This document shows, piece by piece, positions 1 through 64,000 of a stretch of 64,000 bases of DNA (position 1 is the first letter of the stretch; each line of letters begins with the position of its first letter). A program made the position numbers and the translations under genes. The stretch lies in IMG/VR virus record IMGVR_UViG_3300020463_000007, positions 32,001 through 96,000 of that record. One strand, given 5' to 3'. Source of the DNA: a virus. The notes beneath the pieces were generated by a model. It had not been told where the DNA came from and made no database searches. It saw only the letters and a program-made list of their open reading frames with translations.

Positions 1-208
1 TTTTCTCAGTTTTTTTAAAACGTGGCTTTTCTCTTTGATCTAATTGTGCTCTAAATTGTTCTGTAACTGTTGGATCGTTACAATGTTTGATAAAAGTCAT
101 CATGCCAGGATAACCAGATCCTTTAAATATAAGTCGTCCGGAAATATAAACTGATGCTTTGTTACTTCCTAATAATAGTACTGCATTTTTGTATTCATAT
201 CTTGTCAA
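1..208 (-). CDS. Hypothetical protein, partial (runs off window start); not in ORF track
   Basis: TTG start overlaps the gp4 stop (TTGA); frame reads MTRYEYKNAVLLLGSNKASVYISG... open to base 1. Confidence 0.55.
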   Translation of the reverse strand, partial: MTRYEYKNAVLLLGSNKASVYISGRLIFKGSGYPGMMTFIKHCNDPTVTEQFRAQLDQREKPRFKKTEK

Positions 209-642
209 CCACGTCTACCCTTATGAAAAATATCCCCTTCTGTAATTACTCTAAAAAATATTCTTTTTTGTTTGCACCAAGCTCTAGCAGCTTTCCATTT
301 TGCTTGATTAACTACAAAATGTGCTTTATTGTATTTACTTCTTCCTAACTTTTCTTCTATTGCTTGATTTGATGGTTTAACTTCTATAAGTTCAACATGT
401 TGTTTGCCTTGGGCATTAGTATATGTAATAAAAAAGTCAGGTACATAAATTGTAAATTTTCCTGTCAATGGGTTTCTATAAGGAATCTTTACTGCTTCAC
501 TTGCCCAATTACGTACACTATTATGCTCGTCACAAAATTTCATGAAAGCAAATTCCCAACTAGATCTATATGTAGGTACAGTTGTACCAATATACTTCTC
601 TGGGTTCTTTAAGGTATATTTGCCTTGTGCAAACCTAGCCAT
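205..642 (-). CDS. gp4: Head completion nuclease (T4 gp4-like, PD-(D/E)xK)
   Basis: NPEKYIG..YRSSWE, YVPDF and LIEVKP motifs typical of the gp4 family. Confidence 0.9.
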   Translation of the reverse strand: MARFAQGKYTLKNPEKYIGTTVPTYRSSWEFAFMKFCDEHNSVRNWASEAVKIPYRNPLTGKFTIYVPDFFITYTNAQGKQHVELIEVKPSNQAIEEKLGRSKYNKAHFVVNQAKWKAARAWCKQKRIFFRVITEGDIFHKGRRG

Positions 643-645
643 AGC

Positions 646-1014
646 TTACACCAATATGTTTCTGCGTTCTGTTTTATCTGAAATTTGATCTGCGGTAGAA
701 TAACCTATTGAACTTGTTGCATCTCTATTATAATTTAATATCTCTGCAACTACATTACTTAATTGTGTTTCTGATAATCCTTTTAATGTATCTAATAATT
801 GAAATACAGGAATTTCATCAAGTTTTGCTTGTGTCAATAAAACTGTAGTTGTTGCTCTTGCGGCTTCACTGCTGAACCCTCTTTTTTCAAAGTAACCAAC
901 AACAGCATTTACATCATTGGTTGGAAAACTAATAGACTTAGTATAATATTTGTCAAAAAAATCTGTAACTTTTTTATCGTTGTTAGCAACATTATTGGAT
1001 GGTAAACTTGGCAT
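646..1014 (-). CDS. Hypothetical protein, likely virion/baseplate associated
   Basis: Tightly packed between a tube-like gene and gp4 in a late operon. Confidence 0.6.
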   Translation of the reverse strand: MPSLPSNNVANNDKKVTDFFDKYYTKSISFPTNDVNAVVGYFEKRGFSSEAARATTTVLLTQAKLDEIPVFQLLDTLKGLSETQLSNVVAEILNYNRDATSSIGYSTADQISDKTERRNILV

Positions 1015-1016
1015 TT

Positions 1017-2288
1017 TTATGTTCCTGTGACTTGTGCATTTAGAGCGGCTCTATCAGCACTTCCTTGATTATTAAAATTTGCGTTAGCTTCGTTAACACC
1101 ACCAGCATTTCCGTTTGCTTGGAAGTTAGATCTATTTTGTTGCCTTGCGGCTGATTCTGCTGCCGCTGGATTTTGACTTGCATTTGATCCGCTTATTGCA
1201 GATGATAATGAACGTAATCCGACCACTGCAGCTGTAGCTACAGCTAAATCCCCTGCTCCTCCTAAACCTCCAGTCTTAGGAAATACAGTTTGTGAAACTC
1301 CGCTTACATTTGTGCCTCCTGCGGCACCTATTGCTCCGGTCAGTAAATTAAATCCTTCCGCACGTAATCCTTCACTACTTAAATTTCTAGCGTTAGCAAT
1401 TAATCCTGCCGCTGCCAGTCCTGCTTGTAATGGACTATTAAAACCAGTACCTTGTGTAATAAATCCAAATAGTTGTGATGCTGTGCCCAGAATACCTCCA
1501 AGCCCGCCACCACTTAACATGCTAGGGGTATTATCATAATGTTCTGGTGCACCAAATCCTTTAGGATTTCCGTTAGTACCAGTTTCAACATTACCCCTAT
1601 CATAAAACACTGATTCATATGCCACTGTAATAGTATTTGCCATTGTGGTTGTACCATCAGCTGAATCAACTGTATCATGTTGCCAATCAGTAATAATTGG
1701 ATTTACTAACGTGTAGGTTGTATACGCCTTTCTTGCCATTTGTGAAATTTGTATATTTTGAAAAAATGGTACTGTAATATTGTTATCTAAACCGTATGAG
1801 AATGTATTTGCTCCAGGACCTTTATATGTGTTATCTCCTGCACCAGCTTTATTATATGCGCCTGGAATTGATTTGTAATTACCGTCTGCAAAATAATATC
1901 TATAATATGCTTCTAGTAATGCTGTAGTGACACCATAATTGTCATCATGAAATGTAATTGTAATTGGATTATATTTTATAGCTGTTTGAACATTCTTTTT
2001 TCTGTTGTATTTGTTTTTAGTTTCAACATCTGCACTGAATCTTGGAAGGTCTGCACTTTTAACAAGCATACCTATTTCTAATTCATGTTTTTGTTTTAGA
2101 TCAGGTAGAATACTTGCCGCTGCAGGATCCATTTGAAAAAAGCAGTGGTATAAAAATTTCTGGTGTGGTGCAAGTTTTTGATTTTCAGTTACAAAAAGTC
2201 TACTAGCATGAGCGTAATCACCTAAGTTTCCTTTAGGGCTTAAAACACCATCTGCTAACTGTCCTAAAAATCCATTGAATGCTGACAT
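1017..2288 (-). CDS. Tail-tube-like baseplate/tube initiator (gp48/gp54-like)
   Basis: N-terminal tube-fold signature (VKSADLP..YNPITITFHDDN..TVAYE) parallels the adjacent tube gene; G/A-rich C-terminus. Confidence 0.65.
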   Translation of the reverse strand: MSAFNGFLGQLADGVLSPKGNLGDYAHASRLFVTENQKLAPHQKFLYHCFFQMDPAAASILPDLKQKHELEIGMLVKSADLPRFSADVETKNKYNRKKNVQTAIKYNPITITFHDDNYGVTTALLEAYYRYYFADGNYKSIPGAYNKAGAGDNTYKGPGANTFSYGLDNNITVPFFQNIQISQMARKAYTTYTLVNPIITDWQHDTVDSADGTTTMANTITVAYESVFYDRGNVETGTNGNPKGFGAPEHYDNTPSMLSGGGLGGILGTASQLFGFITQGTGFNSPLQAGLAAAGLIANARNLSSEGLRAEGFNLLTGAIGAAGGTNVSGVSQTVFPKTGGLGGAGDLAVATAAVVGLRSLSSAISGSNASQNPAAAESAARQQNRSNFQANGNAGGVNEANANFNNQGSADRAALNAQVTGT

Positions 2289-2325
2289 TAATATAATCTC
2301 CTATATTAATATTTATCCATATAAA

Positions 2326-2520
2326 TTAACTGGTCATATTAAAATCTAATTGTCCCCAAGGTATAGGATTTCCGTATGTATCTGTAATTATTTCACCACC
2401 TATAGATCCAACCATTAATTTACCATGTTCATGATAATACTTCGATGGTTTTATTTCTACACCGTTTTTATACTTTTTATAGTTTGGAGATATTTGACCT
2501 TTACGTTTTTTAAACGCCAT
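2326..2520 (-). CDS. Small hypothetical protein
   Basis: AAGGA RBS and own ATAAATA promoter at 2540-2546. Confidence 0.6.
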   Translation of the reverse strand: MAFKKRKGQISPNYKKYKNGVEIKPSKYYHEHGKLMVGSIGGEIITDTYGNPIPWGQLDFNMTS

Positions 2521-2564
2521 TATGTTTCCTTTTTGAAGGTATTTATCGTCAAGGAGTATAGGTC

Positions 2565-2593
2565 AAAAAAAAAGGAGCCGAAGCTCCTTTTTT
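2565..2593 (-). terminator. Intrinsic terminator after tail tube gene
   Basis: GGAGC-UUCG-GCUCC hairpin followed by a long U-tract on the minus strand. Confidence 0.9.
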
Positions 2594-2610
2594 AATTATT
2601 AATTTATATG

Positions 2611-3237
2611 TTAAACGCCGCCACCTGTAATAAGTGTATTCACTGTACGTCCAACCGCTGTACCTAATCCTGTACCTTGTGGTGTTTGGATTGCGTTATC
2701 GTATTGTATTTCTAGTGTTACTCTCATTGGTTCGTTGTTAGCATATGCTAGTTCGTTATAGTTTGCATTTGTTACAAAACAACCATATAATTCAAATGTT
2801 TCTAGTGTAGTCGGAGTATTTGCACCGTTACCACCATCTAGGATTTCAATTGTAGTTGTAAACTTATAATCTTGTCCTGATGCTGCACTTGACTGTTCGA
2901 AGAAATCAAATTGTTTCTGTAATTGCTCACCTACTAATTTTTGTACGTTATTGTTTACATCTTCACGTAAATTAATAGTAATTGGTGACCAAGTATGCTT
3001 ACCTGCTAGGTATGCTTTAGAGTTATAAACTGGAATTTCAATTGGTTCAAAAGCAACTGTTGGTCTAGTTACATCCACTACTTGTTTTGTCAATTCTGTA
3101 GTTGGTGTAGTTACACCAAAATTTTGCAAAGAAACTCTAAATCGATATTGCAGTTTCGGCATTAACAAGCCCTGATTGCTTGCGGAATCTCCACTAGCTA
3201 AAGGGACTGTAATTTTTGATAGTGTTGAAATAGACAT
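2611..3237 (-). CDS. gp19: Tail tube protein
   Basis: YLAGKHTWSPITINLRED, FELYGCF, LEIQYD motifs; directly downstream of sheath. Confidence 0.9.
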   Translation of the reverse strand: MSISTLSKITVPLASGDSASNQGLLMPKLQYRFRVSLQNFGVTTPTTELTKQVVDVTRPTVAFEPIEIPVYNSKAYLAGKHTWSPITINLREDVNNNVQKLVGEQLQKQFDFFEQSSAASGQDYKFTTTIEILDGGNGANTPTTLETFELYGCFVTNANYNELAYANNEPMRVTLEIQYDNAIQTPQGTGLGTAVGRTVNTLITGGGV

Positions 3238-3271
3238 TTAGTTTGCTCCTATATTAATTGTATTTATCATA

Positions 3272-6200
3272 TTAGAGTCCTGCAATTTCCCCAGTATTTT
3301 TAAGCCTTAGTGGAATGTAAATAAATTCTACTGCTTTTACTGGTTCTATAGCTATATCTAAATATAGTTCATTACGGTCAATTCTACTTGGTGTATTATT
3401 GGACTCATCACAGACAACTAAGAAGTCATACAATGCTCTTTGTCCTACTAATTCTAACAGTAAGCTCTCTGCCGCTCCTTTAATCTCATCTCTAGTAATT
3501 TTATCATTAGGTTCAAAGATATATGGTTTTGCAAGTTTTTGTAATTGACTACGTAGGTAAATTACTAAACGTGCTACGTTAATTCTATCTAACGCACTTG
3601 TACCTCTAGCACGAGTTTTTTGTCCATATGCTACTAAGCCTGCTCCTGTAATAAATGTAATAGGATTGACATTCTGTGCGTACAAAGTATCTCTCTGACC
3701 TTCGTTTAATGATACAACATTAAATTCACCTTCTGCATCAACAAACCCTGTTGAAGTTGCATTAGTTATGCCACCTCTTCTAATACCTGCTGGTGCAAAC
3801 CATGGAAAGCTAACCTGATCGCTTAGTGCCATAGTTCTTAGCATCATGTGACTTGGTGGAACAACAATGTTGTTGCCCGCATTATCACTTGAAAATCCTG
3901 CTGGATAAAACACGCCTAAGTATTCATCTCTTGACACAAGTCCATCATCATTATCTTCTGGTGCTAACGCTTGGTTAGTTGCCCAATTATTAAGATCAGT
4001 TGCATTAGATTTTAATGTAAATGGAGCATCACCTATGATAAATGCACTTAAACCTCTGTCATAGTTAAGGCTGATCATTTCACCAATAAGTTCTGGGTAT
4101 CCTGGAGTAGCCATTAAGTTAAACAATCTTGACTCATCATCTCTAATATCAGAATTGCTGTTAACTAATGATTGAAGTGCTTGAACAACAACTTTACGCT
4201 GTGCCTTAGCACCAAAGCTACCTGAACCATCTGCTTGGTTACCTGACTCAGTCACCCAACGATGTGGATAATAATTTTCCATCGCTTCGTTGTTATTGAA
4301 TCTTAAATTATCACCGTTTACATTTACCCAGTTACGCTCAAATCTTTTTACGTTAAATCCACTTCTACGTAGATTGTAAAGTAACATACCTTTTGGATAA
4401 AGTGCTGGATCTGGAGCATCAGTATCTAAGAAGTTACTTACAAGTAAGTCCTCAATTGCACTTGCTGTTGATAAAGATCCTGCTGTTGCATAACGTGCAT
4501 CTGCAAACAATACACCATTCTCTGTAGTTTGATCGGCGCTATCACGTAGCTCCCATCTATTTGCAATTGGTGTGTTTAGTTTATTTGCGTTGAACACATA
4601 TATTTGTGGGTAGCTTGATAATACTGCTGTACTAATCCAAACGTCTCCATTTTTTAGTGCAGTACCATCACTTTGTAGTGTTGGAGAACTTGCACTTACA
4701 ATCGGTCCTGCTGGATCTGTTTGTTCACCTTCAGAAGCATTGTAGTATGGGCTAGTTGAATCTAAATAACCTACCCAAGTAGTACCATTATGAATCATAA
4801 GATCTACTTCGTCTACAACTGAACTATACCATAAAGTTCCTTGGTCTGTTAAAGCTGTAACTTCATTTGGACTTGCAGTATAAGCTAACGGCTTCCATTG
4901 ACTTGCTTGAAGTTGTAATGGATTTGTTGTGCCGTCTGTGCCTGCTACATAATAAAGATTAGGTGTACCGCTTGTTGTACTTACGTATGCAGTAAATCCT
5001 GCTTCAGTTAATGAACCGTCAGTATCAATAAATCTTATATCACCAAACTGTGAATGTGAAATTGTTACTCTATTTTGACTATCAACATCTGCTGTAACAT
5101 TTTCAATATTTGCACTTGTAATTGCTGCCGCAAGTGTGTCTGCATCAGTAATTGTGCCATTAAATGTAGCTGATACTGTAATTGGAGTGTTAAATGTTGC
5201 TTTACCTGCATCTGTTGAAGCTACAGTAAAAGTCTTTACACCTGCTGTCATAGTTGATGCAACAATCTTGCTTCCTCTTACAGATGTTGGAGTTGCTGCT
5301 TCTCTTCTATAAATTTTATATGAACCTAAAGGTTGTGCATCGCCTGCACAATTTGTTTGTACATATAGTGCGCCTGCTGCAAGATTGGCTCCGCCACCTG
5401 CTAAATCAAGTTTATAAAGTGCTTCTTCGTTGCTTGCATATAAAGGAGCTTCTATAGTTTCCCATAACAAAGTTGCACTATTGAATGACTTAACTCTAAA
5501 TCTTGCACCTAAATTTGCTTGTGTAGTTTTAAACCAAATACTACCTGTTGGACGAGTATATGTATCTGCTGTTTTCCATTCTGGCACTGATGTGTGTGCT
5601 GAAATTTGTAATGCTGGTGGAAAGTAATTACCTGCATCTATACCTAATAATGTTAATGTAGCACTATCGCCGCCAATAACAATTGGTCCGCCAAAAGTTG
5701 AATCTGCTGCACCTGAACTATTACCATCACTGTAAATTTCTAACTTACTGTTTACTGCCGCTGCAAGTACACCTGAAATTGATAATCCGTTAATTGTTGC
5801 AGCAATAGTTGTTACTGTATCAACCGATGTAACTGATATTGAAACTCCGTTTACTGTAATTGTTGTGCTTCCTGGAAAAGATGGATTCGCTTTAGAACCT
5901 TGTACGGTAGGCCAACTCTTCATCCAGTCTTCGCTACCTAACTGTACCCAAGTACCTGCTGTAACACCAGGGGCATTACCTGCTGTTTTATACCACATAG
6001 TATTGAGTGTTGTTAATGCTACTACTGCATAGTCGCCTATAGTACCAAATGATGTTTTAGGAGCACCTGGTGCTTCTGCTGTACCTGTAACAAATGTTAC
6101 GTCTGTTATAACGCTAGGTACTCTATTTGTAAAACTCTGTCCGCCTGTTACTGTTACTGCGGCTCCATTCCATTCTTGAAGACCAAATGTTGTTATGGAA

Positions 6201-6616
6201 GTATCAAACCAATAAGTTCCGTTTGTTGGATATGCAGCTGGTGCTGTTGCTTTTGGTTTAAGTTGATTAGTGTCTACATCTGCTCTTGTTACAAAAGCCG
6301 CGTTGCTAATTCCTAAATATGAATATGCCGCTTGTAAACCGTATTCGTTAAGCTCTCCTGCATGTACTGCATTGTTGCTTGCGTCTGTTTCAAATACTGG
6401 ATCACCAAATGTGTCTGCTAAATCTCTTTGAGATGTTAACAAGAAAGGTTTTCCTGCATTTGCTTTAGTTGTTCCTGTTGCTGTTCCTGTACCTGCAGCG
6501 TTCTTTTTATCTTGAGCACTCACAACAAATATCATAGGTGTTGTGCCTGGCTCTGCCGGAGTATAAAAACTCTCGTCGATAACGCTTACTTGTACGCCTG
6601 GTGAAGTTAATGCCAT
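3272..6616 (-). CDS. gp18: Contractile tail sheath protein (long, with insertion domains)
   Basis: N-terminal SPGVQVSVIDES; C-terminal WFAPAG..RG, NVNPI, DRINVARL, FEPND, IEPVKAVEFIYI. Confidence 0.95.
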   Translation of the reverse strand: MALTSPGVQVSVIDESFYTPAEPGTTPMIFVVSAQDKKNAAGTGTATGTTKANAGKPFLLTSQRDLADTFGDPVFETDASNNAVHAGELNEYGLQAAYSYLGISNAAFVTRADVDTNQLKPKATAPAAYPTNGTYWFDTSITTFGLQEWNGAAVTVTGGQSFTNRVPSVITDVTFVTGTAEAPGAPKTSFGTIGDYAVVALTTLNTMWYKTAGNAPGVTAGTWVQLGSEDWMKSWPTVQGSKANPSFPGSTTITVNGVSISVTSVDTVTTIAATINGLSISGVLAAAVNSKLEIYSDGNSSGAADSTFGGPIVIGGDSATLTLLGIDAGNYFPPALQISAHTSVPEWKTADTYTRPTGSIWFKTTQANLGARFRVKSFNSATLLWETIEAPLYASNEEALYKLDLAGGGANLAAGALYVQTNCAGDAQPLGSYKIYRREAATPTSVRGSKIVASTMTAGVKTFTVASTDAGKATFNTPITVSATFNGTITDADTLAAAITSANIENVTADVDSQNRVTISHSQFGDIRFIDTDGSLTEAGFTAYVSTTSGTPNLYYVAGTDGTTNPLQLQASQWKPLAYTASPNEVTALTDQGTLWYSSVVDEVDLMIHNGTTWVGYLDSTSPYYNASEGEQTDPAGPIVSASSPTLQSDGTALKNGDVWISTAVLSSYPQIYVFNANKLNTPIANRWELRDSADQTTENGVLFADARYATAGSLSTASAIEDLLVSNFLDTDAPDPALYPKGMLLYNLRRSGFNVKRFERNWVNVNGDNLRFNNNEAMENYYPHRWVTESGNQADGSGSFGAKAQRKVVVQALQSLVNSNSDIRDDESRLFNLMATPGYPELIGEMISLNYDRGLSAFIIGDAPFTLKSNATDLNNWATNQALAPEDNDDGLVSRDEYLGVFYPAGFSSDNAGNNIVVPPSHMMLRTMALSDQVSFPWFAPAGIRRGGITNATSTGFVDAEGEFNVVSLNEGQRDTLYAQNVNPITFITGAGLVAYGQKTRARGTSALDRINVARLVIYLRSQLQKLAKPYIFEPNDKITRDEIKGAAESLLLELVGQRALYDFLVVCDESNNTPSRIDRNELYLDIAIEPVKAVEFIYIPLRLKNTGEIAGL

Positions 6617-6652
6617 TTCTTTGTCTCCTGTTGGAATAAGTTATTCTACTTG

Positions 6653-6660
6653 TATTTATA
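6653..6660 (-). promoter_or_regulatory. T4-type late promoter TATAAATA for sheath/tube
   Basis: Exact TATAAATA upstream of gp18. The ATAAATA core recurs on the minus strand at 2310, 2540, 3261, 8465, 23029, 23452, 27038, 30571, 35734, 42838, 44348, 46899, 51304, 52352, 56364 and 58815. Confidence 0.85.
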
Positions 6661-6727
6661 AGATTTATTTCAAAAACACCTTAAACATACCCATATAAAG
6701 GGACGATAAAGGGGAGCTAAATACATT

Positions 6728-7066
6728 ATGAGACCTTTATGTGTATGTGGATTACGTCCTGCGGCAATTAACTATAAAAAAGGCACTAAAATTTTTTATA
6801 GGAAAAAATGTGAGCTATGTTGTAAGCATGGAGGTACAGGACACGGTATTCCTAAATGGAAACGTGCAGGTTATGAGAAAAAATCACAATGCGAAAAATG
6901 TGGTTATAAAAGTAAGCACAAAGAGCAGTTTAATGTATTCCATATAGACGGTTCTCTGGATAATTGTAGGTTTACTAATTTAAAAACAATTTGTGCAAAT
7001 TGCCAACGTATTATGCAGAAGCAAGGTGTTCGTTGGAAACAAGGAGATCTTGTACCTGATTTCTAA
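6728..7066 (+). CDS. Zn-finger/HNH-like protein
   Basis: CxC and CxxC pairs; FHIDG..N...NL..ICANC is the HNH pattern with the last His replaced by Gln. Confidence 0.7.
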   Translation: MRPLCVCGLRPAAINYKKGTKIFYRKKCELCCKHGGTGHGIPKWKRAGYEKKSQCEKCGYKSKHKEQFNVFHIDGSLDNCRFTNLKTICANCQRIMQKQGVRWKQGDLVPDF

Positions 7067-7622
7067 GGTCAGTAATAGTCTTATTATTTTCTATAATATA
7101 TGTAAATTTAGTATTTGCCCACGCCCATTCACTTGGATGTACTTCTTTAGGTTCTACTCCTAGTGTTTGATATTCGCTAAACCAATCTGGGTCTTGACCT
7201 CTTTTAACTCGCCATACTTGTCCGTTGATTCCATATATCATTTTAGCTTCATTAGGAAAACGTACATCTGGAATAACAAAATTTATATCAGGATTATCAA
7301 GTATTTTCTTTTTTGTTAAACTAACCCATATACCATCATAAAACCCATCTCTCATACATTCTGTACCAAACAACTGTAGCACATATCTTGGTGTTATTTC
7401 TTCACCTGTTTCGTTAGACCAATATGGATCAATTTGCTCACGCCATTGTCTGCTTTGGTCTGTTTTACCATCAAGCAAATTACGATCCCAATCAAACATA
7501 GTTGCTACACTATCTTTTAATTTATCTGCAAAACTAAGTTTTTGAAAGTTATGCCGTTTAATTAAATGATCTGCAATAGTATCTTTACCGCTACCAATTA
7601 AACCACAAATACCAATAATCAT
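7011..7622 (-). CDS. gp1: Deoxynucleoside monophosphate kinase
   Basis: P-loop GLIGSGKDT, SFADKLK, TPRYVLQLFGTE, DVRFPNE, HPSE. Confidence 0.92.
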   Translation of the reverse strand: MIIGICGLIGSGKDTIADHLIKRHNFQKLSFADKLKDSVATMFDWDRNLLDGKTDQSRQWREQIDPYWSNETGEEITPRYVLQLFGTECMRDGFYDGIWVSLTKKKILDNPDINFVIPDVRFPNEAKMIYGINGQVWRVKRGQDPDWFSEYQTLGVEPKEVHPSEWAWANTKFTYIIENNKTITDLRNQVQDLLVSNEHLASA

Positions 7623-7643
7623 ATAGATCTCCTAAGTATCTAT

Positions 7644-7672
7644 AGTATACTGGATATTACTGTAAATGTCAA
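7644..7672 (-). promoter_or_regulatory. Sigma70-type promoter for dNMP kinase
   Basis: TTGACA-17 nt-TATACT. Confidence 0.85.
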
Positions 7673-7679
7673 GTGTTTT

Positions 7680-8438
7680 TTAACCAATTAAGAAACTATA
7701 ACCTACGCCGCCTGGTACGTTTGTAGCTACGTCTTGCTCTAGTTTTTCCATTTCGGCTTGTGCTTCTTGTTTTAGGGTATCACCGTTAAGTTGGCTTCCG
7801 CCTTGTGGGCCAGCAATAGTTGCAAATTTACTACGTGCTTCGCCTAGCATAAATTTACAAGTTGCGAGTGTATAATCCTTTAGCCATTGATTGGCAAGAT
7901 AATCTGTAATTAATTCACTGTTAGGTCTATAATTATAACATAATAAAAGTAGGTCTTCTTCTGCTCTAGGTCTTTGTAATAGTGTTAATTTTTTATTGGC
8001 TGTATTCCATTTGAATTCAATAAAAGATCCAAACATACGTCCTACAATTTCTTGGTAACCAGAAAATAGTTCATATGATGCAAGTCCGCCCATATTAGAG
8101 CTTGCTAACAAATACGTATTTGTATATGCAAGGTTAAAAGGTTCAAATAACGAGCCGCCATCTCCGCCACCTGTTCTAGAACCTATTGAACGTCTATGTA
8201 TTTTTCTAACTTCTACAATTTCATTAGGTAAAATATATTCATTTTGATCAATCACAGTAGGAAGAAATACATAAGATTCTTCAACAGAATTATCTGATCT
8301 TTGTCTAAATTTACTAAATGCTTTATCTAATGCTGTCTGATAGTGTACAGGATCAAGCTCTACATCGATCATACCTCCGCCTAGCATTGTATGCACGTAA
8401 TCAAATATTTCTTGTTTCTGTGTTTGTAGATCTGCCAT
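7680..8438 (-). CDS. gp13: Neck protein / head-tail adaptor (gp13-like)
   Basis: LGGGMIDVEL, WLKDYTLA..K..LGEARSKF..GPQGG..LNG; start moved to 8438, which follows a GGAGA RBS. Confidence 0.8.
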   Translation of the reverse strand: MADLQTQKQEIFDYVHTMLGGGMIDVELDPVHYQTALDKAFSKFRQRSDNSVEESYVFLPTVIDQNEYILPNEIVEVRKIHRRSIGSRTGGGDGGSLFEPFNLAYTNTYLLASSNMGGLASYELFSGYQEIVGRMFGSFIEFKWNTANKKLTLLQRPRAEEDLLLLCYNYRPNSELITDYLANQWLKDYTLATCKFMLGEARSKFATIAGPQGGSQLNGDTLKQEAQAEMEKLEQDVATNVPGGVGYSFLIG

Positions 8439-8487
8439 AAATATTCTCCGAATTGTCCTCATAGTATTTATCGTTCTTATCGTTCCG

Positions 8488-8494
8488 ATAAATA
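8488..8494 (+). promoter_or_regulatory. Late promoter (ATAAATA), divergent from the one at 8465-8471
   Basis: ATAAATA 5 nt before ATG 8500; no Shine-Dalgarno. Confidence 0.75.
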
Positions 8495-8499
8495 CTTGT

Positions 8500-9660
8500 A
8501 TGCCAAGACTTAGTTTATATAAGCCCGAACGTGGTAATGATTACGAATTTTTAGACAAGCAAATACTTGAAATGTTTACTGTTGGTGGAACTGACATGTT
8601 TATACACAAGTATTTGGGTCCTAAAAATCCTGGTGAAGATGATGCCACAGCAGATCAGCCTAAATATGATGCTGTAAAACATACTAATATACAAGATTTA
8701 TTATTTCTTGAAAACAGAGACAGAAAATATGATAAAGATGTATATACTATGCGTGGTATATATAATGTCCAAGATGTTGACTTTGATTTAAGTCAGTTCG
8801 GATTATTTTTACAAAACGACACTTTAATGCTTACAATACACATTAGAAGTAGTGTAAAAACATTAGGTCGTAAAATCATGCCAGGTGATGTGATAGAATT
8901 GCCTCATTTAAGAGACGAATATGCACAGAATGATTTAGCTGTAGCATTAAAAAGATTTTATGTAGTTGAGGATGTAAACCGTGCCAGTGAGGGTTTTACA
9001 CAAACATGGTATCCGCATTTATACAGACTAAAGTTAAAACAAATTTACGACAGTCAAGAATACAAAGATATATTAGATTTACCAGCAGAAGAAGATGCTC
9101 CTGGTGGTAACACACTACGTGATTTACTATCTACCTACGAAAAAGAAATGCAAATTAATAATGCTGTTGTTAAACAAGCAGAAGCAGATAGTGCAAAAAG
9201 CGGTTATGATACAAGTCATTTGTTTACTTTACAAACTGACGATTCTGGAAAAACAGAACTTGTTACTGTAGATTCTGCGACACTTGATGCATCAGATGGT
9301 ATCAATGTTGATAAAGTAATGGTACCGCCTGATAAAAATGGTTATCAAGGATATCTATTAGGTGACGGATTACCACCTAACGGAGAAGTTTTTGGACATG
9401 GTATAAGTTTTCCGATTGAGCCTTCAACTCATGATTATTTTTTAAGGACAGATTTTTTGCCAAACAGACTATTTAAATATGACGGTAACCGTTGGGTTAA
9501 ATTAGAAGATGGTGTACGAATGACACTTTCACAAACCGATGACAAGAAAACACTGAAAAGTGGTTTTGTCAACAATACACAAACTGATAACATTGGTGGA
9601 GAAACTGTCAAAGAAAGACAAAGTTTATCTAAAGCACTTAAAGCTAAGCCAGATAATTAA
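8500..9660 (+). CDS. Neck/head-closure protein (gp14-like)
   Basis: DLSQFGLFLQND, GDVIELPHL, FYVVEDV; lies between gp13-like and gp15-like genes. Confidence 0.7.
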   Translation: MPRLSLYKPERGNDYEFLDKQILEMFTVGGTDMFIHKYLGPKNPGEDDATADQPKYDAVKHTNIQDLLFLENRDRKYDKDVYTMRGIYNVQDVDFDLSQFGLFLQNDTLMLTIHIRSSVKTLGRKIMPGDVIELPHLRDEYAQNDLAVALKRFYVVEDVNRASEGFTQTWYPHLYRLKLKQIYDSQEYKDILDLPAEEDAPGGNTLRDLLSTYEKEMQINNAVVKQAEADSAKSGYDTSHLFTLQTDDSGKTELVTVDSATLDASDGINVDKVMVPPDKNGYQGYLLGDGLPPNGEVFGHGISFPIEPSTHDYFLRTDFLPNRLFKYDGNRWVKLEDGVRMTLSQTDDKKTLKSGFVNNTQTDNIGGETVKERQSLSKALKAKPDN

Positions 9661-9670
9661 GGTATAATAA

Positions 9671-11197
9671 ATGCAACACTTTTATGACGGACAGATAAGA
9701 AGATATTTAACTCAACTAATTAGACTTATGAGTAATTTTTCTTATGAAGATGGCGATAAAAAACTAACACAAATTCCTGTTATGTACGGAGATATAACAA
9801 GACAAGTTGGTAGTATTATACGTGAAAATTCTGAAAACAAAATACCTAGTGCTCCAAGAATGGGAGTTTATGTTACAGGTTTAGAAATGGATACAGCTAG
9901 GTTAGCTGACGCTAGTTTTATTAGTAAAGTTAACATTAGGGAAAGAGCATATGATGATCAAGGTCAAGAATATTTAAATGAGTCTGGAAAAAATTATACC
10001 GTAGAACGATTAATGCCTACTCCTTACACATTATCTGTAAGCTGTGATATATGGAGTACTAACACTGATCAAAAATTACAAATACTAGAACAAATTTTGA
10101 TGTTATTTAATCCTAGTTTTGAAATACAAACCACAGATAATTATATAGACTGGACAAGTTTAAGTGTTGTAAATTTAGAAGGTATAACTTTTAGCAGTCG
10201 ATCAATACCTACTGGTACTGAATCTGAAATTGATGTAGCTACTTTACAATTCCAAACGCCTATATATATTTCACCGCCAGTGAAAGTAAAGCGGCTTGGA
10301 GTCATTACTAATATTATAACTAGTATTTTTGATGAGACAGGAAATATCAACAATATAAATCCTGATAAAATTTTTGATAGCTTTGGTAATCAAATACAAT
10401 CTGAACTATCATCTGATTTTGACAGTCAAGATACTATAATGCCAGAACTTAACACAGATCATACTGAGATACATGGCAGAGTAGGAGTGTTACCTACAGG
10501 TGAAATAGAACACATTACACAAACTGGAAAAGTAAAAAGAGGTACTGCTGATACAGTTGTTTCAATATCACATAGAGGTATGGATCTATTAGTATTGAAT
10601 AATACATTACAATTAATAAACAAAGGAGTTGTTGGCAACACATTATGGCCACAATATCTGGATGCTGTACCTGGTAACTTTAAAACAGGTTTATCACAAA
10701 TTAGATTAGCTAGAAAAGATCTTACAAATGATATTGTAGGAACATTTGCAGTTGATGTAACAGATGAAACTAAAGCTGTAGTAAATTGGGACACTGATAC
10801 ATTACCAAGTGATACAATTATTACCAGTACATTACAAGAAAAAGCAAAAATTGATTATATACTTGATCCAACTAAAACAAATCCAACCACTTTAAAGACA
10901 GCAGGGAATAGAATTTTACTTTTAGGCGCAATAGGTTCAACTGTAAATGTTGATGGTGCCGATGCGTGGAAGAATGCAGATGGTACTGACTTCATTGCTA
11001 ATGAAAACGATATATGTGAATGGGATGGTACTAAATGGGTGATTGTATTTGATGCTTCTACTAAAACAAACCAACTTACTGATGTAACATACGTTACTAA
11101 CCTAAATACAGGTATTCAATATAAATGGGACACTTTTGAATGGGTATTATCGTTCGAAGGTGAATATCCAGACGGCACCTGGCGTATAGTATTTTAA
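9671..11197 (+). CDS. gp15: Tail sheath stabiliser/terminator (gp15-like) with C-terminal extension
   Basis: HFYDGQIRRY..Q, IPVMYG, PTPYTL, QILEQILMLFNPS. Confidence 0.8.
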   Translation: MQHFYDGQIRRYLTQLIRLMSNFSYEDGDKKLTQIPVMYGDITRQVGSIIRENSENKIPSAPRMGVYVTGLEMDTARLADASFISKVNIRERAYDDQGQEYLNESGKNYTVERLMPTPYTLSVSCDIWSTNTDQKLQILEQILMLFNPSFEIQTTDNYIDWTSLSVVNLEGITFSSRSIPTGTESEIDVATLQFQTPIYISPPVKVKRLGVITNIITSIFDETGNINNINPDKIFDSFGNQIQSELSSDFDSQDTIMPELNTDHTEIHGRVGVLPTGEIEHITQTGKVKRGTADTVVSISHRGMDLLVLNNTLQLINKGVVGNTLWPQYLDAVPGNFKTGLSQIRLARKDLTNDIVGTFAVDVTDETKAVVNWDTDTLPSDTIITSTLQEKAKIDYILDPTKTNPTTLKTAGNRILLLGAIGSTVNVDGADAWKNADGTDFIANENDICEWDGTKWVIVFDASTKTNQLTDVTYVTNLNTGIQYKWDTFEWVLSFEGEYPDGTWRIVF

Positions 11198-11210
11198 GAT
11201 AATTACTTAT

Positions 11211-11648
11211 ATGAATAACATTGTCTGTAGCGGTGCCCTCTTCTACACCCTTGATACTCACAGATTTTTATTTCTATTTAGATCTAACGGTAAAAAAGCC
11301 GGATTATGGGGATTAGTAGGAGGTACAAATGAAGGAGTAGAAACTCCTTTTGAAGGACTACAAAGAGAAATTAAAGAAGAAATTGGTAGTGTTCCTGAAA
11401 TTAAAAAGGTGCTACCACTAGAATCCTTTGTATCTAATGATGCACACTTCCACTTTCATACATACTTGTGTGTAATAAAAAGTGAATTTATTCCTAAATT
11501 AAATAATGAACACAGCGGTTATGCATGGTGTAGTTTCCGTAACTGGCCTAAACCTTTACACTTAGGTTTGCGTAATACATTACAAAGCAAAGCTAATTTA
11601 ACTAAATTAGAAACTGTGTTCGAGACAATTAATTTACTTGACAATTAA
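11211..11648 (+). CDS. NUDIX hydrolase
   Basis: Nudix box G-x5-E-x7-REIKEEIG. Confidence 0.9.
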   Translation: MNNIVCSGALFYTLDTHRFLFLFRSNGKKAGLWGLVGGTNEGVETPFEGLQREIKEEIGSVPEIKKVLPLESFVSNDAHFHFHTYLCVIKSEFIPKLNNEHSGYAWCSFRNWPKPLHLGLRNTLQSKANLTKLETVFETINLLDN

Positions 11649-11666
11649 ATTAATAGAAAGTAAAAT
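11638..11666 (+). promoter_or_regulatory. Sigma70-type promoter of the heptose operon
   Basis: TTGACA-17 nt-TAAAAT, ending 6 nt before the hldE ATG. Confidence 0.75.
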
Positions 11667-11672
11667 GAGTGT

Positions 11673-12827
11673 ATGAAGGTTTTAGTATTAGGTGATATAA
11701 TAACTGACAAATATATCTACGGCAGTAGTTCAAGGATTAGTCCTGAGGCTCCGGTGCCAGTGGTCAATATTACTAATGCTGCAACTTCGCTTGGAGGAGC
11801 AGGGCTTGTTTTTGAAAATTTAAAAAGTTTAGGTGTAGATGTTACATTGTTTGATACAATGCAACCTCGCAGTACAAAAACTAGAATTATATCTGACGGA
11901 CATTACATCACTAGACTAGACGAAGATGAGCAAGCAGATGGTGAAGTTGTACTGAAAAAAGTTATCGATACAGACTTTTCACAATATGAATATGTAATAT
12001 TAAGTGACTACAACAAAGGTGTGTTAGATAATGCCAAACAAATTATTAAACACATTAATAGCCAAGGTTGTAAAGTTATTGTAGATCCTAAACGTAATGC
12101 ACAATTTTATCAAGATGCGTGGTTAGTAAAGCCTAATGCAAAAGAATTAATTGACTTTAATTTTAAAGGATGGCAAAGTAATATCATTACTACAGATGCT
12201 GACAAAAATGTAGTTGCTACAATAGATAATATTAAGTATAATGTACCTGTAGAAAAAGTTGAAGTTTCAGATGTTACTGGTGCTGGAGATTGTTTTTTAG
12301 CAGGATTTGTTTATGGACTAACAAAAGAATATAGTTATAAAAAATGTTTACAGATTGCTATAAAAGGATCAACTAAAAGTGTAAGTCGTGCGGGTACATA
12401 TATTCTTAAGCAAGAAGATTTAAATCAAGGTATAGTTTGGACTAACGGTGTATTTGATATACTACACACAGGGCATTTAGAATTATTAAGATATGCTAAT
12501 ACATTAGGAAAAAAACTTATAGTAGGAATTAATAGCGATCCTAGTGTTAAGAGATTAAAAGGCAATAGCAGACCAATTAATAGTGCAGAAGTTCGTAAAA
12601 AGAACTTAGAAACATTACCATGGGTAGATGAAGTAATAGTGTTTGACGATGACACTCCTTTAAAAATTATTGAAACTTTACAGCCTAATATAATTGTAAA
12701 AGGCGGAGATTATACTGTTGAAACAGTAGTAGGACATGAAATATCCAATGTTGTAATTTTTCCAACTATTAAAGGACATAGTACAACTGAAATTATAGAT
12801 AAAATGAAGGCAAATCATGAAAGCTGA
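11673..12827 (+). CDS. hldE: Bifunctional heptose-7-phosphate kinase / heptose-1-phosphate nucleotidyltransferase
   Basis: PfkB domain (RISPEAPVPV, LSDYNKG, DVTGAGD) fused to TNGVFDILHTGH..VKGGDY..GHSTT domain. Confidence 0.93.
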   Translation: MKVLVLGDIITDKYIYGSSSRISPEAPVPVVNITNAATSLGGAGLVFENLKSLGVDVTLFDTMQPRSTKTRIISDGHYITRLDEDEQADGEVVLKKVIDTDFSQYEYVILSDYNKGVLDNAKQIIKHINSQGCKVIVDPKRNAQFYQDAWLVKPNAKELIDFNFKGWQSNIITTDADKNVVATIDNIKYNVPVEKVEVSDVTGAGDCFLAGFVYGLTKEYSYKKCLQIAIKGSTKSVSRAGTYILKQEDLNQGIVWTNGVFDILHTGHLELLRYANTLGKKLIVGINSDPSVKRLKGNSRPINSAEVRKKNLETLPWVDEVIVFDDDTPLKIIETLQPNIIVKGGDYTVETVVGHEISNVVIFPTIKGHSTTEIIDKMKANHES

Positions 12828-13452
12828 AATACTTGCAGAAAATATAGTCAAAGGTTCAGGCGGACACGGATTAAAGAAAGATCAGTTAGTAAAAATTTTT
12901 ACTAGTATTGATAACTTAGAAGACTTTGCATACACTATGAAAAAAGTATTAGAACATGGTGGCAAAGATTATTTAACTACACAAAGTTTTGAATATAACA
13001 TTCCGGCATTTACTAATTTTACTAAATGGCATCATGTTGATGAAAAATATAATTTAGACTGGGGATTTGATAAGAAAGACGCTGGATGTTATATGTATGG
13101 AATTTTCAAAGATACTTCTCCTAGTACAGTAGACATTTTACAGTCAGAAGTAATTTATATTGGTGAGAGTAGAGCTACTACTAGAAATTGTATGCTAGGA
13201 CGAAGAACAGATTTTAAAGGTACTGTAAAAAACGAAAGGTTATCACCTTATGGTTGTGGTACAGCATTCAAAGAAAAGTTTGGTAAAGAAAATATAAAAT
13301 ATGTGTACCAAGCATATTTGCCAATGCATAATAGTCTTGTAAAAGAAGCAGAAATGCAGATGCTTTGCATGTATTATAAAAAGTATAAAGATATACCTGC
13401 ATGTAATCCTGTAAGCGATTTGCGTAGAGTAAAATTAAGAATGGAAAACTAA
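12817..13452 (+). CDS. Hypothetical protein with GIY-YIG-like motifs
   Basis: GCYMY...VIYIGES..R and a later E..L...P..N arrangement. Confidence 0.5.
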   Translation: MKAEILAENIVKGSGGHGLKKDQLVKIFTSIDNLEDFAYTMKKVLEHGGKDYLTTQSFEYNIPAFTNFTKWHHVDEKYNLDWGFDKKDAGCYMYGIFKDTSPSTVDILQSEVIYIGESRATTRNCMLGRRTDFKGTVKNERLSPYGCGTAFKEKFGKENIKYVYQAYLPMHNSLVKEAEMQMLCMYYKKYKDIPACNPVSDLRRVKLRMEN

Positions 13453-13793
13453 TGGAACATTTAAGAAAATATATAGGACTATACTTAACAGCATTAATTT
13501 TGCCTTTTATGTTTGGATATGGCGTAAGTGAAGATCATCCAATATGGGTTTGGTGGATAGCTTTTGCTCTTATAATATTGAAAACTCCTCCTTATAGTAT
13601 CAGTGATCGTTTTTGGGGAGCGTATGCAAGATTATTAGAATGGATATTAGGACCATTAATAAAGAGATTAAAAAAATTACCTTGGTGGGCTAGAACTATT
13701 ATAGCAATAGCAATATTGTACTTTGTGGAAGAATACTTTCTAGCATCACTTGGTTACACAATGTTACCTTGGAGAATGGATTTTGGAAGTTAG
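13452..13793 (+). CDS. Small membrane protein
   Basis: Three hydrophobic, Trp-rich segments; start overlaps upstream stop. Confidence 0.7.
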   Translation: MEHLRKYIGLYLTALILPFMFGYGVSEDHPIWVWWIAFALIILKTPPYSISDRFWGAYARLLEWILGPLIKRLKKLPWWARTIIAIAILYFVEEYFLASLGYTMLPWRMDFGS

Positions 13794-13803
13794 GAAAGTT
13801 AGT

Positions 13804-14217
13804 ATGAAGAATATATTTAAAAAAATTAATCAATCTATACCAGATTTTTGTTTGAGTCATTGGCTTTTTAGAATACCCTTAGCTATAGTTTTTATACAGC
13901 AAGGTTTATCTAAATTGCCTGTCACTATCGAAGAAGCAAGTACTTTTGATTTGCCATACTTAGTATGGTGGTTTGTAGCTTATGGTGAGCTTGGTGGTGG
14001 CTTAGGTTTAATTGCTGGTGGCGTGATAGCACGTTGGTGGGAAGAGATAGGAGATCTTATAACACGATTTAGCGGAATTACTATTTGTTCAATTATGACC
14101 GGAGTAATATGGATTGGACAGCCTGAGAATGTAATGGATGTATTATTATATGACAACCTACATTTATTTCTATGGGTAGGTGGACTGTATTTTGCTTTAA
14201 GAGGAAATAGACAATAA
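13804..14217 (+). CDS. DoxX-family membrane protein
   Basis: LFRIPLAIVFIQQGLSK..ELGGGLGL..TRF; ATG 13804 (AGGA upstream) preferred over TTG 13750. Confidence 0.75.
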   Translation: MKNIFKKINQSIPDFCLSHWLFRIPLAIVFIQQGLSKLPVTIEEASTFDLPYLVWWFVAYGELGGGLGLIAGGVIARWWEEIGDLITRFSGITICSIMTGVIWIGQPENVMDVLLYDNLHLFLWVGGLYFALRGNRQ

Positions 14218-15035
14218 TGAGAATACTAGTTACAGGGTACAAAGGATTTATAGGACATAATATTTCTCAATATTTAATTGATAAGGGACATGTAGTAGAA
14301 GGCTGGGAATTTATGGAAAATGCTGTTCCTGACCCTAGTGCTTACGATTGGGTAATACACCTTGGTGCTATTAGTGACACAACATTTACTGATGTTGAAC
14401 AAATAATGTCTAATAATTTTGAAAATAGTATGAGACTATTACAAGCATGTGATACTATGGGTACTAATTTTCAATATGCTTCTAGTGCAAGTGTATACGG
14501 TCCAACCACGCATTTTACAGAAGATGGTCCGCTCTTACCACAGAGTCCTTATGCATGGAGTAAGTACTTGTTAGATAGATTTGTTAACCAACATATAAAT
14601 GACTTTAATGTTATAGTACAAGGATTTAGATATTTTAATGTATACGGAGCATATGAAACTCATAAAGGAAATCAGGCTAGCCCTTACACTAAATTTACAA
14701 AACAGGCAAAAGAAGATAAAATTATAACCGTATTTGAAAATAGTGAAGATTACAAAAGAGATTTTGTATGTGTAGACGATGTATGCAATGTACATGAAAA
14801 AATGTTTAGTGTTGATAAATCAGGTATATGGAATATTGGTACAGGTTCCCCTGAGAGCTTTGAAGTCGTAGCCAGAACAATAGCCGAGAAGTATGGGGCT
14901 GACATTAAATATATACCTATGCCAGATAACTTAAAAGGTCAGTATCAAAAATATACATGTGCAGATTTAACAAAATTAAATTCAATAATAGACCATAAAT
15001 GGATAGATATTAAGGATTATATAAATGGAAGTTGA
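14217..15035 (+). CDS. hldD: ADP-L-glycero-D-manno-heptose 6-epimerase (extended SDR)
   Basis: TGYKGFIG, HLGAISDTT, YASSASVYG, YAWSK, RYFNVYG..HKG, YQKYTCAD. Confidence 0.9.
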   Translation: MRILVTGYKGFIGHNISQYLIDKGHVVEGWEFMENAVPDPSAYDWVIHLGAISDTTFTDVEQIMSNNFENSMRLLQACDTMGTNFQYASSASVYGPTTHFTEDGPLLPQSPYAWSKYLLDRFVNQHINDFNVIVQGFRYFNVYGAYETHKGNQASPYTKFTKQAKEDKIITVFENSEDYKRDFVCVDDVCNVHEKMFSVDKSGIWNIGTGSPESFEVVARTIAEKYGADIKYIPMPDNLKGQYQKYTCADLTKLNSIIDHKWIDIKDYINGS

Positions 15036-15441
15036 AAGACTTAGTGGTGTTGTACAAAAAGGTTGGGGTTACGAACTTATTTGGGCAACTAATGACAAGT
15101 ACTGTGGTAAAATTATGGTATTTGAGAAAAAAGGTAATAAGTTTTCTATGCACTTTCATAGAGAAAAAGACGAAACATGGTTTGTTAATAATGGCAAATT
15201 TACTGTAAGGTGGATCGATACTAAAACTGCCACACTACACGAACAAGAATTAATTGAAGGCCAGACTTGGCATAATCCACCCCTACAACCTCATCAGCTA
15301 GAAGCACTAGAAGATGGCAGTAGCATTACTGAAGTTAGTACGCCTGACTCAGTAGAAGATAATTATAGAATTATTCCCGGAGATAGTCAAAGTGAACGAA
15401 CAACAGATACCAGTGACGGAAACACCACAACCGATAATTAG
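15025..15441 (+). CDS. Cupin sugar isomerase/epimerase-like protein
   Basis: KGWGYE, SMHFHREKDETW and PHQL cupin metal motifs, EVST. Confidence 0.8.
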   Translation: MEVERLSGVVQKGWGYELIWATNDKYCGKIMVFEKKGNKFSMHFHREKDETWFVNNGKFTVRWIDTKTATLHEQELIEGQTWHNPPLQPHQLEALEDGSSITEVSTPDSVEDNYRIIPGDSQSERTTDTSDGNTTTDN

Positions 15442-16042
15442 GTGGTCATCAGACATTCCTACGTTAATAAGTAATTCTGAAAAGAATGCTAAAATTGTAA
15501 TTGGTCTTGATAGAGATGGTGTAATAAATGTAGACTTAGGAACCTATGTAACTAAGCCAGAAGACTTTCAGCCTATTAGTGGTAGCTTAGAAGCTGTTGC
15601 TACCATTAAAAAATTAGGCTTTCAAATTGTTATAATAACTAATCAAGGCGGCATACAAAAAGGTTTAATGACACAAGCAGACGTTGATAGAGTACATGAT
15701 CGTATGTTTAAATTACTAGGTGAAGCTGGTTGTGCCTTTATTGAAGCCTTATATTATAGTGAATCAAGTAGAAAAGATGATATGTATGCTAAACCTAACA
15801 CAGGAATGTTTAAGCGTTGTGAAAAAGAACATCCTGAAATAAAATTTGCTGGAGGATATTATGTTGGAGATAAAATTTCCGATTTAAAAGCCGCAATGAA
15901 AATAGGTGCAAAACCAATATTAGTCCGTACCGGATATGGTAAAGAAACAGAACAACTTTTAAATAGATTTACTTACAAAAAAATAAAAGCTAGAACAAAA
16001 GTTTATGATGATTTAAAAAGTTTTGTTGATACTTTAGATTAA
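15392..16042 (+). CDS. gmhB: D,D-heptose-1,7-bisphosphate phosphatase (HAD)
   Basis: LDRDGVIN, ITNQGGI, KPNTGM, VGDKISD, LVRTGYG; exact start uncertain. Confidence 0.9.
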   Translation: MNEQQIPVTETPQPIIRWSSDIPTLISNSEKNAKIVIGLDRDGVINVDLGTYVTKPEDFQPISGSLEAVATIKKLGFQIVIITNQGGIQKGLMTQADVDRVHDRMFKLLGEAGCAFIEALYYSESSRKDDMYAKPNTGMFKRCEKEHPEIKFAGGYYVGDKISDLKAAMKIGAKPILVRTGYGKETEQLLNRFTYKKIKARTKVYDDLKSFVDTLD

Positions 16043-19000
16043 GCCTGAGCTTCACCCCATTTAAGCAAAATATTAGCATTTGTATCTGTACCTGCAATCT
16101 TATAAATGTTAATTGCTAACACGTCAGGACCATTTGGAAATGTTCCTCTACCGCCTAGTGGTGTATTTGTAATCTCTTTCAAATCTTTTAGATCTAGTGT
16201 TGAACGTTCTCCTGGAACAGCAATAAATGAAAATACTGTTTCTCCTGGAAGTGCAAACGGTGGTTGTTCAAAAGTAAATTCAACTGTGCCTGAACCATTT
16301 GCAAGTGTTCCTGTAAAAGCATTGTTAAAAATAACTTCGTAGTAAGTAGTACCTCCCCATGTTTTGAGTGACACACTTGATACCAGTGAACCAGCTGGCC
16401 AAGTTACACTTCCGCCCGTAGCTGAAGTACCGTTAGCGGCTCCTGCATTTACCCAAGAAGTTTGATCAAACAATGCTTTGTTTGAATTTGTTTGTGCATT
16501 GTTTAGTGTGATTGTAAAGTAATCTGTTTGATTTTGAGAAATATTACCACCACTTACACGCTGACTTATGTAAAAGTATCCATATGTTCCTGTAGGACTA
16601 ATGTATCCACCGTTAATAACTGTACCAGCAGGTATATGTGTGCCTGAAATATTTCTTCCCAAAACATGATCTAAACTGTTATCTCCAAAAGTAGTTCTAT
16701 AATCCGCGGCACCTATATAGATATATCTGCTATTATTATATCCTATATATTGTCCTGAATTAATTGCCGCTGTTGTAGTTGCAAGAGCAGTTGCACTTGC
16801 TGTAGTAGATGATACACCAGTACTCCAGTTAACAGAAGTACCAGACGCAACCTGAGCAAAACTAGGTTGACCTCCTTGTGCAAGTCCTGCTAGTCCGTTC
16901 CAACCAACATCAACTGGGTTAATTGGGTAGTTCTGCGGATTAATCACACCTTCAACAATAATACCTTTACCGTCACCTGCTTCTGAAGTTACCTCAATAC
17001 CATTAAGCAACAACTGGGCTCTATTTAATAGTTCACGTTCACCTAAGTCACCAATAATAGCGTTAGACACACTAGGTGCCAATCGTAATAAGAAAGCTGT
17101 CTGTTTAGTTGTACTAACTGTAATATTTGTTTCTGGATAGGAGAAAATATATCCTCTATCTTCGTCAAACCCACCGTCTGTAATAAATGCAGAACCCCAG
17201 TGACTAATTAAAGGAGTAATTGTGTTTGAAATAAGCACAACGCCTGTGTTAGTAACATGGCTAGTTGCTGTGCCTGCAGAATATGTTCTTTGTGCTCCTG
17301 CTTGGAAATTAGCAAAGGTTGTACCCCTTACACAGTTTTGTAAATTATTTCCGCTTACACCGTCATATTGTATTATTTCATTATTAATATAAATTGTTCC
17401 ACTTTTTGGAAAGAAACTTGCATCTTTTAACGGAATAGTTGTTACTACAGCATCAATAGCTGCACTTAACTGTCCTGGAGGCCCTTCGTTAGTAACCTCA
17501 TATCTAACAGGCAAGTTACCTGATCTCATAAACGCTTCTGTGTTGATATTTGAATTACGCATTCTATGACAGTATACAAAGTTACCATCTGCTCCACGTA
17601 CCATGTAATCTATAAAACCAGCACCATACCAACTGTATTGAATTCCAATCATCTGCATTTTTGCAGGATCCATATTGTATTTTGATTTACCTGTGCCGTC
17701 TAATTTATCAATATTAAAATCTTGTTGTTTTACTTTTCTATCTGTGACGTACATCATTTTAGCACCAGTTATATCATTTACACCCCTAAAGTCTGGAGTG
17801 ACTGTACAGTTAGTGTCATCTGTTACATTTGTAACCACATGAGTCATTCCTTTGATAATAACTCTATCACCTGCTTTTAATTGTTTTGTAAATTTAGTGT
17901 TTGTTCCTGTAATAAGGTTAGCATCTGCTAACATTGCAACAGTACCAGCTAATTGAAATGTACCTGTACGTTGTACAACATTAATATTAACGCCATCATA
18001 CTCCCAGAAAATTCCGTTTTGATCATCAAACACTCCTGCTCTAACAGTAGCACCGTGCCATGTTACAACACTCATTTGTGCGTTAAATCCTAGGTCAGGA
18101 GTAGTGCTTCCTAGTCTACGTTTAGCTCTAACTTTAAATGTTCTTTCATCTGTGACTGTTACAACCTCATAATCTTCGTAAGGTTGATAATCGTTTCCAT
18201 GTCCTGGACCACTGTTATATCCTTCAGTCTCTATACCAAGTAATCTAATAATACCACCTATCTGTACTCCATGATCGTGGTCATCTGTTACTACAGTAAT
18301 TAAAGAATTTATCTCTACTCCGTCTGCTGTAACACTTTGTAAGTCATAACTTGGTGCAAACAATGCACCTGTGGTATACATAATACCTTTACCTGATTGA
18401 TATCTAATATATTTTTTACTTTGACGTATTGCTTGTGCGCCATGCTGTGGACCTCCTGTACCTAACTGCACTCCTCCATCAAATGGTCTGTGAATAAAGA
18501 AGCTGTCTGGTTTAGGATAAACAATAGCAATAATATCACTTGAACTTGTATCAATTGTTCCTGCCGCCCTAGCCTGATATCTAATTTTATCTACAGCTGG
18601 AATATTTGTTGCAATAAAAGTACCGTCAGCTAAGTTATGATTGTTTGAACCATCATCTGACTGTGTGGTTACAATAAAACTACTGCCAGGTACTAATCCG
18701 TGTGCATTTGGAAAGTCTATCTCTAGTGTTGCTAACGCTTCGAAACTGATGCTTGAACTAGCTGCAATTTGTGCAGACGTTTGTTCTGTCATACTAAATG
18801 TACATAATAAATTTAAAATATCTGCTTGTGCAGGCTGTCCTGATACAACATCAAAACTAGAAAAATTTCCGTTTGTTGAAACTAATGTAAGATCATTTGC
18901 AGGAGTTACACCGCCTAGTAAGTTACCAGGAACAACAACTTTATCTCCTGTAACATAATTTGAACCATTATTAAAACTTATGCTTTCGTATATTCCTGTT

Positions 19001-22000
19001 GAGTCTTGTGATGTTCTTGTCACATTAAACAATGCACTATTACCGCTTGGTGATCTATTACTAGCTCCTACAGAAGTTGCACTAAATGCACCTTGTGATG
19101 CAGTACCTGATATACTTACAGAAGTTACTTCACCTCTTGCGGTTGAATCATCTGATACAACACCAGTTACTGTAATTGTTAAATCATTAGCAGGTGATAA
19201 ACCTGACAAGTCTGTGCCTAAAATTGTAAATGTCTGATTTAATCCATAATTAGAACCGCCATCACCTGGACTATCAAAGTCAATACTGTAAGTGCCTCCG
19301 GTTGAAGTTATATCTGCAATAAAGCCCGACCCTATCAATTTCGTTCCTGATTGACTAGTAAATTGTGCAGAATTAGCTGCGGTGCCAGATGGTGAAAATG
19401 ATGTTATTGCACCAGTACCAGGTTGCACACCGAGGATTTTAACTACACAATCATTAGCTGGGGTACTACCTCCTAGAATATTTCCTGGTACTGTAATTGT
19501 TTCGCCTGGTTGAAAACTATCGCCACCAACTAAATTTACCAAACCGTATGTGGTTCCATTAGTTCTAATTGTGAAACTTGCATTTTGTCCTACACCATTA
19601 CTAATTGTAAATACCTGAAAGGTTAAATTGGCTGCTCCGCCACCGCCTAAATCACTGTCTTGAACAGTAATTGTATCAAAACCCACGTTTGCCGATCCTA
19701 GTGTTTTTATAGTTGGTGAACCAACAATAGCACCAGCAGCATTAATAGTAATATCAAATGTTCCTACAACAGCTGATCCATTACTCGACGTACCACTTAT
19801 GTCAGTATATGTACCTGCTGTTCTTAACGGATCAGCTGCTGAATAATTGTAAAAAGATAAATGTCCTCCTGGTGGAGAAATAATCATTTCAGTGCTGTCG
19901 TCTGTGATGTTGAAGTCATTAATTGCATCAGGTGCAGTACCTGTTTGAGTAGTACCTGTTATTCCACCAGTACCATTTACACTAGAAACTGTTATTACAA
20001 GGTCATGTGTACCATCAACTCCATTTGTTCCAAATGTCGAACCTAGGATAATTATTCTGTCATTTACTATATAATCAGCACCAGGTGCTGTAATTGTTAC
20101 TGCTTGGAATGTATTGTTAGTAAAGTCAACAGTAAATGTTGCTCCGCCGCCTGCTCCGCCATTAGTTGTTGGTGTTAATCCATTGAATGTTGCATCACCA
20201 TCGAAAGGCGTACCTGACACTATAGATAAAGATGTAACTCCTCCTACAGCATCAACACTTTGTACTTTTAAAATTAAATCGTTAGCAGGACTCGAACCAC
20301 TTAGATTATTACCTACAATCTTAACAACATCATCTTTCTCATAATTTTGTCCCGGAGTTGTAATAGATCCTACGCTATATGCTGTACCATTAGAACTTAT
20401 TTCAACTTGTAAATTTGCTCCTGATGGAGTATAGTTATTTGCTTGTACTCCGCTATATGCTGCAGTATTTGCTGTTAAAGGCGCTGTCAACGCACTTGAT
20501 AACGTAATAACATTTGTACCTTGGTCAACTGTTTCAACATAAGTTGCAATACCATCACCTCTATCAAATGCCAAGTTTGGTACTACACCAGTTGCGTCTA
20601 TTAGTGTTATAGATTGTGCACCTATTATAGTATCTAAAGCGATATCTGGAGTTAAAAAAGAACCTCCACCAGCTGAATTATCAATTACTGCTGTTGTCTG
20701 TGAACCTACTGGTATAGAAGCATTTACCAAAGGAGCACCAATTGTTGGTGATGTGCCATCATATGGTATACGTGTTTCACCCGATGGTACTATAACTTCT
20801 GCTGTTAATGTTCCAGATGCGCCTTGTGATACGACTGTGAATCCTTGAATAGCAACTGCGGCTTGTGGGCTACCTATTGCTGCACCTGTATAAAAACCTG
20901 CTTTTCTTAATTGGGTATAATTTGTATAAAGAACTTGCCCGTTTGTACTTCCTACTTTTGCTTTAGCAAAATATGTAAAAGTAGTTGTAGTTGGTACTTG
21001 GTATATAATAAATGAACCTTCAGCTCTGGCAGCTCCTGCAATAGAGTTTTCTAGTGCCTTAATAGTTATAGGATCGCCTTCAATAAAACCGTGTGGAGAA
21101 ACTGTTGTAACTGTTATTAAACTTTGACCTACACCCGAAGTCCCTGCACTAGCATCTGTTACGACTGATTGTACATCTGTTGTTGTACCAGGAACTTCAT
21201 ATATACTAGGATAACCTCTGAGTGTGCCTATAGCTGACCATTTAGTTGGTTGTAAGCCATATTCAAAGTCAGCATCAAGCATAGCCAGTGGTGATGCATG
21301 ACGCATACGTTCAATAGCATCCGTACCAAAGTCATATGGTCTAACAGCAAGTTCTGGAGATTCCTTAAATATTTGTAAATCATCATTTGCAGTATGTGCT
21401 GACGTGTCTTTGTTAAGTATTAATGTTGATACAGCATCTGTAATTTGTAAAAATTTTGGAAAATCTGTATCTGCCGAATATTGGTCTTGTGTAATTAAAC
21501 CGCCAAGTTCGTTGTTAGAAAAATTAAATATAACTTCATTTGTAGTAGAATTTGTAATTAATAATAAATCTTGTAGCTCGCATCTACCTTGAAATTTAAT
21601 TGTACCTGCACCGGTAGGAACATGCGTAGGTAACGCAGATAAGCCTGTAGTAATTACATTTATAATTATGTTAGATAATTCTGTTATGCGAGCAGTAACT
21701 CCTGATTCAGTTGTTTTACTGTTATCAATAACTTGGCTCACTGCACTTAAACTTGTATGAGCAGAATTTGTTAAAATAAAATTGTTAATTATATTTCTTA
21801 CTTCTGTATGATAATTAATTTCTGCTTGTCTCGTACCTGAGATTTGTGCAGTGGCTCCGTCCCAAAAGAATCTTGCGTTTTTGCTTGTTTCTTGGTTTCC
21901 GCCATATCTTAAATCATGTATATATGCATCTATAATAAGTCCTACATCTTTTTGTGTTTTTGTAATATCAAAAGTATAGCCTGAAAACCCAGTAGCGCCA

Positions 22001-22149
22001 GCATTTACTTGGGCTGTTATGTATGCAGTAGCTTCTGCCTGTAGGTATGCTTTGTTGCTGTTTAGTAAACTATGTCCATTAGGATACAGATTTGCAGTCC
22101 TACTCATGCCTGGTTTAAAAACGTAATCTTTTATCTGTGTCTTTGCCAT
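16039..22149 (-). CDS. Giant virion appendage/fibre protein (2036 aa)
   Basis: G/T/S-rich; six G..Y..D...I.G..L.G..PANDL repeats; lectin-like region (WYGAG); late operon. Confidence 0.75.
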   Translation of the reverse strand: MAKTQIKDYVFKPGMSRTANLYPNGHSLLNSNKAYLQAEATAYITAQVNAGATGFSGYTFDITKTQKDVGLIIDAYIHDLRYGGNQETSKNARFFWDGATAQISGTRQAEINYHTEVRNIINNFILTNSAHTSLSAVSQVIDNSKTTESGVTARITELSNIIINVITTGLSALPTHVPTGAGTIKFQGRCELQDLLLITNSTTNEVIFNFSNNELGGLITQDQYSADTDFPKFLQITDAVSTLILNKDTSAHTANDDLQIFKESPELAVRPYDFGTDAIERMRHASPLAMLDADFEYGLQPTKWSAIGTLRGYPSIYEVPGTTTDVQSVVTDASAGTSGVGQSLITVTTVSPHGFIEGDPITIKALENSIAGAARAEGSFIIYQVPTTTTFTYFAKAKVGSTNGQVLYTNYTQLRKAGFYTGAAIGSPQAAVAIQGFTVVSQGASGTLTAEVIVPSGETRIPYDGTSPTIGAPLVNASIPVGSQTTAVIDNSAGGGSFLTPDIALDTIIGAQSITLIDATGVVPNLAFDRGDGIATYVETVDQGTNVITLSSALTAPLTANTAAYSGVQANNYTPSGANLQVEISSNGTAYSVGSITTPGQNYEKDDVVKIVGNNLSGSSPANDLILKVQSVDAVGGVTSLSIVSGTPFDGDATFNGLTPTTNGGAGGGATFTVDFTNNTFQAVTITAPGADYIVNDRIIILGSTFGTNGVDGTHDLVITVSSVNGTGGITGTTQTGTAPDAINDFNITDDSTEMIISPPGGHLSFYNYSAADPLRTAGTYTDISGTSSNGSAVVGTFDITINAAGAIVGSPTIKTLGSANVGFDTITVQDSDLGGGGAANLTFQVFTISNGVGQNASFTIRTNGTTYGLVNLVGGDSFQPGETITVPGNILGGSTPANDCVVKILGVQPGTGAITSFSPSGTAANSAQFTSQSGTKLIGSGFIADITSTGGTYSIDFDSPGDGGSNYGLNQTFTILGTDLSGLSPANDLTITVTGVVSDDSTARGEVTSVSISGTASQGAFSATSVGASNRSPSGNSALFNVTRTSQDSTGIYESISFNNGSNYVTGDKVVVPGNLLGGVTPANDLTLVSTNGNFSSFDVVSGQPAQADILNLLCTFSMTEQTSAQIAASSSISFEALATLEIDFPNAHGLVPGSSFIVTTQSDDGSNNHNLADGTFIATNIPAVDKIRYQARAAGTIDTSSSDIIAIVYPKPDSFFIHRPFDGGVQLGTGGPQHGAQAIRQSKKYIRYQSGKGIMYTTGALFAPSYDLQSVTADGVEINSLITVVTDDHDHGVQIGGIIRLLGIETEGYNSGPGHGNDYQPYEDYEVVTVTDERTFKVRAKRRLGSTTPDLGFNAQMSVVTWHGATVRAGVFDDQNGIFWEYDGVNINVVQRTGTFQLAGTVAMLADANLITGTNTKFTKQLKAGDRVIIKGMTHVVTNVTDDTNCTVTPDFRGVNDITGAKMMYVTDRKVKQQDFNIDKLDGTGKSKYNMDPAKMQMIGIQYSWYGAGFIDYMVRGADGNFVYCHRMRNSNINTEAFMRSGNLPVRYEVTNEGPPGQLSAAIDAVVTTIPLKDASFFPKSGTIYINNEIIQYDGVSGNNLQNCVRGTTFANFQAGAQRTYSAGTATSHVTNTGVVLISNTITPLISHWGSAFITDGGFDEDRGYIFSYPETNITVSTTKQTAFLLRLAPSVSNAIIGDLGERELLNRAQLLLNGIEVTSEAGDGKGIIVEGVINPQNYPINPVDVGWNGLAGLAQGGQPSFAQVASGTSVNWSTGVSSTTASATALATTTAAINSGQYIGYNNSRYIYIGAADYRTTFGDNSLDHVLGRNISGTHIPAGTVINGGYISPTGTYGYFYISQRVSGGNISQNQTDYFTITLNNAQTNSNKALFDQTSWVNAGAANGTSATGGSVTWPAGSLVSSVSLKTWGGTTYYEVIFNNAFTGTLANGSGTVEFTFEQPPFALPGETVFSFIAVPGERSTLDLKDLKEITNTPLGGRGTFPNGPDVLAINIYKIAGTDTNANILLKWGEAQA

Positions 22150-22152
22150 CTG

Positions 22153-23001
22153 TTATGTCCCAAGTGCTATAGCTAAAGCTGATACTGTTTCATCTACATA
22201 TTTTTTGTTGGTAGCTGATGTAGCAGTTGTTGGTGAGTTTGCTACTGTAGCTGATGTAAAAGCCGCTGTTGACGGTGTAGTTGCTCCTATAGTTGTGTTG
22301 TTTATTGTAGTATTATTTATTGGTCCTACTATATTTCCTGTTGTAGCATCTACCAACAAAGTAGTATCATTTGCATATACTGATCCTGTAAGATCACCAG
22401 TGATACCACCTAAGGCGTTAATAGTACCTCCAAAATTAGATTGTAATCCTACACCTAGGCCTCCGGCAACTGTTAATGCTCCAGTGTTTGCTGAATTGCT
22501 ATTATTTGTACTTTTGACAGCCACAGTTGTAAATGATCCAATTGCATCTCCTACACTAATTGTGCCTGTAATAGATCCTGATAAATTTCTATATGTAATA
22601 TTGTCTGGTGCTGTGGAACTAACTGCAAAAACTAATCTGCCTGAAGTTTTACCTAATGCAGTTGATCCTATTCCACCATCTGAATGTGTAAGTCCTGTGT
22701 GGTATTGATCCGTACCATTGTAAAAATAAAGCCCATTTGTTAAAGAAGATAAGTCAATTATATACGACTCTCCCCTAAACATTGTAATATTTGCACTCTC
22801 GCCACCGGGTGTCCAAATATATGCTGTATTTGATCCGTTTTCTGTGATTGTAAAATTTGCTGGAGTAGCTAGATCGAAAGTTTCTGATCCTTGTGTTTCT
22901 ACAAGCGATCTAGCAGTAATATTACCTAGAGCGTCAACAGTAAATCCAGTACTTTTAAATCCGTATGCTGATTCTAACGCTTTATTTGTAACTGTTGGCA
23001 T
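22153..23001 (-). CDS. Fibre/adaptor structural protein
   Basis: GALTVAGGLGV, TTIGATTP, ATNKKYVD fibre motifs; ends ALAIALGT. Confidence 0.7.
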   Translation of the reverse strand: MPTVTNKALESAYGFKSTGFTVDALGNITARSLVETQGSETFDLATPANFTITENGSNTAYIWTPGGESANITMFRGESYIIDLSSLTNGLYFYNGTDQYHTGLTHSDGGIGSTALGKTSGRLVFAVSSTAPDNITYRNLSGSITGTISVGDAIGSFTTVAVKSTNNSNSANTGALTVAGGLGVGLQSNFGGTINALGGITGDLTGSVYANDTTLLVDATTGNIVGPINNTTINNTTIGATTPSTAAFTSATVANSPTTATSATNKKYVDETVSALAIALGT

Positions 23002-23048
23002 ATTTCAATAATCCTTTTGGCTTTAACATATTTATCCATAACCTAATG

Positions 23049-23444
23049 TTAGATAACTTGAGGATTTTGATTCTGATAATACTGAGCAGTATAAATTATT
23101 TTAGATCCTTCTTTTGATGTGGTAGGATTCACTATTATATCTACATAACTTTGGTTAACTGTAGCTGAAACATCTATTAAATTTGTGCCTAGGTTGTTTC
23201 TAGCATATACTATTACACTTGCTTCGTCTAAACTAGCAGTTACTAATACCTTAATTATTTCTTTGTTATCTTTGTCATAATCAGCTGATATAGTATATTC
23301 TGCACTTGAAAAGTCAGATACATGGAATCTATCAATTAAAGTATCTGTATATGCTTGTTTCCAAGGACCGTTATAAGACACGGAGCCTGTAAGTAACACA
23401 CTATCCTTTAATCCTTTGCTGAAAAATTTATCCAATTTAAACAT
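23049..23444 (-). CDS. Small structural beta-sheet protein
   Basis: IDRF..DFSSAEY motif; own late promoter. Confidence 0.55.
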   Translation of the reverse strand: MFKLDKFFSKGLKDSVLLTGSVSYNGPWKQAYTDTLIDRFHVSDFSSAEYTISADYDKDNKEIIKVLVTASLDEASVIVYARNNLGTNLIDVSATVNQSYVDIIVNPTTSKEGSKIIYTAQYYQNQNPQVI

Positions 23445-23454
23445 TATACAATAT

Positions 23455-25287
23455 TTATTCGTTTTCTATTTTAAATAAATGATTGTATTCTGGTAGATAT
23501 AAGTATTCAATTTTACTATCTTTTAAGGTCCTTAAAGCATCATCTAGTGTTTCGACCAAAGGTTCACCTCCTAGATTAAAGCTAGTATTGAAAATTATAG
23601 GACAACCTGTTTTTTCTTTAAATGTTTTGATTAGATCATAATAATGTTTGTTTTGTTTTTCGTTCACTGTTTGTATTCTGCATGTTCCATCAACATGTAT
23701 AATAGCAGGAATTTTTTCTTCAACTCCTGGCTGACAGTTAACAGCATACATCATTGTAGGAGAACTTTCCATACCTCTCAAATCAAACCATTCATGCACA
23801 TCTTCTTCTAAGATAGTTCCTGCAAAAGGTCTGAAGTATTCTCTGCGTTTTACTTCATTTACATGATCTTTGCCTTTAGGATCTGTTGGATCATACAGTA
23901 ATGATCTATTACCTAAAGCTCTTGGACCATTTTCGCTTCTACCTTGGAATATTGCAACAATATTTTTATCTGTAATCAAATCAACTACATCTGCGTGTGT
24001 AACATTTTCTTTTACTTCTGCTTGATATGTTTTACCAATCGACTTTAATTGTTGTAATGTAAAATCGTAAGCTGGTCCTAAATAAAGATTATCGCCTGCC
24101 CTATCTTTGTCTTTTTGATAATAATACACGTTCTGTGTAAGTTCGTGATATAAAATTAAGGCTGCTCCCATAGCTGTACCAGCATCATTGCTAACAGGTT
24201 CGACATAAATGTTTAAATCTAAATCTTCTAGGTCTTTTAAGTAATGATAATTTGCAACACAATTTAAACCATAACCTCCACTTACTACAACATTTTTATT
24301 TCCTGATAGCTCAACTGCTTTTCTTATTAAATTACTAGCCTGTTGTTGTGTTTCTATTTGGCAAGCATAAGCAAGATCTCTTCTATTCTTTAAAATTGTT
24401 AAATCTACTTCGTCACCTTCTGGAGTTCCATTATCAACTGAGTCTGCACTCAGTTCATTGTAAAATTTATCATTTACTAATGCCGCATTAGGATATGTAG
24501 GAATTATTAAGTTTCTATTTGACAAGGGAACTTTGCCTTGGTCATCAAACAGAGTAGGAATATTATTGTTAGGCTTGCCGTATGGGAATAGTCCCATAGT
24601 TTTTCCTGCTTCAATTGCTGTAAAGCCACAATACTGTGTAACTGCTTCATAAACTTTTACAATACCAGCTCTATCACTGATTGTAATATCAAATTCAGTT
24701 TTATCAGCGTTTTGTGCTTTTACATAGTCTACTACGTTGGGACCTCTTGTGCCTACGTGCTTTTGTATTGTACCGAAATCAGCAGGATAATTACAATTAA
24801 AAATAGTTTCTGTTTCAAATCCAAAAGTTTGCTCTCTGCTAATTTCCATAGGAATAAAAGTTCCAGCGCCATCAATTACCACTGCTACTGCATCTGTAAA
24901 CCCGCTACGGTAAAATGCACAACCTGCGTGTAACTTATGATGTTCCATTGCAACATCTATTACTTGTGGATGAGGTTGCTTTCTGGCATGTCTATCAATA
25001 AGTCCAAGTTTTCTACATAATCCTGTGTATGCATCGTCCATAGAAAATTCTAAGGTTGGTCCTGTTTGATCTAAAGGTTGGGTATGAGCAACTACTAAGT
25101 AATCAAGTTTATCTGTGTAATCTAAAATTTTTACTATGGAAGCTAGAGGCCCGCCATCATATTTTGATCTGCTTAATCTTTCCTCTTCTATAGAAAATAC
25201 CACTTCTCCGTCTTTTAATAAACAAACACCTGCATTGTGTCCTCTTGCAATACCTGCAATCCATTTTGAATTATTTTTGTTGCTCAT
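23455..25287 (-). CDS. O-carbamoyltransferase (NodU/CmcH/TobZ family)
   Basis: HN..EEERLSR.K, HHKLHA, DGAG, AGKTMGL, SGGYGLNCVAN, DAGTAMG, ENGPRALGNRS, KRREYFRPFA, HVDGTCRIQTV, NTSFNLGGEPLVET. Confidence 0.93.
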   Translation of the reverse strand: MSNKNNSKWIAGIARGHNAGVCLLKDGEVVFSIEEERLSRSKYDGGPLASIVKILDYTDKLDYLVVAHTQPLDQTGPTLEFSMDDAYTGLCRKLGLIDRHARKQPHPQVIDVAMEHHKLHAGCAFYRSGFTDAVAVVIDGAGTFIPMEISREQTFGFETETIFNCNYPADFGTIQKHVGTRGPNVVDYVKAQNADKTEFDITISDRAGIVKVYEAVTQYCGFTAIEAGKTMGLFPYGKPNNNIPTLFDDQGKVPLSNRNLIIPTYPNAALVNDKFYNELSADSVDNGTPEGDEVDLTILKNRRDLAYACQIETQQQASNLIRKAVELSGNKNVVVSGGYGLNCVANYHYLKDLEDLDLNIYVEPVSNDAGTAMGAALILYHELTQNVYYYQKDKDRAGDNLYLGPAYDFTLQQLKSIGKTYQAEVKENVTHADVVDLITDKNIVAIFQGRSENGPRALGNRSLLYDPTDPKGKDHVNEVKRREYFRPFAGTILEEDVHEWFDLRGMESSPTMMYAVNCQPGVEEKIPAIIHVDGTCRIQTVNEKQNKHYYDLIKTFKEKTGCPIIFNTSFNLGGEPLVETLDDALRTLKDSKIEYLYLPEYNHLFKIENE

Positions 25288-26230
25288 CGTCTTCCTTCGG
25301 TTCTGGTTTACCTAAAACTCTATCAATAATATAGTTATGAATGTCTGAAGTCATTGTCATTAAATGTTCGTTGTGTCTTGATGTAGTTTCATCAGGCATG
25401 ATTCTGATTGGGTCATATACCCTTTCTTTCATTCCTAAATCAATAATGTTAAAGTAATCACAATCTGGATAAGATACGTTGATTGGATATGTTGGTCCAA
25501 GTACTACAGTTGACGGAGTGTCTACCATGTAAGATAAATGTTGTCCTACACTATCACAGCCTACAAAGTGATTTGCAAATTTAATAGCCGCTGTCCAATT
25601 TCTCAATGCAACTTGTTCTGGCATTGCTACATCATCAGTAAACTTATCTTTACTAAAGTCAAATCCCATTTCAGCCATTGTTACAACAGCAAAATCATTT
25701 TCTTGCAGTTTTCTAATTAATGCCTTAAGATCTTTAAATTCTATACTTCTGCCGGTGTTATCTACAAACGAACCATCTACATGTTGAATTGCTCTACCAA
25801 AAGGTTGTATTATTACTACTTTATCTTTTTTTAATTTTTCTTTGACTTGATTTATAATTTGTCTACCGGTTAGTATTTCTTCTTTAGAAAGAAACATTCT
25901 TGGTTTGTCTAGTTTTCTTAAACCTTTATTGTTTATTGCAATGTCATATCCTTGAGCAAGACTTGCTTGTTGATTGTAATATTCCCATATTCTATATGGT
26001 TCTGGAGATACAATATCTCTATCTTTTAATTTTTCTTGAAATAAATTTTTATGCCAATTATCATATGCACGATGGTCAAGATCTGGATGTCCTTTAAATG
26101 CATCTGTGCCGCCTTCGCATACAATAACAAAATCGTCATCATCTGATTCTTTTGCGTATAATTCGAAAGCCGGTATTGAACTTACTACTCTACCGTAGCC
26201 ACCGTTCACAAAAAAAGCCTTTGATCTCAT
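25271..26230 (-). CDS. Glycosyltransferase, GT9 (heptosyltransferase)-like
   Basis: FVGCDSVGQHL..TPSTVVLGPT matches the GT9 DS..H...V.L.GPT motif; GGYGR near N-terminus. Confidence 0.75.
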   Translation of the reverse strand: MRSKAFFVNGGYGRVVSSIPAFELYAKESDDDDFVIVCEGGTDAFKGHPDLDHRAYDNWHKNLFQEKLKDRDIVSPEPYRIWEYYNQQASLAQGYDIAINNKGLRKLDKPRMFLSKEEILTGRQIINQVKEKLKKDKVVIIQPFGRAIQHVDGSFVDNTGRSIEFKDLKALIRKLQENDFAVVTMAEMGFDFSKDKFTDDVAMPEQVALRNWTAAIKFANHFVGCDSVGQHLSYMVDTPSTVVLGPTYPINVSYPDCDYFNIIDLGMKERVYDPIRIMPDETTSRHNEHLMTMTSDIHNYIIDRVLGKPEPKEDDEQQK

Positions 26231-26270
26231 CTATAATTCCTTTTTAGGTTTGTAGTAAACATTGTACTAC

Positions 26271-26278
26271 TACTTATA
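26271..26278 (-). promoter_or_regulatory. Late promoter variant (TATAAGTA) for the GT9/carbamoyltransferase pair
   Basis: One mismatch from TATAAATA, 40 nt upstream of the GT start. Confidence 0.55.
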
Positions 26279-26316
26279 GGTTGAGACCAAAGGCTGTACT
26301 TAATTATGGTTTAGAT

Positions 26317-27003
26317 TTATTCCCAGGTAAAGCTAATTTGTTTATGTGGAATTTTCCAAGCATCAATGCTTGCATAGTTAGTCCTTACAGATTTTAACCA
26401 TGTTGCGATTGTTTGCATTTCTGTTTTTTGATCAGATGTAAACTCGTCAGCTTTATCAGTAATTGCTGCTTCGATTCTAGCTGCTTCGGCATCATAACCA
26501 TCAAACAAAGCTGATTTATCTATAGGATGAGCCAAATATGGAGGCATTGTAAATTTGCCTGTGCCTGAATTATATTTTACTGGTGTCGAACCATCATGTA
26601 TACTCTGCACAAAGTTTTGTGTATTATAGGAGTATTCATAGTTCTCATCATCACCTGGTGTTGTAAATTTGTAATCTGCTATACCACCTGTAGCATCTTT
26701 TGCTGGTATTGTATCGTCGCCAAGCAAATATGCTGCTACTTCTGGATTATCATTAGCGTCAAGTATGTGAAAAGTATGTGGACCATTCATTGTACTATCA
26801 TCATGTTTGTGATCAGGTAATTGGTTATCCAGTACATCCTTACTGTCATCACTGCTTTCTATTGTAAATAAATTTCCATCTTTGTCAACACTAAAGATGT
26901 GGTAACGTATACCTCTCCAAGTAACATCTACTGTGTTTCCGTCGGTCACAGAAGGGTTCCATGGTTCATTTGGATACGTGTATGTAAAAGTTTTTGTAAT
27001 CAT
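26317..27003 (-). CDS. Probable tail-fibre assembly chaperone
   Basis: Acidic; C-terminal helix ending WLKSVR..Y...WKIP resembles Tfa-type ends; follows fibre-tip genes. Confidence 0.5.
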   Translation of the reverse strand: MITKTFTYTYPNEPWNPSVTDGNTVDVTWRGIRYHIFSVDKDGNLFTIESSDDSKDVLDNQLPDHKHDDSTMNGPHTFHILDANDNPEVAAYLLGDDTIPAKDATGGIADYKFTTPGDDENYEYSYNTQNFVQSIHDGSTPVKYNSGTGKFTMPPYLAHPIDKSALFDGYDAEAARIEAAITDKADEFTSDQKTEMQTIATWLKSVRTNYASIDAWKIPHKQISFTWE

Positions 27004-27061
27004 ATCTGTTTCCTTAATTAAGTACCTTTCGTATTATTATTTATCATAAACCACTGTTGTA

Positions 27062-28159
27062 TTACTGATCATGACTCTCTATAGCACCTCTGTATTTAAT
27101 CCTAACAATACTGTTTCCACCGGAAAATCCATGTGTTCTAACACTACTACAAGCAAAAGTAGATGGTGCTGGCATAGCTGGTCTCCACCACGATTGGCAA
27201 CCCGTAAATTCATAACATTCGCACATTTTATTACCACTCCAACAACTTGTTGGTCTACCACCTCTTGTTGGTCCTCTATCCAATCCTTGAACAGCATGAT
27301 CCATACTTTGGAATGGAGATCCTGCGTAAGTATACATGTCGTTCCAAGTATGATTAACTTGCATTTCTGCTCCGCATGTTGCATATAACATAGGTGGTGT
27401 ATGGATAATCTGTCTGTGACAGGGCCAACAACATGGGTTACAATGTCCATAGAAATGACAAGCTATTCTGTTAACATCTCCAGGACAGCAAACAATATTT
27501 TTAAAATATGAAGTTCCTGCTCCGCCAATATATGCTTGAGGTAAACTACTTGTAGTAGGCCAGTTATTTCCTGATCCTAAGTTACATACTATTCCACAAC
27601 CCGCACCAGTAGCGTTACCGTCTAGGTCAAATCCTGGTGTAATACATGCACCATTTGATCCCAAACAGCACATCATTGAACCATCGTTAATACACATACT
27701 TCTGCCGCCATATCCGTTTTGAGCACAGATACACGCACACGTATATGTACAAGCTGGTACATTTCCTGGGCATATCGTAACACATGCAGATCCAGTGTTA
27801 CCACCACACATACAGTTGCCTCCTGAATTACAAGAACGACCTCCATAAATCCAAATATAACCATTAGCAGTCATAGGTGTTGTAATTCTCATATAGGCAC
27901 CCGGATTACCTCCTACGCCTGCACCACAACAACACAAACAAGCACTACCTCTACCGCCTGCACCCCAAATTTCTATTTCTAAGTCAACAACTTTGTTTGA
28001 ATCACAAGTAATTTGACAGCCATACCATTTTGCACAGTGAGGGTACTCATTGAAGTTTCCAGGAGTAAATCCCCAGATTCTTCCGTATTCTAAATTAGTT
28101 TCTTTGAAGCCAGTTGTTAAAAGCTCTCTTGAATTTAATAATGATTTTAATGTAGCCAT
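27062..28159 (-). CDS. Cys/Gly-rich fibre-tip/adhesin paralogue 3
   Basis: MATL..NLE.G, EIWGAGG, CCC, C.CYE..GC, GG..VRI; about 35 Cys by manual count. Confidence 0.75.
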   Translation of the reverse strand: MATLKSLLNSRELLTTGFKETNLEYGRIWGFTPGNFNEYPHCAKWYGCQITCDSNKVVDLEIEIWGAGGRGSACLCCCGAGVGGNPGAYMRITTPMTANGYIWIYGGRSCNSGGNCMCGGNTGSACVTICPGNVPACTYTCACICAQNGYGGRSMCINDGSMMCCLGSNGACITPGFDLDGNATGAGCGIVCNLGSGNNWPTTSSLPQAYIGGAGTSYFKNIVCCPGDVNRIACHFYGHCNPCCWPCHRQIIHTPPMLYATCGAEMQVNHTWNDMYTYAGSPFQSMDHAVQGLDRGPTRGGRPTSCWSGNKMCECYEFTGCQSWWRPAMPAPSTFACSSVRTHGFSGGNSIVRIKYRGAIESHDQ

Positions 28160-28175
28160 ATTTTTTTATTCCTAA

Positions 28176-29171
28176 TTAAGTCGCCTTATATAAAATTCTA
28201 ACATATCCAAGGCCTCCTCTAGAGCCAACGTCTCTAACGTCTGGACAACCCATTGCCATAGTAGCGCCTTGTCCTGGTGGTACAAAAGGCACACAACCTA
28301 TTGCTTCATAACAAGCACAAATTTTAGCTGAATTCCAACAACTACCTGTGCTTGGATGCATTGGTGAAATATTTCTTGCAACAGCGCCTTTGGCATTCAT
28401 TTGAGGTGCTCGCCAGTTTCCTGATTGTGCTTGACCTGGCATGTTTCCATCGTCCCCTGCATGCATTGATGTTGCTTGATATCCGCCTGACACGTATTGT
28501 CCATGGGGTATAGCATTTGATGCTTGTATATAATCTGTGTTTGAGCTGGTGTCGCAAGTCCATTGTCCATTACAGGAATATGTACCTGGGCAGTTGATAT
28601 CACCTCCATATGCTGTTGCTACTGCATATGTGTTTCTACATCCACATACAATTCCGCAACCAACACTTAGTCCACAGCCTTGATAAGCTGCGAAACAACA
28701 GTTCTGTAAACAACACATAGCAGATGTACTTGTTCTACATCCTGTAAATCCGCCGTTACCACCTTGAGCACACATACAACTACATGTACTAGCTGTACCT
28801 AAACATATTGACACACAAGTTGCCTCTGAACATCCTGGATAACAAAATGAAGCGTTTGGCATACATGGATGACCTGTGTTACCACAAACATATCCATTAG
28901 CAGTCATAGTTACTGTTTTCTTAGCGTATGAACCTGATTGTCCACCTACGCTGAAGTTACAACAACATTGACACCCTGTTGAACCGCCTGCTCCCCAAAT
29001 CTCAATTAGTGCAGTACCTGCACCTGGTGAATACCAAGCAAAACAATTAGTAAAACATCCAAATTGTCTTGCAGAGCAAAAAACGTAGATTTCGCCGTCT
29101 TCTAAATTACTTTCGTCAATTGGATAACTTTTTGACAGTCTTTCAGTTATTAATGTGTCTAGTGTTGCCAT
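28176..29171 (-). CDS. Cys/Gly-rich fibre-tip/adhesin paralogue 2
   Basis: Same motif order; about 33 Cys. Confidence 0.75.
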   Translation of the reverse strand: MATLDTLITERLSKSYPIDESNLEDGEIYVFCSARQFGCFTNCFAWYSPGAGTALIEIWGAGGSTGCQCCCNFSVGGQSGSYAKKTVTMTANGYVCGNTGHPCMPNASFCYPGCSEATCVSICLGTASTCSCMCAQGGNGGFTGCRTSTSAMCCLQNCCFAAYQGCGLSVGCGIVCGCRNTYAVATAYGGDINCPGTYSCNGQWTCDTSSNTDYIQASNAIPHGQYVSGGYQATSMHAGDDGNMPGQAQSGNWRAPQMNAKGAVARNISPMHPSTGSCWNSAKICACYEAIGCVPFVPPGQGATMAMGCPDVRDVGSRGGLGYVRILYKAT

Positions 29172-29184
29172 TTTCTAATCCTTA

Positions 29185-30201
29185 TCACGTTGCCGCTCTC
29201 CATAAAATTCTTACTGCACCGTGTCCACCGCGTTGACCTTGGTCTCTAACGCTGTTACACGTCATAGACGGAACTCCGCCGTGTCCTCTTGGTGCTGTTG
29301 ATTGGCAGCCGTTGTTTTCATAACATCCGCACAGTCGACTAAAGTAACAAAATTGATTGGTACTCCATCCGTTGGAAGGTGATCTCTTCATTCCTTCTAG
29401 TGCATAGCTATGATAATGATGATATCCAGCCGTACCACCTATTGCTATCTGACTGTCATTGTCTCCTGAGAAGTTTACCATACCTCCACCTGTAGCGTGT
29501 GTACCTGCTGGAACTCTCACATGATATTGTACATAACAGTGATTAGCACTATCACAATTATAAAAACTTGTACAACTAATTCCGCCTGGGCAGTTGATAT
29601 CGCCTCCGTATGCGTTAGCTATCGTTCCTGCCACTGTACCGTCGGTCCTTGTATTACATGCTAGTCCGCAACCTCCACCCCAAGCTGAACCAGCTGGATT
29701 TGTCATTGCTGTTGTACAGAAACTACCGTCTGCTACAAAACAACAAAATGAGCTTGCACTTGGAGCACACATAGTTGTGCCGCCTTCGCCACCTTGGGCA
29801 CATAAACATCCACATATTGTGTTATCACTGGCTGCGCCGAAGTAACAAACACATGTGCCTGTACTTCTGCCTCTGTAACACATTGAGTCAGCGTTGCCGC
29901 ATGAGCTACCTACGCATCCACAAACTTTTGAATTCGCATCTACTAAAAAACATTTTACAACGTATGCTCCTGGATTGCCCGGAACACCCTGACCACAACA
30001 ACACATTTTACCGCCAGAACCACCTGCACCCCAAATTTCAACTCTTAAACAACCGTTACCTGGTGACTTATATGTAAATTTGTGACATTGGCTGTGTTCT
30101 GATGCTGGTGTCCAGTAGAATAGTCTTCCTGTTTCAAGATTCTCTTCTTGACCCACGTAAGCTGGATTTCTACCTTCTATTATCGATTGTAACGTTGCCA
30201 T
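29185..30201 (-). CDS. Cys/Gly-rich fibre-tip/adhesin paralogue 1
   Basis: Same motif order; about 30 Cys. Confidence 0.75.
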   Translation of the reverse strand: MATLQSIIEGRNPAYVGQEENLETGRLFYWTPASEHSQCHKFTYKSPGNGCLRVEIWGAGGSGGKMCCCGQGVPGNPGAYVVKCFLVDANSKVCGCVGSSCGNADSMCYRGRSTGTCVCYFGAASDNTICGCLCAQGGEGGTTMCAPSASSFCCFVADGSFCTTAMTNPAGSAWGGGCGLACNTRTDGTVAGTIANAYGGDINCPGGISCTSFYNCDSANHCYVQYHVRVPAGTHATGGGMVNFSGDNDSQIAIGGTAGYHHYHSYALEGMKRSPSNGWSTNQFCYFSRLCGCYENNGCQSTAPRGHGGVPSMTCNSVRDQGQRGGHGAVRILWRAAT

Positions 30202-30216
30202 TTAAATTTTCTCCGT

Positions 30217-30549
30217 TTAGTTACTTGTAAGAACCCAGCCATAAGTTGCATTTGTATAAGTCAAAGTAATCACAGCGTTAGCTACGTTAATAGTCAAATC
30301 TTCTGCTGTACCTTGTATGTTATTACTGTTGCGTCCTACGGTGATATTATTACTTGCCGCTTGTCCTGCTATGTCGTAAATCTGTACCACGTCACCTGCC
30401 ATTGTATCTGCTGCTGCCGGTAGGGTGATTGTAAAAGCACCACCTGATGCGTCTGCTAAGATACGATCATTAACTAGAGCTTGGTAGGTTGTAGTAATAG
30501 ACCTTACGGTTGAAGCCTGACCTGGAGTTGCATTAATATATCTTCCCAT
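30217..30549 (-). CDS. Small tail-fibre connector protein
   Basis: AFTITLP..GD.V...D......NNITV.RN...I.G...L.Y.....GW beta-sandwich pattern. Confidence 0.65.
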   Translation of the reverse strand: MGRYINATPGQASTVRSITTTYQALVNDRILADASGGAFTITLPAAADTMAGDVVQIYDIAGQAASNNITVGRNSNNIQGTAEDLTINVANAVITLTYTNATYGWVLTSN

Positions 30550-30573
30550 TTTATAATTCCTTTGTCATTGTAT

Positions 30574-30891
30574 TTATGCCGCTGTCTCAATTCCAAACGC
30601 TACTGCACTTACGTTAGCAACATTTGTGTAGACAACTAATAGTTTTCCGGCTTGCATAACAATACCAGTTCTTTCTAGTAACGCCTTTGGTGTAAGTTCT
30701 GTATCAAATTCGATGAACTCACCGTTTGTCGGCGTACTAGCATCTGCTATCGCTAATCTTACGAAGCACGAGCTGTTACCTCTGTTTAGCATATTGATGC
30801 TTACTACAGCAAATGTAGACGCCGGACAGGTATATACAGTTGTATATGTACCTGCTGCTACATCGCTTGCTCCTAATCTTCCACTTGCCAT
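30574..30891 (-). CDS. Small structural adaptor (paralogue of 40920 and 45032 genes)
   Basis: VYTCPA..V..N..IVM.AG..V pattern shared with paralogues. Confidence 0.6.
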   Translation of the reverse strand: MASGRLGASDVAAGTYTTVYTCPASTFAVVSINMLNRGNSSCFVRLAIADASTPTNGEFIEFDTELTPKALLERTGIVMQAGKLLVVYTNVANVSAVAFGIETAA

Positions 30892-30906
30892 TTTATTTCT
30901 CCATGT

Positions 30907-33900
30907 TTATTGTTGTAGATAGTAGTTCATTGCCAACGGATGTCCGTCAACACCTTTTGCAAAGTTTACTTTCTGTAATGTATTTATTGCAACATTAGTG
31001 GTTGTAGTAATTGTACTACCAGTAATTTGTACCACCCCTGCTGTAATGCTGTTTACATTTAGCTCACCCTGTCCTCCACCTATTTGACTAGTAATATATG
31101 TTTTAATAGCTTTTTGTGTAGGAACGATATTATCGCTGTCTGCGGTAAATGTTCCATCAGTAGAGAATTCTGTAATTGTTGCACCGGTGCCGCCTAATTC
31201 AACGGATCCTAGTTCCAACTGGTTTAATCCTGATATGTTAAATGCATCGGCATTCAGAGTTGCAATACCTGTTGATTGTTCAATACTAAACAAGTCACCA
31301 ACTCTAAAGTTACCATCTTGATCTGTAGATGTAAAGAACACTCTACCACCACCAAAGTTATTTGTTTCTTTAGTTTGATCAGGATTTACATTTGGTGTTC
31401 CTGGATAGTTTGTATCAGAAAAATCACCTGTTCCTATATCAAGATAATCATGTCCAGTCAATCTTGCTTGACTGTATCTAATTGTAACTGTTGTAGCTTC
31501 ACCATGTTCTGGCGCTTCTGTAACTGTAATATCAGGACTTACTTGAAATGTTGCTGCATATGGTCCACTGCCTGTTAAGTTTGTAGTCTTGACAAGTTTA
31601 AACCATTTACCTGCAATTCCTGCAAATGCAACGTTTGCTCCGGCTTGTGGTGCTGATGCTAATCCTGCAATTCTAATATTTGCTCCAGGTTGATATCTAT
31701 CAGCATGACCATCACCTGTTACTGTTGCTTGAGCTGTTGTAAATGCTGTACCTCTGTTAGTCCAAGTTGGTTGCCTTAGAACTCCATCACCAGTTCTAAC
31801 AATATGTGGAGCGTCATCAGTATTGTTAGGATCAGTCAATGTAAATGTAGGTGTACCTGAATAGCCTGTGCCTGGATCCCATATTCTAACTTCTGAAATT
31901 TTTCCGTCTGTAACTTTTACACGACCTTTTGCAATGTCTGCATAAGCACTTACGCCGCCGCCGCTGAAGGTTACTCTTGGTTCGATGATGTAATTTGTTG
32001 TATCATCTAGTGCTGAAACAGGAGATACTCCTGTAACATGATCCCAACCGTCTGTACCATCGCTGTGTTTTTTAATTGTTGCTGTTTTAGAACCTGAATT
32101 ATATGTGTTCACATAACCATACTGGCCGGCGCCTGCACCAGAAGTAATGTATACACTCATTCCTACGTATGTGGTATTAATACCAGTATCAGTATTTGAA
32201 ATAACAATTTGTGTAGTATTTCCAGTTTGTGCAACTCCTGCGGCAGTTTTATATCCTGCTCCACCTAAATCACTTGCTGGATCAGTAAGTCTTACTTCCA
32301 TTACTCCGCCGTCGACAACCACTGCACTATTAACAGCTGCACTATATCCCTCACCAGTTACACTAAAGGTAGTACCACCTGCCGTATAACCTGTTCCTGC
32401 ATTTGTATATTCAAATGTTAAAATATTGTTTCCGTCTGTTAAAACGTTTGCAATTTCTGCTTCTGTCGATTTGTTATCAACAGTACCAGTAATAGCAGTT
32501 TCTGTAGCATCTTGTCCTTCAGCTACTGTACCAAAATCTCCATAAGAGTTATTACCGTTAGTAGCACGAATTTTCCCGCCATTTTCTGCTAAGTAACCTA
32601 CGTGATTATAATATGTAAACACAGACACAAGTTCAGCTCTTCCTAAATTTGTAATCCATGCTCCAATACCGTCACTTAAAATTTGTGTAAAGTCGTTAGC
32701 AACAATTGAATCGTTTCCTGCATCATGTAATGCTCCATCAACTTTCATTCCAATACAAGCTGTGCCAAATGTTGAAACATTTTGTACATAAGGTGATTTA
32801 CTTACAATATGAACATTTGTATCTGCTGGTCCGTATCCTGGATCCAAACTTACAAATGCACCTGCATCTGGACGTTTTGTTCCGTAAGCGTTAGCTGATC
32901 CTAATGCACCTGCTAGTCCACTTATAGTACAATTTCTAAGTCCTGTACCATTTCTCATGTAGAACATATCTTCTTTTGCATTACCACTTACTGAGTTAGC
33001 ATAGTATCTTGCATTTAGTAATGTTTTGTAATTACCTGTAAATTTAAGGTCATATATTACACCATCTAGGTATCTATCAACGTCTCTTCTACATGCTGAC
33101 TCGCTGTATGTATAACTTGGATATGTTGCATTAATAAAAGCTATTGCTTCTGATTTTAAAAATTCTCTGTTTGCCTCAATACATTCTTGTGCAAATAAAT
33201 ATCCTGTATCCGTAGTAGGTGTATTTGTTCCTGTAGTCTGTGGAGTAGTAGAATCGCCACTAGCACCATTTACACGGAAATCAATATAATCTTCTAGCTG
33301 TTGGAATAATCCATTTGCCGCTGTGCCTGCAGCACCTGACCCTGCTACTTTGGAAGTAACTTGACTTTGTGCATTGCCGCCTGTTTTTGTTACAGAACCG
33401 TTTGTACAAATATCACTTATAATTGCTTTAAGTCTTTGGATAGCTGCAATACTCTTTGGTGTATCTGCAGCTCCTGTTACTGCTGGTGAAGCAACAACTT
33501 TTGTACCTCGCAACTCATCTCCAATAACTGCTGTTTCTCTTGGCACAATAATTGGTAAGTGTTCCGTAAATTGGCCTGTTTTACAAAAAAGACTATTGTT
33601 AGCAACTCTTTCTGTTGGAATATTAGTTGTTACGCCAGCGGTTAAAGCGGCTGTCAAAATACCTATTAAAGTATTAACAGTAGTTTGTGCATCTGTTTCT
33701 TCTGTATAATTAGAATCTATAACCTGTGAGTGAGCTGGACTAAAACTGTTTGTTGTTTGATAATTCACAGCTGGTGCTAAATTACTTAATACCCTGTCTA
33801 TAACACTATTCAACATATAGTTAATAGTTTCGTTATTTTTGTCAACTACTCCTGCAACACCTAGTGTGTTTGCAACTGGACTTGTTAAATTTGAACCAGT

Positions 33901-35715
33901 AAAATATCTTAACACATCATCTCTTGTTGATTTATTACCATTATGAGTAAGGTCATGTGTAATTGCATCTACAAGTTTACCCATATCAGCTCTAAATGAA
34001 ATTTGTGCTGCACTATTAAAACTAAACCCAGACCAAATGCCTGCGCCTCCTGATGTTTTGTTTACTGCATATTGTACTGCTTCTTCAACAATAAAATTTC
34101 TGTTTCGTTTTATAAGATAACCAGCATTTTCTCTTAATGCACCTGCTTCAATCTGTTCACATGCATATTTAATGGACTTCCATGGTCTTGCTAGTGTTAC
34201 TCCGTAATTTGATGCTGGTAAGTTTTGTCCTGTACTAGTATCCACATAAAATATATTATTAATTCTACCAATATAACTCCATTCAGGTGCGTTACCTGCT
34301 GAATTAACGGTAAGAACTTGTCCTGCATTACCAATTGGTAATCTTCCTGGTCCTGATCCGCTGTAATAAACTAAATCACCTTGAGTAGTTAAAACATCTG
34401 TCTCTGGCCCGCCTGCAAGTTGATTCCAATATGTGCCACCTGAGTCATTAGCAGGATCGTTTACTCCGTTATTAGAAGTGTGTGCTAAAATACAAATATA
34501 ACTGCTTGTACCTTGTCTTACTGAATCTCCAGCATCATATAATGTTGAATCCGACCAAGCATTTTTCCAAGCAACACCACTGTTTAATTTTTGCCAGTAA
34601 GTTGCATTAGGTGGTCTATGTCCTGAACTATCTGCAATACACAAATAAGTGTATCCACCTAGTCTAACAACATCTCCTGTAAAGTATTCGTAGTTAGAGC
34701 TGTCATCACCCCAGTCGCCTATAAAACGGAAACCTGCTGTAAATAAATCCCAATCACTTGGACTTGAAGTTGGTCTTGCTCCTAAGTTATTTGTTTTAGC
34801 AACATAAGAATATCCACCATATGTAACAAAGTCACCTGGCTGATATCTTGTAACGCCTGCCCAACTATCTTCAAATTCTAATCCTTCAACAAACTGATTC
34901 CATTTTGCTTCATCATCACTTAGATTCGTTTGACTAGTATGGTAAGTTACACAAATCCAAATTGCGCCGCCATGTTTTACAACATCATTTACTTTGTATC
35001 TAGTTGCAGAGGCCCAATCGCCTTTGTATTCAATGCCTTTATTTGAAAATTGCCATTTTGCTTGGTCAGCTTCTAGTCCTGATGAGGCAGTTGATGCTGA
35101 TGTATGTCCTGTAATACAAACATAAACAATACCACCATATTTTACAATATCGTTTACTCTGTATCTAAAACTTGTTGTCCATTCACTTTTCCAATTGAAA
35201 CCTTCTGAAAAAATTTGCCATTTTGCTTGATCTGCTTCTAAACCTAATGATGTACTTGCAGCAGAAGTATGTCCTGTAATACAAATATATACAGTTCCAC
35301 CGTATTTGGCAAGGTCATTGACTTTATATCTATAGCTAGTTGTCCAATCATTTGAATAATTAAAACCTTCAGCGAATGTATCCCACTTAGACTGATCTGC
35401 TTCAAGGCCGTCTGCAACAGATGCTGATGCAGTATGACCAGTGTTTGCAATATATAAATATCCGCCATATGCTACAACATCGTTAACTTTATAAGTTGTA
35501 CCTGCTACCCATTGTCCTTTCCAATCTTGTCCATCGGAAATTTTGTTCCAATAAGATGATTGGCTTGTGGTAAAAGCTGCTGGAGCCGTATGACCTTTAA
35601 TAGCAATATAGGTATTACCGCCATATCTGACAATATCGTCTTTGTAATATGTGGTTCCTGTTACCCAGTCACCTTTCCATATAAATCTTATTCTACCTAG
35701 TTTAAATTCAGCCAT
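30907..35715 (-). CDS. Long tail-fibre/appendage protein A
   Basis: Tandem W....Y..DVV.YGG..Y.C...HTS repeats, then a parallel beta-helix-like region (SPYVQNVS, ANDFTQ); C-terminal TSTDQDGNFR. Confidence 0.8.
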   Translation of the reverse strand: MAEFKLGRIRFIWKGDWVTGTTYYKDDIVRYGGNTYIAIKGHTAPAAFTTSQSSYWNKISDGQDWKGQWVAGTTYKVNDVVAYGGYLYIANTGHTASASVADGLEADQSKWDTFAEGFNYSNDWTTSYRYKVNDLAKYGGTVYICITGHTSAASTSLGLEADQAKWQIFSEGFNWKSEWTTSFRYRVNDIVKYGGIVYVCITGHTSASTASSGLEADQAKWQFSNKGIEYKGDWASATRYKVNDVVKHGGAIWICVTYHTSQTNLSDDEAKWNQFVEGLEFEDSWAGVTRYQPGDFVTYGGYSYVAKTNNLGARPTSSPSDWDLFTAGFRFIGDWGDDSSNYEYFTGDVVRLGGYTYLCIADSSGHRPPNATYWQKLNSGVAWKNAWSDSTLYDAGDSVRQGTSSYICILAHTSNNGVNDPANDSGGTYWNQLAGGPETDVLTTQGDLVYYSGSGPGRLPIGNAGQVLTVNSAGNAPEWSYIGRINNIFYVDTSTGQNLPASNYGVTLARPWKSIKYACEQIEAGALRENAGYLIKRNRNFIVEEAVQYAVNKTSGGAGIWSGFSFNSAAQISFRADMGKLVDAITHDLTHNGNKSTRDDVLRYFTGSNLTSPVANTLGVAGVVDKNNETINYMLNSVIDRVLSNLAPAVNYQTTNSFSPAHSQVIDSNYTEETDAQTTVNTLIGILTAALTAGVTTNIPTERVANNSLFCKTGQFTEHLPIIVPRETAVIGDELRGTKVVASPAVTGAADTPKSIAAIQRLKAIISDICTNGSVTKTGGNAQSQVTSKVAGSGAAGTAANGLFQQLEDYIDFRVNGASGDSTTPQTTGTNTPTTDTGYLFAQECIEANREFLKSEAIAFINATYPSYTYSESACRRDVDRYLDGVIYDLKFTGNYKTLLNARYYANSVSGNAKEDMFYMRNGTGLRNCTISGLAGALGSANAYGTKRPDAGAFVSLDPGYGPADTNVHIVSKSPYVQNVSTFGTACIGMKVDGALHDAGNDSIVANDFTQILSDGIGAWITNLGRAELVSVFTYYNHVGYLAENGGKIRATNGNNSYGDFGTVAEGQDATETAITGTVDNKSTEAEIANVLTDGNNILTFEYTNAGTGYTAGGTTFSVTGEGYSAAVNSAVVVDGGVMEVRLTDPASDLGGAGYKTAAGVAQTGNTTQIVISNTDTGINTTYVGMSVYITSGAGAGQYGYVNTYNSGSKTATIKKHSDGTDGWDHVTGVSPVSALDDTTNYIIEPRVTFSGGGVSAYADIAKGRVKVTDGKISEVRIWDPGTGYSGTPTFTLTDPNNTDDAPHIVRTGDGVLRQPTWTNRGTAFTTAQATVTGDGHADRYQPGANIRIAGLASAPQAGANVAFAGIAGKWFKLVKTTNLTGSGPYAATFQVSPDITVTEAPEHGEATTVTIRYSQARLTGHDYLDIGTGDFSDTNYPGTPNVNPDQTKETNNFGGGRVFFTSTDQDGNFRVGDLFSIEQSTGIATLNADAFNISGLNQLELGSVELGGTGATITEFSTDGTFTADSDNIVPTQKAIKTYITSQIGGGQGELNVNSITAGVVQITGSTITTTTNVAINTLQKVNFAKGVDGHPLAMNYYLQQ

Positions 35716-35753
35716 TTGCTACTCCGTTTTTAATATTTATGCCATTTTAATCA

Positions 35754-38700
35754 TTATGCAGAGAAATACATACTTGATAAATAATGGCCATCTGCTCCAC
35801 CTTTTATAATCATTTTTTGCGGCACTTCAATTGTCGCCGCCGCAGTTTGGTTTATATTGTTAGTTGCTACTGTAATTTGTCCAACATTCAATTTATTTGT
35901 GCTGGCATTAGATCCGCCACCACTTACTCTTGACGATACATAAGCAGCAATAGCTTTTTGTGTTGGTACAATATTGTTAGAATTTGCAATAAATGTTTGC
36001 TCTTTAGAAAATTCATTAACTACAACTGCTGTACCACCTATTACAACTCCACCCAAAGTAAGACTTTGTAATCCAGAAAAATTAAATAAACTAGAATTTA
36101 AAGTAATAATACCTGTGGATTGTTCAACTAAGAATTGCTCGCCTGCTCTGAAGTTACCGTCCTGATCTGTGGAAGTATAAAATACTCTACCGCCGCCTAC
36201 TTCAATTACTTCATTAAATTGTTTTGGTTCTGCTCCTGATTCAAAATTGTAACCATCTGTATACAATATCGGATAATTTGTTTCACTGAAATCTCCTGTA
36301 CCTATATCAAGGAAGTCATGTCCTGTCAATCTTATTTGACTATAGTTTTCTCTTAGTTCAACGCTTGTACCATGAGTTGGTGATTCAGCGTTTCCTATTG
36401 CAGGATCTACCTTAATTGTAATATTGTAAGGACCTGCTCCTGATTGTTGGTCGATACTTACGACTTTGTAAATTATGTCATTTATACCATTGATGATAAT
36501 ATTTTCTCCAGGCCCTGGTAAAGCTGTGACACCTTCTAATACTAATTGCTGTCCAGTCTGGAATATTTCAGCATAGCCCGAACCTGATATAGTTGCACTT
36601 GCTACGTTCCAATCTAATCCTCTAGCATTAAACACAGGCTGTCCTAACACTCCAGATGCCGCCACATTGACTGTGTAATTTGCATCAATTGTATTAGGAT
36701 AATCGTGAACTGTAACTGTAGGTGCAGAACTATATCCGCTACCTGGATCGTAAATTGTAAATCCTGATATACGTGATGACGCAACATCAGCTCTAATAAT
36801 AGGTTTAGCACCGTAGTTAACTGAACAAGCATCAGTAGTACCTTTTGACCCTATAAATGCTGGCATACCGGAAGCCGTTAATCCTCCAGCAACCACAGCA
36901 TAACCTCCTGTGGTAGTAAATGCTTTAGTAGTACTATCATCTAATATAGATGACCACACACTTGCAGATTGAGAAGTAATTATTGTGTTATCTGCACTAT
37001 TAGTACATAACCAAACTCCTTGTGTATATGCAAGATTATTCCATAGTCCTGTTGTACTGTCTTGTAAATTTGTTATATTAATATAAGAATCATACCATGT
37101 TATTCCATCTAGACTGTAAATTATTTTTGAATCACTATTACCTACAGCAACAAATCTACCATTAGCATATTGCATATCTTGCCAGTTTGATGTTACAGGT
37201 AAAGTTCTTGTAGTCCATGTTGTTCCGTCTGTAGAAGTTAATGCAGTATTACCTGATTCTGGTAATATTACAAAAACACCGTTGCCATATTCTATTAATT
37301 TGTTTTGTCCAGATATAGTGGTTCCTGCACTCCAGGATACACCGTTGTTTGTACTGATAGCAGTCTCTGTTGCACTTCCGCTTGAAATTGCAATCCATTG
37401 ATTTGCTTTAAATGCAATATCTATCCAGTTAGCTCCGTTTGCTAAAATTGTTTGTGTCCAACTTTGTCCATTATCTTGAGACAAACCTCCTACTGTGGTT
37501 TCAGTTGTACCTTGCAAGGCAACCATATAACTGGTTCCTTTCATTGCTTTAACTTTGGTCCAAGTTCCTGTTGTGCTTCCTGTAGACGTAGTCCATGCAC
37601 CCCCGGCATTTCCAGAGTAAGAAATTAAATCTGTTTTAGCAATTACAAAATTAGTATCATTTGCTGTAATTGTATCTATTTTATGAGGTACTGTTAATGC
37701 TGTACTTGCGAATGCTGGCTCTGTAACGTCTACCCTAGGTTCGATAGCATATCTAGTAGCTGATGTAAGTGTTCCTATAATTGGGTATCCAGGATATATA
37801 TGTTCCCATCCTGCGGTTCCGTCACTTTCTCTTTCAACTGTAGCAACTTTTGTGCCGCTGTTGTAAGAACTTATTCTTGCATATTGTCCGTCTCCTGCTC
37901 CTGATAGTATAACAATACGTTGTCCTACATAAGCTGCCGAAGTACCTGTTGTATCTGCATTAGATAACTTAATACTTGTAGTGTCTCCTTCTTGGGCGTT
38001 GTTTACAATATATGTGTAATTTAATCCACCAGGTGTACTTGAATCTCCTGGATCTGTAACTCTAATATTAGTCAAAGCATTTTTTCTTAATTCTTCAAAA
38101 CCTGCAACTACTCCATATCCTGATCCAGATAAATTAATTGAAGGTGTACCTGTGTAGTTTTCTCCTGCATTACTGTATCCAAATGCTAGTGCAGATGTTC
38201 CGTTAGTTTCTACTACACGTATTTGAGCTTGTTTAGATCTATTGTTTACTGTTCCTGTTTTAGCAGTTTCTGATGGATTTACACCTTCAGCTACAGATCC
38301 AAAATCTCCATAAGAGTTGTTTCCATTTGTTGCTCTAACCTTTCCTCCAAATTCACAGAGATAGCCTATATGGTTATAGTATGTAAACACAGACACAAGT
38401 TCTGATTTGCCATCATAACTACACCAATAACCTATACCGTCTGGTAATATTTGTGTGAAATCGTTTGCAACGATAGATCTATTTCCTGCATTGTGTAAGC
38501 TACCGTCTACTCTAAGTCCTGTACAACCTGTTCCAAATGAAGATACATTTTGTATATAAGGAGATTTTGACGTAATATGAACAGTAGTATCTCCTGGACC
38601 TGTGCCAGGATCTAAACTGACATATGCACCTGCTGTAGGTCGTCTTGTTCCATAACTGTTAGGAGTGCCAAGTGTACCACTAAGCCCATTCAAAGACATG

Positions 38701-40532
38701 TTTCTTATACCTCCACCATTACGCACACGGAACATATCACTTGTTTCATATCCTGCTTTAGGAAATACAGAAGTACTCCTTAATTCATCTCCGATTAATG
38801 CTACATCTGCTGGTACGCTAATAGGTAGTATTTCTTCATATACACCTGTTTTAATAAAAACTGATGCTGGTGCCCTGTTGCCTAAATCTGCTTGTATGTA
38901 ATCACATGCAAATTTGATTGTTTTCCATGGTGCACCTTCTGTAACTCCATTAGTTGCTATATCTTGTCCGTTGGCAGTTGATACGTAATATACTTTTGGT
39001 ATCTGTCCAAAACTTCCCCATGCAGCTATTTCGCCAGTATCTAATGTTGCGTCAATTGGATTGTTTGCTTTTAATACTTGTCCTGCCGCTCCTATTGCTA
39101 ATCTTTCATCAGCCATTGAGCTATCTGTTTGCGAATTATGTGTTCTTAAATCTCCTCTTTCTCTAAGAACGTTAGTAGCTTCGCCTTCTATCAATACTGA
39201 CCAAAATTGTTCTTGGGTATAATCGATATCTAAATCTGGTCTTGCACCTGAGGACGATGAAAGGTGTCTTTTCATTGCTAAGTAAGCAGTCCCAGCAAAT
39301 AATACAACATCCATTTTTTCATATTGAGTATTATCTGCCCATTCGCCTCTGTGATGTCTACCTGTTACAAGAACTTGCCATTTGTTAGAACCATCTGGCA
39401 CTTCACCTGTACTGTCTGTCAGACAAATATATAAAAAACCATTTAGTCTTACAACATCACCAGTCTTGTATTCATAGTTACTGCTATCGTCGCCCCAATC
39501 ACCTAAATGTCTGTATCCTTCTTTTAATAATTCCCAATTGCCTGTGTCTTGAATTTTACCGTTGATACTTGGTACTGAACTTGCATTATTTTTTAGAGCA
39601 GTATAAGCATACCCACCGTATAAAACAATATCACCTTTTGAATAGTGTGTTTGATAATTCCATACAGTTTCATAATCTAGTCCAGGTAACCATAATTCCC
39701 ATTTTGTAGTTGAAGGATCACCTGTTTCGTCAACAGTAAAATACGTTGAGCTTGATGTATGTTCTGTTTTACATTTCCATAATGATGGACCATATTTAAT
39801 AACATCATTTAATTTATAAAGTGTATTAATAGCCCATATGCCTTTGTATTCAATTCCTGAATTAACAATATCCCAATAACTGTAATCGTTACTAAGATTA
39901 GTTGAACTTGTATGCCCTGTGTTTGCTCGATATACAATACCGCCATATTTAACTACATCACTTACTTTGTATCTGATTGAACTTGACCAATCACCACTCC
40001 AGTGATCTGATTTTGAAATTTGTGTCCATGCAGTTTGATTTGTTTCTAAACCAAGTGCTTCTGTAGCCGCTGAAGTATGTTTCGTGCTAACCATGTAAAC
40101 ATAGCCGTTATACCTTACTACATCTCCTAATTCGTAATCTGTGGATATTGTCCAGTTGTTTAACCAATTAGAACCTTTTGCTACAATTTCCCATTTAGAA
40201 TTATCATTAGTTAGTCCTAAAGTGCTAGTGGCTGCTGATGTGTGCGGAGTTAAAGCTCTATATACATATGCCTTAAATTGTACAATATTGCCAACATCAT
40301 AATATGTGCTAGGTGTCCAATTATTTTTCCATTCGTAACCGTCTAGCATTTTTACCCATTTTGGGCTTGTTGCATTTAGGTCTGTATAAAAACTAGAATC
40401 AGAAGTATGTCCGATCAAACATACAAACGCCTTGCCTTGATATATTACAATATCATCTTTGACAAAAGCTGTTGCCGCTGACCAAGTATTTTTCCAACGG
40501 AATCTAATTCTATCAATTCTAAAATCTGCCAT
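35754..40532 (-). CDS. Long tail-fibre/appendage protein B (paralogue of A with Asp-box region)
   Basis: Same architecture as A plus SQDNGQSW, STNNGVSW, STDGTTW, SLDGITW repeats. Confidence 0.8.
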   Translation of the reverse strand: MADFRIDRIRFRWKNTWSAATAFVKDDIVIYQGKAFVCLIGHTSDSSFYTDLNATSPKWVKMLDGYEWKNNWTPSTYYDVGNIVQFKAYVYRALTPHTSAATSTLGLTNDNSKWEIVAKGSNWLNNWTISTDYELGDVVRYNGYVYMVSTKHTSAATEALGLETNQTAWTQISKSDHWSGDWSSSIRYKVSDVVKYGGIVYRANTGHTSSTNLSNDYSYWDIVNSGIEYKGIWAINTLYKLNDVIKYGPSLWKCKTEHTSSSTYFTVDETGDPSTTKWELWLPGLDYETVWNYQTHYSKGDIVLYGGYAYTALKNNASSVPSINGKIQDTGNWELLKEGYRHLGDWGDDSSNYEYKTGDVVRLNGFLYICLTDSTGEVPDGSNKWQVLVTGRHHRGEWADNTQYEKMDVVLFAGTAYLAMKRHLSSSSGARPDLDIDYTQEQFWSVLIEGEATNVLRERGDLRTHNSQTDSSMADERLAIGAAGQVLKANNPIDATLDTGEIAAWGSFGQIPKVYYVSTANGQDIATNGVTEGAPWKTIKFACDYIQADLGNRAPASVFIKTGVYEEILPISVPADVALIGDELRSTSVFPKAGYETSDMFRVRNGGGIRNMSLNGLSGTLGTPNSYGTRRPTAGAYVSLDPGTGPGDTTVHITSKSPYIQNVSSFGTGCTGLRVDGSLHNAGNRSIVANDFTQILPDGIGYWCSYDGKSELVSVFTYYNHIGYLCEFGGKVRATNGNNSYGDFGSVAEGVNPSETAKTGTVNNRSKQAQIRVVETNGTSALAFGYSNAGENYTGTPSINLSGSGYGVVAGFEELRKNALTNIRVTDPGDSSTPGGLNYTYIVNNAQEGDTTSIKLSNADTTGTSAAYVGQRIVILSGAGDGQYARISSYNSGTKVATVERESDGTAGWEHIYPGYPIIGTLTSATRYAIEPRVDVTEPAFASTALTVPHKIDTITANDTNFVIAKTDLISYSGNAGGAWTTSTGSTTGTWTKVKAMKGTSYMVALQGTTETTVGGLSQDNGQSWTQTILANGANWIDIAFKANQWIAISSGSATETAISTNNGVSWSAGTTISGQNKLIEYGNGVFVILPESGNTALTSTDGTTWTTRTLPVTSNWQDMQYANGRFVAVGNSDSKIIYSLDGITWYDSYINITNLQDSTTGLWNNLAYTQGVWLCTNSADNTIITSQSASVWSSILDDSTTKAFTTTGGYAVVAGGLTASGMPAFIGSKGTTDACSVNYGAKPIIRADVASSRISGFTIYDPGSGYSSAPTVTVHDYPNTIDANYTVNVAASGVLGQPVFNARGLDWNVASATISGSGYAEIFQTGQQLVLEGVTALPGPGENIIINGINDIIYKVVSIDQQSGAGPYNITIKVDPAIGNAESPTHGTSVELRENYSQIRLTGHDFLDIGTGDFSETNYPILYTDGYNFESGAEPKQFNEVIEVGGGRVFYTSTDQDGNFRAGEQFLVEQSTGIITLNSSLFNFSGLQSLTLGGVVIGGTAVVVNEFSKEQTFIANSNNIVPTQKAIAAYVSSRVSGGGSNASTNKLNVGQITVATNNINQTAAATIEVPQKMIIKGGADGHYLSSMYFSA

Positions 40533-40541
40533 TATATTATC

Positions 40542-40910
40542 CTATCCACTTGACGATGCGCCATCGTCATATGTAAAATCTTGTCCTACTCTTGCAACTA
40601 GTTCGCCTTCTGCATTTATGTAATAACTAACATTTCTATCGTCCCAGCGAAATTGTTCATAATTTAAATTTTCGTACACAAGTCCTTTGTTAACATCTCT
40701 ACCTTCATAAAAATCTTGTCCTTCAGCAAAGTCTGGATAGTTTGCTGTAGGATCCCCTGGTTTGTTTATCGTCAACGAATCATCATTTTTTAGTTGATCT
40801 ACTTTACCTATAAACAATTCACCTTCGTCTGTTCGACGTAATCCATAAAAGAATCTATTTTGAAATGATCCTAAAATACTATCTGCACTTGTTCCTACAT
40901 AATTTGCCAT
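40542..40910 (-). CDS. Hypothetical structural protein
   Basis: Packed in fibre operon with AGGA RBS. Confidence 0.6.
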   Translation of the reverse strand: MANYVGTSADSILGSFQNRFFYGLRRTDEGELFIGKVDQLKNDDSLTINKPGDPTANYPDFAEGQDFYEGRDVNKGLVYENLNYEQFRWDDRNVSYYINAEGELVARVGQDFTYDDGASSSG

Positions 40911-40919
40911 AACTTATCC

Positions 40920-41249
40920 TTACACAATATCCACATAACTTATTACAACATCTAAACTATCATTTTCATTTGATTGAAAAGATATCGAGTTATTAGGTGC
41001 TAAAATTATTTTTTCAGCAGGGCCTAATGGTTTTAAACTTGAATTAGGTGGTATCACTACGTCCTTTAAATAAAATCCTTCAACACTAGTATCATCTGCT
41101 ACTAAAATATTAACAAAAATATTAGATTGAAGTAGATTTGTAAGACTCACACCAATAATAGTTGATCTTGTAGAACCATCGCATACAATACCTGGTGTCT
41201 TAACTACTCCTACATCTTTTAATACTTTACTTCTAAAAAACGTTGCCAT
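40920..41249 (-). CDS. Small structural adaptor (paralogue)
   Basis: TIIG..LTN...IPPNSSL...EKIIL...DVVISY. Confidence 0.6.
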   Translation of the reverse strand: MATFFRSKVLKDVGVVKTPGIVCDGSTRSTIIGVSLTNLLQSNIFVNILVADDTSVEGFYLKDVVIPPNSSLKPLGPAEKIILAPNNSISFQSNENDSLDVVISYVDIV

Positions 41250-41253
41250 ACTA

Positions 41254-42726
41254 TTATCCTAAACTTAATACCAATTCTAACGCAATAGCTTCTGCGTCTG
41301 CTGTTGTAATACCTGATGCAGATCCTGCAACAGATACCCAACTTGTTCCATCAAATATTTCTACTCTTTGCTCTGCTGTATTTAATCTCATCATACCAGT
41401 TTCACTGTTTACAAAAGGTGGGCGTTCTAGTGAAGTACCATGAGGAATAACTAATCCACTAGTACCTGAAAATTTTACATAACCTGTTCCAGTTGTGGCA
41501 AATTGTGTTACGCTGTCTGTTACTTCATTTTTTATAACATTATCTTTAATACTAATTGTATTGTTAAAAAGTGTCTTACCAGTGCCTGCTGGCGCCATTT
41601 CTATATTAGTATTTGTAGCTGATGTTAAAGTATTTCCATCTATTGTAATGTTGTCAACTGTAACTTGCGGAGCATTTAATCTTGTGCTATTGATATCTAC
41701 TACTGTTGAACCTGCAATATTAAATCTTATAATATTGTCATTTGCACCCGGAGTCAATTCTGCTGTAATTTTAGTATCGCCGTCTAAATCTTGTACACCG
41801 TTTAGCACAATCCAGTTAGAACCGTCGTAGCCTTCGAATGTATTTAAATCTGTATTATATCTTGTTTTTCCTCTAGACGCTGTAGGTCTTTGTGCAGTTG
41901 TACCTGTTGGTAGTTTTAGTGCTCCTGTTGAACTAAAATTAACATCTTTTGCCGTACCCGGCTGTAATATTAAGTCAACAGTTGAAGCTATTGTACTTCC
42001 ATTAATACTTATAGAATCAACTACAATTGATCCTGCACCGCTTGCTCGTAATTCTAAATTAGCGTTAGATGCTGACGAAGTAATATAATTATCTCTAATT
42101 TGCACATCGCCTATATTTGCTTCAGTAGTGTTTACATTATTAATCCAAGAATTATTCCATCTTTTACTTACATTACCTAGATTATATGTATCAGTTATAT
42201 CTGGTATTAAATCACTTGCAATTTCAGAATTAATAGTAATTGAATCTGTATCATCATCACCTAATACAATATTTCCGTCTGCTGTAATGTTACCTGTAAC
42301 ATGTACGCTACCATCAACATTTAAATCAGAATGTATATGTACTTTACCTGTACCATTAGGACGAAATTCTAAATTAGCATTAGAATTATTAGTTCTAATT
42401 GTGTTACCTTCTATATCAATTGCATCGATAGATAGTTTGTTTTGATATATTACATCATCAAGTGTACCTAGATTTAAATAGTTACTTGTTGTACTAATTG
42501 TGTTATTTGAAAAATTTATATCGGAAATTGTTGCTGTACTAGCAACTAAATTTGTAGTTTTAGTAGTTCCGTTTACGTCCAAGTCATATTGAGGTGAACT
42601 TGTTTTAACGCCGAGACGTGAATTATTAACATCTAGATATAAAAGGTCGGTCTCAAAAGCTAAATCAATTCCATTACGAACTAAATTCGACTTTAAGAGC
42701 GGACCGGATATGCGACCAACAGCCAT
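41254..42726 (-). CDS. Fibre-shaft structural protein
   Basis: MAVGRISGPLLK; I.I.GN.I..N.NL...P.GTG and P.GTTAQRP...RYNT..FEGYDG repeats. Confidence 0.75.
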   Translation of the reverse strand: MAVGRISGPLLKSNLVRNGIDLAFETDLLYLDVNNSRLGVKTSSPQYDLDVNGTTKTTNLVASTATISDINFSNNTISTTSNYLNLGTLDDVIYQNKLSIDAIDIEGNTIRTNNSNANLEFRPNGTGKVHIHSDLNVDGSVHVTGNITADGNIVLGDDDTDSITINSEIASDLIPDITDTYNLGNVSKRWNNSWINNVNTTEANIGDVQIRDNYITSSASNANLELRASGAGSIVVDSISINGSTIASTVDLILQPGTAKDVNFSSTGALKLPTGTTAQRPTASRGKTRYNTDLNTFEGYDGSNWIVLNGVQDLDGDTKITAELTPGANDNIIRFNIAGSTVVDINSTRLNAPQVTVDNITIDGNTLTSATNTNIEMAPAGTGKTLFNNTISIKDNVIKNEVTDSVTQFATTGTGYVKFSGTSGLVIPHGTSLERPPFVNSETGMMRLNTAEQRVEIFDGTSWVSVAGSASGITTADAEAIALELVLSLG

Positions 42727-42832
42727 CTTTTCTCCTCAATACGGGCATCATTAGCGTGCCTCTAACCAATTTGGACCTACCCCATCGCTGGTTAACCGCG
42801 GTTTGTGAATAAAACATTGGTCATATTCTATT
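42727..42832 (-). ncRNA. Candidate structured 5' leader RNA
   Basis: Between late promoter and RBS; helices GAAUA/UAUUC, UAACCAG/UUGGUUA, GGCA/UGCC, GCGG/CCGU. Confidence 0.55.
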
Positions 42833-42859
42833 AACAATATTTATCGTTTTTATAGATTA

Positions 42860-44329
42860 TTACCCTAGTAGTATTGTAAATTGTAGTAAAATGTCGTCGT
42901 ATTCTGCTCTAGTTACAACGCCACCGGAACCTGCCGCACTTATATAACCCGCACCGTTGTAAGTTTCTAACAAGTTACTCTGTGTGTTCCATCTAGTATC
43001 ACCAAGCTGTGGACTTGCAGGTCTTTGAGATGTATCACCATAAGGTATAGTTACAGCATATGATCCAGGAAACTGATTTGCTCCGTATCCTGATACAGCA
43101 AACTCTATTATATTGTTATCACTTTTTATTTGCTGACTTCCTACAGTTTCTCCGATTGATATATTATCAATTTTAACTGCTTTACTAGACCCTGTGCCGG
43201 CGGGAGCAAGTATTAAATCTGTATCTGTCGATGTACTAATAATATTGCCGTCAATATTAATATCATCAACTTGTAGTCCATGTACAGCTATGCCTGTTGA
43301 ACTAACAGTACCAACACTTACATTATTTACAGTAAATCCAATTGTATCGTTTGTTGGGTGAGCAACTACATTAGTTAAAGAATTATCTGAATATACGCCG
43401 CCAAATATAGTATTTCCATTGTAATAGCCTTCAAAGTTTGTTGTTTGATGATTAAACCTTATTCCAGAATTTGCACTAGTTCTTTGTGCAGTTGTGCCTG
43501 TTGGAATGTACATTGCAGCAGTAGTATCCACAGTAGTATCTCTGCTTATTTCTATATCTGTTGTTGAGCTTATTGTTTCATTTGCAAAAGTTAAATCTTC
43601 TAATTTTACTATACCACTAGCATTACCTCTTAGGTCTAAGTTTGAATTAGAAACTTGTGTAGTAATATAGTTTGTTTCTATTTTTAAGTTTGGAGTATCT
43701 AGTTTAGCTCCGTTCAATCTAAATGTTTGTATGTTATTCCATTTATTCGCTGAACTACCTAAATTAGATACATCAGTAACATCAGGAGTTAGGTCACTTG
43801 TAAATTCAGTGTTGAAATCAATAGTGTCTGATCCATTATCTCCTATAGTTATATTGCCACCCATAGTTACTGTTTGTGGAGTATCTAAATTTCCAAAAAT
43901 TTTCATATCCGAATATGCTTCAACTCTTCCTGTGCCATTTGGAGTAATGTCAAAACTAGCATTACTATTAAATGTAGAAATTGTATTGTCAGTAATTCTA
44001 ATATTATCTGTTTCAACTGTAGTTGCTCTAATTGCCTCTGCCGCATTAAACAAAATATTTCCTGTTGAAACTTGTAAGGTATTACCATTCAAGGTATAAT
44101 TTGCTATTTGAGTGTTATTTGCTGATACTTGTAAGTCACTAGTACGCATACTTGCACCAATAATATCTAAATCAGTAGCAGGTGCATCTTTTTTAATACC
44201 TAATCTACTTGTGCTAACATCAAAAAATAATAAAGGAGTGTCAGAGGGTTGATTACGAAAGTCTAAATCAACTCCGTTACGTTCTAAATTTTCTTTTAAA
44301 AGTGGTCCCGATATTCTACCTACGGCCAT
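42860..44329 (-). CDS. Fibre-shaft structural protein (tandem paralogue)
   Basis: First 12 aa identical to the 41254 gene; same repeat layout. Confidence 0.75.
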   Translation of the reverse strand: MAVGRISGPLLKENLERNGVDLDFRNQPSDTPLLFFDVSTSRLGIKKDAPATDLDIIGASMRTSDLQVSANNTQIANYTLNGNTLQVSTGNILFNAAEAIRATTVETDNIRITDNTISTFNSNASFDITPNGTGRVEAYSDMKIFGNLDTPQTVTMGGNITIGDNGSDTIDFNTEFTSDLTPDVTDVSNLGSSANKWNNIQTFRLNGAKLDTPNLKIETNYITTQVSNSNLDLRGNASGIVKLEDLTFANETISSTTDIEISRDTTVDTTAAMYIPTGTTAQRTSANSGIRFNHQTTNFEGYYNGNTIFGGVYSDNSLTNVVAHPTNDTIGFTVNNVSVGTVSSTGIAVHGLQVDDINIDGNIISTSTDTDLILAPAGTGSSKAVKIDNISIGETVGSQQIKSDNNIIEFAVSGYGANQFPGSYAVTIPYGDTSQRPASPQLGDTRWNTQSNLLETYNGAGYISAAGSGGVVTRAEYDDILLQFTILLG

Positions 44330-44358
44330 ACTGTATCTCCTATACAGTATTTATAGGT

Positions 44359-45030
44359 TTACTTATCGAAGTTATGTAGGGCAGTTACTGGTTTACCTGC
44401 ATCAGGTGCAGATGTAAACACTAGATAATATCCTGTTGGTCTTGCTGTACCATTGCCTGTACCAGCGCCTGTAGCTGTGAATACTGTATCTACAGTATTT
44501 GCACTTGCACCAATAGCTGTAAAGTCTGTTGTGCCAACTGTGACAATTTTATATTCTGTACTTACTTGAAAAGAACCAGCAGTTACTTCTCCGCCTGTCC
44601 CTGTTGCTGCTGTTGGATTCTGTACAAGTGTATAGTTTGTAGTTGCCAACTGAAATACATTTTCAACAAGCACTAGAACATTTTGAGCCGCCGCTGGAGC
44701 AACTTGATTTGTATCTTGTGAATTCAAAGGCCCAAAACATACTGCTGTTGCATCGCCGTTACCTAAACTTTGCTGTATAATACCTGCTGGAAAGGGTTCT
44801 GCATATCTTAAATTTCTCCAAGCACCGTTTTCATAACCTTCAAATTTATTATTGCTTGTGTTATATCTTATTTGTCCGTTAGCAGGAGTTACAGGACGCT
44901 GAGCTGTTGTACCTGCAGGTATACGAATTGAATTTGTACTGTCTGCAACTACTTGGTCTAATGTATCTATTTGTACACCTCTACCATAAATATTACGCTG
45001 GTTAGTATTTTGACCTTTTAGTAAACGCAT
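44359..45030 (-). CDS. Structural/baseplate-fibre protein
   Basis: PAGTTAQRP..GQIRYNT motif; VLVENVFQ..Y..FTSAP domain. Confidence 0.65.
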   Translation of the reverse strand: MRLLKGQNTNQRNIYGRGVQIDTLDQVVADSTNSIRIPAGTTAQRPVTPANGQIRYNTSNNKFEGYENGAWRNLRYAEPFPAGIIQQSLGNGDATAVCFGPLNSQDTNQVAPAAAQNVLVLVENVFQLATTNYTLVQNPTAATGTGGEVTAGSFQVSTEYKIVTVGTTDFTAIGASANTVDTVFTATGAGTGNGTARPTGYYLVFTSAPDAGKPVTALHNFDK

Positions 45031-45031
45031 C

Positions 45032-45388
45032 TTATACTTCCATGTAACTAACTACACAAGCTAAATCTGTATTTCCTGATCCTTGATCAGGAGATGCTGT
45101 AAAAGTAATTTTATCTCCTGCACTTAAAACAATTCTTTCTGAATCAAATGTAAAAGTTTCGCCTGCTGGTAGATTTAATTCTTTTACTACACAAGTTATA
45201 TTATTGTTCAATGCACTTCCTGACGGGATAATATGCATTGTAAAATTTGCATTTCTAGTAGATGCACTTCCACCACTAGGACTATATGTGTTACAAACTA
45301 ACACATTTGTTACAGCATATGTTAAACTAGCAGGAACGGTTAATACATCTTTTTGTGTTAATGTTAATTGATTTGTTGTTATCGCCAT
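45032..45388 (-). CDS. Small structural adaptor (paralogue)
   Basis: AVT.V..CN...LPAGETF.....RIVL..GD...VVSY. Confidence 0.6.
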   Translation of the reverse strand: MAITTNQLTLTQKDVLTVPASLTYAVTNVLVCNTYSPSGGSASTRNANFTMHIIPSGSALNNNITCVVKELNLPAGETFTFDSERIVLSAGDKITFTASPDQGSGNTDLACVVSYMEV

Positions 45389-45399
45389 TTTTATTTCCT

Positions 45400-46410
45400 T
45401 TAGAACACCATACTATAGACTAATGCTTTATTCTTACTTATCAATTCGTCTCTATTACTACTCTTATTAACGAAAAACAATCCCGATCCCCCAGTTGATT
45501 GCGTTTTAGAATAAATTTTAATACCTTCAGTAGGCGCACTAGGATCTGATGCAACATCGTTTTCACCTGGAGTTTCAGTAATTTCAATGTTGTCCTTAAT
45601 TTTTACTGAACCCGTACCTGGTGAACCTAGTACTAAATCAGTATTACTAGCTGTTGTAGTTATTTCATTGTTTTGAATCATTATGTCAAATGCTTCAATT
45701 CTGTCAGAGTATATATTTGCAACTTGTACATTATCAATATCAAATTGTAATTTACTATCTGTGCCTGTAACACTTTGATCATGTGCTTCAATTGATGTAT
45801 CTGATTCTTGTAGTCTTGCAGGTACAGCACCTGATGCAAGTGCATAAGTTACATAATCAACTACAGATTTTGCATTTGGTATAATATCGTCGTCCAAAGC
45901 TCCGCCTGTGACTGCACCTCCGCCATATTGAAACACTCTTTGTTCGTAATTTGTTGTGTTTGTTGCAGATATTACACCTGTACCGGGATTTAAAAATAAG
46001 TTAGCATCAGAAAACATTCCTGTTGCTTTTATAGGTACAACAGTAGTGCCTTGTTCAAACGTCCATGTTCCTGTGCCTGAAGTTCCACCTAATGTCCAAG
46101 ATAATTGTTCATCATATACCATAAATGCGTTTGACTCTGAACCTCTTTCAATCTCAATACCACTTCTATAGTTTAATGAAGCAGGTAAACCTGCGGCTAC
46201 ATTGTTTCTTGAAAGCACTATTATATTATCAGCTATTTCAACAGTAGTTGAATTTATAGTTTGTGTATCGCCTTTGACTTCTAAGTCTCCAGTTACAATT
46301 ACTTTTCCTGTACCATTAAGTAAACCGTCTGTCGTATCTAATGTGATTTCGCCACCTTCTTTTGTAACGATATTGTAATCACCATTTCCAATTCTTAAAT
46401 ACTTTGACAT
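45400..46410 (-). CDS. Fibre-related structural protein
   Basis: V.GDLEV.G..T.NST..I.DNIIVL..SGIEIERG motif; ends KALVYSMVF. Confidence 0.65.
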   Translation of the reverse strand: MSKYLRIGNGDYNIVTKEGGEITLDTTDGLLNGTGKVIVTGDLEVKGDTQTINSTTVEIADNIIVLSRNNVAAGLPASLNYRSGIEIERGSESNAFMVYDEQLSWTLGGTSGTGTWTFEQGTTVVPIKATGMFSDANLFLNPGTGVISATNTTNYEQRVFQYGGGAVTGGALDDDIIPNAKSVVDYVTYALASGAVPARLQESDTSIEAHDQSVTGTDSKLQFDIDNVQVANIYSDRIEAFDIMIQNNEITTTASNTDLVLGSPGTGSVKIKDNIEITETPGENDVASDPSAPTEGIKIYSKTQSTGGSGLFFVNKSSNRDELISKNKALVYSMVF

Positions 46411-46426
46411 TATAATTCCTTTTTAA

Positions 46427-46450
46427 AATAGGGGGATTTCTCCCCCTATT
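46427..46450 (-). terminator. Strong hairpin, probably a leaky terminator
   Basis: 10-bp stem AAUAGGGGGA/UCCCCCUAUU with GAAA loop but short U-tract, just before the next RBS. Confidence 0.65.
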
Positions 46451-46453
46451 ATA

Positions 46454-46813
46454 TTAAATAGCTGTTAACCTAATTAATGATTCTGTTGAATCGTCTTCAA
46501 CAGTCCACTTGTAACGATTGTTATCAAAGTCTACTGCTGTTCTGTTGAACATTTTTTTAAGTATTATTGCTCCACCACCTGGTGTAATACCTACTAAAGC
46601 ACATTCGCCTTCTGCATTAGGTGCAATTTCATTTACTAGTCTGCAAATTTTTGCAGAACCAGCGGCACTATCGCAATTAAATTTGTTAGTACCTCTTTGA
46701 GAAAGAATAAATCCTTCTCTAGATGCTGTACCATCATGGTATCTAATTGCTATAGTTGGTTGAGTATTGTCGCCTGTTGCGCCAAAAAATCTCTTGTTAA
46801 TTGGTCTTCCCAT
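46454..46813 (-). CDS. Small virion protein (possibly head decoration)
   Basis: Strong AAGGAG RBS, own late promoter and hairpin, next to capsid gene. Confidence 0.6.
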   Translation of the reverse strand: MGRPINKRFFGATGDNTQPTIAIRYHDGTASREGFILSQRGTNKFNCDSAAGSAKICRLVNEIAPNAEGECALVGITPGGGAIILKKMFNRTAVDFDNNRYKWTVEDDSTESLIRLTAI

Positions 46814-46893
46814 TTGTTTTCTCCTTTATACTTTTTACGTAATACGCAGTAGGTCAATCTGCATAAGTCCACATTAGTGGCCCGATTTATGAC
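46814..46893 (-). ncRNA. Candidate structured 5' leader RNA
   Basis: CCAC-UAAU-GUGG and UAUGCAG/CUGCGUA hairpins; CAUAA/UUAUG competes with the latter. Confidence 0.5.
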
Positions 46894-46934
46894 ACAAGTA
46901 TTTATCAGTTTACAAATAATTGTTTTGGAATAAT

Positions 46935-46967
46935 AAAAAAGAGAAAAGACGTCATAAGACGCCTTTT
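46935..46967 (-). terminator. Intrinsic terminator of the stand-alone ncRNA
   Basis: AAAAGGCGUC-UUAU-GACGUCUUUU followed by CUCUUUUUU. Confidence 0.75.
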
Positions 46968-46971
46968 TAAA

Positions 46972-47158
46972 ATAGTAAGCAAAATAGGTAGGACTTGGTT
47001 ACACCTACAAGCACGTACCGGAATACCATTCTAATACGTACAACCTAACCCCGCTAGTGACTGCGATGTGAACCTGCGGATTTCTCCTACAAGCCCTGGG
47101 TACCATCCCTGGTTAGTCAAGTTCGACCCTTCTGGTAAAGGCCTCTTCCTTGCACTAT
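46972..47158 (-). ncRNA. Stand-alone structured ncRNA (~190 nt), possibly manA-like
   Basis: Terminal stem, six or more internal helices with G-U pairs, GAAA tetraloop, two potential ACCA/UGGU pseudoknots; no ORF; family identity unverified. Confidence 0.75.
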
Positions 47159-47195
47159 AATTAAGAGTTAATTACTCTCCTAATGCTTAATTACT

Positions 47196-47223
47196 AATAT
47201 AACATCTTTATGTGTAAAGTCAA
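47196..47223 (-). promoter_or_regulatory. Sigma70-type promoter driving the ncRNA
   Basis: TTGACT-16 nt-TATATT with extended TG. Confidence 0.65.
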
Positions 47224-47244
47224 CCTTTTTTGGATAAAAAAGTC

Positions 47245-47272
47245 AAAAAAATAGGCCCCGAAGGGCCTATTT
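47245..47272 (-). terminator. Intrinsic terminator after major capsid gene
   Basis: AUAGGCCC-UUCG-GGGCCUAU plus U-tract. Confidence 0.9.
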
Positions 47273-47291
47273 AAATTAGTTGTGTTAACTA

Positions 47292-48461
47292 TTAGCTGAA
47301 GCTTACGTTACCGTTAGTAATTGCAACGTTACCTAAGTAATCAGCCGCGTTACCAAGCGATGAAGCTGAGTTAGAAAGCTCAACGTAACCATATCTAGTC
47401 ATGAAAGACACAACTGGTTCGAATGAACTTGGATCTAACACTACACCACTACTCATCAATGGAATGTATGGGCAGTAGAATGCAGCAGCATCAGACTCAC
47501 TAGTACCTTTGTAGCCAACAAGTACAGCAGCATTATCAGCCGCATATGTGTTGACATACACTTTCATTGCACTATTTAAAGTTCCAACTAACTTAGTGTT
47601 TGTTGGTGCTTCAAAAGTACCTTCAGTAGTACGAGCGAACGCAGAAGTTGTAGCAGATTGTAGAATTGTTAACGCAAATGGGCTAACAACTGCAAAGTTA
47701 CCTGCACCTCTTCTTGTTCTTTGAGCGATCAAGTTTGATACTCTGTTAATTTGAACTGCAAGAGCAGCATGCTCATCACCAACAAAAGTAGCTGTACCAG
47801 ATACAGCAGCTTGGTCATAAGTTTCAGCGGCTGTTCCAGACAATGTAGTTAAGCTCTGAATGATCTCTTGATCAATTTCAGCGGTAATTTCTTGTGCTAA
47901 AGCAGCCATAATTTCTGCTTCTACATCAATACCGTGCATGGATTGTGCATCCTGTGCAGCTTCAAAAGTCCAGCGAGCTGATAGCTTTCTGGATTTTGCT
48001 TCTACAGTCTGTTTTAAGATCTGGATGGACATTTTACGTCCTGGCAAACCTTCTTTGGTTGCAGTTGCATCAGCAACACCAGACGGATCTGTACCCGTAC
48101 CTGAGTATGCAGTTGCAATTTTGAATGGGCTAAGAGCCTCTTCACCTGCTGTTGCGTTGTCATTGCTTTCAGCATAACGAACGCGAAGTGTGTGGATCTG
48201 ACCCACTGGTCCTGTCATCGGCTGTACGCCTACCAACTCGTTAGCGATAACTGTTGGCATCACACGTCTGATGACTGGAAGAATAACACGGTTAAGTGTT
48301 GCGATATTACCGGCGGAAGTTGCACCTGTGCCTGCTGCCTCTGACAAATACTTACGAGTGTTTTCGAGTGTACTTGCCATAACTGCTTTCTTGTTGCCAT
48401 TTAAGCCTTCAAGAAGAGCACCTTTGGTCTCCTGCCAGCGACTTTCTAGTAGTTCTGACAT
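47292..48461 (-). CDS. gp23: Major capsid protein
   Basis: VGVQPMTGPVGQI, VEAKSRKLSARWTFEAAQD...HGIDVE, AEID.EII, FYCPYIPL, SFMTRYG; LSE/A maturation site. Confidence 0.97.
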   Translation of the reverse strand: MSELLESRWQETKGALLEGLNGNKKAVMASTLENTRKYLSEAAGTGATSAGNIATLNRVILPVIRRVMPTVIANELVGVQPMTGPVGQIHTLRVRYAESNDNATAGEEALSPFKIATAYSGTGTDPSGVADATATKEGLPGRKMSIQILKQTVEAKSRKLSARWTFEAAQDAQSMHGIDVEAEIMAALAQEITAEIDQEIIQSLTTLSGTAAETYDQAAVSGTATFVGDEHAALAVQINRVSNLIAQRTRRGAGNFAVVSPFALTILQSATTSAFARTTEGTFEAPTNTKLVGTLNSAMKVYVNTYAADNAAVLVGYKGTSESDAAAFYCPYIPLMSSGVVLDPSSFEPVVSFMTRYGYVELSNSASSLGNAADYLGNVAITNGNVSFS

Positions 48462-48475
48462 ATTATATCTCCTTA

Positions 48476-49567
48476 TTAAATTCCAGCTAAACGTCTAATG
48501 TCAACGACATTATCGTCTACTGTTTTACTAGTTTGAACTATTTCTCTATTGCCTGTAATTTCTGTGCCTTCTGTAAGTGTAGCCTTTTTAGCTTTTTCTG
48601 GTGCTTCGCCGTCTATAACCGTTGGCAAATATTTGTCAAACTGAGATTGTAATCTGTTAGTTTGAACTGATTCCAGTAAGTCTTTCATAATCTCTTGCTG
48701 TTGATTACTTAATGGTGCAATCAACCCATGCATGATTTCTTTACGCTGTGCAGATTCAACAAGTTGTTTCTTTTGTTCTTGTTGTGCTTCTACTACTTTC
48801 TTTGCTTTAACAGCAAATGCTTTAGCTTCTGCTATCTGCTTGTCTTTAACATTAACAACTTTTAATAACTTAGCAGTTTCTGATTTTTCGTTTAGATAAC
48901 TACCTTGATATTCATTTGCAAATGCTTCAAACAATTTACGCCCAAAGTCATTTTTACGTGCTGCATCAATGTCTTCTTTAAGTTGTTTAATTTCTCCTCT
49001 AAGAGCTTTGTCAACTGTTGAAGAAACTGCTTTAGCACTTCTTTGAATAAAGTTTTCTTTAACTTTAGCCAAGTGTTTCTTAGCTTCTTTGACAAGTTTT
49101 ACCTTGGTAGCAGCTAAGTCTTTTTTGTCTTCGTAGAACTCAGATATTTCGTTGGCCAATGCGTCAACAACAAAATTTTCTAATTTAGAAAAGTTGTTAG
49201 CCATTGATTTTTGTTCTTCGTGTAGCTCTGAAACCTCTTTTTTAAGTGATTCCATTACAAAACCTTTTAGTAACTTTGCATTTTCACGCATAGCTACTGC
49301 ATATTTTGCTTTAGCTTCAGAAAGCTGTTTACGATCTTCTGTAAATTCAGTAATTTCTGCAGATAATCTCTCAGATACTAAGTTGTCAATGGCTTCTACC
49401 ATAGTAGCCTTATCGTGTTCGTATTTCTGAGCGAATTCCTCACGGAGTTCGGCGGTTACAGCAAGTTTATTTTCTTTAATTTTTGCTTCCCACGCTTCTT
49501 CAATTTGTTTACGCACATCCTCTGAAACAACATCGTTTTCGAAAAGTGTTTTTAGTGCATCCAACAT
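48476..49567 (-). CDS. gp22: Prohead core scaffolding protein
   Basis: Coiled-coil, E/K/A-rich; between protease and MCP; GRKLFEAF motif. Confidence 0.8.
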   Translation of the reverse strand: MLDALKTLFENDVVSEDVRKQIEEAWEAKIKENKLAVTAELREEFAQKYEHDKATMVEAIDNLVSERLSAEITEFTEDRKQLSEAKAKYAVAMRENAKLLKGFVMESLKKEVSELHEEQKSMANNFSKLENFVVDALANEISEFYEDKKDLAATKVKLVKEAKKHLAKVKENFIQRSAKAVSSTVDKALRGEIKQLKEDIDAARKNDFGRKLFEAFANEYQGSYLNEKSETAKLLKVVNVKDKQIAEAKAFAVKAKKVVEAQQEQKKQLVESAQRKEIMHGLIAPLSNQQQEIMKDLLESVQTNRLQSQFDKYLPTVIDGEAPEKAKKATLTEGTEITGNREIVQTSKTVDDNVVDIRRLAGI

Positions 49568-49582
49568 GTTTTATTTCTCCTT

Positions 49583-50209
49583 TTATTGGAGTCTACTGAT
49601 TATATTAATCAGAGATTCTTTTAAATATTTTTGTGCCTTAGGGTCTTCTTTTGTTGCCTGTGCAAATTGATAAGCCTTCATTCCACCTCGTGCATTCATA
49701 AGTTGTTCATAAATTGGAGTTGGATATGCACCGGGTGCTGATGGCTGTGCCACTACATCCACAGTGATAATTTCAAAATCGGAAACTTCTCCGTTTCCGC
49801 TTTCACTAACGTTACCAGAACCACGTGATGAGACACCTAGTTTGACTCCGCTTTCAAGCATTGTTTTCACTAGTTGTCCCATAGGTGTTGGTAAAATTTT
49901 AAGTTTTCCGTAACCGTTGTCGCCTTCCATCCACATTTCTGTGATCATATGGCTTACACGATCTAAATTAATATTCAGTCCTTCTGGATGATCAACTTCG
50001 CCGAGAACGCTATATCCGCCTGAGCATTGATCGTTGAGAGTTTTGACAGCCCTACCAATTTCTTGTACAGGATAAACACGCTGGTTAGCGTTGCGTACTC
50101 CGCCTTGTATACAAATACCTTTCATATACAAGTCTTTCCCTTCATTGGCAGACTCAACGACAATTTTTGCTTCGTCGAAAGTCAGTGTCTCAGATAAATT
50201 CATCACCAT
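49583..50209 (-). CDS. gp21: Prohead protease
   Basis: NANQRVYP, GEVDHP, RVSH, LGVSSRGSG, DVVAQPSAP.AYP. Confidence 0.95.
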   Translation of the reverse strand: MVMNLSETLTFDEAKIVVESANEGKDLYMKGICIQGGVRNANQRVYPVQEIGRAVKTLNDQCSGGYSVLGEVDHPEGLNINLDRVSHMITEMWMEGDNGYGKLKILPTPMGQLVKTMLESGVKLGVSSRGSGNVSESGNGEVSDFEIITVDVVAQPSAPGAYPTPIYEQLMNARGGMKAYQFAQATKEDPKAQKYLKESLINIISRLQ

Positions 50210-50227
50210 CCAAATACCTTATATTAA

Positions 50228-51241
50228 TTAGCTACCAATAGTACTTTTTTTATTGGCTGCTGTGTCGCCTGCGCCTTTTTTCTCTGCGCCATGGCCTTTA
50301 GTATCAGACTTCATTGACTTAGAAGCTTTGCCACCTGGAACATTTACGTTACCACTTGCAATATCTTTTGGACTTGCTGGTGTCATACCTTTTTCGTCTG
50401 CGCCTTGTACTAAGTTTGAAGCATCTCCGCCCATGTTGTTAGCACCTGCTACTGGAGACTTGGTGTTTGCACCGTTGTCACCCATTTTAGGTGTAATTTT
50501 TTCAACATATTCACGCATCTGCTCTGTTGGAGATAGTTCTTCTTTAGAACCTTCCTCAACCTCGTCGTCTGATGTTTCATCAACTTCTTCGTCTGATGCT
50601 TCTGGCATTTCTTCGTCGCCTTCTTCATCGTCCATATCCATCTCAGCATCATCAGCTGGCATTTCATCTTCAGCGTCGTCCATATCGTCTCCGCCTTCTT
50701 TGTCTGCCATCATTTCTTCAAATTCTGCTTTTAATTCGTCTAAAGCGTCTTCTAGATCTTCGACTCTTTCTTCCATGTCGCCTTCTGGCTCATCTTCGCC
50801 GCCTTCTTCGTCGCCCATGTCAGCAATATCAGCCATCATACCATCAGCTGCATCACCTTTGTCCATGTCCATGTCGTCTTCGCCTTCGACTTCAAATTCA
50901 TCAAGATTAAAATCTTCTTCTACTTCATCATCATCAGAAGCTTCATCGACTTCTTCGTCGCTTTCTTCTTTCATCTCTTTGTCTTTTTTGGCTTTTTTCG
51001 CTTTTTTCTCAGCGTCATCGTCCATTGCTTCGTCAACTTCTTCATCATCTTTAGAAGCTTCATCAACTTCCTCATCAGATGTTTCATCTACTGACTCATC
51101 TTCTAGATCATCTTCTAAAAGGTTTTCATAAATTTCTCTGGATTTCTCAACCACAATATTGTGGAAAAGTTCTTCTGCTTTGGCCTTGTCTTCGTTAACC
51201 AGGCATTCAAGCATTTCTTCGAATTGTTTTGAATCTGCCAT
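50228..51241 (-). CDS. Highly acidic prohead core protein (gp67/68-like position)
   Basis: D/E-rich with EEVDE(A/T)S repeats; GGAG RBS; late promoter at 51304. Confidence 0.7.
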   Translation of the reverse strand: MADSKQFEEMLECLVNEDKAKAEELFHNIVVEKSREIYENLLEDDLEDESVDETSDEEVDEASKDDEEVDEAMDDDAEKKAKKAKKDKEMKEESDEEVDEASDDDEVEEDFNLDEFEVEGEDDMDMDKGDAADGMMADIADMGDEEGGEDEPEGDMEERVEDLEDALDELKAEFEEMMADKEGGDDMDDAEDEMPADDAEMDMDDEEGDEEMPEASDEEVDETSDDEVEEGSKEELSPTEQMREYVEKITPKMGDNGANTKSPVAGANNMGGDASNLVQGADEKGMTPASPKDIASGNVNVPGGKASKSMKSDTKGHGAEKKGAGDTAANKKSTIGS

Positions 51242-51363
51242 TTTATTCTCCTATATATAATAAATTATTTTACCTTCACGGTAAGGCTGTCAATTGTATT
51301 TACTATTTATACGAAAATATGCCCGAAAATAGGCTCAAAACGACACTTTTTGCAAATTTTCTG

Positions 51364-52092
51364 CTAGATAGCGAAAATTTTTAAAAAATGTTGCATTTCC
51401 ATTGTGTTATAATTGCTCAAAATATTTAGTTCGTCTGGAGAATAATTATCTATAGCTATTACTCTAGTGTAGTTTATACGCGGATGTTCTTTGATAGTTG
51501 TAGCAGTTTGTTTAAGCCAATTTCCATGATAAGTAGCTCCGTCTATTGATTTTTTATAGTTTTCTGTATCTGCATATATATTATTAAAGTGACTACCTCC
51601 GTCTTTACCTGTATAGTCAAAGCCTAATATAAAAATTTGCTGAGGTCCATGTTGACTAGCAAGCCATAAAGCAGTAGGACCACTACTCCATCCTTTGCTT
51701 GGTTGAAAGAAATTTAACTTTGACATATTATTATATGCTTTGTTTGGATTTGTCCAAACTTGATCATTACGCAATTGATATTTGTGTTTGTTAATTTCTA
51801 AAACCATTTTAACATCAACTGCAATTAAATAATCAGGATCGTATTCTCTATATATAGCATTACATCCATATACTTTGCCATAGTTTTTAATAACTTGTAG
51901 GTCAACAGGATGTCGACTTAATCCGTTGCCTAAAACAAAAGATGTTATATTGTTATTTAAATTTTGTATTGTTGGACGGGGTGGTAATTTATTAGCTTTG
52001 GCTGCTCTTTTTGCTGCTTTTTCTTGTTTAATTTTTTCTTTGAGCTTGCGCCATTGATCTTTTGTGTAATCAGCTTTGTTGGGTTTTGTCAT
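51364..52092 (-). CDS. Maf/DUF115-like (sialyltransferase-fold) putative glycosyltransferase
   Basis: VLGNGLS, GCNA.Y....PDYL.AVD, SSG.TAL..A, I.ILGFD motifs. Confidence 0.6.
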   Translation of the reverse strand: MTKPNKADYTKDQWRKLKEKIKQEKAAKRAAKANKLPPRPTIQNLNNNITSFVLGNGLSRHPVDLQVIKNYGKVYGCNAIYREYDPDYLIAVDVKMVLEINKHKYQLRNDQVWTNPNKAYNNMSKLNFFQPSKGWSSGPTALWLASQHGPQQIFILGFDYTGKDGGSHFNNIYADTENYKKSIDGATYHGNWLKQTATTIKEHPRINYTRVIAIDNYSPDELNILSNYNTMEMQHFLKIFAI

Positions 52093-52097
52093 CTAGC

Positions 52098-52346
52098 TTA
52101 GACACCAGCTGCTGCCGCCTGAGCCGCTAAACCATACATTTGTCTAGTGATATTAAGCTCTTTATTTTTTTCTTTGATATGTGCTTCAGAACCTTTTCTT
52201 GCCCTGTTAATTTGTGTAAGAGTAAGTTTTGTTTTTCTTGTGTCGTCTGATTTTACAACAGATTGATCATACTGTGGTTCATAAGAATCATCTTGTATAG
52301 TATCAAGTGTGTCTTTGTCAAAATAAAATAATTCACGTAGTATCAT
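52098..52346 (-). CDS. Small head-module protein
   Basis: Directly after portal; TATAAATA 5 nt upstream. Confidence 0.65.
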   Translation of the reverse strand: MILRELFYFDKDTLDTIQDDSYEPQYDQSVVKSDDTRKTKLTLTQINRARKGSEAHIKEKNKELNITRQMYGLAAQAAAAGV

Positions 52347-52354
52347 GCTAGTAT

Positions 52355-54097
52355 TTATACCGTTTGGTCTGTTCCTGGAGGAGGTGTTCCGCCTGGTGTA
52401 TCTCCTGTTACTGTATCTGGTGGTGCTCCTGCTCCGCCATCTTCTGGTGCTGGTGTATCATCAAGAATATCTTCGGCTCCATCAATGTCTGCACTAATAC
52501 CTGCAGAACTGATACCAACACTTCTCATTTCGCCTGAAGAATCACCTGGAGGTGGTTGTAAGTTTTCATCATTCTCTTCTCTCCATAATCTTTCATTTTC
52601 TGCAATTTCTTCTTTACTAAATCCTAAAAATCTTTCTAGTGCAAATCTATTTGACACGTAAGGTATTGCACTCATCTGTGTAAATGTTGGGACTCTTGCA
52701 TTATCAAGTTCTGCTTGTCTATAACTTGCAAAATTTTGTGGCGGTTGAAATTTTAAATCAAACATTGATGTATCAATGTTAACACCTTTTTCTAATAAAA
52801 ATAATTTAAATTCTTTATCAAACGCTTGTGTAACAAGTCCTTGTAATCTTTCACAATACTTGTTAAATCTTAATTCTTGAATATATGCTGTGCCTACTCT
52901 TCCATCATTGTACGAACTAGTAGCATCATCTGCCCCGGTCGGTAAATATGAACTAGGAATTCGTAAGCCACGTACGAGCTTATTAGTAAAGTATCTGAGA
53001 TCATCGATCTCTCCTAGGTTTGTGCCTCCTGGTAATGTTTCTACTTTTGATCCTCTACCTTCAGCTGTTTGCGGAAAGAAATAATCTTCATTAATTGACA
53101 ACGGATTATAACTACTATCAATTACATTATTACCTCCGCCTGTTGAACTTGGTATTCTTCTTTGATGTATTTCTGTTTTTACACGCTCAACAAATTGCAT
53201 CGCAAGGTGCGTTGGCATGTTTCCTACGTCTACATAAAACACTCTTCGCTCTGGTGCTCTTTGTACTCTATAAATTATAATTGCATCTTCTAATAGTTCT
53301 TTTTGTTTATAAACTTTAAATATACCTTCTAAAAGTGAATTACCGAAAGGATAATTGTTATCAAGTCCTTCTGATAAACTTAAATGTACTATATGTTCAG
53401 CGTTAATTGCTACTTCACCTTCACCTTGCTGATATCTACTACCTGCTTGTTGAGGTGCATTACCAACCATACCTCTTACGCCGCCGCTTTGATATCCACT
53501 ACCTCCTCCTGTAATATTACCATTAGTAATATGCGGAGTTGTAGCTACCATATCTTTGAAGTTTAAATTCATATCACGTATGATATATTGCTCTGGTGTT
53601 TTGCCTTCAGATTCATTAACAATAATTCTTATTAATTTTGCAGGATCAACATGAAATAATTTTTTTGTTTCAGGATCTCTAATAAACAATTGATCGCCAA
53701 ACTTGAATACATTACGCATTATTCTAAACATACGTGTGTGAAAGTTTTGTAGATTACACCATTGTCTTAGATATTGTCCTAATATGCTTACTTCTGAATT
53801 AGTTGCTGATTTGTTAAACTCAAATCTAAAGTTAGTTGAATTTTCTTTGTTGGACTGTGAACAAAATTCTGCTAGTATATCTAAAGCCGCGTTGACTTCT
53901 GAATCATTGTCCATGGTATTATATTGTCCGTAGCGTTCAACACGATTAGGACTTCCAACATACACATCTGGTAGATATGAACTATAGTTTGTTCTAGCTG
54001 GTCCTGCTTGAGCACCGCCGCCTCTTGTAAATGGAGAATAGCTTCCGGTCATATTGTCACCGGTCTGTACTGGTGTAAAGTATTTTTTCCAACTCAT
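52355..54097 (-). CDS. gp20: Portal protein
   Basis: LEDAIIIYRVQRAPERRVFYVDVGNMP, EDYFFP..GRGSKVETLPGG.NLGEIDD, ELRF.K. Confidence 0.97.
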   Translation of the reverse strand: MSWKKYFTPVQTGDNMTGSYSPFTRGGGAQAGPARTNYSSYLPDVYVGSPNRVERYGQYNTMDNDSEVNAALDILAEFCSQSNKENSTNFRFEFNKSATNSEVSILGQYLRQWCNLQNFHTRMFRIMRNVFKFGDQLFIRDPETKKLFHVDPAKLIRIIVNESEGKTPEQYIIRDMNLNFKDMVATTPHITNGNITGGGSGYQSGGVRGMVGNAPQQAGSRYQQGEGEVAINAEHIVHLSLSEGLDNNYPFGNSLLEGIFKVYKQKELLEDAIIIYRVQRAPERRVFYVDVGNMPTHLAMQFVERVKTEIHQRRIPSSTGGGNNVIDSSYNPLSINEDYFFPQTAEGRGSKVETLPGGTNLGEIDDLRYFTNKLVRGLRIPSSYLPTGADDATSSYNDGRVGTAYIQELRFNKYCERLQGLVTQAFDKEFKLFLLEKGVNIDTSMFDLKFQPPQNFASYRQAELDNARVPTFTQMSAIPYVSNRFALERFLGFSKEEIAENERLWREENDENLQPPPGDSSGEMRSVGISSAGISADIDGAEDILDDTPAPEDGGAGAPPDTVTGDTPGGTPPPGTDQTV

Positions 54098-56316
54098 ATG
54101 TTTAATCCTCCTCGACTAAACACATTACCCATTGCTCCTAAATTTTTTGTAACCTTAGTCATATTTTTTTGTTCTACTAATTGGCTTCCTATACCAGAAG
54201 CTGTTTGTTCCATAGCATCTTTCATGCCTTTGAAAACTTCAGGATCAAGTACTGCTTTAATAGCTTCTACATTACCAGTACCAAATGTTTCCATAGCTTC
54301 TCTCAGTTGTGTTATACTTGTTTCAATACTTGGTCCTGCATTAGCCTGAGTTTCCGGACTACGCATAGTATTTACCGCACCTTGTATGTTTGCGTTAGAA
54401 GATATGGCTCTTGATCGATCAAGATCTTCTGGAGTTGGATAACCTCTTACCATACTTTCCATACTCATTGCAACATTACTAGCAGATTCTGCTCCACCTA
54501 ATCCACCTGCACTCTTCATCGCCGCTATTCCAGCATCTAATTGTTTGGCTTGTGCTTGAGTCATAACCAATTCATTACCATGTAGTATAGCTAAAGTGCC
54601 TTTGCCAAAATTTTCTGTTAGACTAGCAAACGAAGTAAAGCCTTTCATTGCTTGATCCATTCCAGGTGTACCAAACATACGTTTTTTTAAATTTTGATTT
54701 GTATTAACATCTAATGGATTTACTTCTGATTTAGCTGGTGGTACAGGAATCCTATCTGCACTTGGATTTACTATCGCGTTAGCCGCATTTAATGCATTTA
54801 TTAATTTAATAGTTTCTTCTCTAGAAAGACTTGTTACCTTTGATAAAGTCTCAATTTCAGTTTTTAATTTTACAAGTTCATTTGTATTTTCCTGTGTTGT
54901 TCCTGCTATCAGTTTTGCATCTATATCTGTCTTAACACCTTCAAGCACGCCAGGATCAACTGGTGGAGCTTCACCTGTAGTAATATAATCTTTCGCTGCT
55001 TGTAGAGGTTTCATAATTGTATCAGTCACAGGATCTATCAAATTAAAATCTGGACTCATTGCTCTTTGTGTTAAATCTTTAAACAGTGGTCCCATAAATT
55101 CTTGGTATACTTGTTTTGTTACGTCGGCTTGAACTTTAGTTGCGGCCCTAATCATTGCTTCTTGTCCTCGCAATGCAGATTGCAATACCATTTGTTCTGG
55201 GTCTTCACTTATCGCACCGCCCTTATCAACAAACCCTCCTTGTTTAATTTGCTCCGAAAGTGCTTTTTTACGCATCTCTTGGAATTGACCTTGCATTTGG
55301 CTAAGTGTTATTTCTCCACGCTCGTATTGTGCTTGAACACCAATCATTGCTTCAGAAGTTTTTGCATATGACTCTGCAACTGCGGCAGTCGCTGAGTTTG
55401 TTCCGCCTAGTATTGCAAGTTCTTTATTTGCTGATCTATCTTTGGCGGCTGCTGCTGCAAGTTGACTCTTAAGTGCATTATACTCTTCTGTACGTCCTGC
55501 ATCCTGAGCTGCCTTCATCTGTTTCATAATACCCATAGAGTTACTAAACATACCTGCAAGTTGTGCTTGGTCTTCGCTAGGAAATCCTCTAATCATCATG
55601 TCTTTGAACAAGTCGCCTATGCCACTAGCATCAGCTTCACTAGCTGCATTCATCATAGCTTTCTGCATGTTTGCTTCCATGCCCATAGTCTTGGCTCTAA
55701 AGTCACCTTGCCTCTGCAATGCCGCTTGCTCTTTCTTAAGAGCATCATTACTTTTACCTGTAAGTTTTGATAATAAATCTAAATCTTTTGCATATTCTGC
55801 TGTACGTTGTTGTATTAGTGCATCTGAAGCCGCATTTTGTTTACCAGACATCATAGCCATGCGTTGTGTCATCATCATGGCTTCGCCAATTTCTTCGTGT
55901 GTTAGGCCAATATTTCTAAGCTGTGTTCCAAATCTGTTGTTTTCAGAATTTAACTGCTTCATGTTTGAAAGAAACAGCGTTGCTCCGTGTTCAACAGTAC
56001 CACCAAATCCAGCTAGTAGTTCACTGTTACTGGCTACTAAACCAGTCATTTCTTTGATACTTAGGCCAGCTCCTGTTGCTGCGGTAAGCATTGATTCAAG
56101 ACTACCGCCAAAATGTACTCCGGATTTAGTTAAAACCTGGTATTGACTTACTTGTTTTTCAATCTCTTTGGCTACAGCGCCTGCTGCGCCGCCTGCAAAT
56201 TTAATATTTGAAGCGAAATCTGTTAAACTTGGTTTGGTTAAACCAAGTGATTTAGCCATACCTATAGCGGCATTAGTAGTTTCTTTTGCCGCTTTGTTTA
56301 CATCTTCTTCTGCCAT
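54094..56316 (-). CDS. Tape-measure-like protein
   Basis: Long A/M/Q/K-rich helical protein; GTLAILHGNELV motif; divergent from tail chaperone. Confidence 0.7.
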   Translation of the reverse strand: MAEEDVNKAAKETTNAAIGMAKSLGLTKPSLTDFASNIKFAGGAAGAVAKEIEKQVSQYQVLTKSGVHFGGSLESMLTAATGAGLSIKEMTGLVASNSELLAGFGGTVEHGATLFLSNMKQLNSENNRFGTQLRNIGLTHEEIGEAMMMTQRMAMMSGKQNAASDALIQQRTAEYAKDLDLLSKLTGKSNDALKKEQAALQRQGDFRAKTMGMEANMQKAMMNAASEADASGIGDLFKDMMIRGFPSEDQAQLAGMFSNSMGIMKQMKAAQDAGRTEEYNALKSQLAAAAAKDRSANKELAILGGTNSATAAVAESYAKTSEAMIGVQAQYERGEITLSQMQGQFQEMRKKALSEQIKQGGFVDKGGAISEDPEQMVLQSALRGQEAMIRAATKVQADVTKQVYQEFMGPLFKDLTQRAMSPDFNLIDPVTDTIMKPLQAAKDYITTGEAPPVDPGVLEGVKTDIDAKLIAGTTQENTNELVKLKTEIETLSKVTSLSREETIKLINALNAANAIVNPSADRIPVPPAKSEVNPLDVNTNQNLKKRMFGTPGMDQAMKGFTSFASLTENFGKGTLAILHGNELVMTQAQAKQLDAGIAAMKSAGGLGGAESASNVAMSMESMVRGYPTPEDLDRSRAISSNANIQGAVNTMRSPETQANAGPSIETSITQLREAMETFGTGNVEAIKAVLDPEVFKGMKDAMEQTASGIGSQLVEQKNMTKVTKNLGAMGNVFSRGGLNI

Positions 56317-56382
56317 AATTCTAATTCCAAGGTTTTTTAGACCATAAATATACTATATGAATATATTTATCAAGGAAAAAAC

Positions 56383-57207
56383 ATGCCGTCACCATTAACC
56401 AAATATCAGCGACAGCCTAAACAATCAATTGACCTTCCTAGCAAAGGAAGATGGTATAGTCAAGGATCTTTGGAAAAGTCTGAAGAACTAGAAGTCTTCA
56501 GTATGACAGCTAGTAACGAAATTGCAACTAAAACTCCTGATACATTACTCAGCGGAAACACTACAGTAGATATTATTAAAAGCTGTATACCAAGCATTAG
56601 AAATCCTTGGGAAATTCCAATGACAGATATCTATACAATTTTAGCTGCAATAAGAATGGCTAGTTACGGTGGCAACATAAATGCAAAAAATACTTGTACA
56701 GAATGCAGTGAGGAAAACAATTACGATATTGATATTCAAAATATGTTAGCTCACTTTGCAAAAGGCAACTTTGAAGATAGTGTTGTTATTGATAATATGA
56801 AATTTAGTTTGAGAGCTTTAACTTTTAGAGAGTTAAATGACATCAATAAACAAAATTTCAAACTCCAACGCACACTATTGCAAGCTGTACCAAATATTAC
56901 AGATGAAAATCAAAAAGCAGAAGAACAACAAAAAGTTTATGACGCACTTTCTGTGTTAAGAAAAAACACAGTTGTTTCATCTATTGCTAAGATTGAAGTT
57001 GATAATGAAGAAGAAACTGATCTAAACGAAATAGCAAAGTTCATAGAAAATGCTGACAAGGATTTTTTTGTAAAAGTTGAACAAGCTGTTATGCGTAACA
57101 ACGAGCAGTTTATTGTTCCTGAAACAGATATCGAATGTGCCAACTGTGGTCATAAGTCTAAGTTAAACATTGAGCTGGACTACTCAAATTTTTTCGCACA
57201 AGGCTAA
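56383..57207 (+). CDS. Baseplate hub/tail assembly chaperone (gp26-like), short form
   Basis: LPSKG.WY, MTA..E, AIR.ASYG, two CxxC pairs, ends NFF.QG. Confidence 0.8.
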   Translation: MPSPLTKYQRQPKQSIDLPSKGRWYSQGSLEKSEELEVFSMTASNEIATKTPDTLLSGNTTVDIIKSCIPSIRNPWEIPMTDIYTILAAIRMASYGGNINAKNTCTECSEENNYDIDIQNMLAHFAKGNFEDSVVIDNMKFSLRALTFRELNDINKQNFKLQRTLLQAVPNITDENQKAEEQQKVYDALSVLRKNTVVSSIAKIEVDNEEETDLNEIAKFIENADKDFFVKVEQAVMRNNEQFIVPETDIECANCGHKSKLNIELDYSNFFAQG

Positions 57208-57428
57208 TTCAGACAAAAGATTCTGATCTCAAGAAATTAGCCGAAGATTACGAAGACGAGATCAAAGGTATAAAGCATCAAGTTTATCAGTTATGCTGGT
57301 ACATGCGTGGTGGTGTAGATTCTTATAAGTTGCTACACGATACTGATTTGGAAGATTTTGAAATAATGAATAAAATTGTTATGGATAATATTAAAAATTC
57401 CAAAGACACTGGTATGCCTTTAGTATAA
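57189..57428 (+). CDS. -1 frame extension (gp51-like) of the chaperone; not in ORF track
   Basis: Open frame RTRLIQTKDSDLKKL..QLCWYMRGG..TGMPLV* with no usable start; entered at A AAT TTT TTC; fills the gap exactly to the next gene. Confidence 0.75.
   Translation, partial: FFRTRLIQTKDSDLKKLAEDYEDEIKGIKHQVYQLCWYMRGGVDSYKLLHDTDLEDFEIMNKIVMDNIKNSKDTGMPLV

Positions 57429-64000: not shown

Follow-up and report, generated by a model that had tools for sequence, protein, structure and literature searches.

The fibre module of an uncultured marine phage encodes a GT9-fold glycosyltransferase and an O-carbamoyltransferase beside Cys/Gly-rich fibre tips, and we give about an even chance to the reading that the pair carbamoyl-heptosylates these tips late in infection. 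The window, the whole stretch of 64,000 nucleotides that was analysed, belongs to a jumbo phage of approximately 350 kb without psbA; a cyanophage origin was rejected. Since sugar- and carbamoyl-adding enzymes lie beside the Cys-rich tips and the phage has genes for making an activated seven-carbon sugar, the proteins with which it recognises its host are probably decorated by the phage itself. The stretch would then be a phage-specific sugar-tailoring cassette within the host-recognition module. The folds, the donor-binding motif and the gene linkage were established in this analysis.

Open reading frames, Pfam matches and composition confirm the genes where a preliminary description had placed them (Table 1). 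From its interpretation, both enzyme assignments, the fibre-module position and the co-occurrence of the genes were retained, while the early production of the donor and, in part, the likeness to Aah/TibC were not.

Table 1. Features of the window, in order of position
Feature	Position	Strand	Basis or remark
Sigma-70-like site, TTGACA-17-TAAAAT	11638–11666	+	11/12; just before hldE
HldE-type fused heptose-7-phosphate kinase/heptose-1-phosphate adenylyltransferase	11673–12827	+	Pfam PfkB and CTP_transf_like; NCBIfam HldE, E 1e-79
Insertion of three genes within the heptose unit: p211, p113 and a DoxX-like membrane protein (13750–14217)	12817–14217	+	Pfam DoxX, E 1e-7
HldD-type ADP-glyceromanno-heptose 6-epimerase	14217–15035	+	TIGR02197, E 4.9e-69
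Cupin	15025–15441	+	PHROG 7851, E 4e-36; weak cupin and mannose-6-phosphate isomerase matches
GmhB-type heptose 1,7-bisphosphate phosphatase	15392–16042	+	NCBIfam PRK08942, E 2e-40
p282, Gly-rich fibre-like protein	22153–23001	−	Then a 2036-aa structural gene (16039–22149)
p131, conserved downstream module member	23049–23444	−	
TobZ/NodU/NovN-type O-carbamoyltransferase, 610 aa	23455–25287	−	Pfam N- and C-terminal domains
GT9-fold glycosyltransferase, 319 aa, predicted ADP-heptose-dependent	25271–26230	−	AlphaFold and structure comparison
Candidate T4-type late promoter box, TATAAGTA	26271–26278	−	Sequence motif
p228, probable fibre assembly chaperone, 228 aa, no Cys	26317–27003	−	Weak transitive similarity
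Cys/Gly-rich fibre-tip paralogue 3, 365 aa, 35 Cys	27062–28159	−	Composition and paralogue alignment
Cys/Gly-rich fibre-tip paralogue 2, 331 aa, 33 Cys	28176–29171	−	AlphaFold and structure matches
Cys/Gly-rich fibre-tip paralogue 1, 338 aa, 30 Cys	29185–30201	−	Composition and paralogue alignment
p110, small fibre-module protein	30217–30549	−	PHROG tail and tail-spike families, E down to 1e-16
p105, small fibre-module protein	30574–30891	−	PHROG tail fibre family, E 4.6e-10
Long fibre protein, 1602 aa, six CBM_5_12 modules	30907–35715	−	Pfam CBM_5_12, E 1.7e-36, 6 stretches

The GT9-fold transferase and its carbamoyltransferase partner

The 319-aa transferase has no Pfam match, its similarity lying below the Pfam threshold. 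Its assignment as GT9-like, made in the preliminary description, is borne out by an NCBIfam RfaQ match (E 5.6e-4), by PF01075, which is matched by 21 of the 53 family members, and by structure comparison. In VIA-align the AlphaFold model (pLDDT 95) superposes on GT9 structures with Z of 18–22.5 (3tov 22.5, WaaF 20.5, TibC 19.6, WaaC 18.8), against 11.9 or less for the best non-GT9 GT-B family, and Foldseek likewise supports the assignment. The ADP-heptose-binding residues of WaaC have conserved counterparts, R161 aligning with K192 and D226 and H231 with D261 and H266 in hhalign.

The 610-aa partner contains both catalytic domains, Carbam_trans_N (Pfam, E 2.5e-24) and Carbam_trans_C (E 8.6e-60), and matches PHROG 1601 (E 1.5e-165). 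Among its PDB relatives are a carbamoyltransferase (7xb6), NovN, GdmN and TobZ (E 1e-38 to 1e-50). Pfam and the reading-frame coordinates agree with the description of a NodU-type gene that overlaps the GT9-like gene by 17 nt (25271–25287).

At the position of the canonical catalytic Asp of WaaC and TibC the enzyme has Arg14, which is found in 52 of the 53 family members. As this Asp and the substrate-handling parts of TibC are absent, the activity of the enzyme is assumed. It is also conceivable, if improbable, that the Asp-less protein is no macromolecule transferase but a sugar-nucleotide-binding helper, a lectin or a tip assembly factor, or that a soluble carbamoyl-heptose compound is the product of the pair, such as a ligand or cofactor bound by the tips. 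The Arg in place of the catalytic base, the chaperone-like genes that flank the gene and the existence of proteins that have the GT9 fold but no known catalytic function, among them the NDH-PSI subunit chains (Z 18 against the model), are in line with such a role. However, the donor-binding residues are invariant, and real sugar chemistry is indicated by the heptose pathway found alongside and by the fact that the gene is strictly paired with an intact carbamoyltransferase; moreover, further tailoring genes occur at the site in many relatives (another GT9 paralogue, a methyltransferase and a 270–305-aa family of unknown kind).

In the transferase family, conservation is equal in the N-domain on the acceptor side and the C-domain on the donor side (0.48 and 0.47), which fits a single conserved acceptor in phages whose hosts differ widely. 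A host acceptor would mean that carbamoyl-heptose is added to the LPS, O-chain, capsule or a surface glycoprotein, masking the envelope glycan so that superinfection is blocked or progeny are kept from sticking to debris; we regard this, the main rival reading, as unlikely. To our knowledge, all characterised GT9 enzymes except the BAHT family act on LPS, and phage heptose and glycosyltransferase genes are read in this way in the literature. The product itself has a precedent in the Pseudomonas core, where 7-O-carbamoyl-heptose is made by WapO/PA5005 (PMC8005017). On the other hand, marine Synechococcus LPS contains neither heptose nor Kdo (PMC4515613), and with LPS of this kind, the hosts of those cyanophages that carry the pair do not offer the canonical acceptor. 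The family was found on phage contigs only, all 15 matches among 185,579 species genomes being the same phage module on MAG contigs, and the conservation of the acceptor-side domain in phages from marine, freshwater and groundwater samples is a poor fit with variable host glycans.

Linkage to the Cys/Gly-rich fibre tips

The three tip paralogues contain 8.9–10% Cys and 14–17% Gly, with pairwise identities of 34–41%; their family has an almost invariant CCC motif and no invariant Ser or Thr. Paralogue 1 has 461 homologues, some with PF21722, and the protein atlas puts it in viral clusters. The AlphaFold model of paralogue 2 (pLDDT 77) superposes in VIA-align on the Pam3 fibre 7ypx (Z 14.4, rmsd 3.3, 193 aligned), the Bxb1 tail tip (Z 11.2) and the ALK/LTK TG domains (Z 8–10), with the next match at 4.3 or below, and the Foldseek result agrees. 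The predicted fold of the Cys-rich proteins is thus that of the tip with which gp24, the receptor-binding fibre of cyanophage Pam3, binds its receptor (PMC9608196).

The preliminary description named a chaperone gene along with the three tip genes. The paralogues stand as described, and the chaperone is identified through a transitive similarity: p228 weakly resembles S-CAM1 SXBG_00223 (E 2e-4), SXBG_00223-like proteins of the same slot reach PF16778 Phage_tail_APC (27.2 bits, cut-off 26.6), and the slot matches that of chaperone gp25 behind Pam3 gp24 (PMC9608196). It is probably a fibre assembly chaperone.

The conserved gene order opens with the 1602-aa fibre protein, a paralogue of the 1592-aa product encoded at 35754–40532, and its homologues lie 5' of the cassette in most related loci. 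The small protein p110 is similar to the C-terminus of long tail fibres and matches residues 1370–1476 of the S-SSM7 tail fibre, while p105, with 48% identity to S-CAM1 SXBG_00228 and P-SSM2 PSSM2_302, is found in 63 of 80 loci. On the other side, p131 directly follows the carbamoyltransferase gene in 69 of these loci and in some relatives is part of fibre-like fusion proteins of 365–684 aa; p282, weakly similar to a P-SSM2 tail fibre, occurs in 53.

The position of the pair inside the fibre module, which had been described for the window, was found in all 80 viral loci, with the GT9 gene followed by the adjacent carbamoyltransferase gene. The pairing of the GT9-like gene with the carbamoyltransferase gene and with Cys-rich proteins is almost invariant (about 150 loci): Cys/Gly-rich reading frames flank the pair where phmmer missed them and after inversions, and a Cys-rich partner of 249–1257 aa is still present next to GT9 relatives of 35–39% identity. 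A tip-seeded scan found the pair adjoining the tips in all informative loci but one (L106, a single contig with tips and chaperone and no adjacent pair). In phages of Vibrio and Aeromonas, homologues at a greater distance are likewise located between giant tail genes. Pair and tips are concordant in ten of ten complete cyanophage genomes, both being present in S-SSM7, S-CAM1 and P-SSM2 and both absent from P-TIM68, S-SM2, S-T4, Sf-CH8, P-RSM4, S-CAM8 and S-MS29; four of these seven have heptose genes and three another carbamoyltransferase. Of 20 records with the pair, 17 have a member of the HldD family, including both complete ones. The co-occurrence of GT9, NodU, hld and Cys-rich genes that had been proposed as a check was observed. 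Most loci come from related phages, and the conserved order therefore partly reflects shared descent. The linkage points to the Cys/Gly-rich tips, not to tail fibres in general, as the partners of the pair.

Were a host glycan masked, this position would be explained by the exchange of a receptor-binding protein and a receptor-masking enzyme as one unit; in phage T5 the receptor-blocking Llp is encoded beside the receptor-binding protein gene. The coupling, however, tracks Cys-rich proteins of many sizes and not any host feature. Counting against modification of the tips, marine T4-like fibre regions are hot spots that collect glycan genes, read by others as serving O-chain modification (PMC7029224, PMC3037559). 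The missing catalytic Asp, the L106 contig and the lack of an invariant Ser or Thr in the tip family weigh in the same direction. The published virion proteomes (S-SM1, S-PM2, Syn9) are those of phages without the module.

Phage glycosyltransferases often act on DNA according to the literature, and the pair could in principle glycosylate and carbamoylate modified phage bases. This is highly improbable, as the neighbourhood contains no genes for a hydroxymethylase or for base modification, the site is the fibre module and not the replication genes, and the coupling to Cys-rich tips would be unexplained; we also know of no GT9 enzyme acting on DNA.

Heptose supply and timing

An ADP-heptose operon about 7 kb away had been described, and the end of the heptose genes indeed lies 7.4 kb from that of the carbamoyltransferase gene. 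Heptose genes are found directly 3' of the carbamoyltransferase gene in several viral contigs as well as in S-CAM1 and P-SSM2. The cyanophage relatives of HldE have the two halves as separate genes, in opposite order and with about 35% identity; a fused HldE at another site and at this identity suggests separate recruitment of the same pathway. The inserted p211 and p113, for which profile searches found no family, and the DoxX-like gene are absent from the heptose units of loci L011 and L018. The cupin, which accompanies heptose genes in S-SSM7, S-CAM1, P-SSM2, P-TIM68 and S-SM2, may replace the missing GmhA isomerase. Other cyanophages hold heptose genes in large glycan clusters apart from structural genes, in favor of a host-glycan acceptor.

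A late-type promoter before the GT9 gene and an early one before the heptose operon had also been proposed. The TATAAGTA box, which differs from the T4 late box at a single position, is located 40 nt 5' of the GT9 ATG and recurs 33–41 nt upstream of the gene in the relatives L005, L006 and L012, at 47 nt in L007 via an insertion, and as an exact TATAAATA in L064; terminator-like hairpins are located just upstream in L024, L064 and L076. The position of this late-box variant is conserved. As a motif class, TATAARTA is rarer in the window than expected (9 sites against 17.5). The −35 hexamer of the sigma-70-like site overlaps the end of a NUDIX coding sequence. Despite its 11/12 score, such sites show no excess as a class (87 against 90.6 in shuffles), and this one is kept in one of two relatives, L011 having TTGACT-17-TATAAT at the same place and L018 lacking it. 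Both motifs exist as sequence, and their promoter role is putative.

There is little to favour the idea of a donor made early and transferred late. The start of the heptose genes overlaps the stop codon of the carbamoyltransferase gene in many relatives, which places them in the late transcription unit, and in the window the heptose genes come after gp14 and gp15, both late genes. Placement in a late unit, where the GT9 gene of relatives is preceded by terminator hairpins and late boxes, would be poor timing for exclusion by masking of the host.

For modification of the tips, we infer the heptose donor, the reaction order and the acceptor as follows. Phage HldE, GmhB and HldD would make ADP-heptose, the first step, that of the isomerase, being supplied by a further enzyme, perhaps the cupin, or by the host. 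The GT9-fold enzyme would transfer the heptose and the translationally coupled TobZ/NodU-type enzyme would O-carbamoylate the sugar. The most likely acceptor would be the phage's own receptor-binding tips, encoded just upstream with their chaperone. The tips would be modified in the cytoplasm at a late stage of infection, either while the fibres assemble or before.

Comparison with known systems

TibC and Aah, which act on the adhesins TibA and AIDA-I (PDB 4rap, 4rb4; PMC4358343), share the GT9-type GT-B core and the ADP-heptose donor, and are likewise encoded beside the surface adhesin that they modify in the cytoplasm. The relationship to these enzymes had been noted in the preliminary description, but their defining parts are missing from the phage GT9: it lacks the N-terminal β-barrel (residue 1 of the model aligns with TibC residues 92–96) and the four-Cys iron finger (3 Cys in 319 aa), and has Arg where TibC has the catalytic Asp110. 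The phage system also has a carbamoyltransferase partner, and the fold of its presumed acceptor is TNF-like and glycine-rich, not a β-helix. POFUT1, which is an inverting GT-B enzyme and glycosylates EGF repeats (small, folded and Cys-rich), reportedly has no catalytic base and is helped by an Arg; it is eukaryotic, works in the ER lumen with GDP-fucose and belongs to another GT family, and the resemblance serves as a lead only.

WaaC and WaaF share the fold and the donor-binding motif, and 7-O-carbamoylation of HepII in the Pseudomonas core by WapO (PA5005) is the same heptose and O-carbamoyl chemistry (PMC8005017). Unlike WaaC, the phage enzyme has no catalytic Asp13, falls below the Pfam threshold, was found on phage contigs only and is encoded among fibre genes, and the cyanobacterial hosts of related phages have no Kdo and heptose core.

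In mycobacteriophages (Freeman et al. 2023, as cited in PMC12619734), phage-encoded glycosyltransferases decorate the phage's own virion proteins, as proposed here. Other GT families and sugars are used there, the hosts are Actinobacteria, the targets are capsid and tail-tube C-termini and not receptor-binding tips, and neither carbamoylation nor a phage-made sugar nucleotide is involved.

The tips themselves are comparable to Pam3 gp24 with its chaperone gp25, the S16 gp38 adhesin tip and the ALK/LTK TG domain, and a chaperone-like gene comes next here too. In contrast to these, the phage tips have 30–35 Cys per protein with the CCC motif, are encoded as two or three tandem paralogues, and are in the constant company of two tailoring enzymes.

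Gene layout and source phage

The pair formed by a GT9-like transferase gene and a carbamoyltransferase gene lies in the fibre module, 3' of three Cys/Gly-rich paralogues (the tips) and of p228, a putative chaperone, and the window also carries genes of a heptose pathway. The phage would make ADP-heptose, the predicted GT9-fold enzyme would transfer the heptose, and the sugar would then be O-carbamoylated. This predicted enzymology is well grounded; that the acceptor is the phage's own Cys/Gly-rich tips is, in our judgment, evenly balanced. The gene positions of the preliminary description were all confirmed and are collected in the table.

Features of the window, genes of each strand in order of transcription; the plus-strand genes converge on the 2036-aa gene
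Feature	Position	Strand	Remarks
Long fibre gene	35754-40532	-	1592 aa; paralogue of the next
Long fibre gene	30907-35715	-	1602 aa; six CBM_5_12 modules
p105		-	tail-fibre PHROG match
p110		-	tail-fibre PHROG match
Three Cys/Gly-rich tip paralogues	29185-30201, 28176-29171, 27062-28159	-	30, 33, 35 Cys; 14-17% Gly
p228	26317-27003	-	putative chaperone
GT9-like gene	25271-26230	-	319 aa
Carbamoyltransferase gene	23455-25287	-	610 aa; 17-nt overlap with the GT9-like gene
p131		-	
p282		-	
Structural gene		-	2036 aa
gp14-like gene		+	
gp15		+	
NUDIX hydrolase gene	11211-11648	+	directly 5' of hldE
hldE	11673-12827	+	fused
Unassigned gene	12817-13452	+	no family assignment
Unassigned gene	13452-13793	+	no family assignment
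DoxX-like gene	13750-14217	+	small membrane protein; Pfam E 1e-7
hldD	14217-15035	+	
Cupin gene	15025-15441	+	PHROG 'cysteine dioxygenase'
gmhB	15392-16042	+	
Exact TATAAATA boxes	6653-6660, 44348-44355, 51304-51311, 52352-52359	-	coding strand

The six chitin/carbohydrate-binding CBM_5_12 modules of the 1602-aa fibre protein are uncommon in a phage fibre and hint at a polysaccharide receptor. The product of the NUDIX gene, which follows gp15, might act on ADP-sugars. The DoxX-like gene and its two neighbours between hldE and hldD are missing from the heptose units of two related loci, L011 and L018.

The window spans bases 32001–96000 of its parent IMG/VR record, which has 155.6 kb and is 44% complete (CheckV), and close relatives bearing the module have 353 and 364 kb and are 98–100% complete. 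The window thus derives from a marine jumbo myovirus, T4-like, uncultured and with a genome of about 350 kb. Its tail sheath (1114 aa) is nearest to those of the jumbo phages Atu_ph07, Phosso and PA5oct, and psbA is absent from the record and from five relatives, two of them complete (~350 kb); these two observations rule out a cyanophage origin of the window. The phage also belongs to a lineage different from that of the “moraphages”. Megablast of the whole stretch against phages gave no matches. The nearest isolate homologues of the pair are those of the cyanomyoviruses S-SSM7, S-CAM1/3, Sf-FS3, P-SSM2 and P-SSM5, with 41–49% identity for the GT9-like protein and 47–62% for the carbamoyltransferase.

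Predicted enzymes of the heptose and carbamoyl steps

The kinase/adenylyltransferase HldE, the phosphatase GmhB and the epimerase HldD are all present (NCBIfam E 1e-79, 2e-40 and 4.9e-69, respectively), and since each scores under its equivalog cut-off, they are divergent members of their families. No match to the isomerase GmhA (TIGR00441) was obtained in the 155.6-kb record, which represents about 44% of the genome. The cupin gene was found together with the heptose genes in each phage examined, and its product may be a candidate GmhA substitute, a non-canonical sedoheptulose-7-phosphate isomerase.

The heptose genes of S-CAM1, P-SSM2 and several contigs are placed directly 3' of the carbamoyltransferase gene, often overlapping its stop codon; in S-SSM7 they are found ~3.6 kb downstream with four other genes between, and in the window they are 7.4 kb from the pair on the opposite strand. 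The fused HldE of the window is of the bacterial type and shares only ~35% identity with the split genes of the cyanophages, which suggests that the same pathway was recruited twice. P-TIM68 and S-SM2 carry heptose genes in large glycan clusters without this GT9, so the pair implies heptose genes but not the reverse. HldD is encoded in 17 of the 20 pair-bearing records, including both complete ones, which gives indirect support to a predicted transfer of heptose from ADP-heptose by the GT9-like enzyme.

The AlphaFold model of the GT9-like protein (53 input sequences, pLDDT 95) has its best structural matches (VIA-align Z) in the Veillonella structure 3tov (22.5), WaaF (20.5), TibC (19.6) and WaaC (18.8), GT-B families other than GT9 have Z scores of at most 11.9, and every top Foldseek match is a GT9 enzyme. 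By sequence, the window protein has no Pfam match up to E 10 and nothing useful in the PDB; PF01075 reaches 10.8 bits in the genome search, below the cut-off of 22, and RfaQ of NCBIfam matches with E 5.6e-4. The profile of the family gives marginal PDB matches to WaaC and WaaF only (E 1–2). PF01075 is matched by 21 of 53 diverse family members (best E 1.8e-7), and some relatives with 64–74% identity carry both PF01075 and the JGI name “ADP-heptose:LPS heptosyltransferase”. When 1.84 billion representatives were searched exhaustively with HMMER, no more than 366 relatives had E ≤0.001, so that the search did not extend to the bulk of the GT9 enzymes of cells. Among representatives of 90%-identity clusters, the family has 3,288 matches.

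Residues K192, D261 and H266 of WaaC bind the donor, ADP-heptose. In the hhalign alignment with E. coli WaaC, GCDSVGQH is placed on VDTGLSH, and D226, H231 and R161 correspond to D261, H266 and K192; D226 and H231 are invariant in the family and R161 is present in 52 of the 53 members. By this alignment, the ADP-heptose-binding residues of the C-terminal domain are retained in the GT9-like protein.

One hallmark of GT9 enzymes is missing. In WaaC and WaaF, the Asp of the G-D motif that follows the first strand is the catalytic base, equivalent to D110 of TibC. The phage family has GG-x-G-R-V at this place, with R14 in all members but one of the 53, and the catalytic Asp (D13 of WaaC, D110 of TibC) is absent, its position being taken by Arg. 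The Asp-to-Arg assignment comes from the motif register and the structural ranges, hhalign having left the N-terminal half unaligned with WaaC; the VIA-align register is consistent with R14 at the Asp position. The role of D110 as the base of TibC is documented (PMC4358343). The phage family is a distinct subfamily with a GT9 fold and without the canonical base, and it shows the same degree of conservation in its acceptor-side domain as on the donor side. That the pair might be non-catalytic, or might serve in a small-molecule role, is unlikely, and the reading that it modifies DNA is rejected as very improbable indeed.

The assignment of the second enzyme to the TobZ/NodU/CmcH carbamoyltransferase superfamily is clear-cut, with both Pfam domains above their cut-offs (Carbam_trans_N 86.8 bits, Carbam_trans_C 201.6 bits), a PHROG match of E 1.5e-165, and 7xb6 (a carbamoyltransferase), NovN, GdmN and TobZ as structurally solved relatives. 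It is a superfamily member and not an orthologue of NodU itself, scoring 137.9 bits with the NCBIfam NodU equivalog against a cut-off of 1000.

Coupling of the pair to the tips

The description of the genes preceding the pair as tips and a chaperone is fair, the chaperone being its weaker half. The model of the 331-aa paralogue (AlphaFold, pLDDT 77) matches gp24 of Pam3 (7ypx_A) with Z 14.4 and rmsd 3.3 Å, 193 of its residues being aligned to residues 76–277; beyond Pam3, the Bxb1 tail tip and the TG domains of ALK/LTK, the remaining Z scores are at most 4.3. The modeled protein has the N-terminal helix, TNF-like sandwich and glycine-rich lattice of a TG tip, and PF21722 is matched by 14 of the 56 tip family members. 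In Pam3, the N-terminal helix of gp24 docks the fibre (PMC9608196), and the layout of the window tips is alike. The link of p228 to chaperones is indirect: it weakly resembles SXBG_00223 of S-CAM1 (E 2e-4), which leads to proteins of the same slot that reach the Pfam tail assembly chaperone model.

A tblastn search of phages with the Cys-rich protein gave no matches, though homologues exist in S-CAM1, S-SSM7 and P-SSM2; the low-complexity filter of BLAST is the probable cause, and homologues were sought instead by unfiltered BLAST, HMMER and a genome profile search. A fourth, lone tip paralogue occurs in L135 and L136 (positions 9989–10951) and at the corresponding site of L116, L122 and L139, directly 5' of the two long fibre genes and ~25 kb from the cassette; the window has no such copy. 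Published virion proteomes (Sullivan 2010) cover S-SM1, S-PM2 and Syn9, and the module is in none of the three. For P-SSM2, which does have the module, a published study gives RT-qPCR results on marker genes only.

The co-occurrence of these genes across phages, proposed as a check in the preliminary description, was found in an IMG/VR scan seeded on the GT9-like family: it returned 80 loci with 52–91% identity, and the carbamoyltransferase gene follows the GT9 gene in all 80. A typical locus runs from a fibre gene through p105, p110 and two or three Cys/Gly-rich genes, accompanied by chaperone-like genes, to GT9, carbamoyltransferase, p131 and p282. One or two genes of a 270–305-aa family sometimes separate the two transferase genes; the GT9 profile matches none of these ORFs, which are thus not GT9 paralogues. 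Loci without a phmmer match to the Cys-rich proteins still contain ORFs with 8–12% Cys and 16–23% Gly, and in four rearranged loci the Cys/Gly-rich ORFs occupy the opposite flank of the pair in inverted orientation. In the reverse scan, seeded on the tips, the pair adjoins the tips in all loci with enough flank except L106, and lone extra tip paralogues are found in genomes that also have the pair.

Among 185,579 species, each represented by one genome, 15 matches were obtained, all on MAG contigs bearing the same phage module; they include freshwater and groundwater relatives only 35–39% identical, in which a Cys-rich ORF of 249–1257 aa is directly 5' of the pair. The GT9-like family was found only on phage contigs. 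Pair and tips also agree in their presence across ten complete isolate genomes: S-SSM7, S-CAM1 and P-SSM2 contain both, and P-TIM68, S-SM2, S-T4, Sf-CH8, P-RSM4, S-CAM8 and S-MS29 contain neither; of these seven, four carry heptose genes and three another carbamoyltransferase. Vibrio and Aeromonas phages of 79 kb encode homologues with ~27% identity, between giant tail genes and without the carbamoyltransferase.

Contigs with the module (L150–L163) are assigned to MAGs of Methanobacteriota, Neomarinimicrobiota, Chitinophagales, Flavobacteriales, Woesearchaeota and further groups; two of those in Neomarinimicrobiota MAGs measure 335 kb and 153 kb. They are probably misbinned phage contigs, possibly including near-complete jumbo-phage genomes. 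Many relatives (L031, L033, L034, L040, L042, L062, L064, L066 and others) have extra genes at the site, namely a second GT9-like paralogue 3' of the carbamoyltransferase gene, one or two copies of the 270–305-aa family between the two enzymes, or, likewise 3' of the carbamoyltransferase gene, a PF05175 methyltransferase; such phages may have a larger decoration.

A late-type promoter had been described in front of the GT9-like gene and an early one in front of the heptose genes. Three TATAAATA boxes are located 19–63 nt 5' of minus-strand gene starts, those of the sheath and two other genes, and because exact boxes stand before gene starts, the jumbo phage probably uses T4-type late promoters. 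The GT9-like gene has TATAAGTA 40 nt upstream, which recurs at 33–41 nt in L005, L006 and L012 and, owing to an insertion, at 47 nt in L007, while L064 has the exact consensus; terminator-like hairpins are found just before the GT9 upstream region in L024, L064 and L076. The motif class is depleted in the window overall; a candidate late promoter is plausible at this gene. The sigma-70-like site 5' of hldE matches well and is also seen in one of the two relatives compared. Early donor synthesis followed by late transfer is not supported as a rule, because sigma-70-like sites in the window are no commoner than in shuffled sequence, and because the heptose genes follow late genes and, in relatives, belong to the late unit.

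The tips are favored as acceptor because the pair stays with them despite rearrangement and changes in their size, and across phage lineages that differ widely, because the family was found only on phage contigs, because the acceptor-side domain is conserved as well as the donor side, and because the cyanophages that carry the pair infect hosts without the canonical LPS acceptor (PMC4515613). The main rival, which we find doubtful, is that the pair masks a host surface glycan and is carried beside the matching receptor-binding protein; masking accounts for the linkage to the tips but is less easily reconciled with the timing, with the finding of the family on phages only and with the conservation of the acceptor-side domain.

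If the tips are the acceptor, the Arg at the base position together with their extreme Cys content makes a sugar-sulfur linkage conceivable. The Asp-less GT9 would attach heptose to tip cysteines through sulfur, with Arg14 stabilizing the thiolate in place of a base, and the carbamoyl-heptose would then be part of the receptor-binding surface or would shield the Cys-rich tip until release. This proposal is quite improbable; if true, heptosylation of a virus particle, S-linked or of any kind, would be described for the first time, and in phages abundant in the ocean.

Significance and comparison with known systems

Modification of the phage's own tips would mean that a large group of marine phages, including the cultured Prochlorococcus and Synechococcus phages P-SSM2, S-SSM7, S-CAM1/3 and Sf-FS3, chemically edits its receptor-binding tips. 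It would add a post-translational layer to host range for the main primary producers of the ocean, as well as a GT9 subfamily working without the canonical base, and can be tested directly in existing phage-host cultures. It would also reassign genes that since 2005–2010 have been labeled as LPS genes without a known use or as possible “stuffer DNA” (PMC3037559), and that have been read as O-chain modifiers (PMC7029224). A full-text literature search found no relevant report joining a heptosyltransferase with phage tail-fibre glycosylation.

The combination of heptose and carbamoyl is known from the LPS core of Pseudomonas, where WapO makes 7-O-carbamoyl HepII (PMC8005017). The bacterial autotransporter heptosyltransferases (BAHT) TibC and Aah act on an adhesin; here the tips are the proposed protein acceptor, from their genomic coupling to the pair. 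The GT9-like protein lacks the N-terminal β-barrel of BAHT, residue 1 of its model aligning with residues 92–96 of TibC, and also their four-Cys iron finger, having three Cys in 319 residues and no Cys column conserved at ≥90%. The nearest precedents are the glycosylation of mycobacteriophage virions and the heptosylation of adhesins by TibC and Aah.

Follow-up and report, generated by a model that had tools for sequence, protein, structure and literature searches.

The host range of phages is decided by their receptor-binding tips. The closest solved relative of the proteins considered here is gp24 of cyanophage Pam3 (PDB 7YPX, 7YFW; PMC9608196, PMC9942802), which has the same TNF-like and glycine-rich architecture; it is a homotrimer of a single gene product whose N terminus forms a long helical bundle and which has one functional cysteine, and it depends on a chaperone that the next gene specifies (PMC9608196). 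Functional disulfides have been described in the tails of Pam3 (PMC9942802) and Milano (PMC10811340). A second relative is the 'tail wing brush' domain of gp33 from mycobacteriophage Bxb1, a siphophage of an actinobacterium (PDB 9D93 chain Q; PMC13243192), for which neither cysteine richness nor an arrangement of three paralogues is known. In ALK and LTK the same fold, the TG domain, forms a receptor ectodomain (PDB 7NX3, 7LIR, 7LS0; Gly_rich_2 in Pfam). The T-even adhesin gp38 of Salmonella phage S16 is comparable in its polyglycine-II lattice, its hypervariable loops, its place at the fibre tip and the position of its gene after a long fibre gene. Its middle domain is a beta-helix and not TNF-like (PMC9942802), and the Pam3 authors consider the gp38 and gp24 architectures to be related (PMC9608196).

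We analysed a window of 64,000 nucleotides from a virus record (IMGVR_UViG_3300020463_000007, positions 32,001 to 96,000), in which three tandem genes, all on the minus strand and separated by spacers of 13-16 nt, encode proteins of this kind. The first gene of the trio, that of paralogue A (29185..30201), encodes 338 aa with 30 cysteines and is the slowest-evolving. Paralogue B (28176..29171; 331 aa, 33 cysteines) is hypervariable at about residues 226-285, and paralogue C (27062..28159; 365 aa, 35 cysteines), the fastest-evolving, contains additional CC and CxxC motifs within a variable insert. A preliminary description of this DNA had reported three tandem paralogues with about 10% cysteine, and the counts bear this out (8.9% for A, 10.0% for B and 9.6% for C). 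The mean for window ORFs of at least 100 aa was 1.2%, and the structural proteins adjoining the trio contained 0-0.7%. The trio accounts for three of the four most cysteine-rich ORFs in the window, the fourth being an ORF of 112 aa with 10 cysteines. Such a density is unusual for proteins produced in the bacterial cytoplasm. Glycine makes up 14-17% of the three proteins, and pairwise identity among them is about 34%.

The four motifs singled out at the outset (EIWGAGG...CCC, C.C.CAQ.G.GG, GCG..C and C.CYE..GC) all fall in invariant columns of the three-way alignment. The N-terminal segment E.NLE.G is near-invariant and common to A, B and C. In the trio and family alignments the glycine motifs WGAGG, GNPGAY, AQGG.GG and RGG.G are conserved and separated by variable loops, and the divergence of these loops, which had also been claimed, was seen both within the trio and among orthologues. 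Sequence variation was concentrated in a few loop stretches.

Comparison of structure models showed that the predicted fold of the trio joins a TNF-like beta-sandwich to a polyglycine-II lattice and is a TG domain. The two best fold matches were both phage tail parts, Pam3 gp24 (18-19% identity to the trio) and Bxb1 gp33 (19%). The trio differs from Pam3 gp24 in comprising three paralogues with about 30 cysteines each and in having a helix of only about 8 residues. At E<=10, A, B and C matched no Pfam family at all, whether GP38 or another, and S16 gp38 (6F45) was absent from the 50 best fold matches in both structural comparisons. The idea of a gp38-like glycine-rich adhesin held in part: a polyglycine-II fold of the tail-fibre and adhesin type, encoded within a fibre block, is present, and among the 50 best fold matches it groups with the TG domain instead of the gp38 family. 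Orthologues 69-70% identical to the trio proteins scored 24.8-25.7 bits with Gly_rich_2 (PF21722), whose cut-off is 24.3, the alignment spanning profile positions 10-225 of 226; this model was matched by 7 of 94 family members, A, B and C not being among them. Paralogue B matched phrog_4205 (E 8.5e-5), and the family profile scored B at 313 bits and C at 269 bits. That profile retrieves only cysteine-rich proteins some 320-370 aa long, so the family is a clade of its own. It comprises 235 clusters at 50% identity and is uniformly rich in cysteine (5.6-12.3%). The sole PDB sequence match of the profile, a phycoerythrin linker (E 0.022), was rejected as compositional. When paralogue A and the 5-kb region were searched with tblastn and megablast, none of 50,697 phage records matched; cultured carriers were reached through the neighbouring glycosyltransferase-like gene first and then with S-CAM3 gp157 as the query.

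The preliminary description had named a lack of conservation of the cysteine positions as grounds for rejecting its reading, but the positions proved to be strongly conserved. About 23 columns contained cysteine in at least 87% of 165 sequences drawn from all three gene positions. Among orthologues, 86-97% of the cysteines were invariant compared with 29-50% of other residues, and in paralogue B the figure was 32 of 33. The conserved patterns are CCC, CxCxC, CC and CxC and not CxxC, which is missing from A, occurs once in B and in C lies only in the variable insert. Disulfide partners sought by correlated presence and loss of cysteine, in 165 sequences and then in 268 non-redundant ones, did not emerge cleanly, the correlations being weak (best Jaccard 0.4) and confounded by phylogeny and alignment shifts. 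Cysteine totals of single proteins, and likewise of whole trios, were odd as often as even, so that parity is random and not every cysteine can be in an intrachain disulfide.

Three roles had been proposed for these residues: binding of metal or Fe-S, cross-linking upon lysis, and S-glycosylation. If the cysteines formed metallothionein-type thiolate clusters or Fe-S or Zn sites in place of disulfides, the frequent odd counts would be accommodated, as would synthesis in a reducing cytoplasm, and CC, CxC and CCC are also found in metallothioneins. Consistent with this, and a point against the disulfide reading, the 155-kb record (estimated completeness 44%) yielded no gene for Erv1/ALR, glutaredoxin, thioredoxin, DsbA or cysteine dioxygenase, although the Erv1 search made no detection in control genomes either. 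However, a metal or Fe-S role is disfavoured because CxxC is absent from the conserved positions. The trio proteins matched no Pfam metal-binding family, their cysteines are spread through the confidently modelled beta and polyglycine-II fold and not clustered as in a metal-binding module, and virions exist in oxic water. We regard metal binding as improbable, and oxidative cross-linking appears the most plausible of the proposed roles.

These features lead us to propose, with a probability of roughly 0.6, that A, B and C serve as exposed receptor-binding tips, that disulfides stabilise them, and that they act together as a constant set of three, most likely in the form of an A-B-C heterotrimer with the downstream 228-aa protein as a helper. 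The three would be stand-alone distal tail-fibre (adhesin) proteins. In each, a short conserved docking segment at the N terminus would precede the TNF-like beta-sandwich and polyglycine-II lattice, and contact with the host receptor would be made by the variable loops that separate the glycine-rich motifs. The 24 or so conserved cysteines would most likely form a dense disulfide network. Such a network may lock the exposed tip once the virion reaches oxygenated water, and it may compensate for a weak hydrophobic core, since ILVMF residues are scarcer in the trio (17-19%) than in the adjoining proteins (20-30%).

Support for a fixed set comes from copy number. Exactly three copies were present in 67 of 80 related loci, in the window's own record, in S-CAM3 and in each of two relatives of 353-364 kb that are 98-100% complete; in one record the three copies were split 1+2. 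Within each major phage group every gene position formed its own clade (support 0.93-1.0). The suggestion of a heterotrimeric or alternative tip, made in the preliminary description, fits this conserved number of genes. The trio could instead be three separate adhesins, each a homotrimer of its own or a monomeric cap like S16 gp38, mounted on different fibres or sites and conferring three receptor specificities. The fold does not demand a heterotrimer, Pam3 gp24 being homotrimeric (PMC9608196), and P-SSM2, with two copies only, is a counterpoint to the heterotrimer, as is the lone copy found in some contexts. The window also holds several large fibre proteins (1592, 1602 and 2036 aa), and A, B and C evolve at clearly different rates. 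On the other hand, the number of copies stays at three in phages that have diverged widely and in complete genomes, a 1+2 split notwithstanding, the number of alternative receptor-binding proteins usually differs between relatives, and the docking segment is near-invariant in all three proteins. In our judgement separate adhesins are the less probable reading.

For the preferred arrangement, a single pseudo-symmetric A-B-C heterotrimer would be the most likely form, and a parallel exists outside phages. In C1q, a gene cluster specifies the chains A, B and C, which assemble into heterotrimers linked by disulfides. The comparison with C1q and other TNF-superfamily heterotrimers is one of analogy alone, and the structural match is weak. 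To our knowledge, no heterotrimeric phage receptor-binding tip made from three paralogues has been described. We tentatively entertain a bolder version, in which the tip would be an obligate, C1q-like A-B-C assembly whose 90-100 or so cysteines are reduced in the cell and form a disulfide cage after lysis, so that oxic conditions would switch on both binding competence and stability, with heptose or carbamoyl decoration by the conserved neighbouring enzymes as a possible addition. If true, the cage would clearly exemplify a virion part whose maturation is triggered by the environment, and a single A-B-C heterotrimer would be a new route to an asymmetric receptor-binding surface.

The genes around the trio form a conserved module, in the order fibre gene, two small genes, trio, 228-aa gene, glycosyltransferase-like gene and carbamoyltransferase gene. 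This block is co-directional and tightly spaced; 66-69 of 80 loci retain it, as do S-CAM3 and P-SSM2, both of them cultured phages. At its head on the minus strand is a tail fibre of 1602 aa (30907..35715; phrog_9851 tail fibre, E 6e-222; 66 of 80 loci), a candidate carrier of the cysteine-rich tips. Two small minus-strand genes follow, one for a tail-fibre-like protein of 105 aa (30574..30891; phrog_11338 tail fibre, E 4.6e-10) and one, directly preceding the trio, for a protein of 110 aa (30217..30549) that matched PHROG tail families (1e-16 to 1e-9) and is similar to parts of tail spikes and tail fibres; each was found in 69 of 80 loci. Scans of the fibre block for T4 late promoters, sigma-70 promoters and terminators gave nothing beyond chance level.

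This setting bears on whether the trio belongs to the virion at all. The trio could, for example, be intracellular or released factors that have only the glycine-rich fold in common with tail parts, a fold also used for the receptor ectodomains of ALK and LTK. In the literature searched, no virion proteomics was found for phages that carry the family: that of Sullivan 2010 covers S-SM1, S-PM2 and Syn9 only, the P-SSM2 genes are not named in its supplements, and the P-SSM2 genes tested in the ANN paper are other genes. Against a non-virion function, the trio is embedded with its short spacers in the conserved same-strand fibre block, both of its best fold matches are parts of phage tails, and a reading of the A, B and C sequences revealed no signal peptide or membrane segment. 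Such a function seems the least probable of the alternatives considered, and we infer that the proteins are virion components.

Directly downstream of the trio lies the gene for a cysteine-free protein of 228 aa (26317..27003, minus strand; 68 of 80 loci), which is gp155 in S-CAM3 and in P-SSM2 is found between the two cysteine-rich genes. In the model (pLDDT 95) the N-terminal part is a beta domain and the C-terminal part a helical hairpin. No significant fold match was obtained with Foldseek, a wide scan or the ESM Atlas, known fibre chaperones included, and the comparison with the Pam3 gp25 chaperone (7ypx_a) gave an E of 2.8. This protein and paralogue C are the fastest-diverging in the module; C is 56-60% identical to orthologues whose fibre is 78-86% identical. 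The 228-aa protein is a candidate fibre assembly factor, and as a co-evolving partner it would aid assembly of the heterotrimer.

Next on the minus strand are genes for a glycosyltransferase-like protein of 319 aa (25271..26230; phrog_8954, E 1e-124; 67 of 80 loci) and, overlapping it, a NodU/CmcH-type carbamoyltransferase of 610 aa (23455..25287; Carbam_trans_C E 8.6e-60, Carbam_trans_N E 2.5e-24; 66 of 80 loci). In S-CAM3 and P-SSM2 heptose-pathway genes adjoin both. GT9-type enzymes heptosylate beta-rich adhesins, the bacterial autotransporters modified by TibC and AAH being examples. The trio might accordingly be the substrate of these two enzymes, supplied by phage ADP-heptose genes, with its cysteine- and serine-rich surface glycosylated and the sugars possibly S-linked; the position of the two genes after the trio in 66-67 of 80 loci and their heptose-pathway neighbours speak for this. 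However, the likeness of the 319-aa protein to heptosyltransferases (GT9) is weak, with NCBIfam scores far under the cut-offs (RfaQ, E 5.6e-4, 18.8 bits against 467; heptosyltransferase III, 17.5 bits against 170), and it gave no Pfam match at E<=0.1 and no PDB sequence match, either as a single sequence or as a 36-sequence profile. Nor is the trio singled out as the target over fibres or host LPS, and near-invariant cysteines buried in the fold would be poor acceptors. We know of S-linked sugars only in unrelated GT2 systems. The earlier suggestion of S-glycosylation by the neighbouring enzyme is unsupported, and the identity of that enzyme as a glycosyltransferase is itself weak; glycosylation of the trio in general we consider unlikely.

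Searches of the full-text literature found no paper describing the cysteine-rich trio. The family is widespread and uncharacterised, and it departs from the known glycine-rich fibre fold in two respects, the density of cysteine and the nearly fixed set of three paralogues. As psbA is absent from the window's own record and from the two complete relatives, a cyanobacterial host is not to be assumed for them. Cultured cyanophages that carry the family are S-CAM3, S-CAM1 and P-SSM2, and because cultured phages carry the module, both the disulfide cage and the heterotrimer are directly testable. The family is found in marine jumbo phages and probably in other aquatic jumbo phages.

Three tandem, co-directional cysteine-rich paralogues on the minus strand, as reported in the preliminary description, were borne out. 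A (29185-30201; 338 aa), B (28176-29171; 331 aa) and C (27062-28159; 365 aa), the predicted tail-fibre tip proteins, contain 30, 33 and 35 cysteines (8.9%, 10.0% and 9.6%), respectively. Their ORFs are separated by spacers of 13-16 nt, glycine accounts for 14-17% of residues, and pairwise identity is about 34%. The mean cysteine content of window ORFs of at least 100 aa is 1.2%, and that of neighbouring structural proteins is 0-0.7%; the excess in the trio is far beyond chance. Every motif named in the preliminary description falls in invariant columns of A, B and C.

The positions of the cysteines are conserved, contrary to the refuting outcome named in the preliminary description. In comparisons with the four or five nearest orthologues, invariant cysteines number 28 of 30 (93%) in A, 32 of 33 (97%) in B and 30 of 35 (86%) in C; the invariant share is 68-77% for glycine and 29-50% for all other residues. 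An alignment of 165 sequences, drawn from 55 distinct trios, has about 23 columns with cysteine in at least 87% of sequences at all three gene positions. The trio cysteines are under strong selection. Variation falls mainly in a few stretches (181-195 and 255-285 of A, 226-285 of B and 196-225 of C), a clustering that fits the pattern expected of putative receptor-contacting loops on a rigid scaffold.

Searches of Pfam, NCBIfam and PDB sequences gave no match for A, B or C themselves, and the sole PHROGs match was phrog_4205, of unknown function. A word-indexed search returned 461 homologues. When 1.84 billion representatives were searched exhaustively with a profile, 235 clusters (50% identity) were recovered, almost all of them made up of stand-alone proteins with lengths of about 310-370 aa. 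All full-length family members are Cys-rich (7.2-11.2% in the word-indexed set and 5.6-12.3% in the profile set). Orthologues of A at 69-70% identity barely cleared the Pfam model Gly_rich_2 (PF21722), across the entire domain, and 7 of 94 family members matched it. Matches in BFVD comprised S-CAM3, P-SSM2 and Syn9 proteins that are uncharacterised, as well as numerous phage and giant-virus proteins annotated as glycine-rich domain-containing. From these matches and the likeness to Pam3 gp24, a tail fibre that is a trimer (PMC9608196), we conclude that A, B and C are a divergent Cys-rich clade of the known fibre fold of Pam3 gp24, Gly_rich_2 and the TNF-like plus glycine-rich (TG) domain of ALK. 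The fold is already known, so the trio is no new class; the novelty lies in extreme, conserved cysteine content combined with a near-fixed trio, and our literature search found no paper describing it. The gp38-like adhesin suggested earlier was not supported: membership of the T-even gp38 family was rejected because there was no Pfam match and S16 gp38 was absent from the best 50 fold matches. The authors of the Pam3 study hold the Pam3 fibre and gp38 architectures to be related (PMC9608196). One large subgroup, comprising locus L021 (6761-7999) and others like it (L006-L012, L014, L018-L019, L022-L026), has a longer middle paralogue of 394-418 aa. The family profile aligns to it twice, over positions 1-125 and, with some overlap, 96-321, which implies that glycine-rich motifs were duplicated internally or inserted.

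The trio lies in a block ordered 1602-aa fibre, 105-aa, 110-aa, A, B, C, 228-aa, 319-aa GT-like and 610-aa carbamoyltransferase, and every neighbour is present in 66-69 of the 80 related IMG/VR loci compared. The 105-aa (30574-30891, minus strand) and 110-aa (30217-30549, minus strand) proteins match internal or terminal segments of longer tail spike/tail fibre PHROG families, and look like fibre domains coded as separate small genes. Two cultured cyanophages share the block order. In S-CAM3 the Cys-rich genes number three (gp158, gp157 and gp156; 8-11.6% Cys), and in P-SSM2 two (PSSM2_304 and PSSM2_306; 10% Cys), on either side of the 228-aa gene homologue; all are annotated as hypothetical, with ADP-heptose genes nearby. 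Because cultured phages carry the module, tests of the predicted virion location, disulfides and stoichiometry are straightforward. PSSM2_304 (5976-7046 of the P-SSM2 locus) and PSSM2_306 (7775-8842) carry at the N-terminus an extension of about 45 residues, predicted to be helical, and then a poly-Gly linker. Pam3 gp24, with its long helical anchor, is in this respect more like the P-SSM2 versions than like the window proteins, whose N-terminus is short.

The conserved cysteine motifs are CCC, CxCxC, CC and CxC. CxxC is missing at conserved positions and occurs nowhere in A, which is evidence against ordinary zinc or Fe-S sites; the metal or Fe-S binding proposed earlier is disfavoured on this ground, and we consider it improbable that the cysteines bind metal. 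Aliphatic residues make up 17-19% of A, B and C compared with 20-30% of their neighbours, and in a fold built on glycine-lattice hydrogen bonds with a comparatively small aliphatic core, disulfides would help much. Virions stay for long periods in oxic water. We favour, at a probability of roughly 0.6, locking of the trio by disulfides, probably upon release into oxygenated water. Functional disulfides are documented in the tails of Pam3 (PMC9942802) and phage Milano (PMC10811340). Odd cysteine counts are as frequent as even ones, which argues against a complete intrachain network, and correlated-loss analysis gave no clear disulfide partners. The window's record, a 155,565-bp IMG/VR fragment with a CheckV completeness of 44%, yielded no thiol oxidoreductase.

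Copy number is exactly three in 67 of the 80 loci, most exceptions being truncated by contig ends. The window's own record has three copies, and two relatives of 98-100% completeness have three genes each and no more. Maximum-likelihood phylogeny placed the sequences of each gene position in a separate clade within each major phage group (support 0.93-1.0), indicating that the triplication is old and that all three lineages were retained; orthology is partly permuted between groups. An N-terminal segment is near-invariant in A, B and C (E19, N21, E23 and G25 in A). The copy number, the old retained lineages, the common N-terminus and the trimeric fold in Pam3 fit a 1:1:1 A-B-C heterotrimer, which we put forward tentatively, at somewhat short of even odds. 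Three separate adhesins would instead be in keeping with the homotrimeric state of Pam3 gp24, with the two copies that suffice in P-SSM2 and with unequal evolutionary rates (identity to orthologues 68-88% for A, 64-85% for B and 56-60% for C); this arrangement seems rather unlikely to us. One 70-kb contig also keeps three family members, split 1+2 between two loci (L043, 5363-6319; L056, 8001-9935) about 23 kb apart. The lone copy has a different gene context, without GT and carbamoyltransferase neighbours.

The 228-aa protein (26317-27003, minus strand) is Cys-free and kept in 68 of the 80 loci. Its rate of divergence matches that of C, with 52-66% identity where the fibre has 78-86%. Its very confident model (pLDDT 95) consists of a beta domain at the N-terminus and a helical hairpin at the C-terminus, and neither Foldseek nor a wide structural scan gave a significant PDB match. 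The layout, the place downstream of fibre genes and the co-divergence resemble the Pam3 gp24-gp25 and Mu Tfa pairs (PMC9608196). By this analogy a fibre chaperone is offered as a hypothesis only, and the protein may represent a novel type of factor for fibre assembly.

The 319-aa GT-like gene (25271-26230, minus strand) adjoins that of the 610-aa protein, whose sequence marks it as an unambiguous carbamoyltransferase, and synteny firmly ties both to the trio. The GT-like protein has 46 invariant columns across 36 sequences, no Pfam or PDB sequence match even by profile search, and only heptosyltransferase matches far below threshold. The neighbouring GT of the preliminary description is a conserved neighbour and a putative GT. 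S-glycosylation of the trio found no support as to S-linkage, and nothing marks the trio as a substrate.

Complete relatives (L015 and L021) are 353-364 kb and lack psbA, which points to jumbo phages. The lineage seems to be a jumbo one with a fibre module common to Kyanoviridae cyanophages, for which a cyanobacterial host is not required. The CDO_I Pfam model had no match in the window's own record. A small cupin annotated as 'cysteine dioxygenase' is present in the S-CAM3 (L081, 13234-13590) and P-SSM2 (L082, 13352-13708) loci, within the heptose gene cluster, with the Cys-rich genes lying a few kb away.

Follow-up and report, generated by a model that had tools for sequence, protein, structure and literature searches.

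Organization of the locus

We analysed a 64-kb stretch of DNA (64,000 nt, hereafter the window) from a 155,565-bp viral genome record. All genes in this region are encoded on the minus strand, and the gene of the major capsid protein is separated from the next one, an ORF of 119 aa, by a gap of 478 nt. In the direction of transcription the gap holds a terminator, a promoter, about 210 nt of structured sequence, a second terminator, a GATAAATA box, a 70-nt leader and the ATG of the ORF, as follows.

47292..48461, minus strand: major capsid protein gene of the gp23 type, the upstream neighbour (Pfam PF07068 Gp23, E 4.5e-100)
47249..47272, minus strand: intrinsic terminator of the capsid gene (10-bp stem, UUCG loop, U7 tail; dG -15.9 kcal/mol)
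47196..47223, minus strand: putative sigma70-type promoter, TTGACT-16-TGnTATATT, with an extended -10 TG (47204-47203), at a position conserved in relatives
46936..47189, minus strand: predicted primary transcript of about 254 nt, its ends placed from the promoter and the terminator (+/-3 nt)
46935..46967, minus strand: intrinsic terminator of the RNA gene (stem 46967-46944, then CUCUUUUUU; U-tract to about 46935; dG -12.5)
46899..46906, minus strand: putative T4-type late promoter box GATAAATA of the 119-aa gene, 3' of the RNA terminator
46811..46882, minus strand: freshwater-2-like 5' leader of the 119-aa gene (RF02980, 42.4 bits, cut-off 49.9), ending in the ribosome site and the ATG
46454..46813, minus strand: 119-aa ORF, the downstream neighbour, outside the RNA unit (start ATG at 46813)

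An earlier note on this DNA had described a stand-alone RNA bounded by the capsid-gene terminator, by a promoter and by a terminator of its own, and these boundaries were all found on the minus strand (47272..47249, 47223..47196 and 46967..46944, respectively). For the 119-aa product no Pfam or PHROG family was found, and its look-alikes in the Atlas are only 'hypothetical'.

The box in front of the 119-aa gene belongs to a recurrent class. Over the whole 155,565-bp genome, NATAAATA (mostly GATAAATAC) is enriched upstream of ORFs, for example upstream of 44329, 46813 and 56316, and this enrichment marks the boxes as putative T4-type late promoters. In the 155-kb genome 38 copies of ATAAATA were counted; 25 of them are located no more than 100 nt upstream of an ORF, when about 1.6 would be expected, and the box behind the RNA terminator is among the 25. 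The capsid gene has no late promoter box within 100 nt of its start. The leader that follows the box resembles the freshwater-2 motif (RF02980), which scores above the cut-off in six relatives (65.8-77.2 bits). Freshwater-2 begins shortly after the late promoter box and extends to the ribosome site and start codon of the 119-aa gene, which is itself conserved; this suggests that the motif forms the 5' leader of a late phage mRNA.

The gp23-type capsid protein, a prohead protease and the T4-type late promoter boxes indicate that the carrier is T4-like, the type of phage known to carry the manA RNA discussed below. The closest cultured-phage matches of the capsid protein come from the jumbo T4-like Vibrio phage 2.275.O (71%) and Sinorhizobium phage Phosso (69.5%). 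As the completeness of the 155-kb record is put at about 44%, the genome of the source phage may reach about 350 kb. The source is thus probably an uncultured T4-like jumbo phage. No tRNA was found in the window, and the element there lies outside any tRNA cluster.

A divergent member of the manA family

The earlier note had pointed to a likeness between the structured sequence and the manA motif of marine phages and had named the Rfam covariance models as the check. When these were run, the manA model (RF01745) aligned over its whole length (1-192 of 192) at 47183..46978 on the minus strand, with 41.5 bits (E 3e-9, 701 nt searched), which is below the curated cut-off of 55.2 bits. No Rfam family was found at the curated thresholds in the 64-kb window, and the manA match was lost to the speed filters when the whole window was scanned. 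Relatives of the element come from IMG/VR and from Pelagibacter phage Mosig. An unannotated gap in Mosig is the only blastn match among cultured phages (70.6% identity), and the Mosig element scores 64 bits with RF01745, above the cut-off. Moreover, a 16-nt box, TAGTGCAAGGAAGAGG, common to the window and Mosig, is present in at least 120 IMG/VR contigs, and three of the 20 box loci tested pass the cut-off at the element (L013, 61.9 bits; L050, 61.1 bits; L003, 57.9 bits), with 72-80% identity to the window in the alignment described below (A1). The full-length match, together with this chain of homology to members above the cut-off, identifies the element as a divergent manA whose subfamily straddles the Rfam threshold, and the likeness pointed out in the note was therefore right. 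These results show that the stretch encodes a divergent manA-family RNA with the full nine-helix architecture. The family itself is already known, and the element of the window is a new divergent member of it. Most of this abundant subfamily escapes the Rfam cut-off, with 17 of the 20 tested loci scoring below it.

The canonical manA RNAs of cultured cyanophages score 170-184 bits. Only one copy is present in the 155,565-bp genome, as searched by nhmmer with the alignment profile, and a 15-mer scan of a collection of genome contigs returned chance matches only, none of 120 fitting the profile of the element. The manA of cyanophage S-CREM1, used as a blastn query against phages, found only itself, because members of the family are too diverged for a DNA search. 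With the manA motif of Weinberg et al. 2010 (RF01745; PMC2864571) the RNA of the window shares the nine-helix architecture, the occurrence in T4-like phages of aquatic bacteria and a start at the +1 of a sigma70-type promoter, which we find in P-SSM2, P-HM2, P-SSM4 and Mosig. It differs in its divergent sequence and in what comes next: where the motif abuts a start codon, the RNA of the window has a terminator of its own, with a separate late promoter behind it. This last difference matters because Rfam and Weinberg 2010 (PMC2864571) file manA as a probable cis-regulator and riboswitch candidate.

A structure maintained by compensatory changes

The RNA strand folds with an MFE z-score of -3.0, and none of 200 shuffles folds as well. 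We aligned 65 non-redundant elements from uncultured phages, 40-92% identical to the window (alignment A1), and scored a structure of 10 helices and 55 pairs that combines the RNAalifold consensus with hairpins that MAFFT had blurred. Across the 65 homologues 91.7% of the cells are paired, against 74.0 +/- 0.4% in shuffles, and compensatory changes on both sides occur at 40 of the 55 consensus pairs. The covariation score was 0.482, compared with 0.170 in shuffled alignments, none of 500 shuffles reaching it, and it did not exceed 0.133 when the partners were slid. The window sequence forms all 55 consensus pairs. The following parts are referred to below.

46978..47183, minus strand: manA-family RNA core (RF01745 model 1-192, covariation, 55 of 55 pairs)
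47183-47161, minus strand: 5' hairpin P1 of the manA core
47158-47155 with 46987-46984, minus strand: closing helix P2 of the manA core, AUAG with CUAU
47116-47111 with 47050-47045, minus strand: long-range helix P4 of the manA core, CUAACC with GGUUAG

The helices previously proposed stood up in part. Five of the seven are in the consensus, namely GGCCUUU/AAGGGUC, GGG/CCC, GGGCUUGU/GCAGGUUC with its GGA-GAAA-UCC tip, GUACGUA/UACGUGC and GUAGG/CCUAC, whereas the outer AUAGU-GCAA/UUGC-ACUAU helix and UGACU/AGUCA are paired in 61.0% of cells, against 60.3% in shuffles, and show no covariation. Five more helices had been missed: P1 (47183-47161), AUAG/CUAU, CAAG/CUUG, CUAACC/GGUUAG and the CGC/GCG hairpin. 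A coding function of this strand was also considered and rejected, as the ATG of its 33-aa ORF occurs in only two of the 65 relatives and the frames are not kept.

Such conservation bears on the idea that the phage no longer needs the RNA and that the element is a relic or passenger, carried along as a shuffled cassette of promoter and terminator. The modular contexts of the element and the terminator-plus-promoter junctions that flank it would fit this idea, but all 55 pairs are intact in the window, compensatory changes are widespread, and the promoter and terminator are both kept. We find the relic explanation scarcely credible.

A conserved promoter and an ordinary terminator

A loose sigma70 scan of the whole AT-rich genome gave 88 matches versus about 75 in shuffles. 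A promoter-like match is by itself at chance level, and the promoter claim therefore rests on conservation. In 83 distinct upstream sequences of relatives the TAT..T positions of the -10 box are invariant; TG precedes the hexamer in 70 of the 83, and 68 have a -35 box with at least five of six matches at a spacing of 16-17 nt. The spacer itself is almost without information. An A-rich tract upstream of the promoter is visible in the same alignment. In P-SSM2, P-HM2 and P-SSM4 the distance from the end of a consensus promoter to manA position 1 is 6-9 nt, and Mosig likewise has such a promoter. The presence of a promoter at the same position in the relatives and in canonical manA suggests that the RNA stands at the 5' end of its transcript throughout the family. 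The description of the RNA as early was not borne out, since in the P-HM2 transcriptome, published as cluster membership and not as expression levels, the two small ORF calls over manA fall in cluster 'Mid (C)'. We infer that the RNA is made before the late phase, which is a safer wording.

Of 84 distinct elements, 45 have an intrinsic terminator at a like offset downstream of the core, its U-tract starting 32-50 nt beyond it. Core and terminator show no overlap, the latter beginning 10-18 nt further on, and 30 different terminator hairpins keep the stem but not its sequence. No antiterminator signal was found in these 30 hairpins: their 5' arms scored 5.83 for complementarity to the ~100 nt before them, versus 6.04 for shuffled arms. 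The terminator thus does not compete with the presumed aptamer, by overlap or by alternative pairing, as that of a riboswitch would, and it looks like an ordinary gene end rather than a riboswitch platform.

These data are to be weighed against the view under which manA has been filed, namely that it is a cis-regulatory leader or riboswitch sensing a ligand or condition, with the terminator at 46967-46944 as the platform for control of the 119-aa gene and the structural genes beyond. Besides the label given by Rfam and Weinberg 2010, the arrangement in other phages speaks in favour of this view. Roughly half of the relatives, as well as the canonical cyanophage copies, have no terminator and a gene close behind; in Mosig, P-SSM2 and P-HM2, manA lacks a terminator and abuts the downstream gene, ending 16-44 nt before its start codon, so that a role in cis is conceivable for the family. 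Moreover, in about 17 distinct relatives (22 loci) the element is followed, on its own strand, by a member of the 119-aa gene family. In the subfamily that precedes a gp32-like gene, a terminator is found in none of 21 elements, and manA is there a leader, at least physically. In the window, however, the terminator (46967-46944) and the late promoter (46906-46899) both precede the ATG at 46813, so that the RNA lacks the 5'-UTR context on which the cis-regulatory label was based. Past the terminator, the 119-aa gene is preceded by a late-promoter box of the enriched class, the 30 terminator variants show neither overlap with the core nor excess complementarity, and the genes downstream of the element are in other phages unrelated, convergent or replaced by tRNAs, as described below. 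A cis-acting role in the window is for these reasons quite improbable. We know of no ligand of manA.

A unit that changes neighbours

Across the relatives the manA unit lies behind at least 10 different genes and before at least 10 others. The genes that follow it (gp32-like, 119-aa, rubrerythrin, cold-shock-like and nucleotidyltransferase-like genes, among others) are mutually unrelated. In one relative (L090) the next two genes past the element are convergent, and in another (L036) the element is found among five tRNAs. In S-CREM1, a manA of 96.6 bits takes up precisely the interval from tRNA-Leu to tRNA-Asn in an array of tRNAs and non-coding RNAs. With at least 10 unrelated families, convergent genes and tRNAs behind the element, there is no shared downstream pathway of the kind that riboswitches control. 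Nor does any partner protein gene accompany the element across these shuffled contexts.

A conserved promoter, an unregulated terminator, a separate late promoter for the next gene and shuffled neighbours together argue that manA is here a free-standing RNA gene and not a leader. Comparison thus supports the view that the manA of the window would form a transcription unit of its own. The earlier claim of a stand-alone RNA, not the leader of the gene starting at 46813, is supported by the conserved promoter, the 30-variant terminator, the late promoter of the next gene and the shuffled or convergent neighbours. In the literature that we searched, we found no statement that manA is often a self-contained gene.

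One could also imagine that the element acts on its own transcript or on the polymerase, either as a 5' stabiliser or as a put-like RNA that drives read-through of the terminator. The RNA is always at the 5' end of the transcript, and the put arrangement of HK022 resembles the order promoter, structured RNA, terminator, genes. Against this, the genes downstream are convergent in L090, the element also occurs inside tRNA arrays, and in the window the downstream genes are late and have their own promoter; furthermore, the size and nine-helix complexity of manA are far above those of known put RNAs. This function is highly improbable.

Complementary loops and possible self-association

Six loops of the predicted structure are relevant to the way in which the RNA may function.

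47133..47137, minus strand: loop L3, UACCA, complementary to the UGGUA of L8
47101..47106, minus strand: loop L5, AUGGUA; the L5-L7 pairing covaries in relatives
47081..47084, minus strand: loop L6, GAAA, a GNRA tetraloop (helix P6 supported by covariation)
47055..47062, minus strand: loop L7, AGUCACUA, four pairs with L5, one of them a wobble
47024..47028, minus strand: loop L8, UGGUA
46993..47003, minus strand: loop L9, UGUAACCAAGU, which contains ACCA

The complementary loops noticed earlier thus exist, with UACCA in L3, ACCA in L9 and UGGUA in both L5 and L8. Partners change together in relatives: L5/L7 is found as GUUGUA/GACA, GUUGCA/GGCA and GUUAUA/GAUA, with a moderate score of 0.232 against 0.114. 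From a by-eye reading of the hairpin listing, L3/L8 alternates between UACCA/UGGUA and UACCU/AGGUA (L040, L113), and L8/L9 appears as CAGA/UCUG, CGAGA/UCUCG and GCGA/UCGC. The same covariation is expected whether the contacts form within a molecule or between molecules.

A recent cryo-EM preprint (bioRxiv 10.64898/2026.07.01.735769) describes manA decamers and a 60-mer cage, with closed oligomers in five named manA RNAs. The assemblies are built from pentamers through kissing loops, L5-L7' with L8-L9' or L3-L8', plus a contact of the L6 GNRA loop with its receptor (10.64898/2026.07.01.735769). They were obtained in vitro, at high RNA and Mg, with other members of the family; the preprint still treats manA as a putative cis-regulator and leaves genomic context and cellular function aside (10.64898/2026.07.01.735769). 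Like the manA RNAs solved by cryo-EM, the RNA of the window has a GNRA L6 and complementary loop pairs that correspond to L3-L8', L5-L7' and L8-L9', and these pairs covary in relatives. It differs in that its assembly is a prediction, and the two helix numberings are tied only through the GNRA loop. Matched in this way, apparently the same loop pairs are contacts between molecules in the preprint, and the term pseudoknotted, used for the RNA in the earlier note, is probably wrong.

If the loop pairs were instead tertiary contacts within one molecule, manA could be a trans-acting RNA that works as a single molecule, for example as a decoy or sponge that captures a protein of the host or the phage, or as a ligand-sensing small RNA. 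The evidence for a free-standing unit would fit this explanation equally, as would the covariation, which has the same form for intra- and intermolecular contacts. On the other hand, the preprint finds closed oligomers in five named manA RNAs, and no gene for a partner protein travels with the element. We regard single-molecule action as unlikely.

A proposed free RNA acting in trans

Self-assembly needs a high concentration of RNA, and the strong promoter, the hairpins at the 5' and 3' ends and the independence from neighbouring genes are what would be expected of an RNA that reaches it; a self-associating RNA acting in trans is therefore the best reading of the locus. We consider it fairly probable that the manA RNA of the window is free, trans-acting and self-associating. 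In the scenario that we propose, host RNA polymerase with a sigma70-type factor would start at about 47189, the 5' hairpin P1 would form almost immediately, and the manA core would then fold. The unregulated intrinsic terminator would release an RNA of about 254 nt near 46936, and the 119-aa gene would be read from its own T4-type late promoter. The RNA would be abundant owing to its strong promoter and to the hairpin caps at both ends, and it would act in trans, presumably before the late phase of infection. Copies could associate via L3 UACCA with L8 UGGUA, via L5-L7, via the ACCA of L9 and via the GNRA loop L6. The outcome may be pentamer-based closed particles, as in the preprint for other manA RNAs, and the particle might serve as a scaffold or sequester a host factor or small molecule. 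The more specific proposal, that the phage makes a closed particle of RNA only (a decamer or an icosahedral-like cage) as an RNA compartment or scaffold in host takeover, for instance to hold a host factor or a small molecule, is tentative, and we think it possible rather than probable.

Other ornate RNAs offer precedents. ROOL, GOLLD and raiA, solved by cryo-EM in 2024-2025, are free-standing, often found in phages or near tRNAs, and form homo-oligomeric cages or rings; they are two to four times the length of manA and share neither its sequence nor its fold. Phage T4 makes RNAs C and D, small stable non-coding RNAs from phage RNA genes in its tRNA cluster. The manA copies of S-CREM1 and L036 are similarly placed in tRNA arrays; no homology to RNAs C and D is expected, and the window copy lies outside a tRNA cluster.

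The manA motif has been an orphan 'riboswitch candidate' since 2010, and the RNA-only cages of 2026 were formed in vitro, without a link to biology. In the window and about half of the relatives, manA is a self-contained gene that has moved among unrelated neighbours or is set among tRNAs. From the conserved promoter, the unregulated terminator and the shifting neighbours of these self-contained copies we argue that the primary product of the family may be a free RNA produced at high levels, as self-assembly requires. If the particle reading is true, what has been called the 'manA riboswitch candidate' would be a gene for a structural RNA.

Other RNA elements near manA

In six relatives an aptamer of the glutamine riboswitch (RF01739, 43-58 bits) lies roughly 150-400 nt upstream of manA; it is absent from the window. 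The positions are as follows.

2812-2861 of L003: RF01739 aptamer
1573-1622 of L013: RF01739 aptamer
3043-3090 of L050: RF01739 aptamer
2831-2878 of L059: RF01739 aptamer
1828-1875 of L086: RF01739 aptamer
2623-2669 of L044: RF01739 aptamer

The aptamer of L003 is about 280 nt upstream of manA, with a small ORF between them. Where manA precedes a gp32-like gene, a permuted phage tmRNA of the alphaproteobacterial type is found within a few kb (L005, L017, L023, L033, L049, L055, L061, L075 and L080), which suggests SAR11-type hosts for this subgroup. Small 'hypothetical protein' CDS in GenBank overlie manA RNAs of 170-184 bits, at 750-924 of L244 (P-HM2, PHM2_011/012) and at 685-858 of L245 (P-SSM4, PSSM4_169.1), and are probably spurious gene calls. 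Finally, S-CREM1 carries wcaG, manA and abiF RNAs between tRNA genes in one array (L242, 946-1844); no protein gene occurs in 840-1864, so that wcaG may also be a free RNA there, not a leader.
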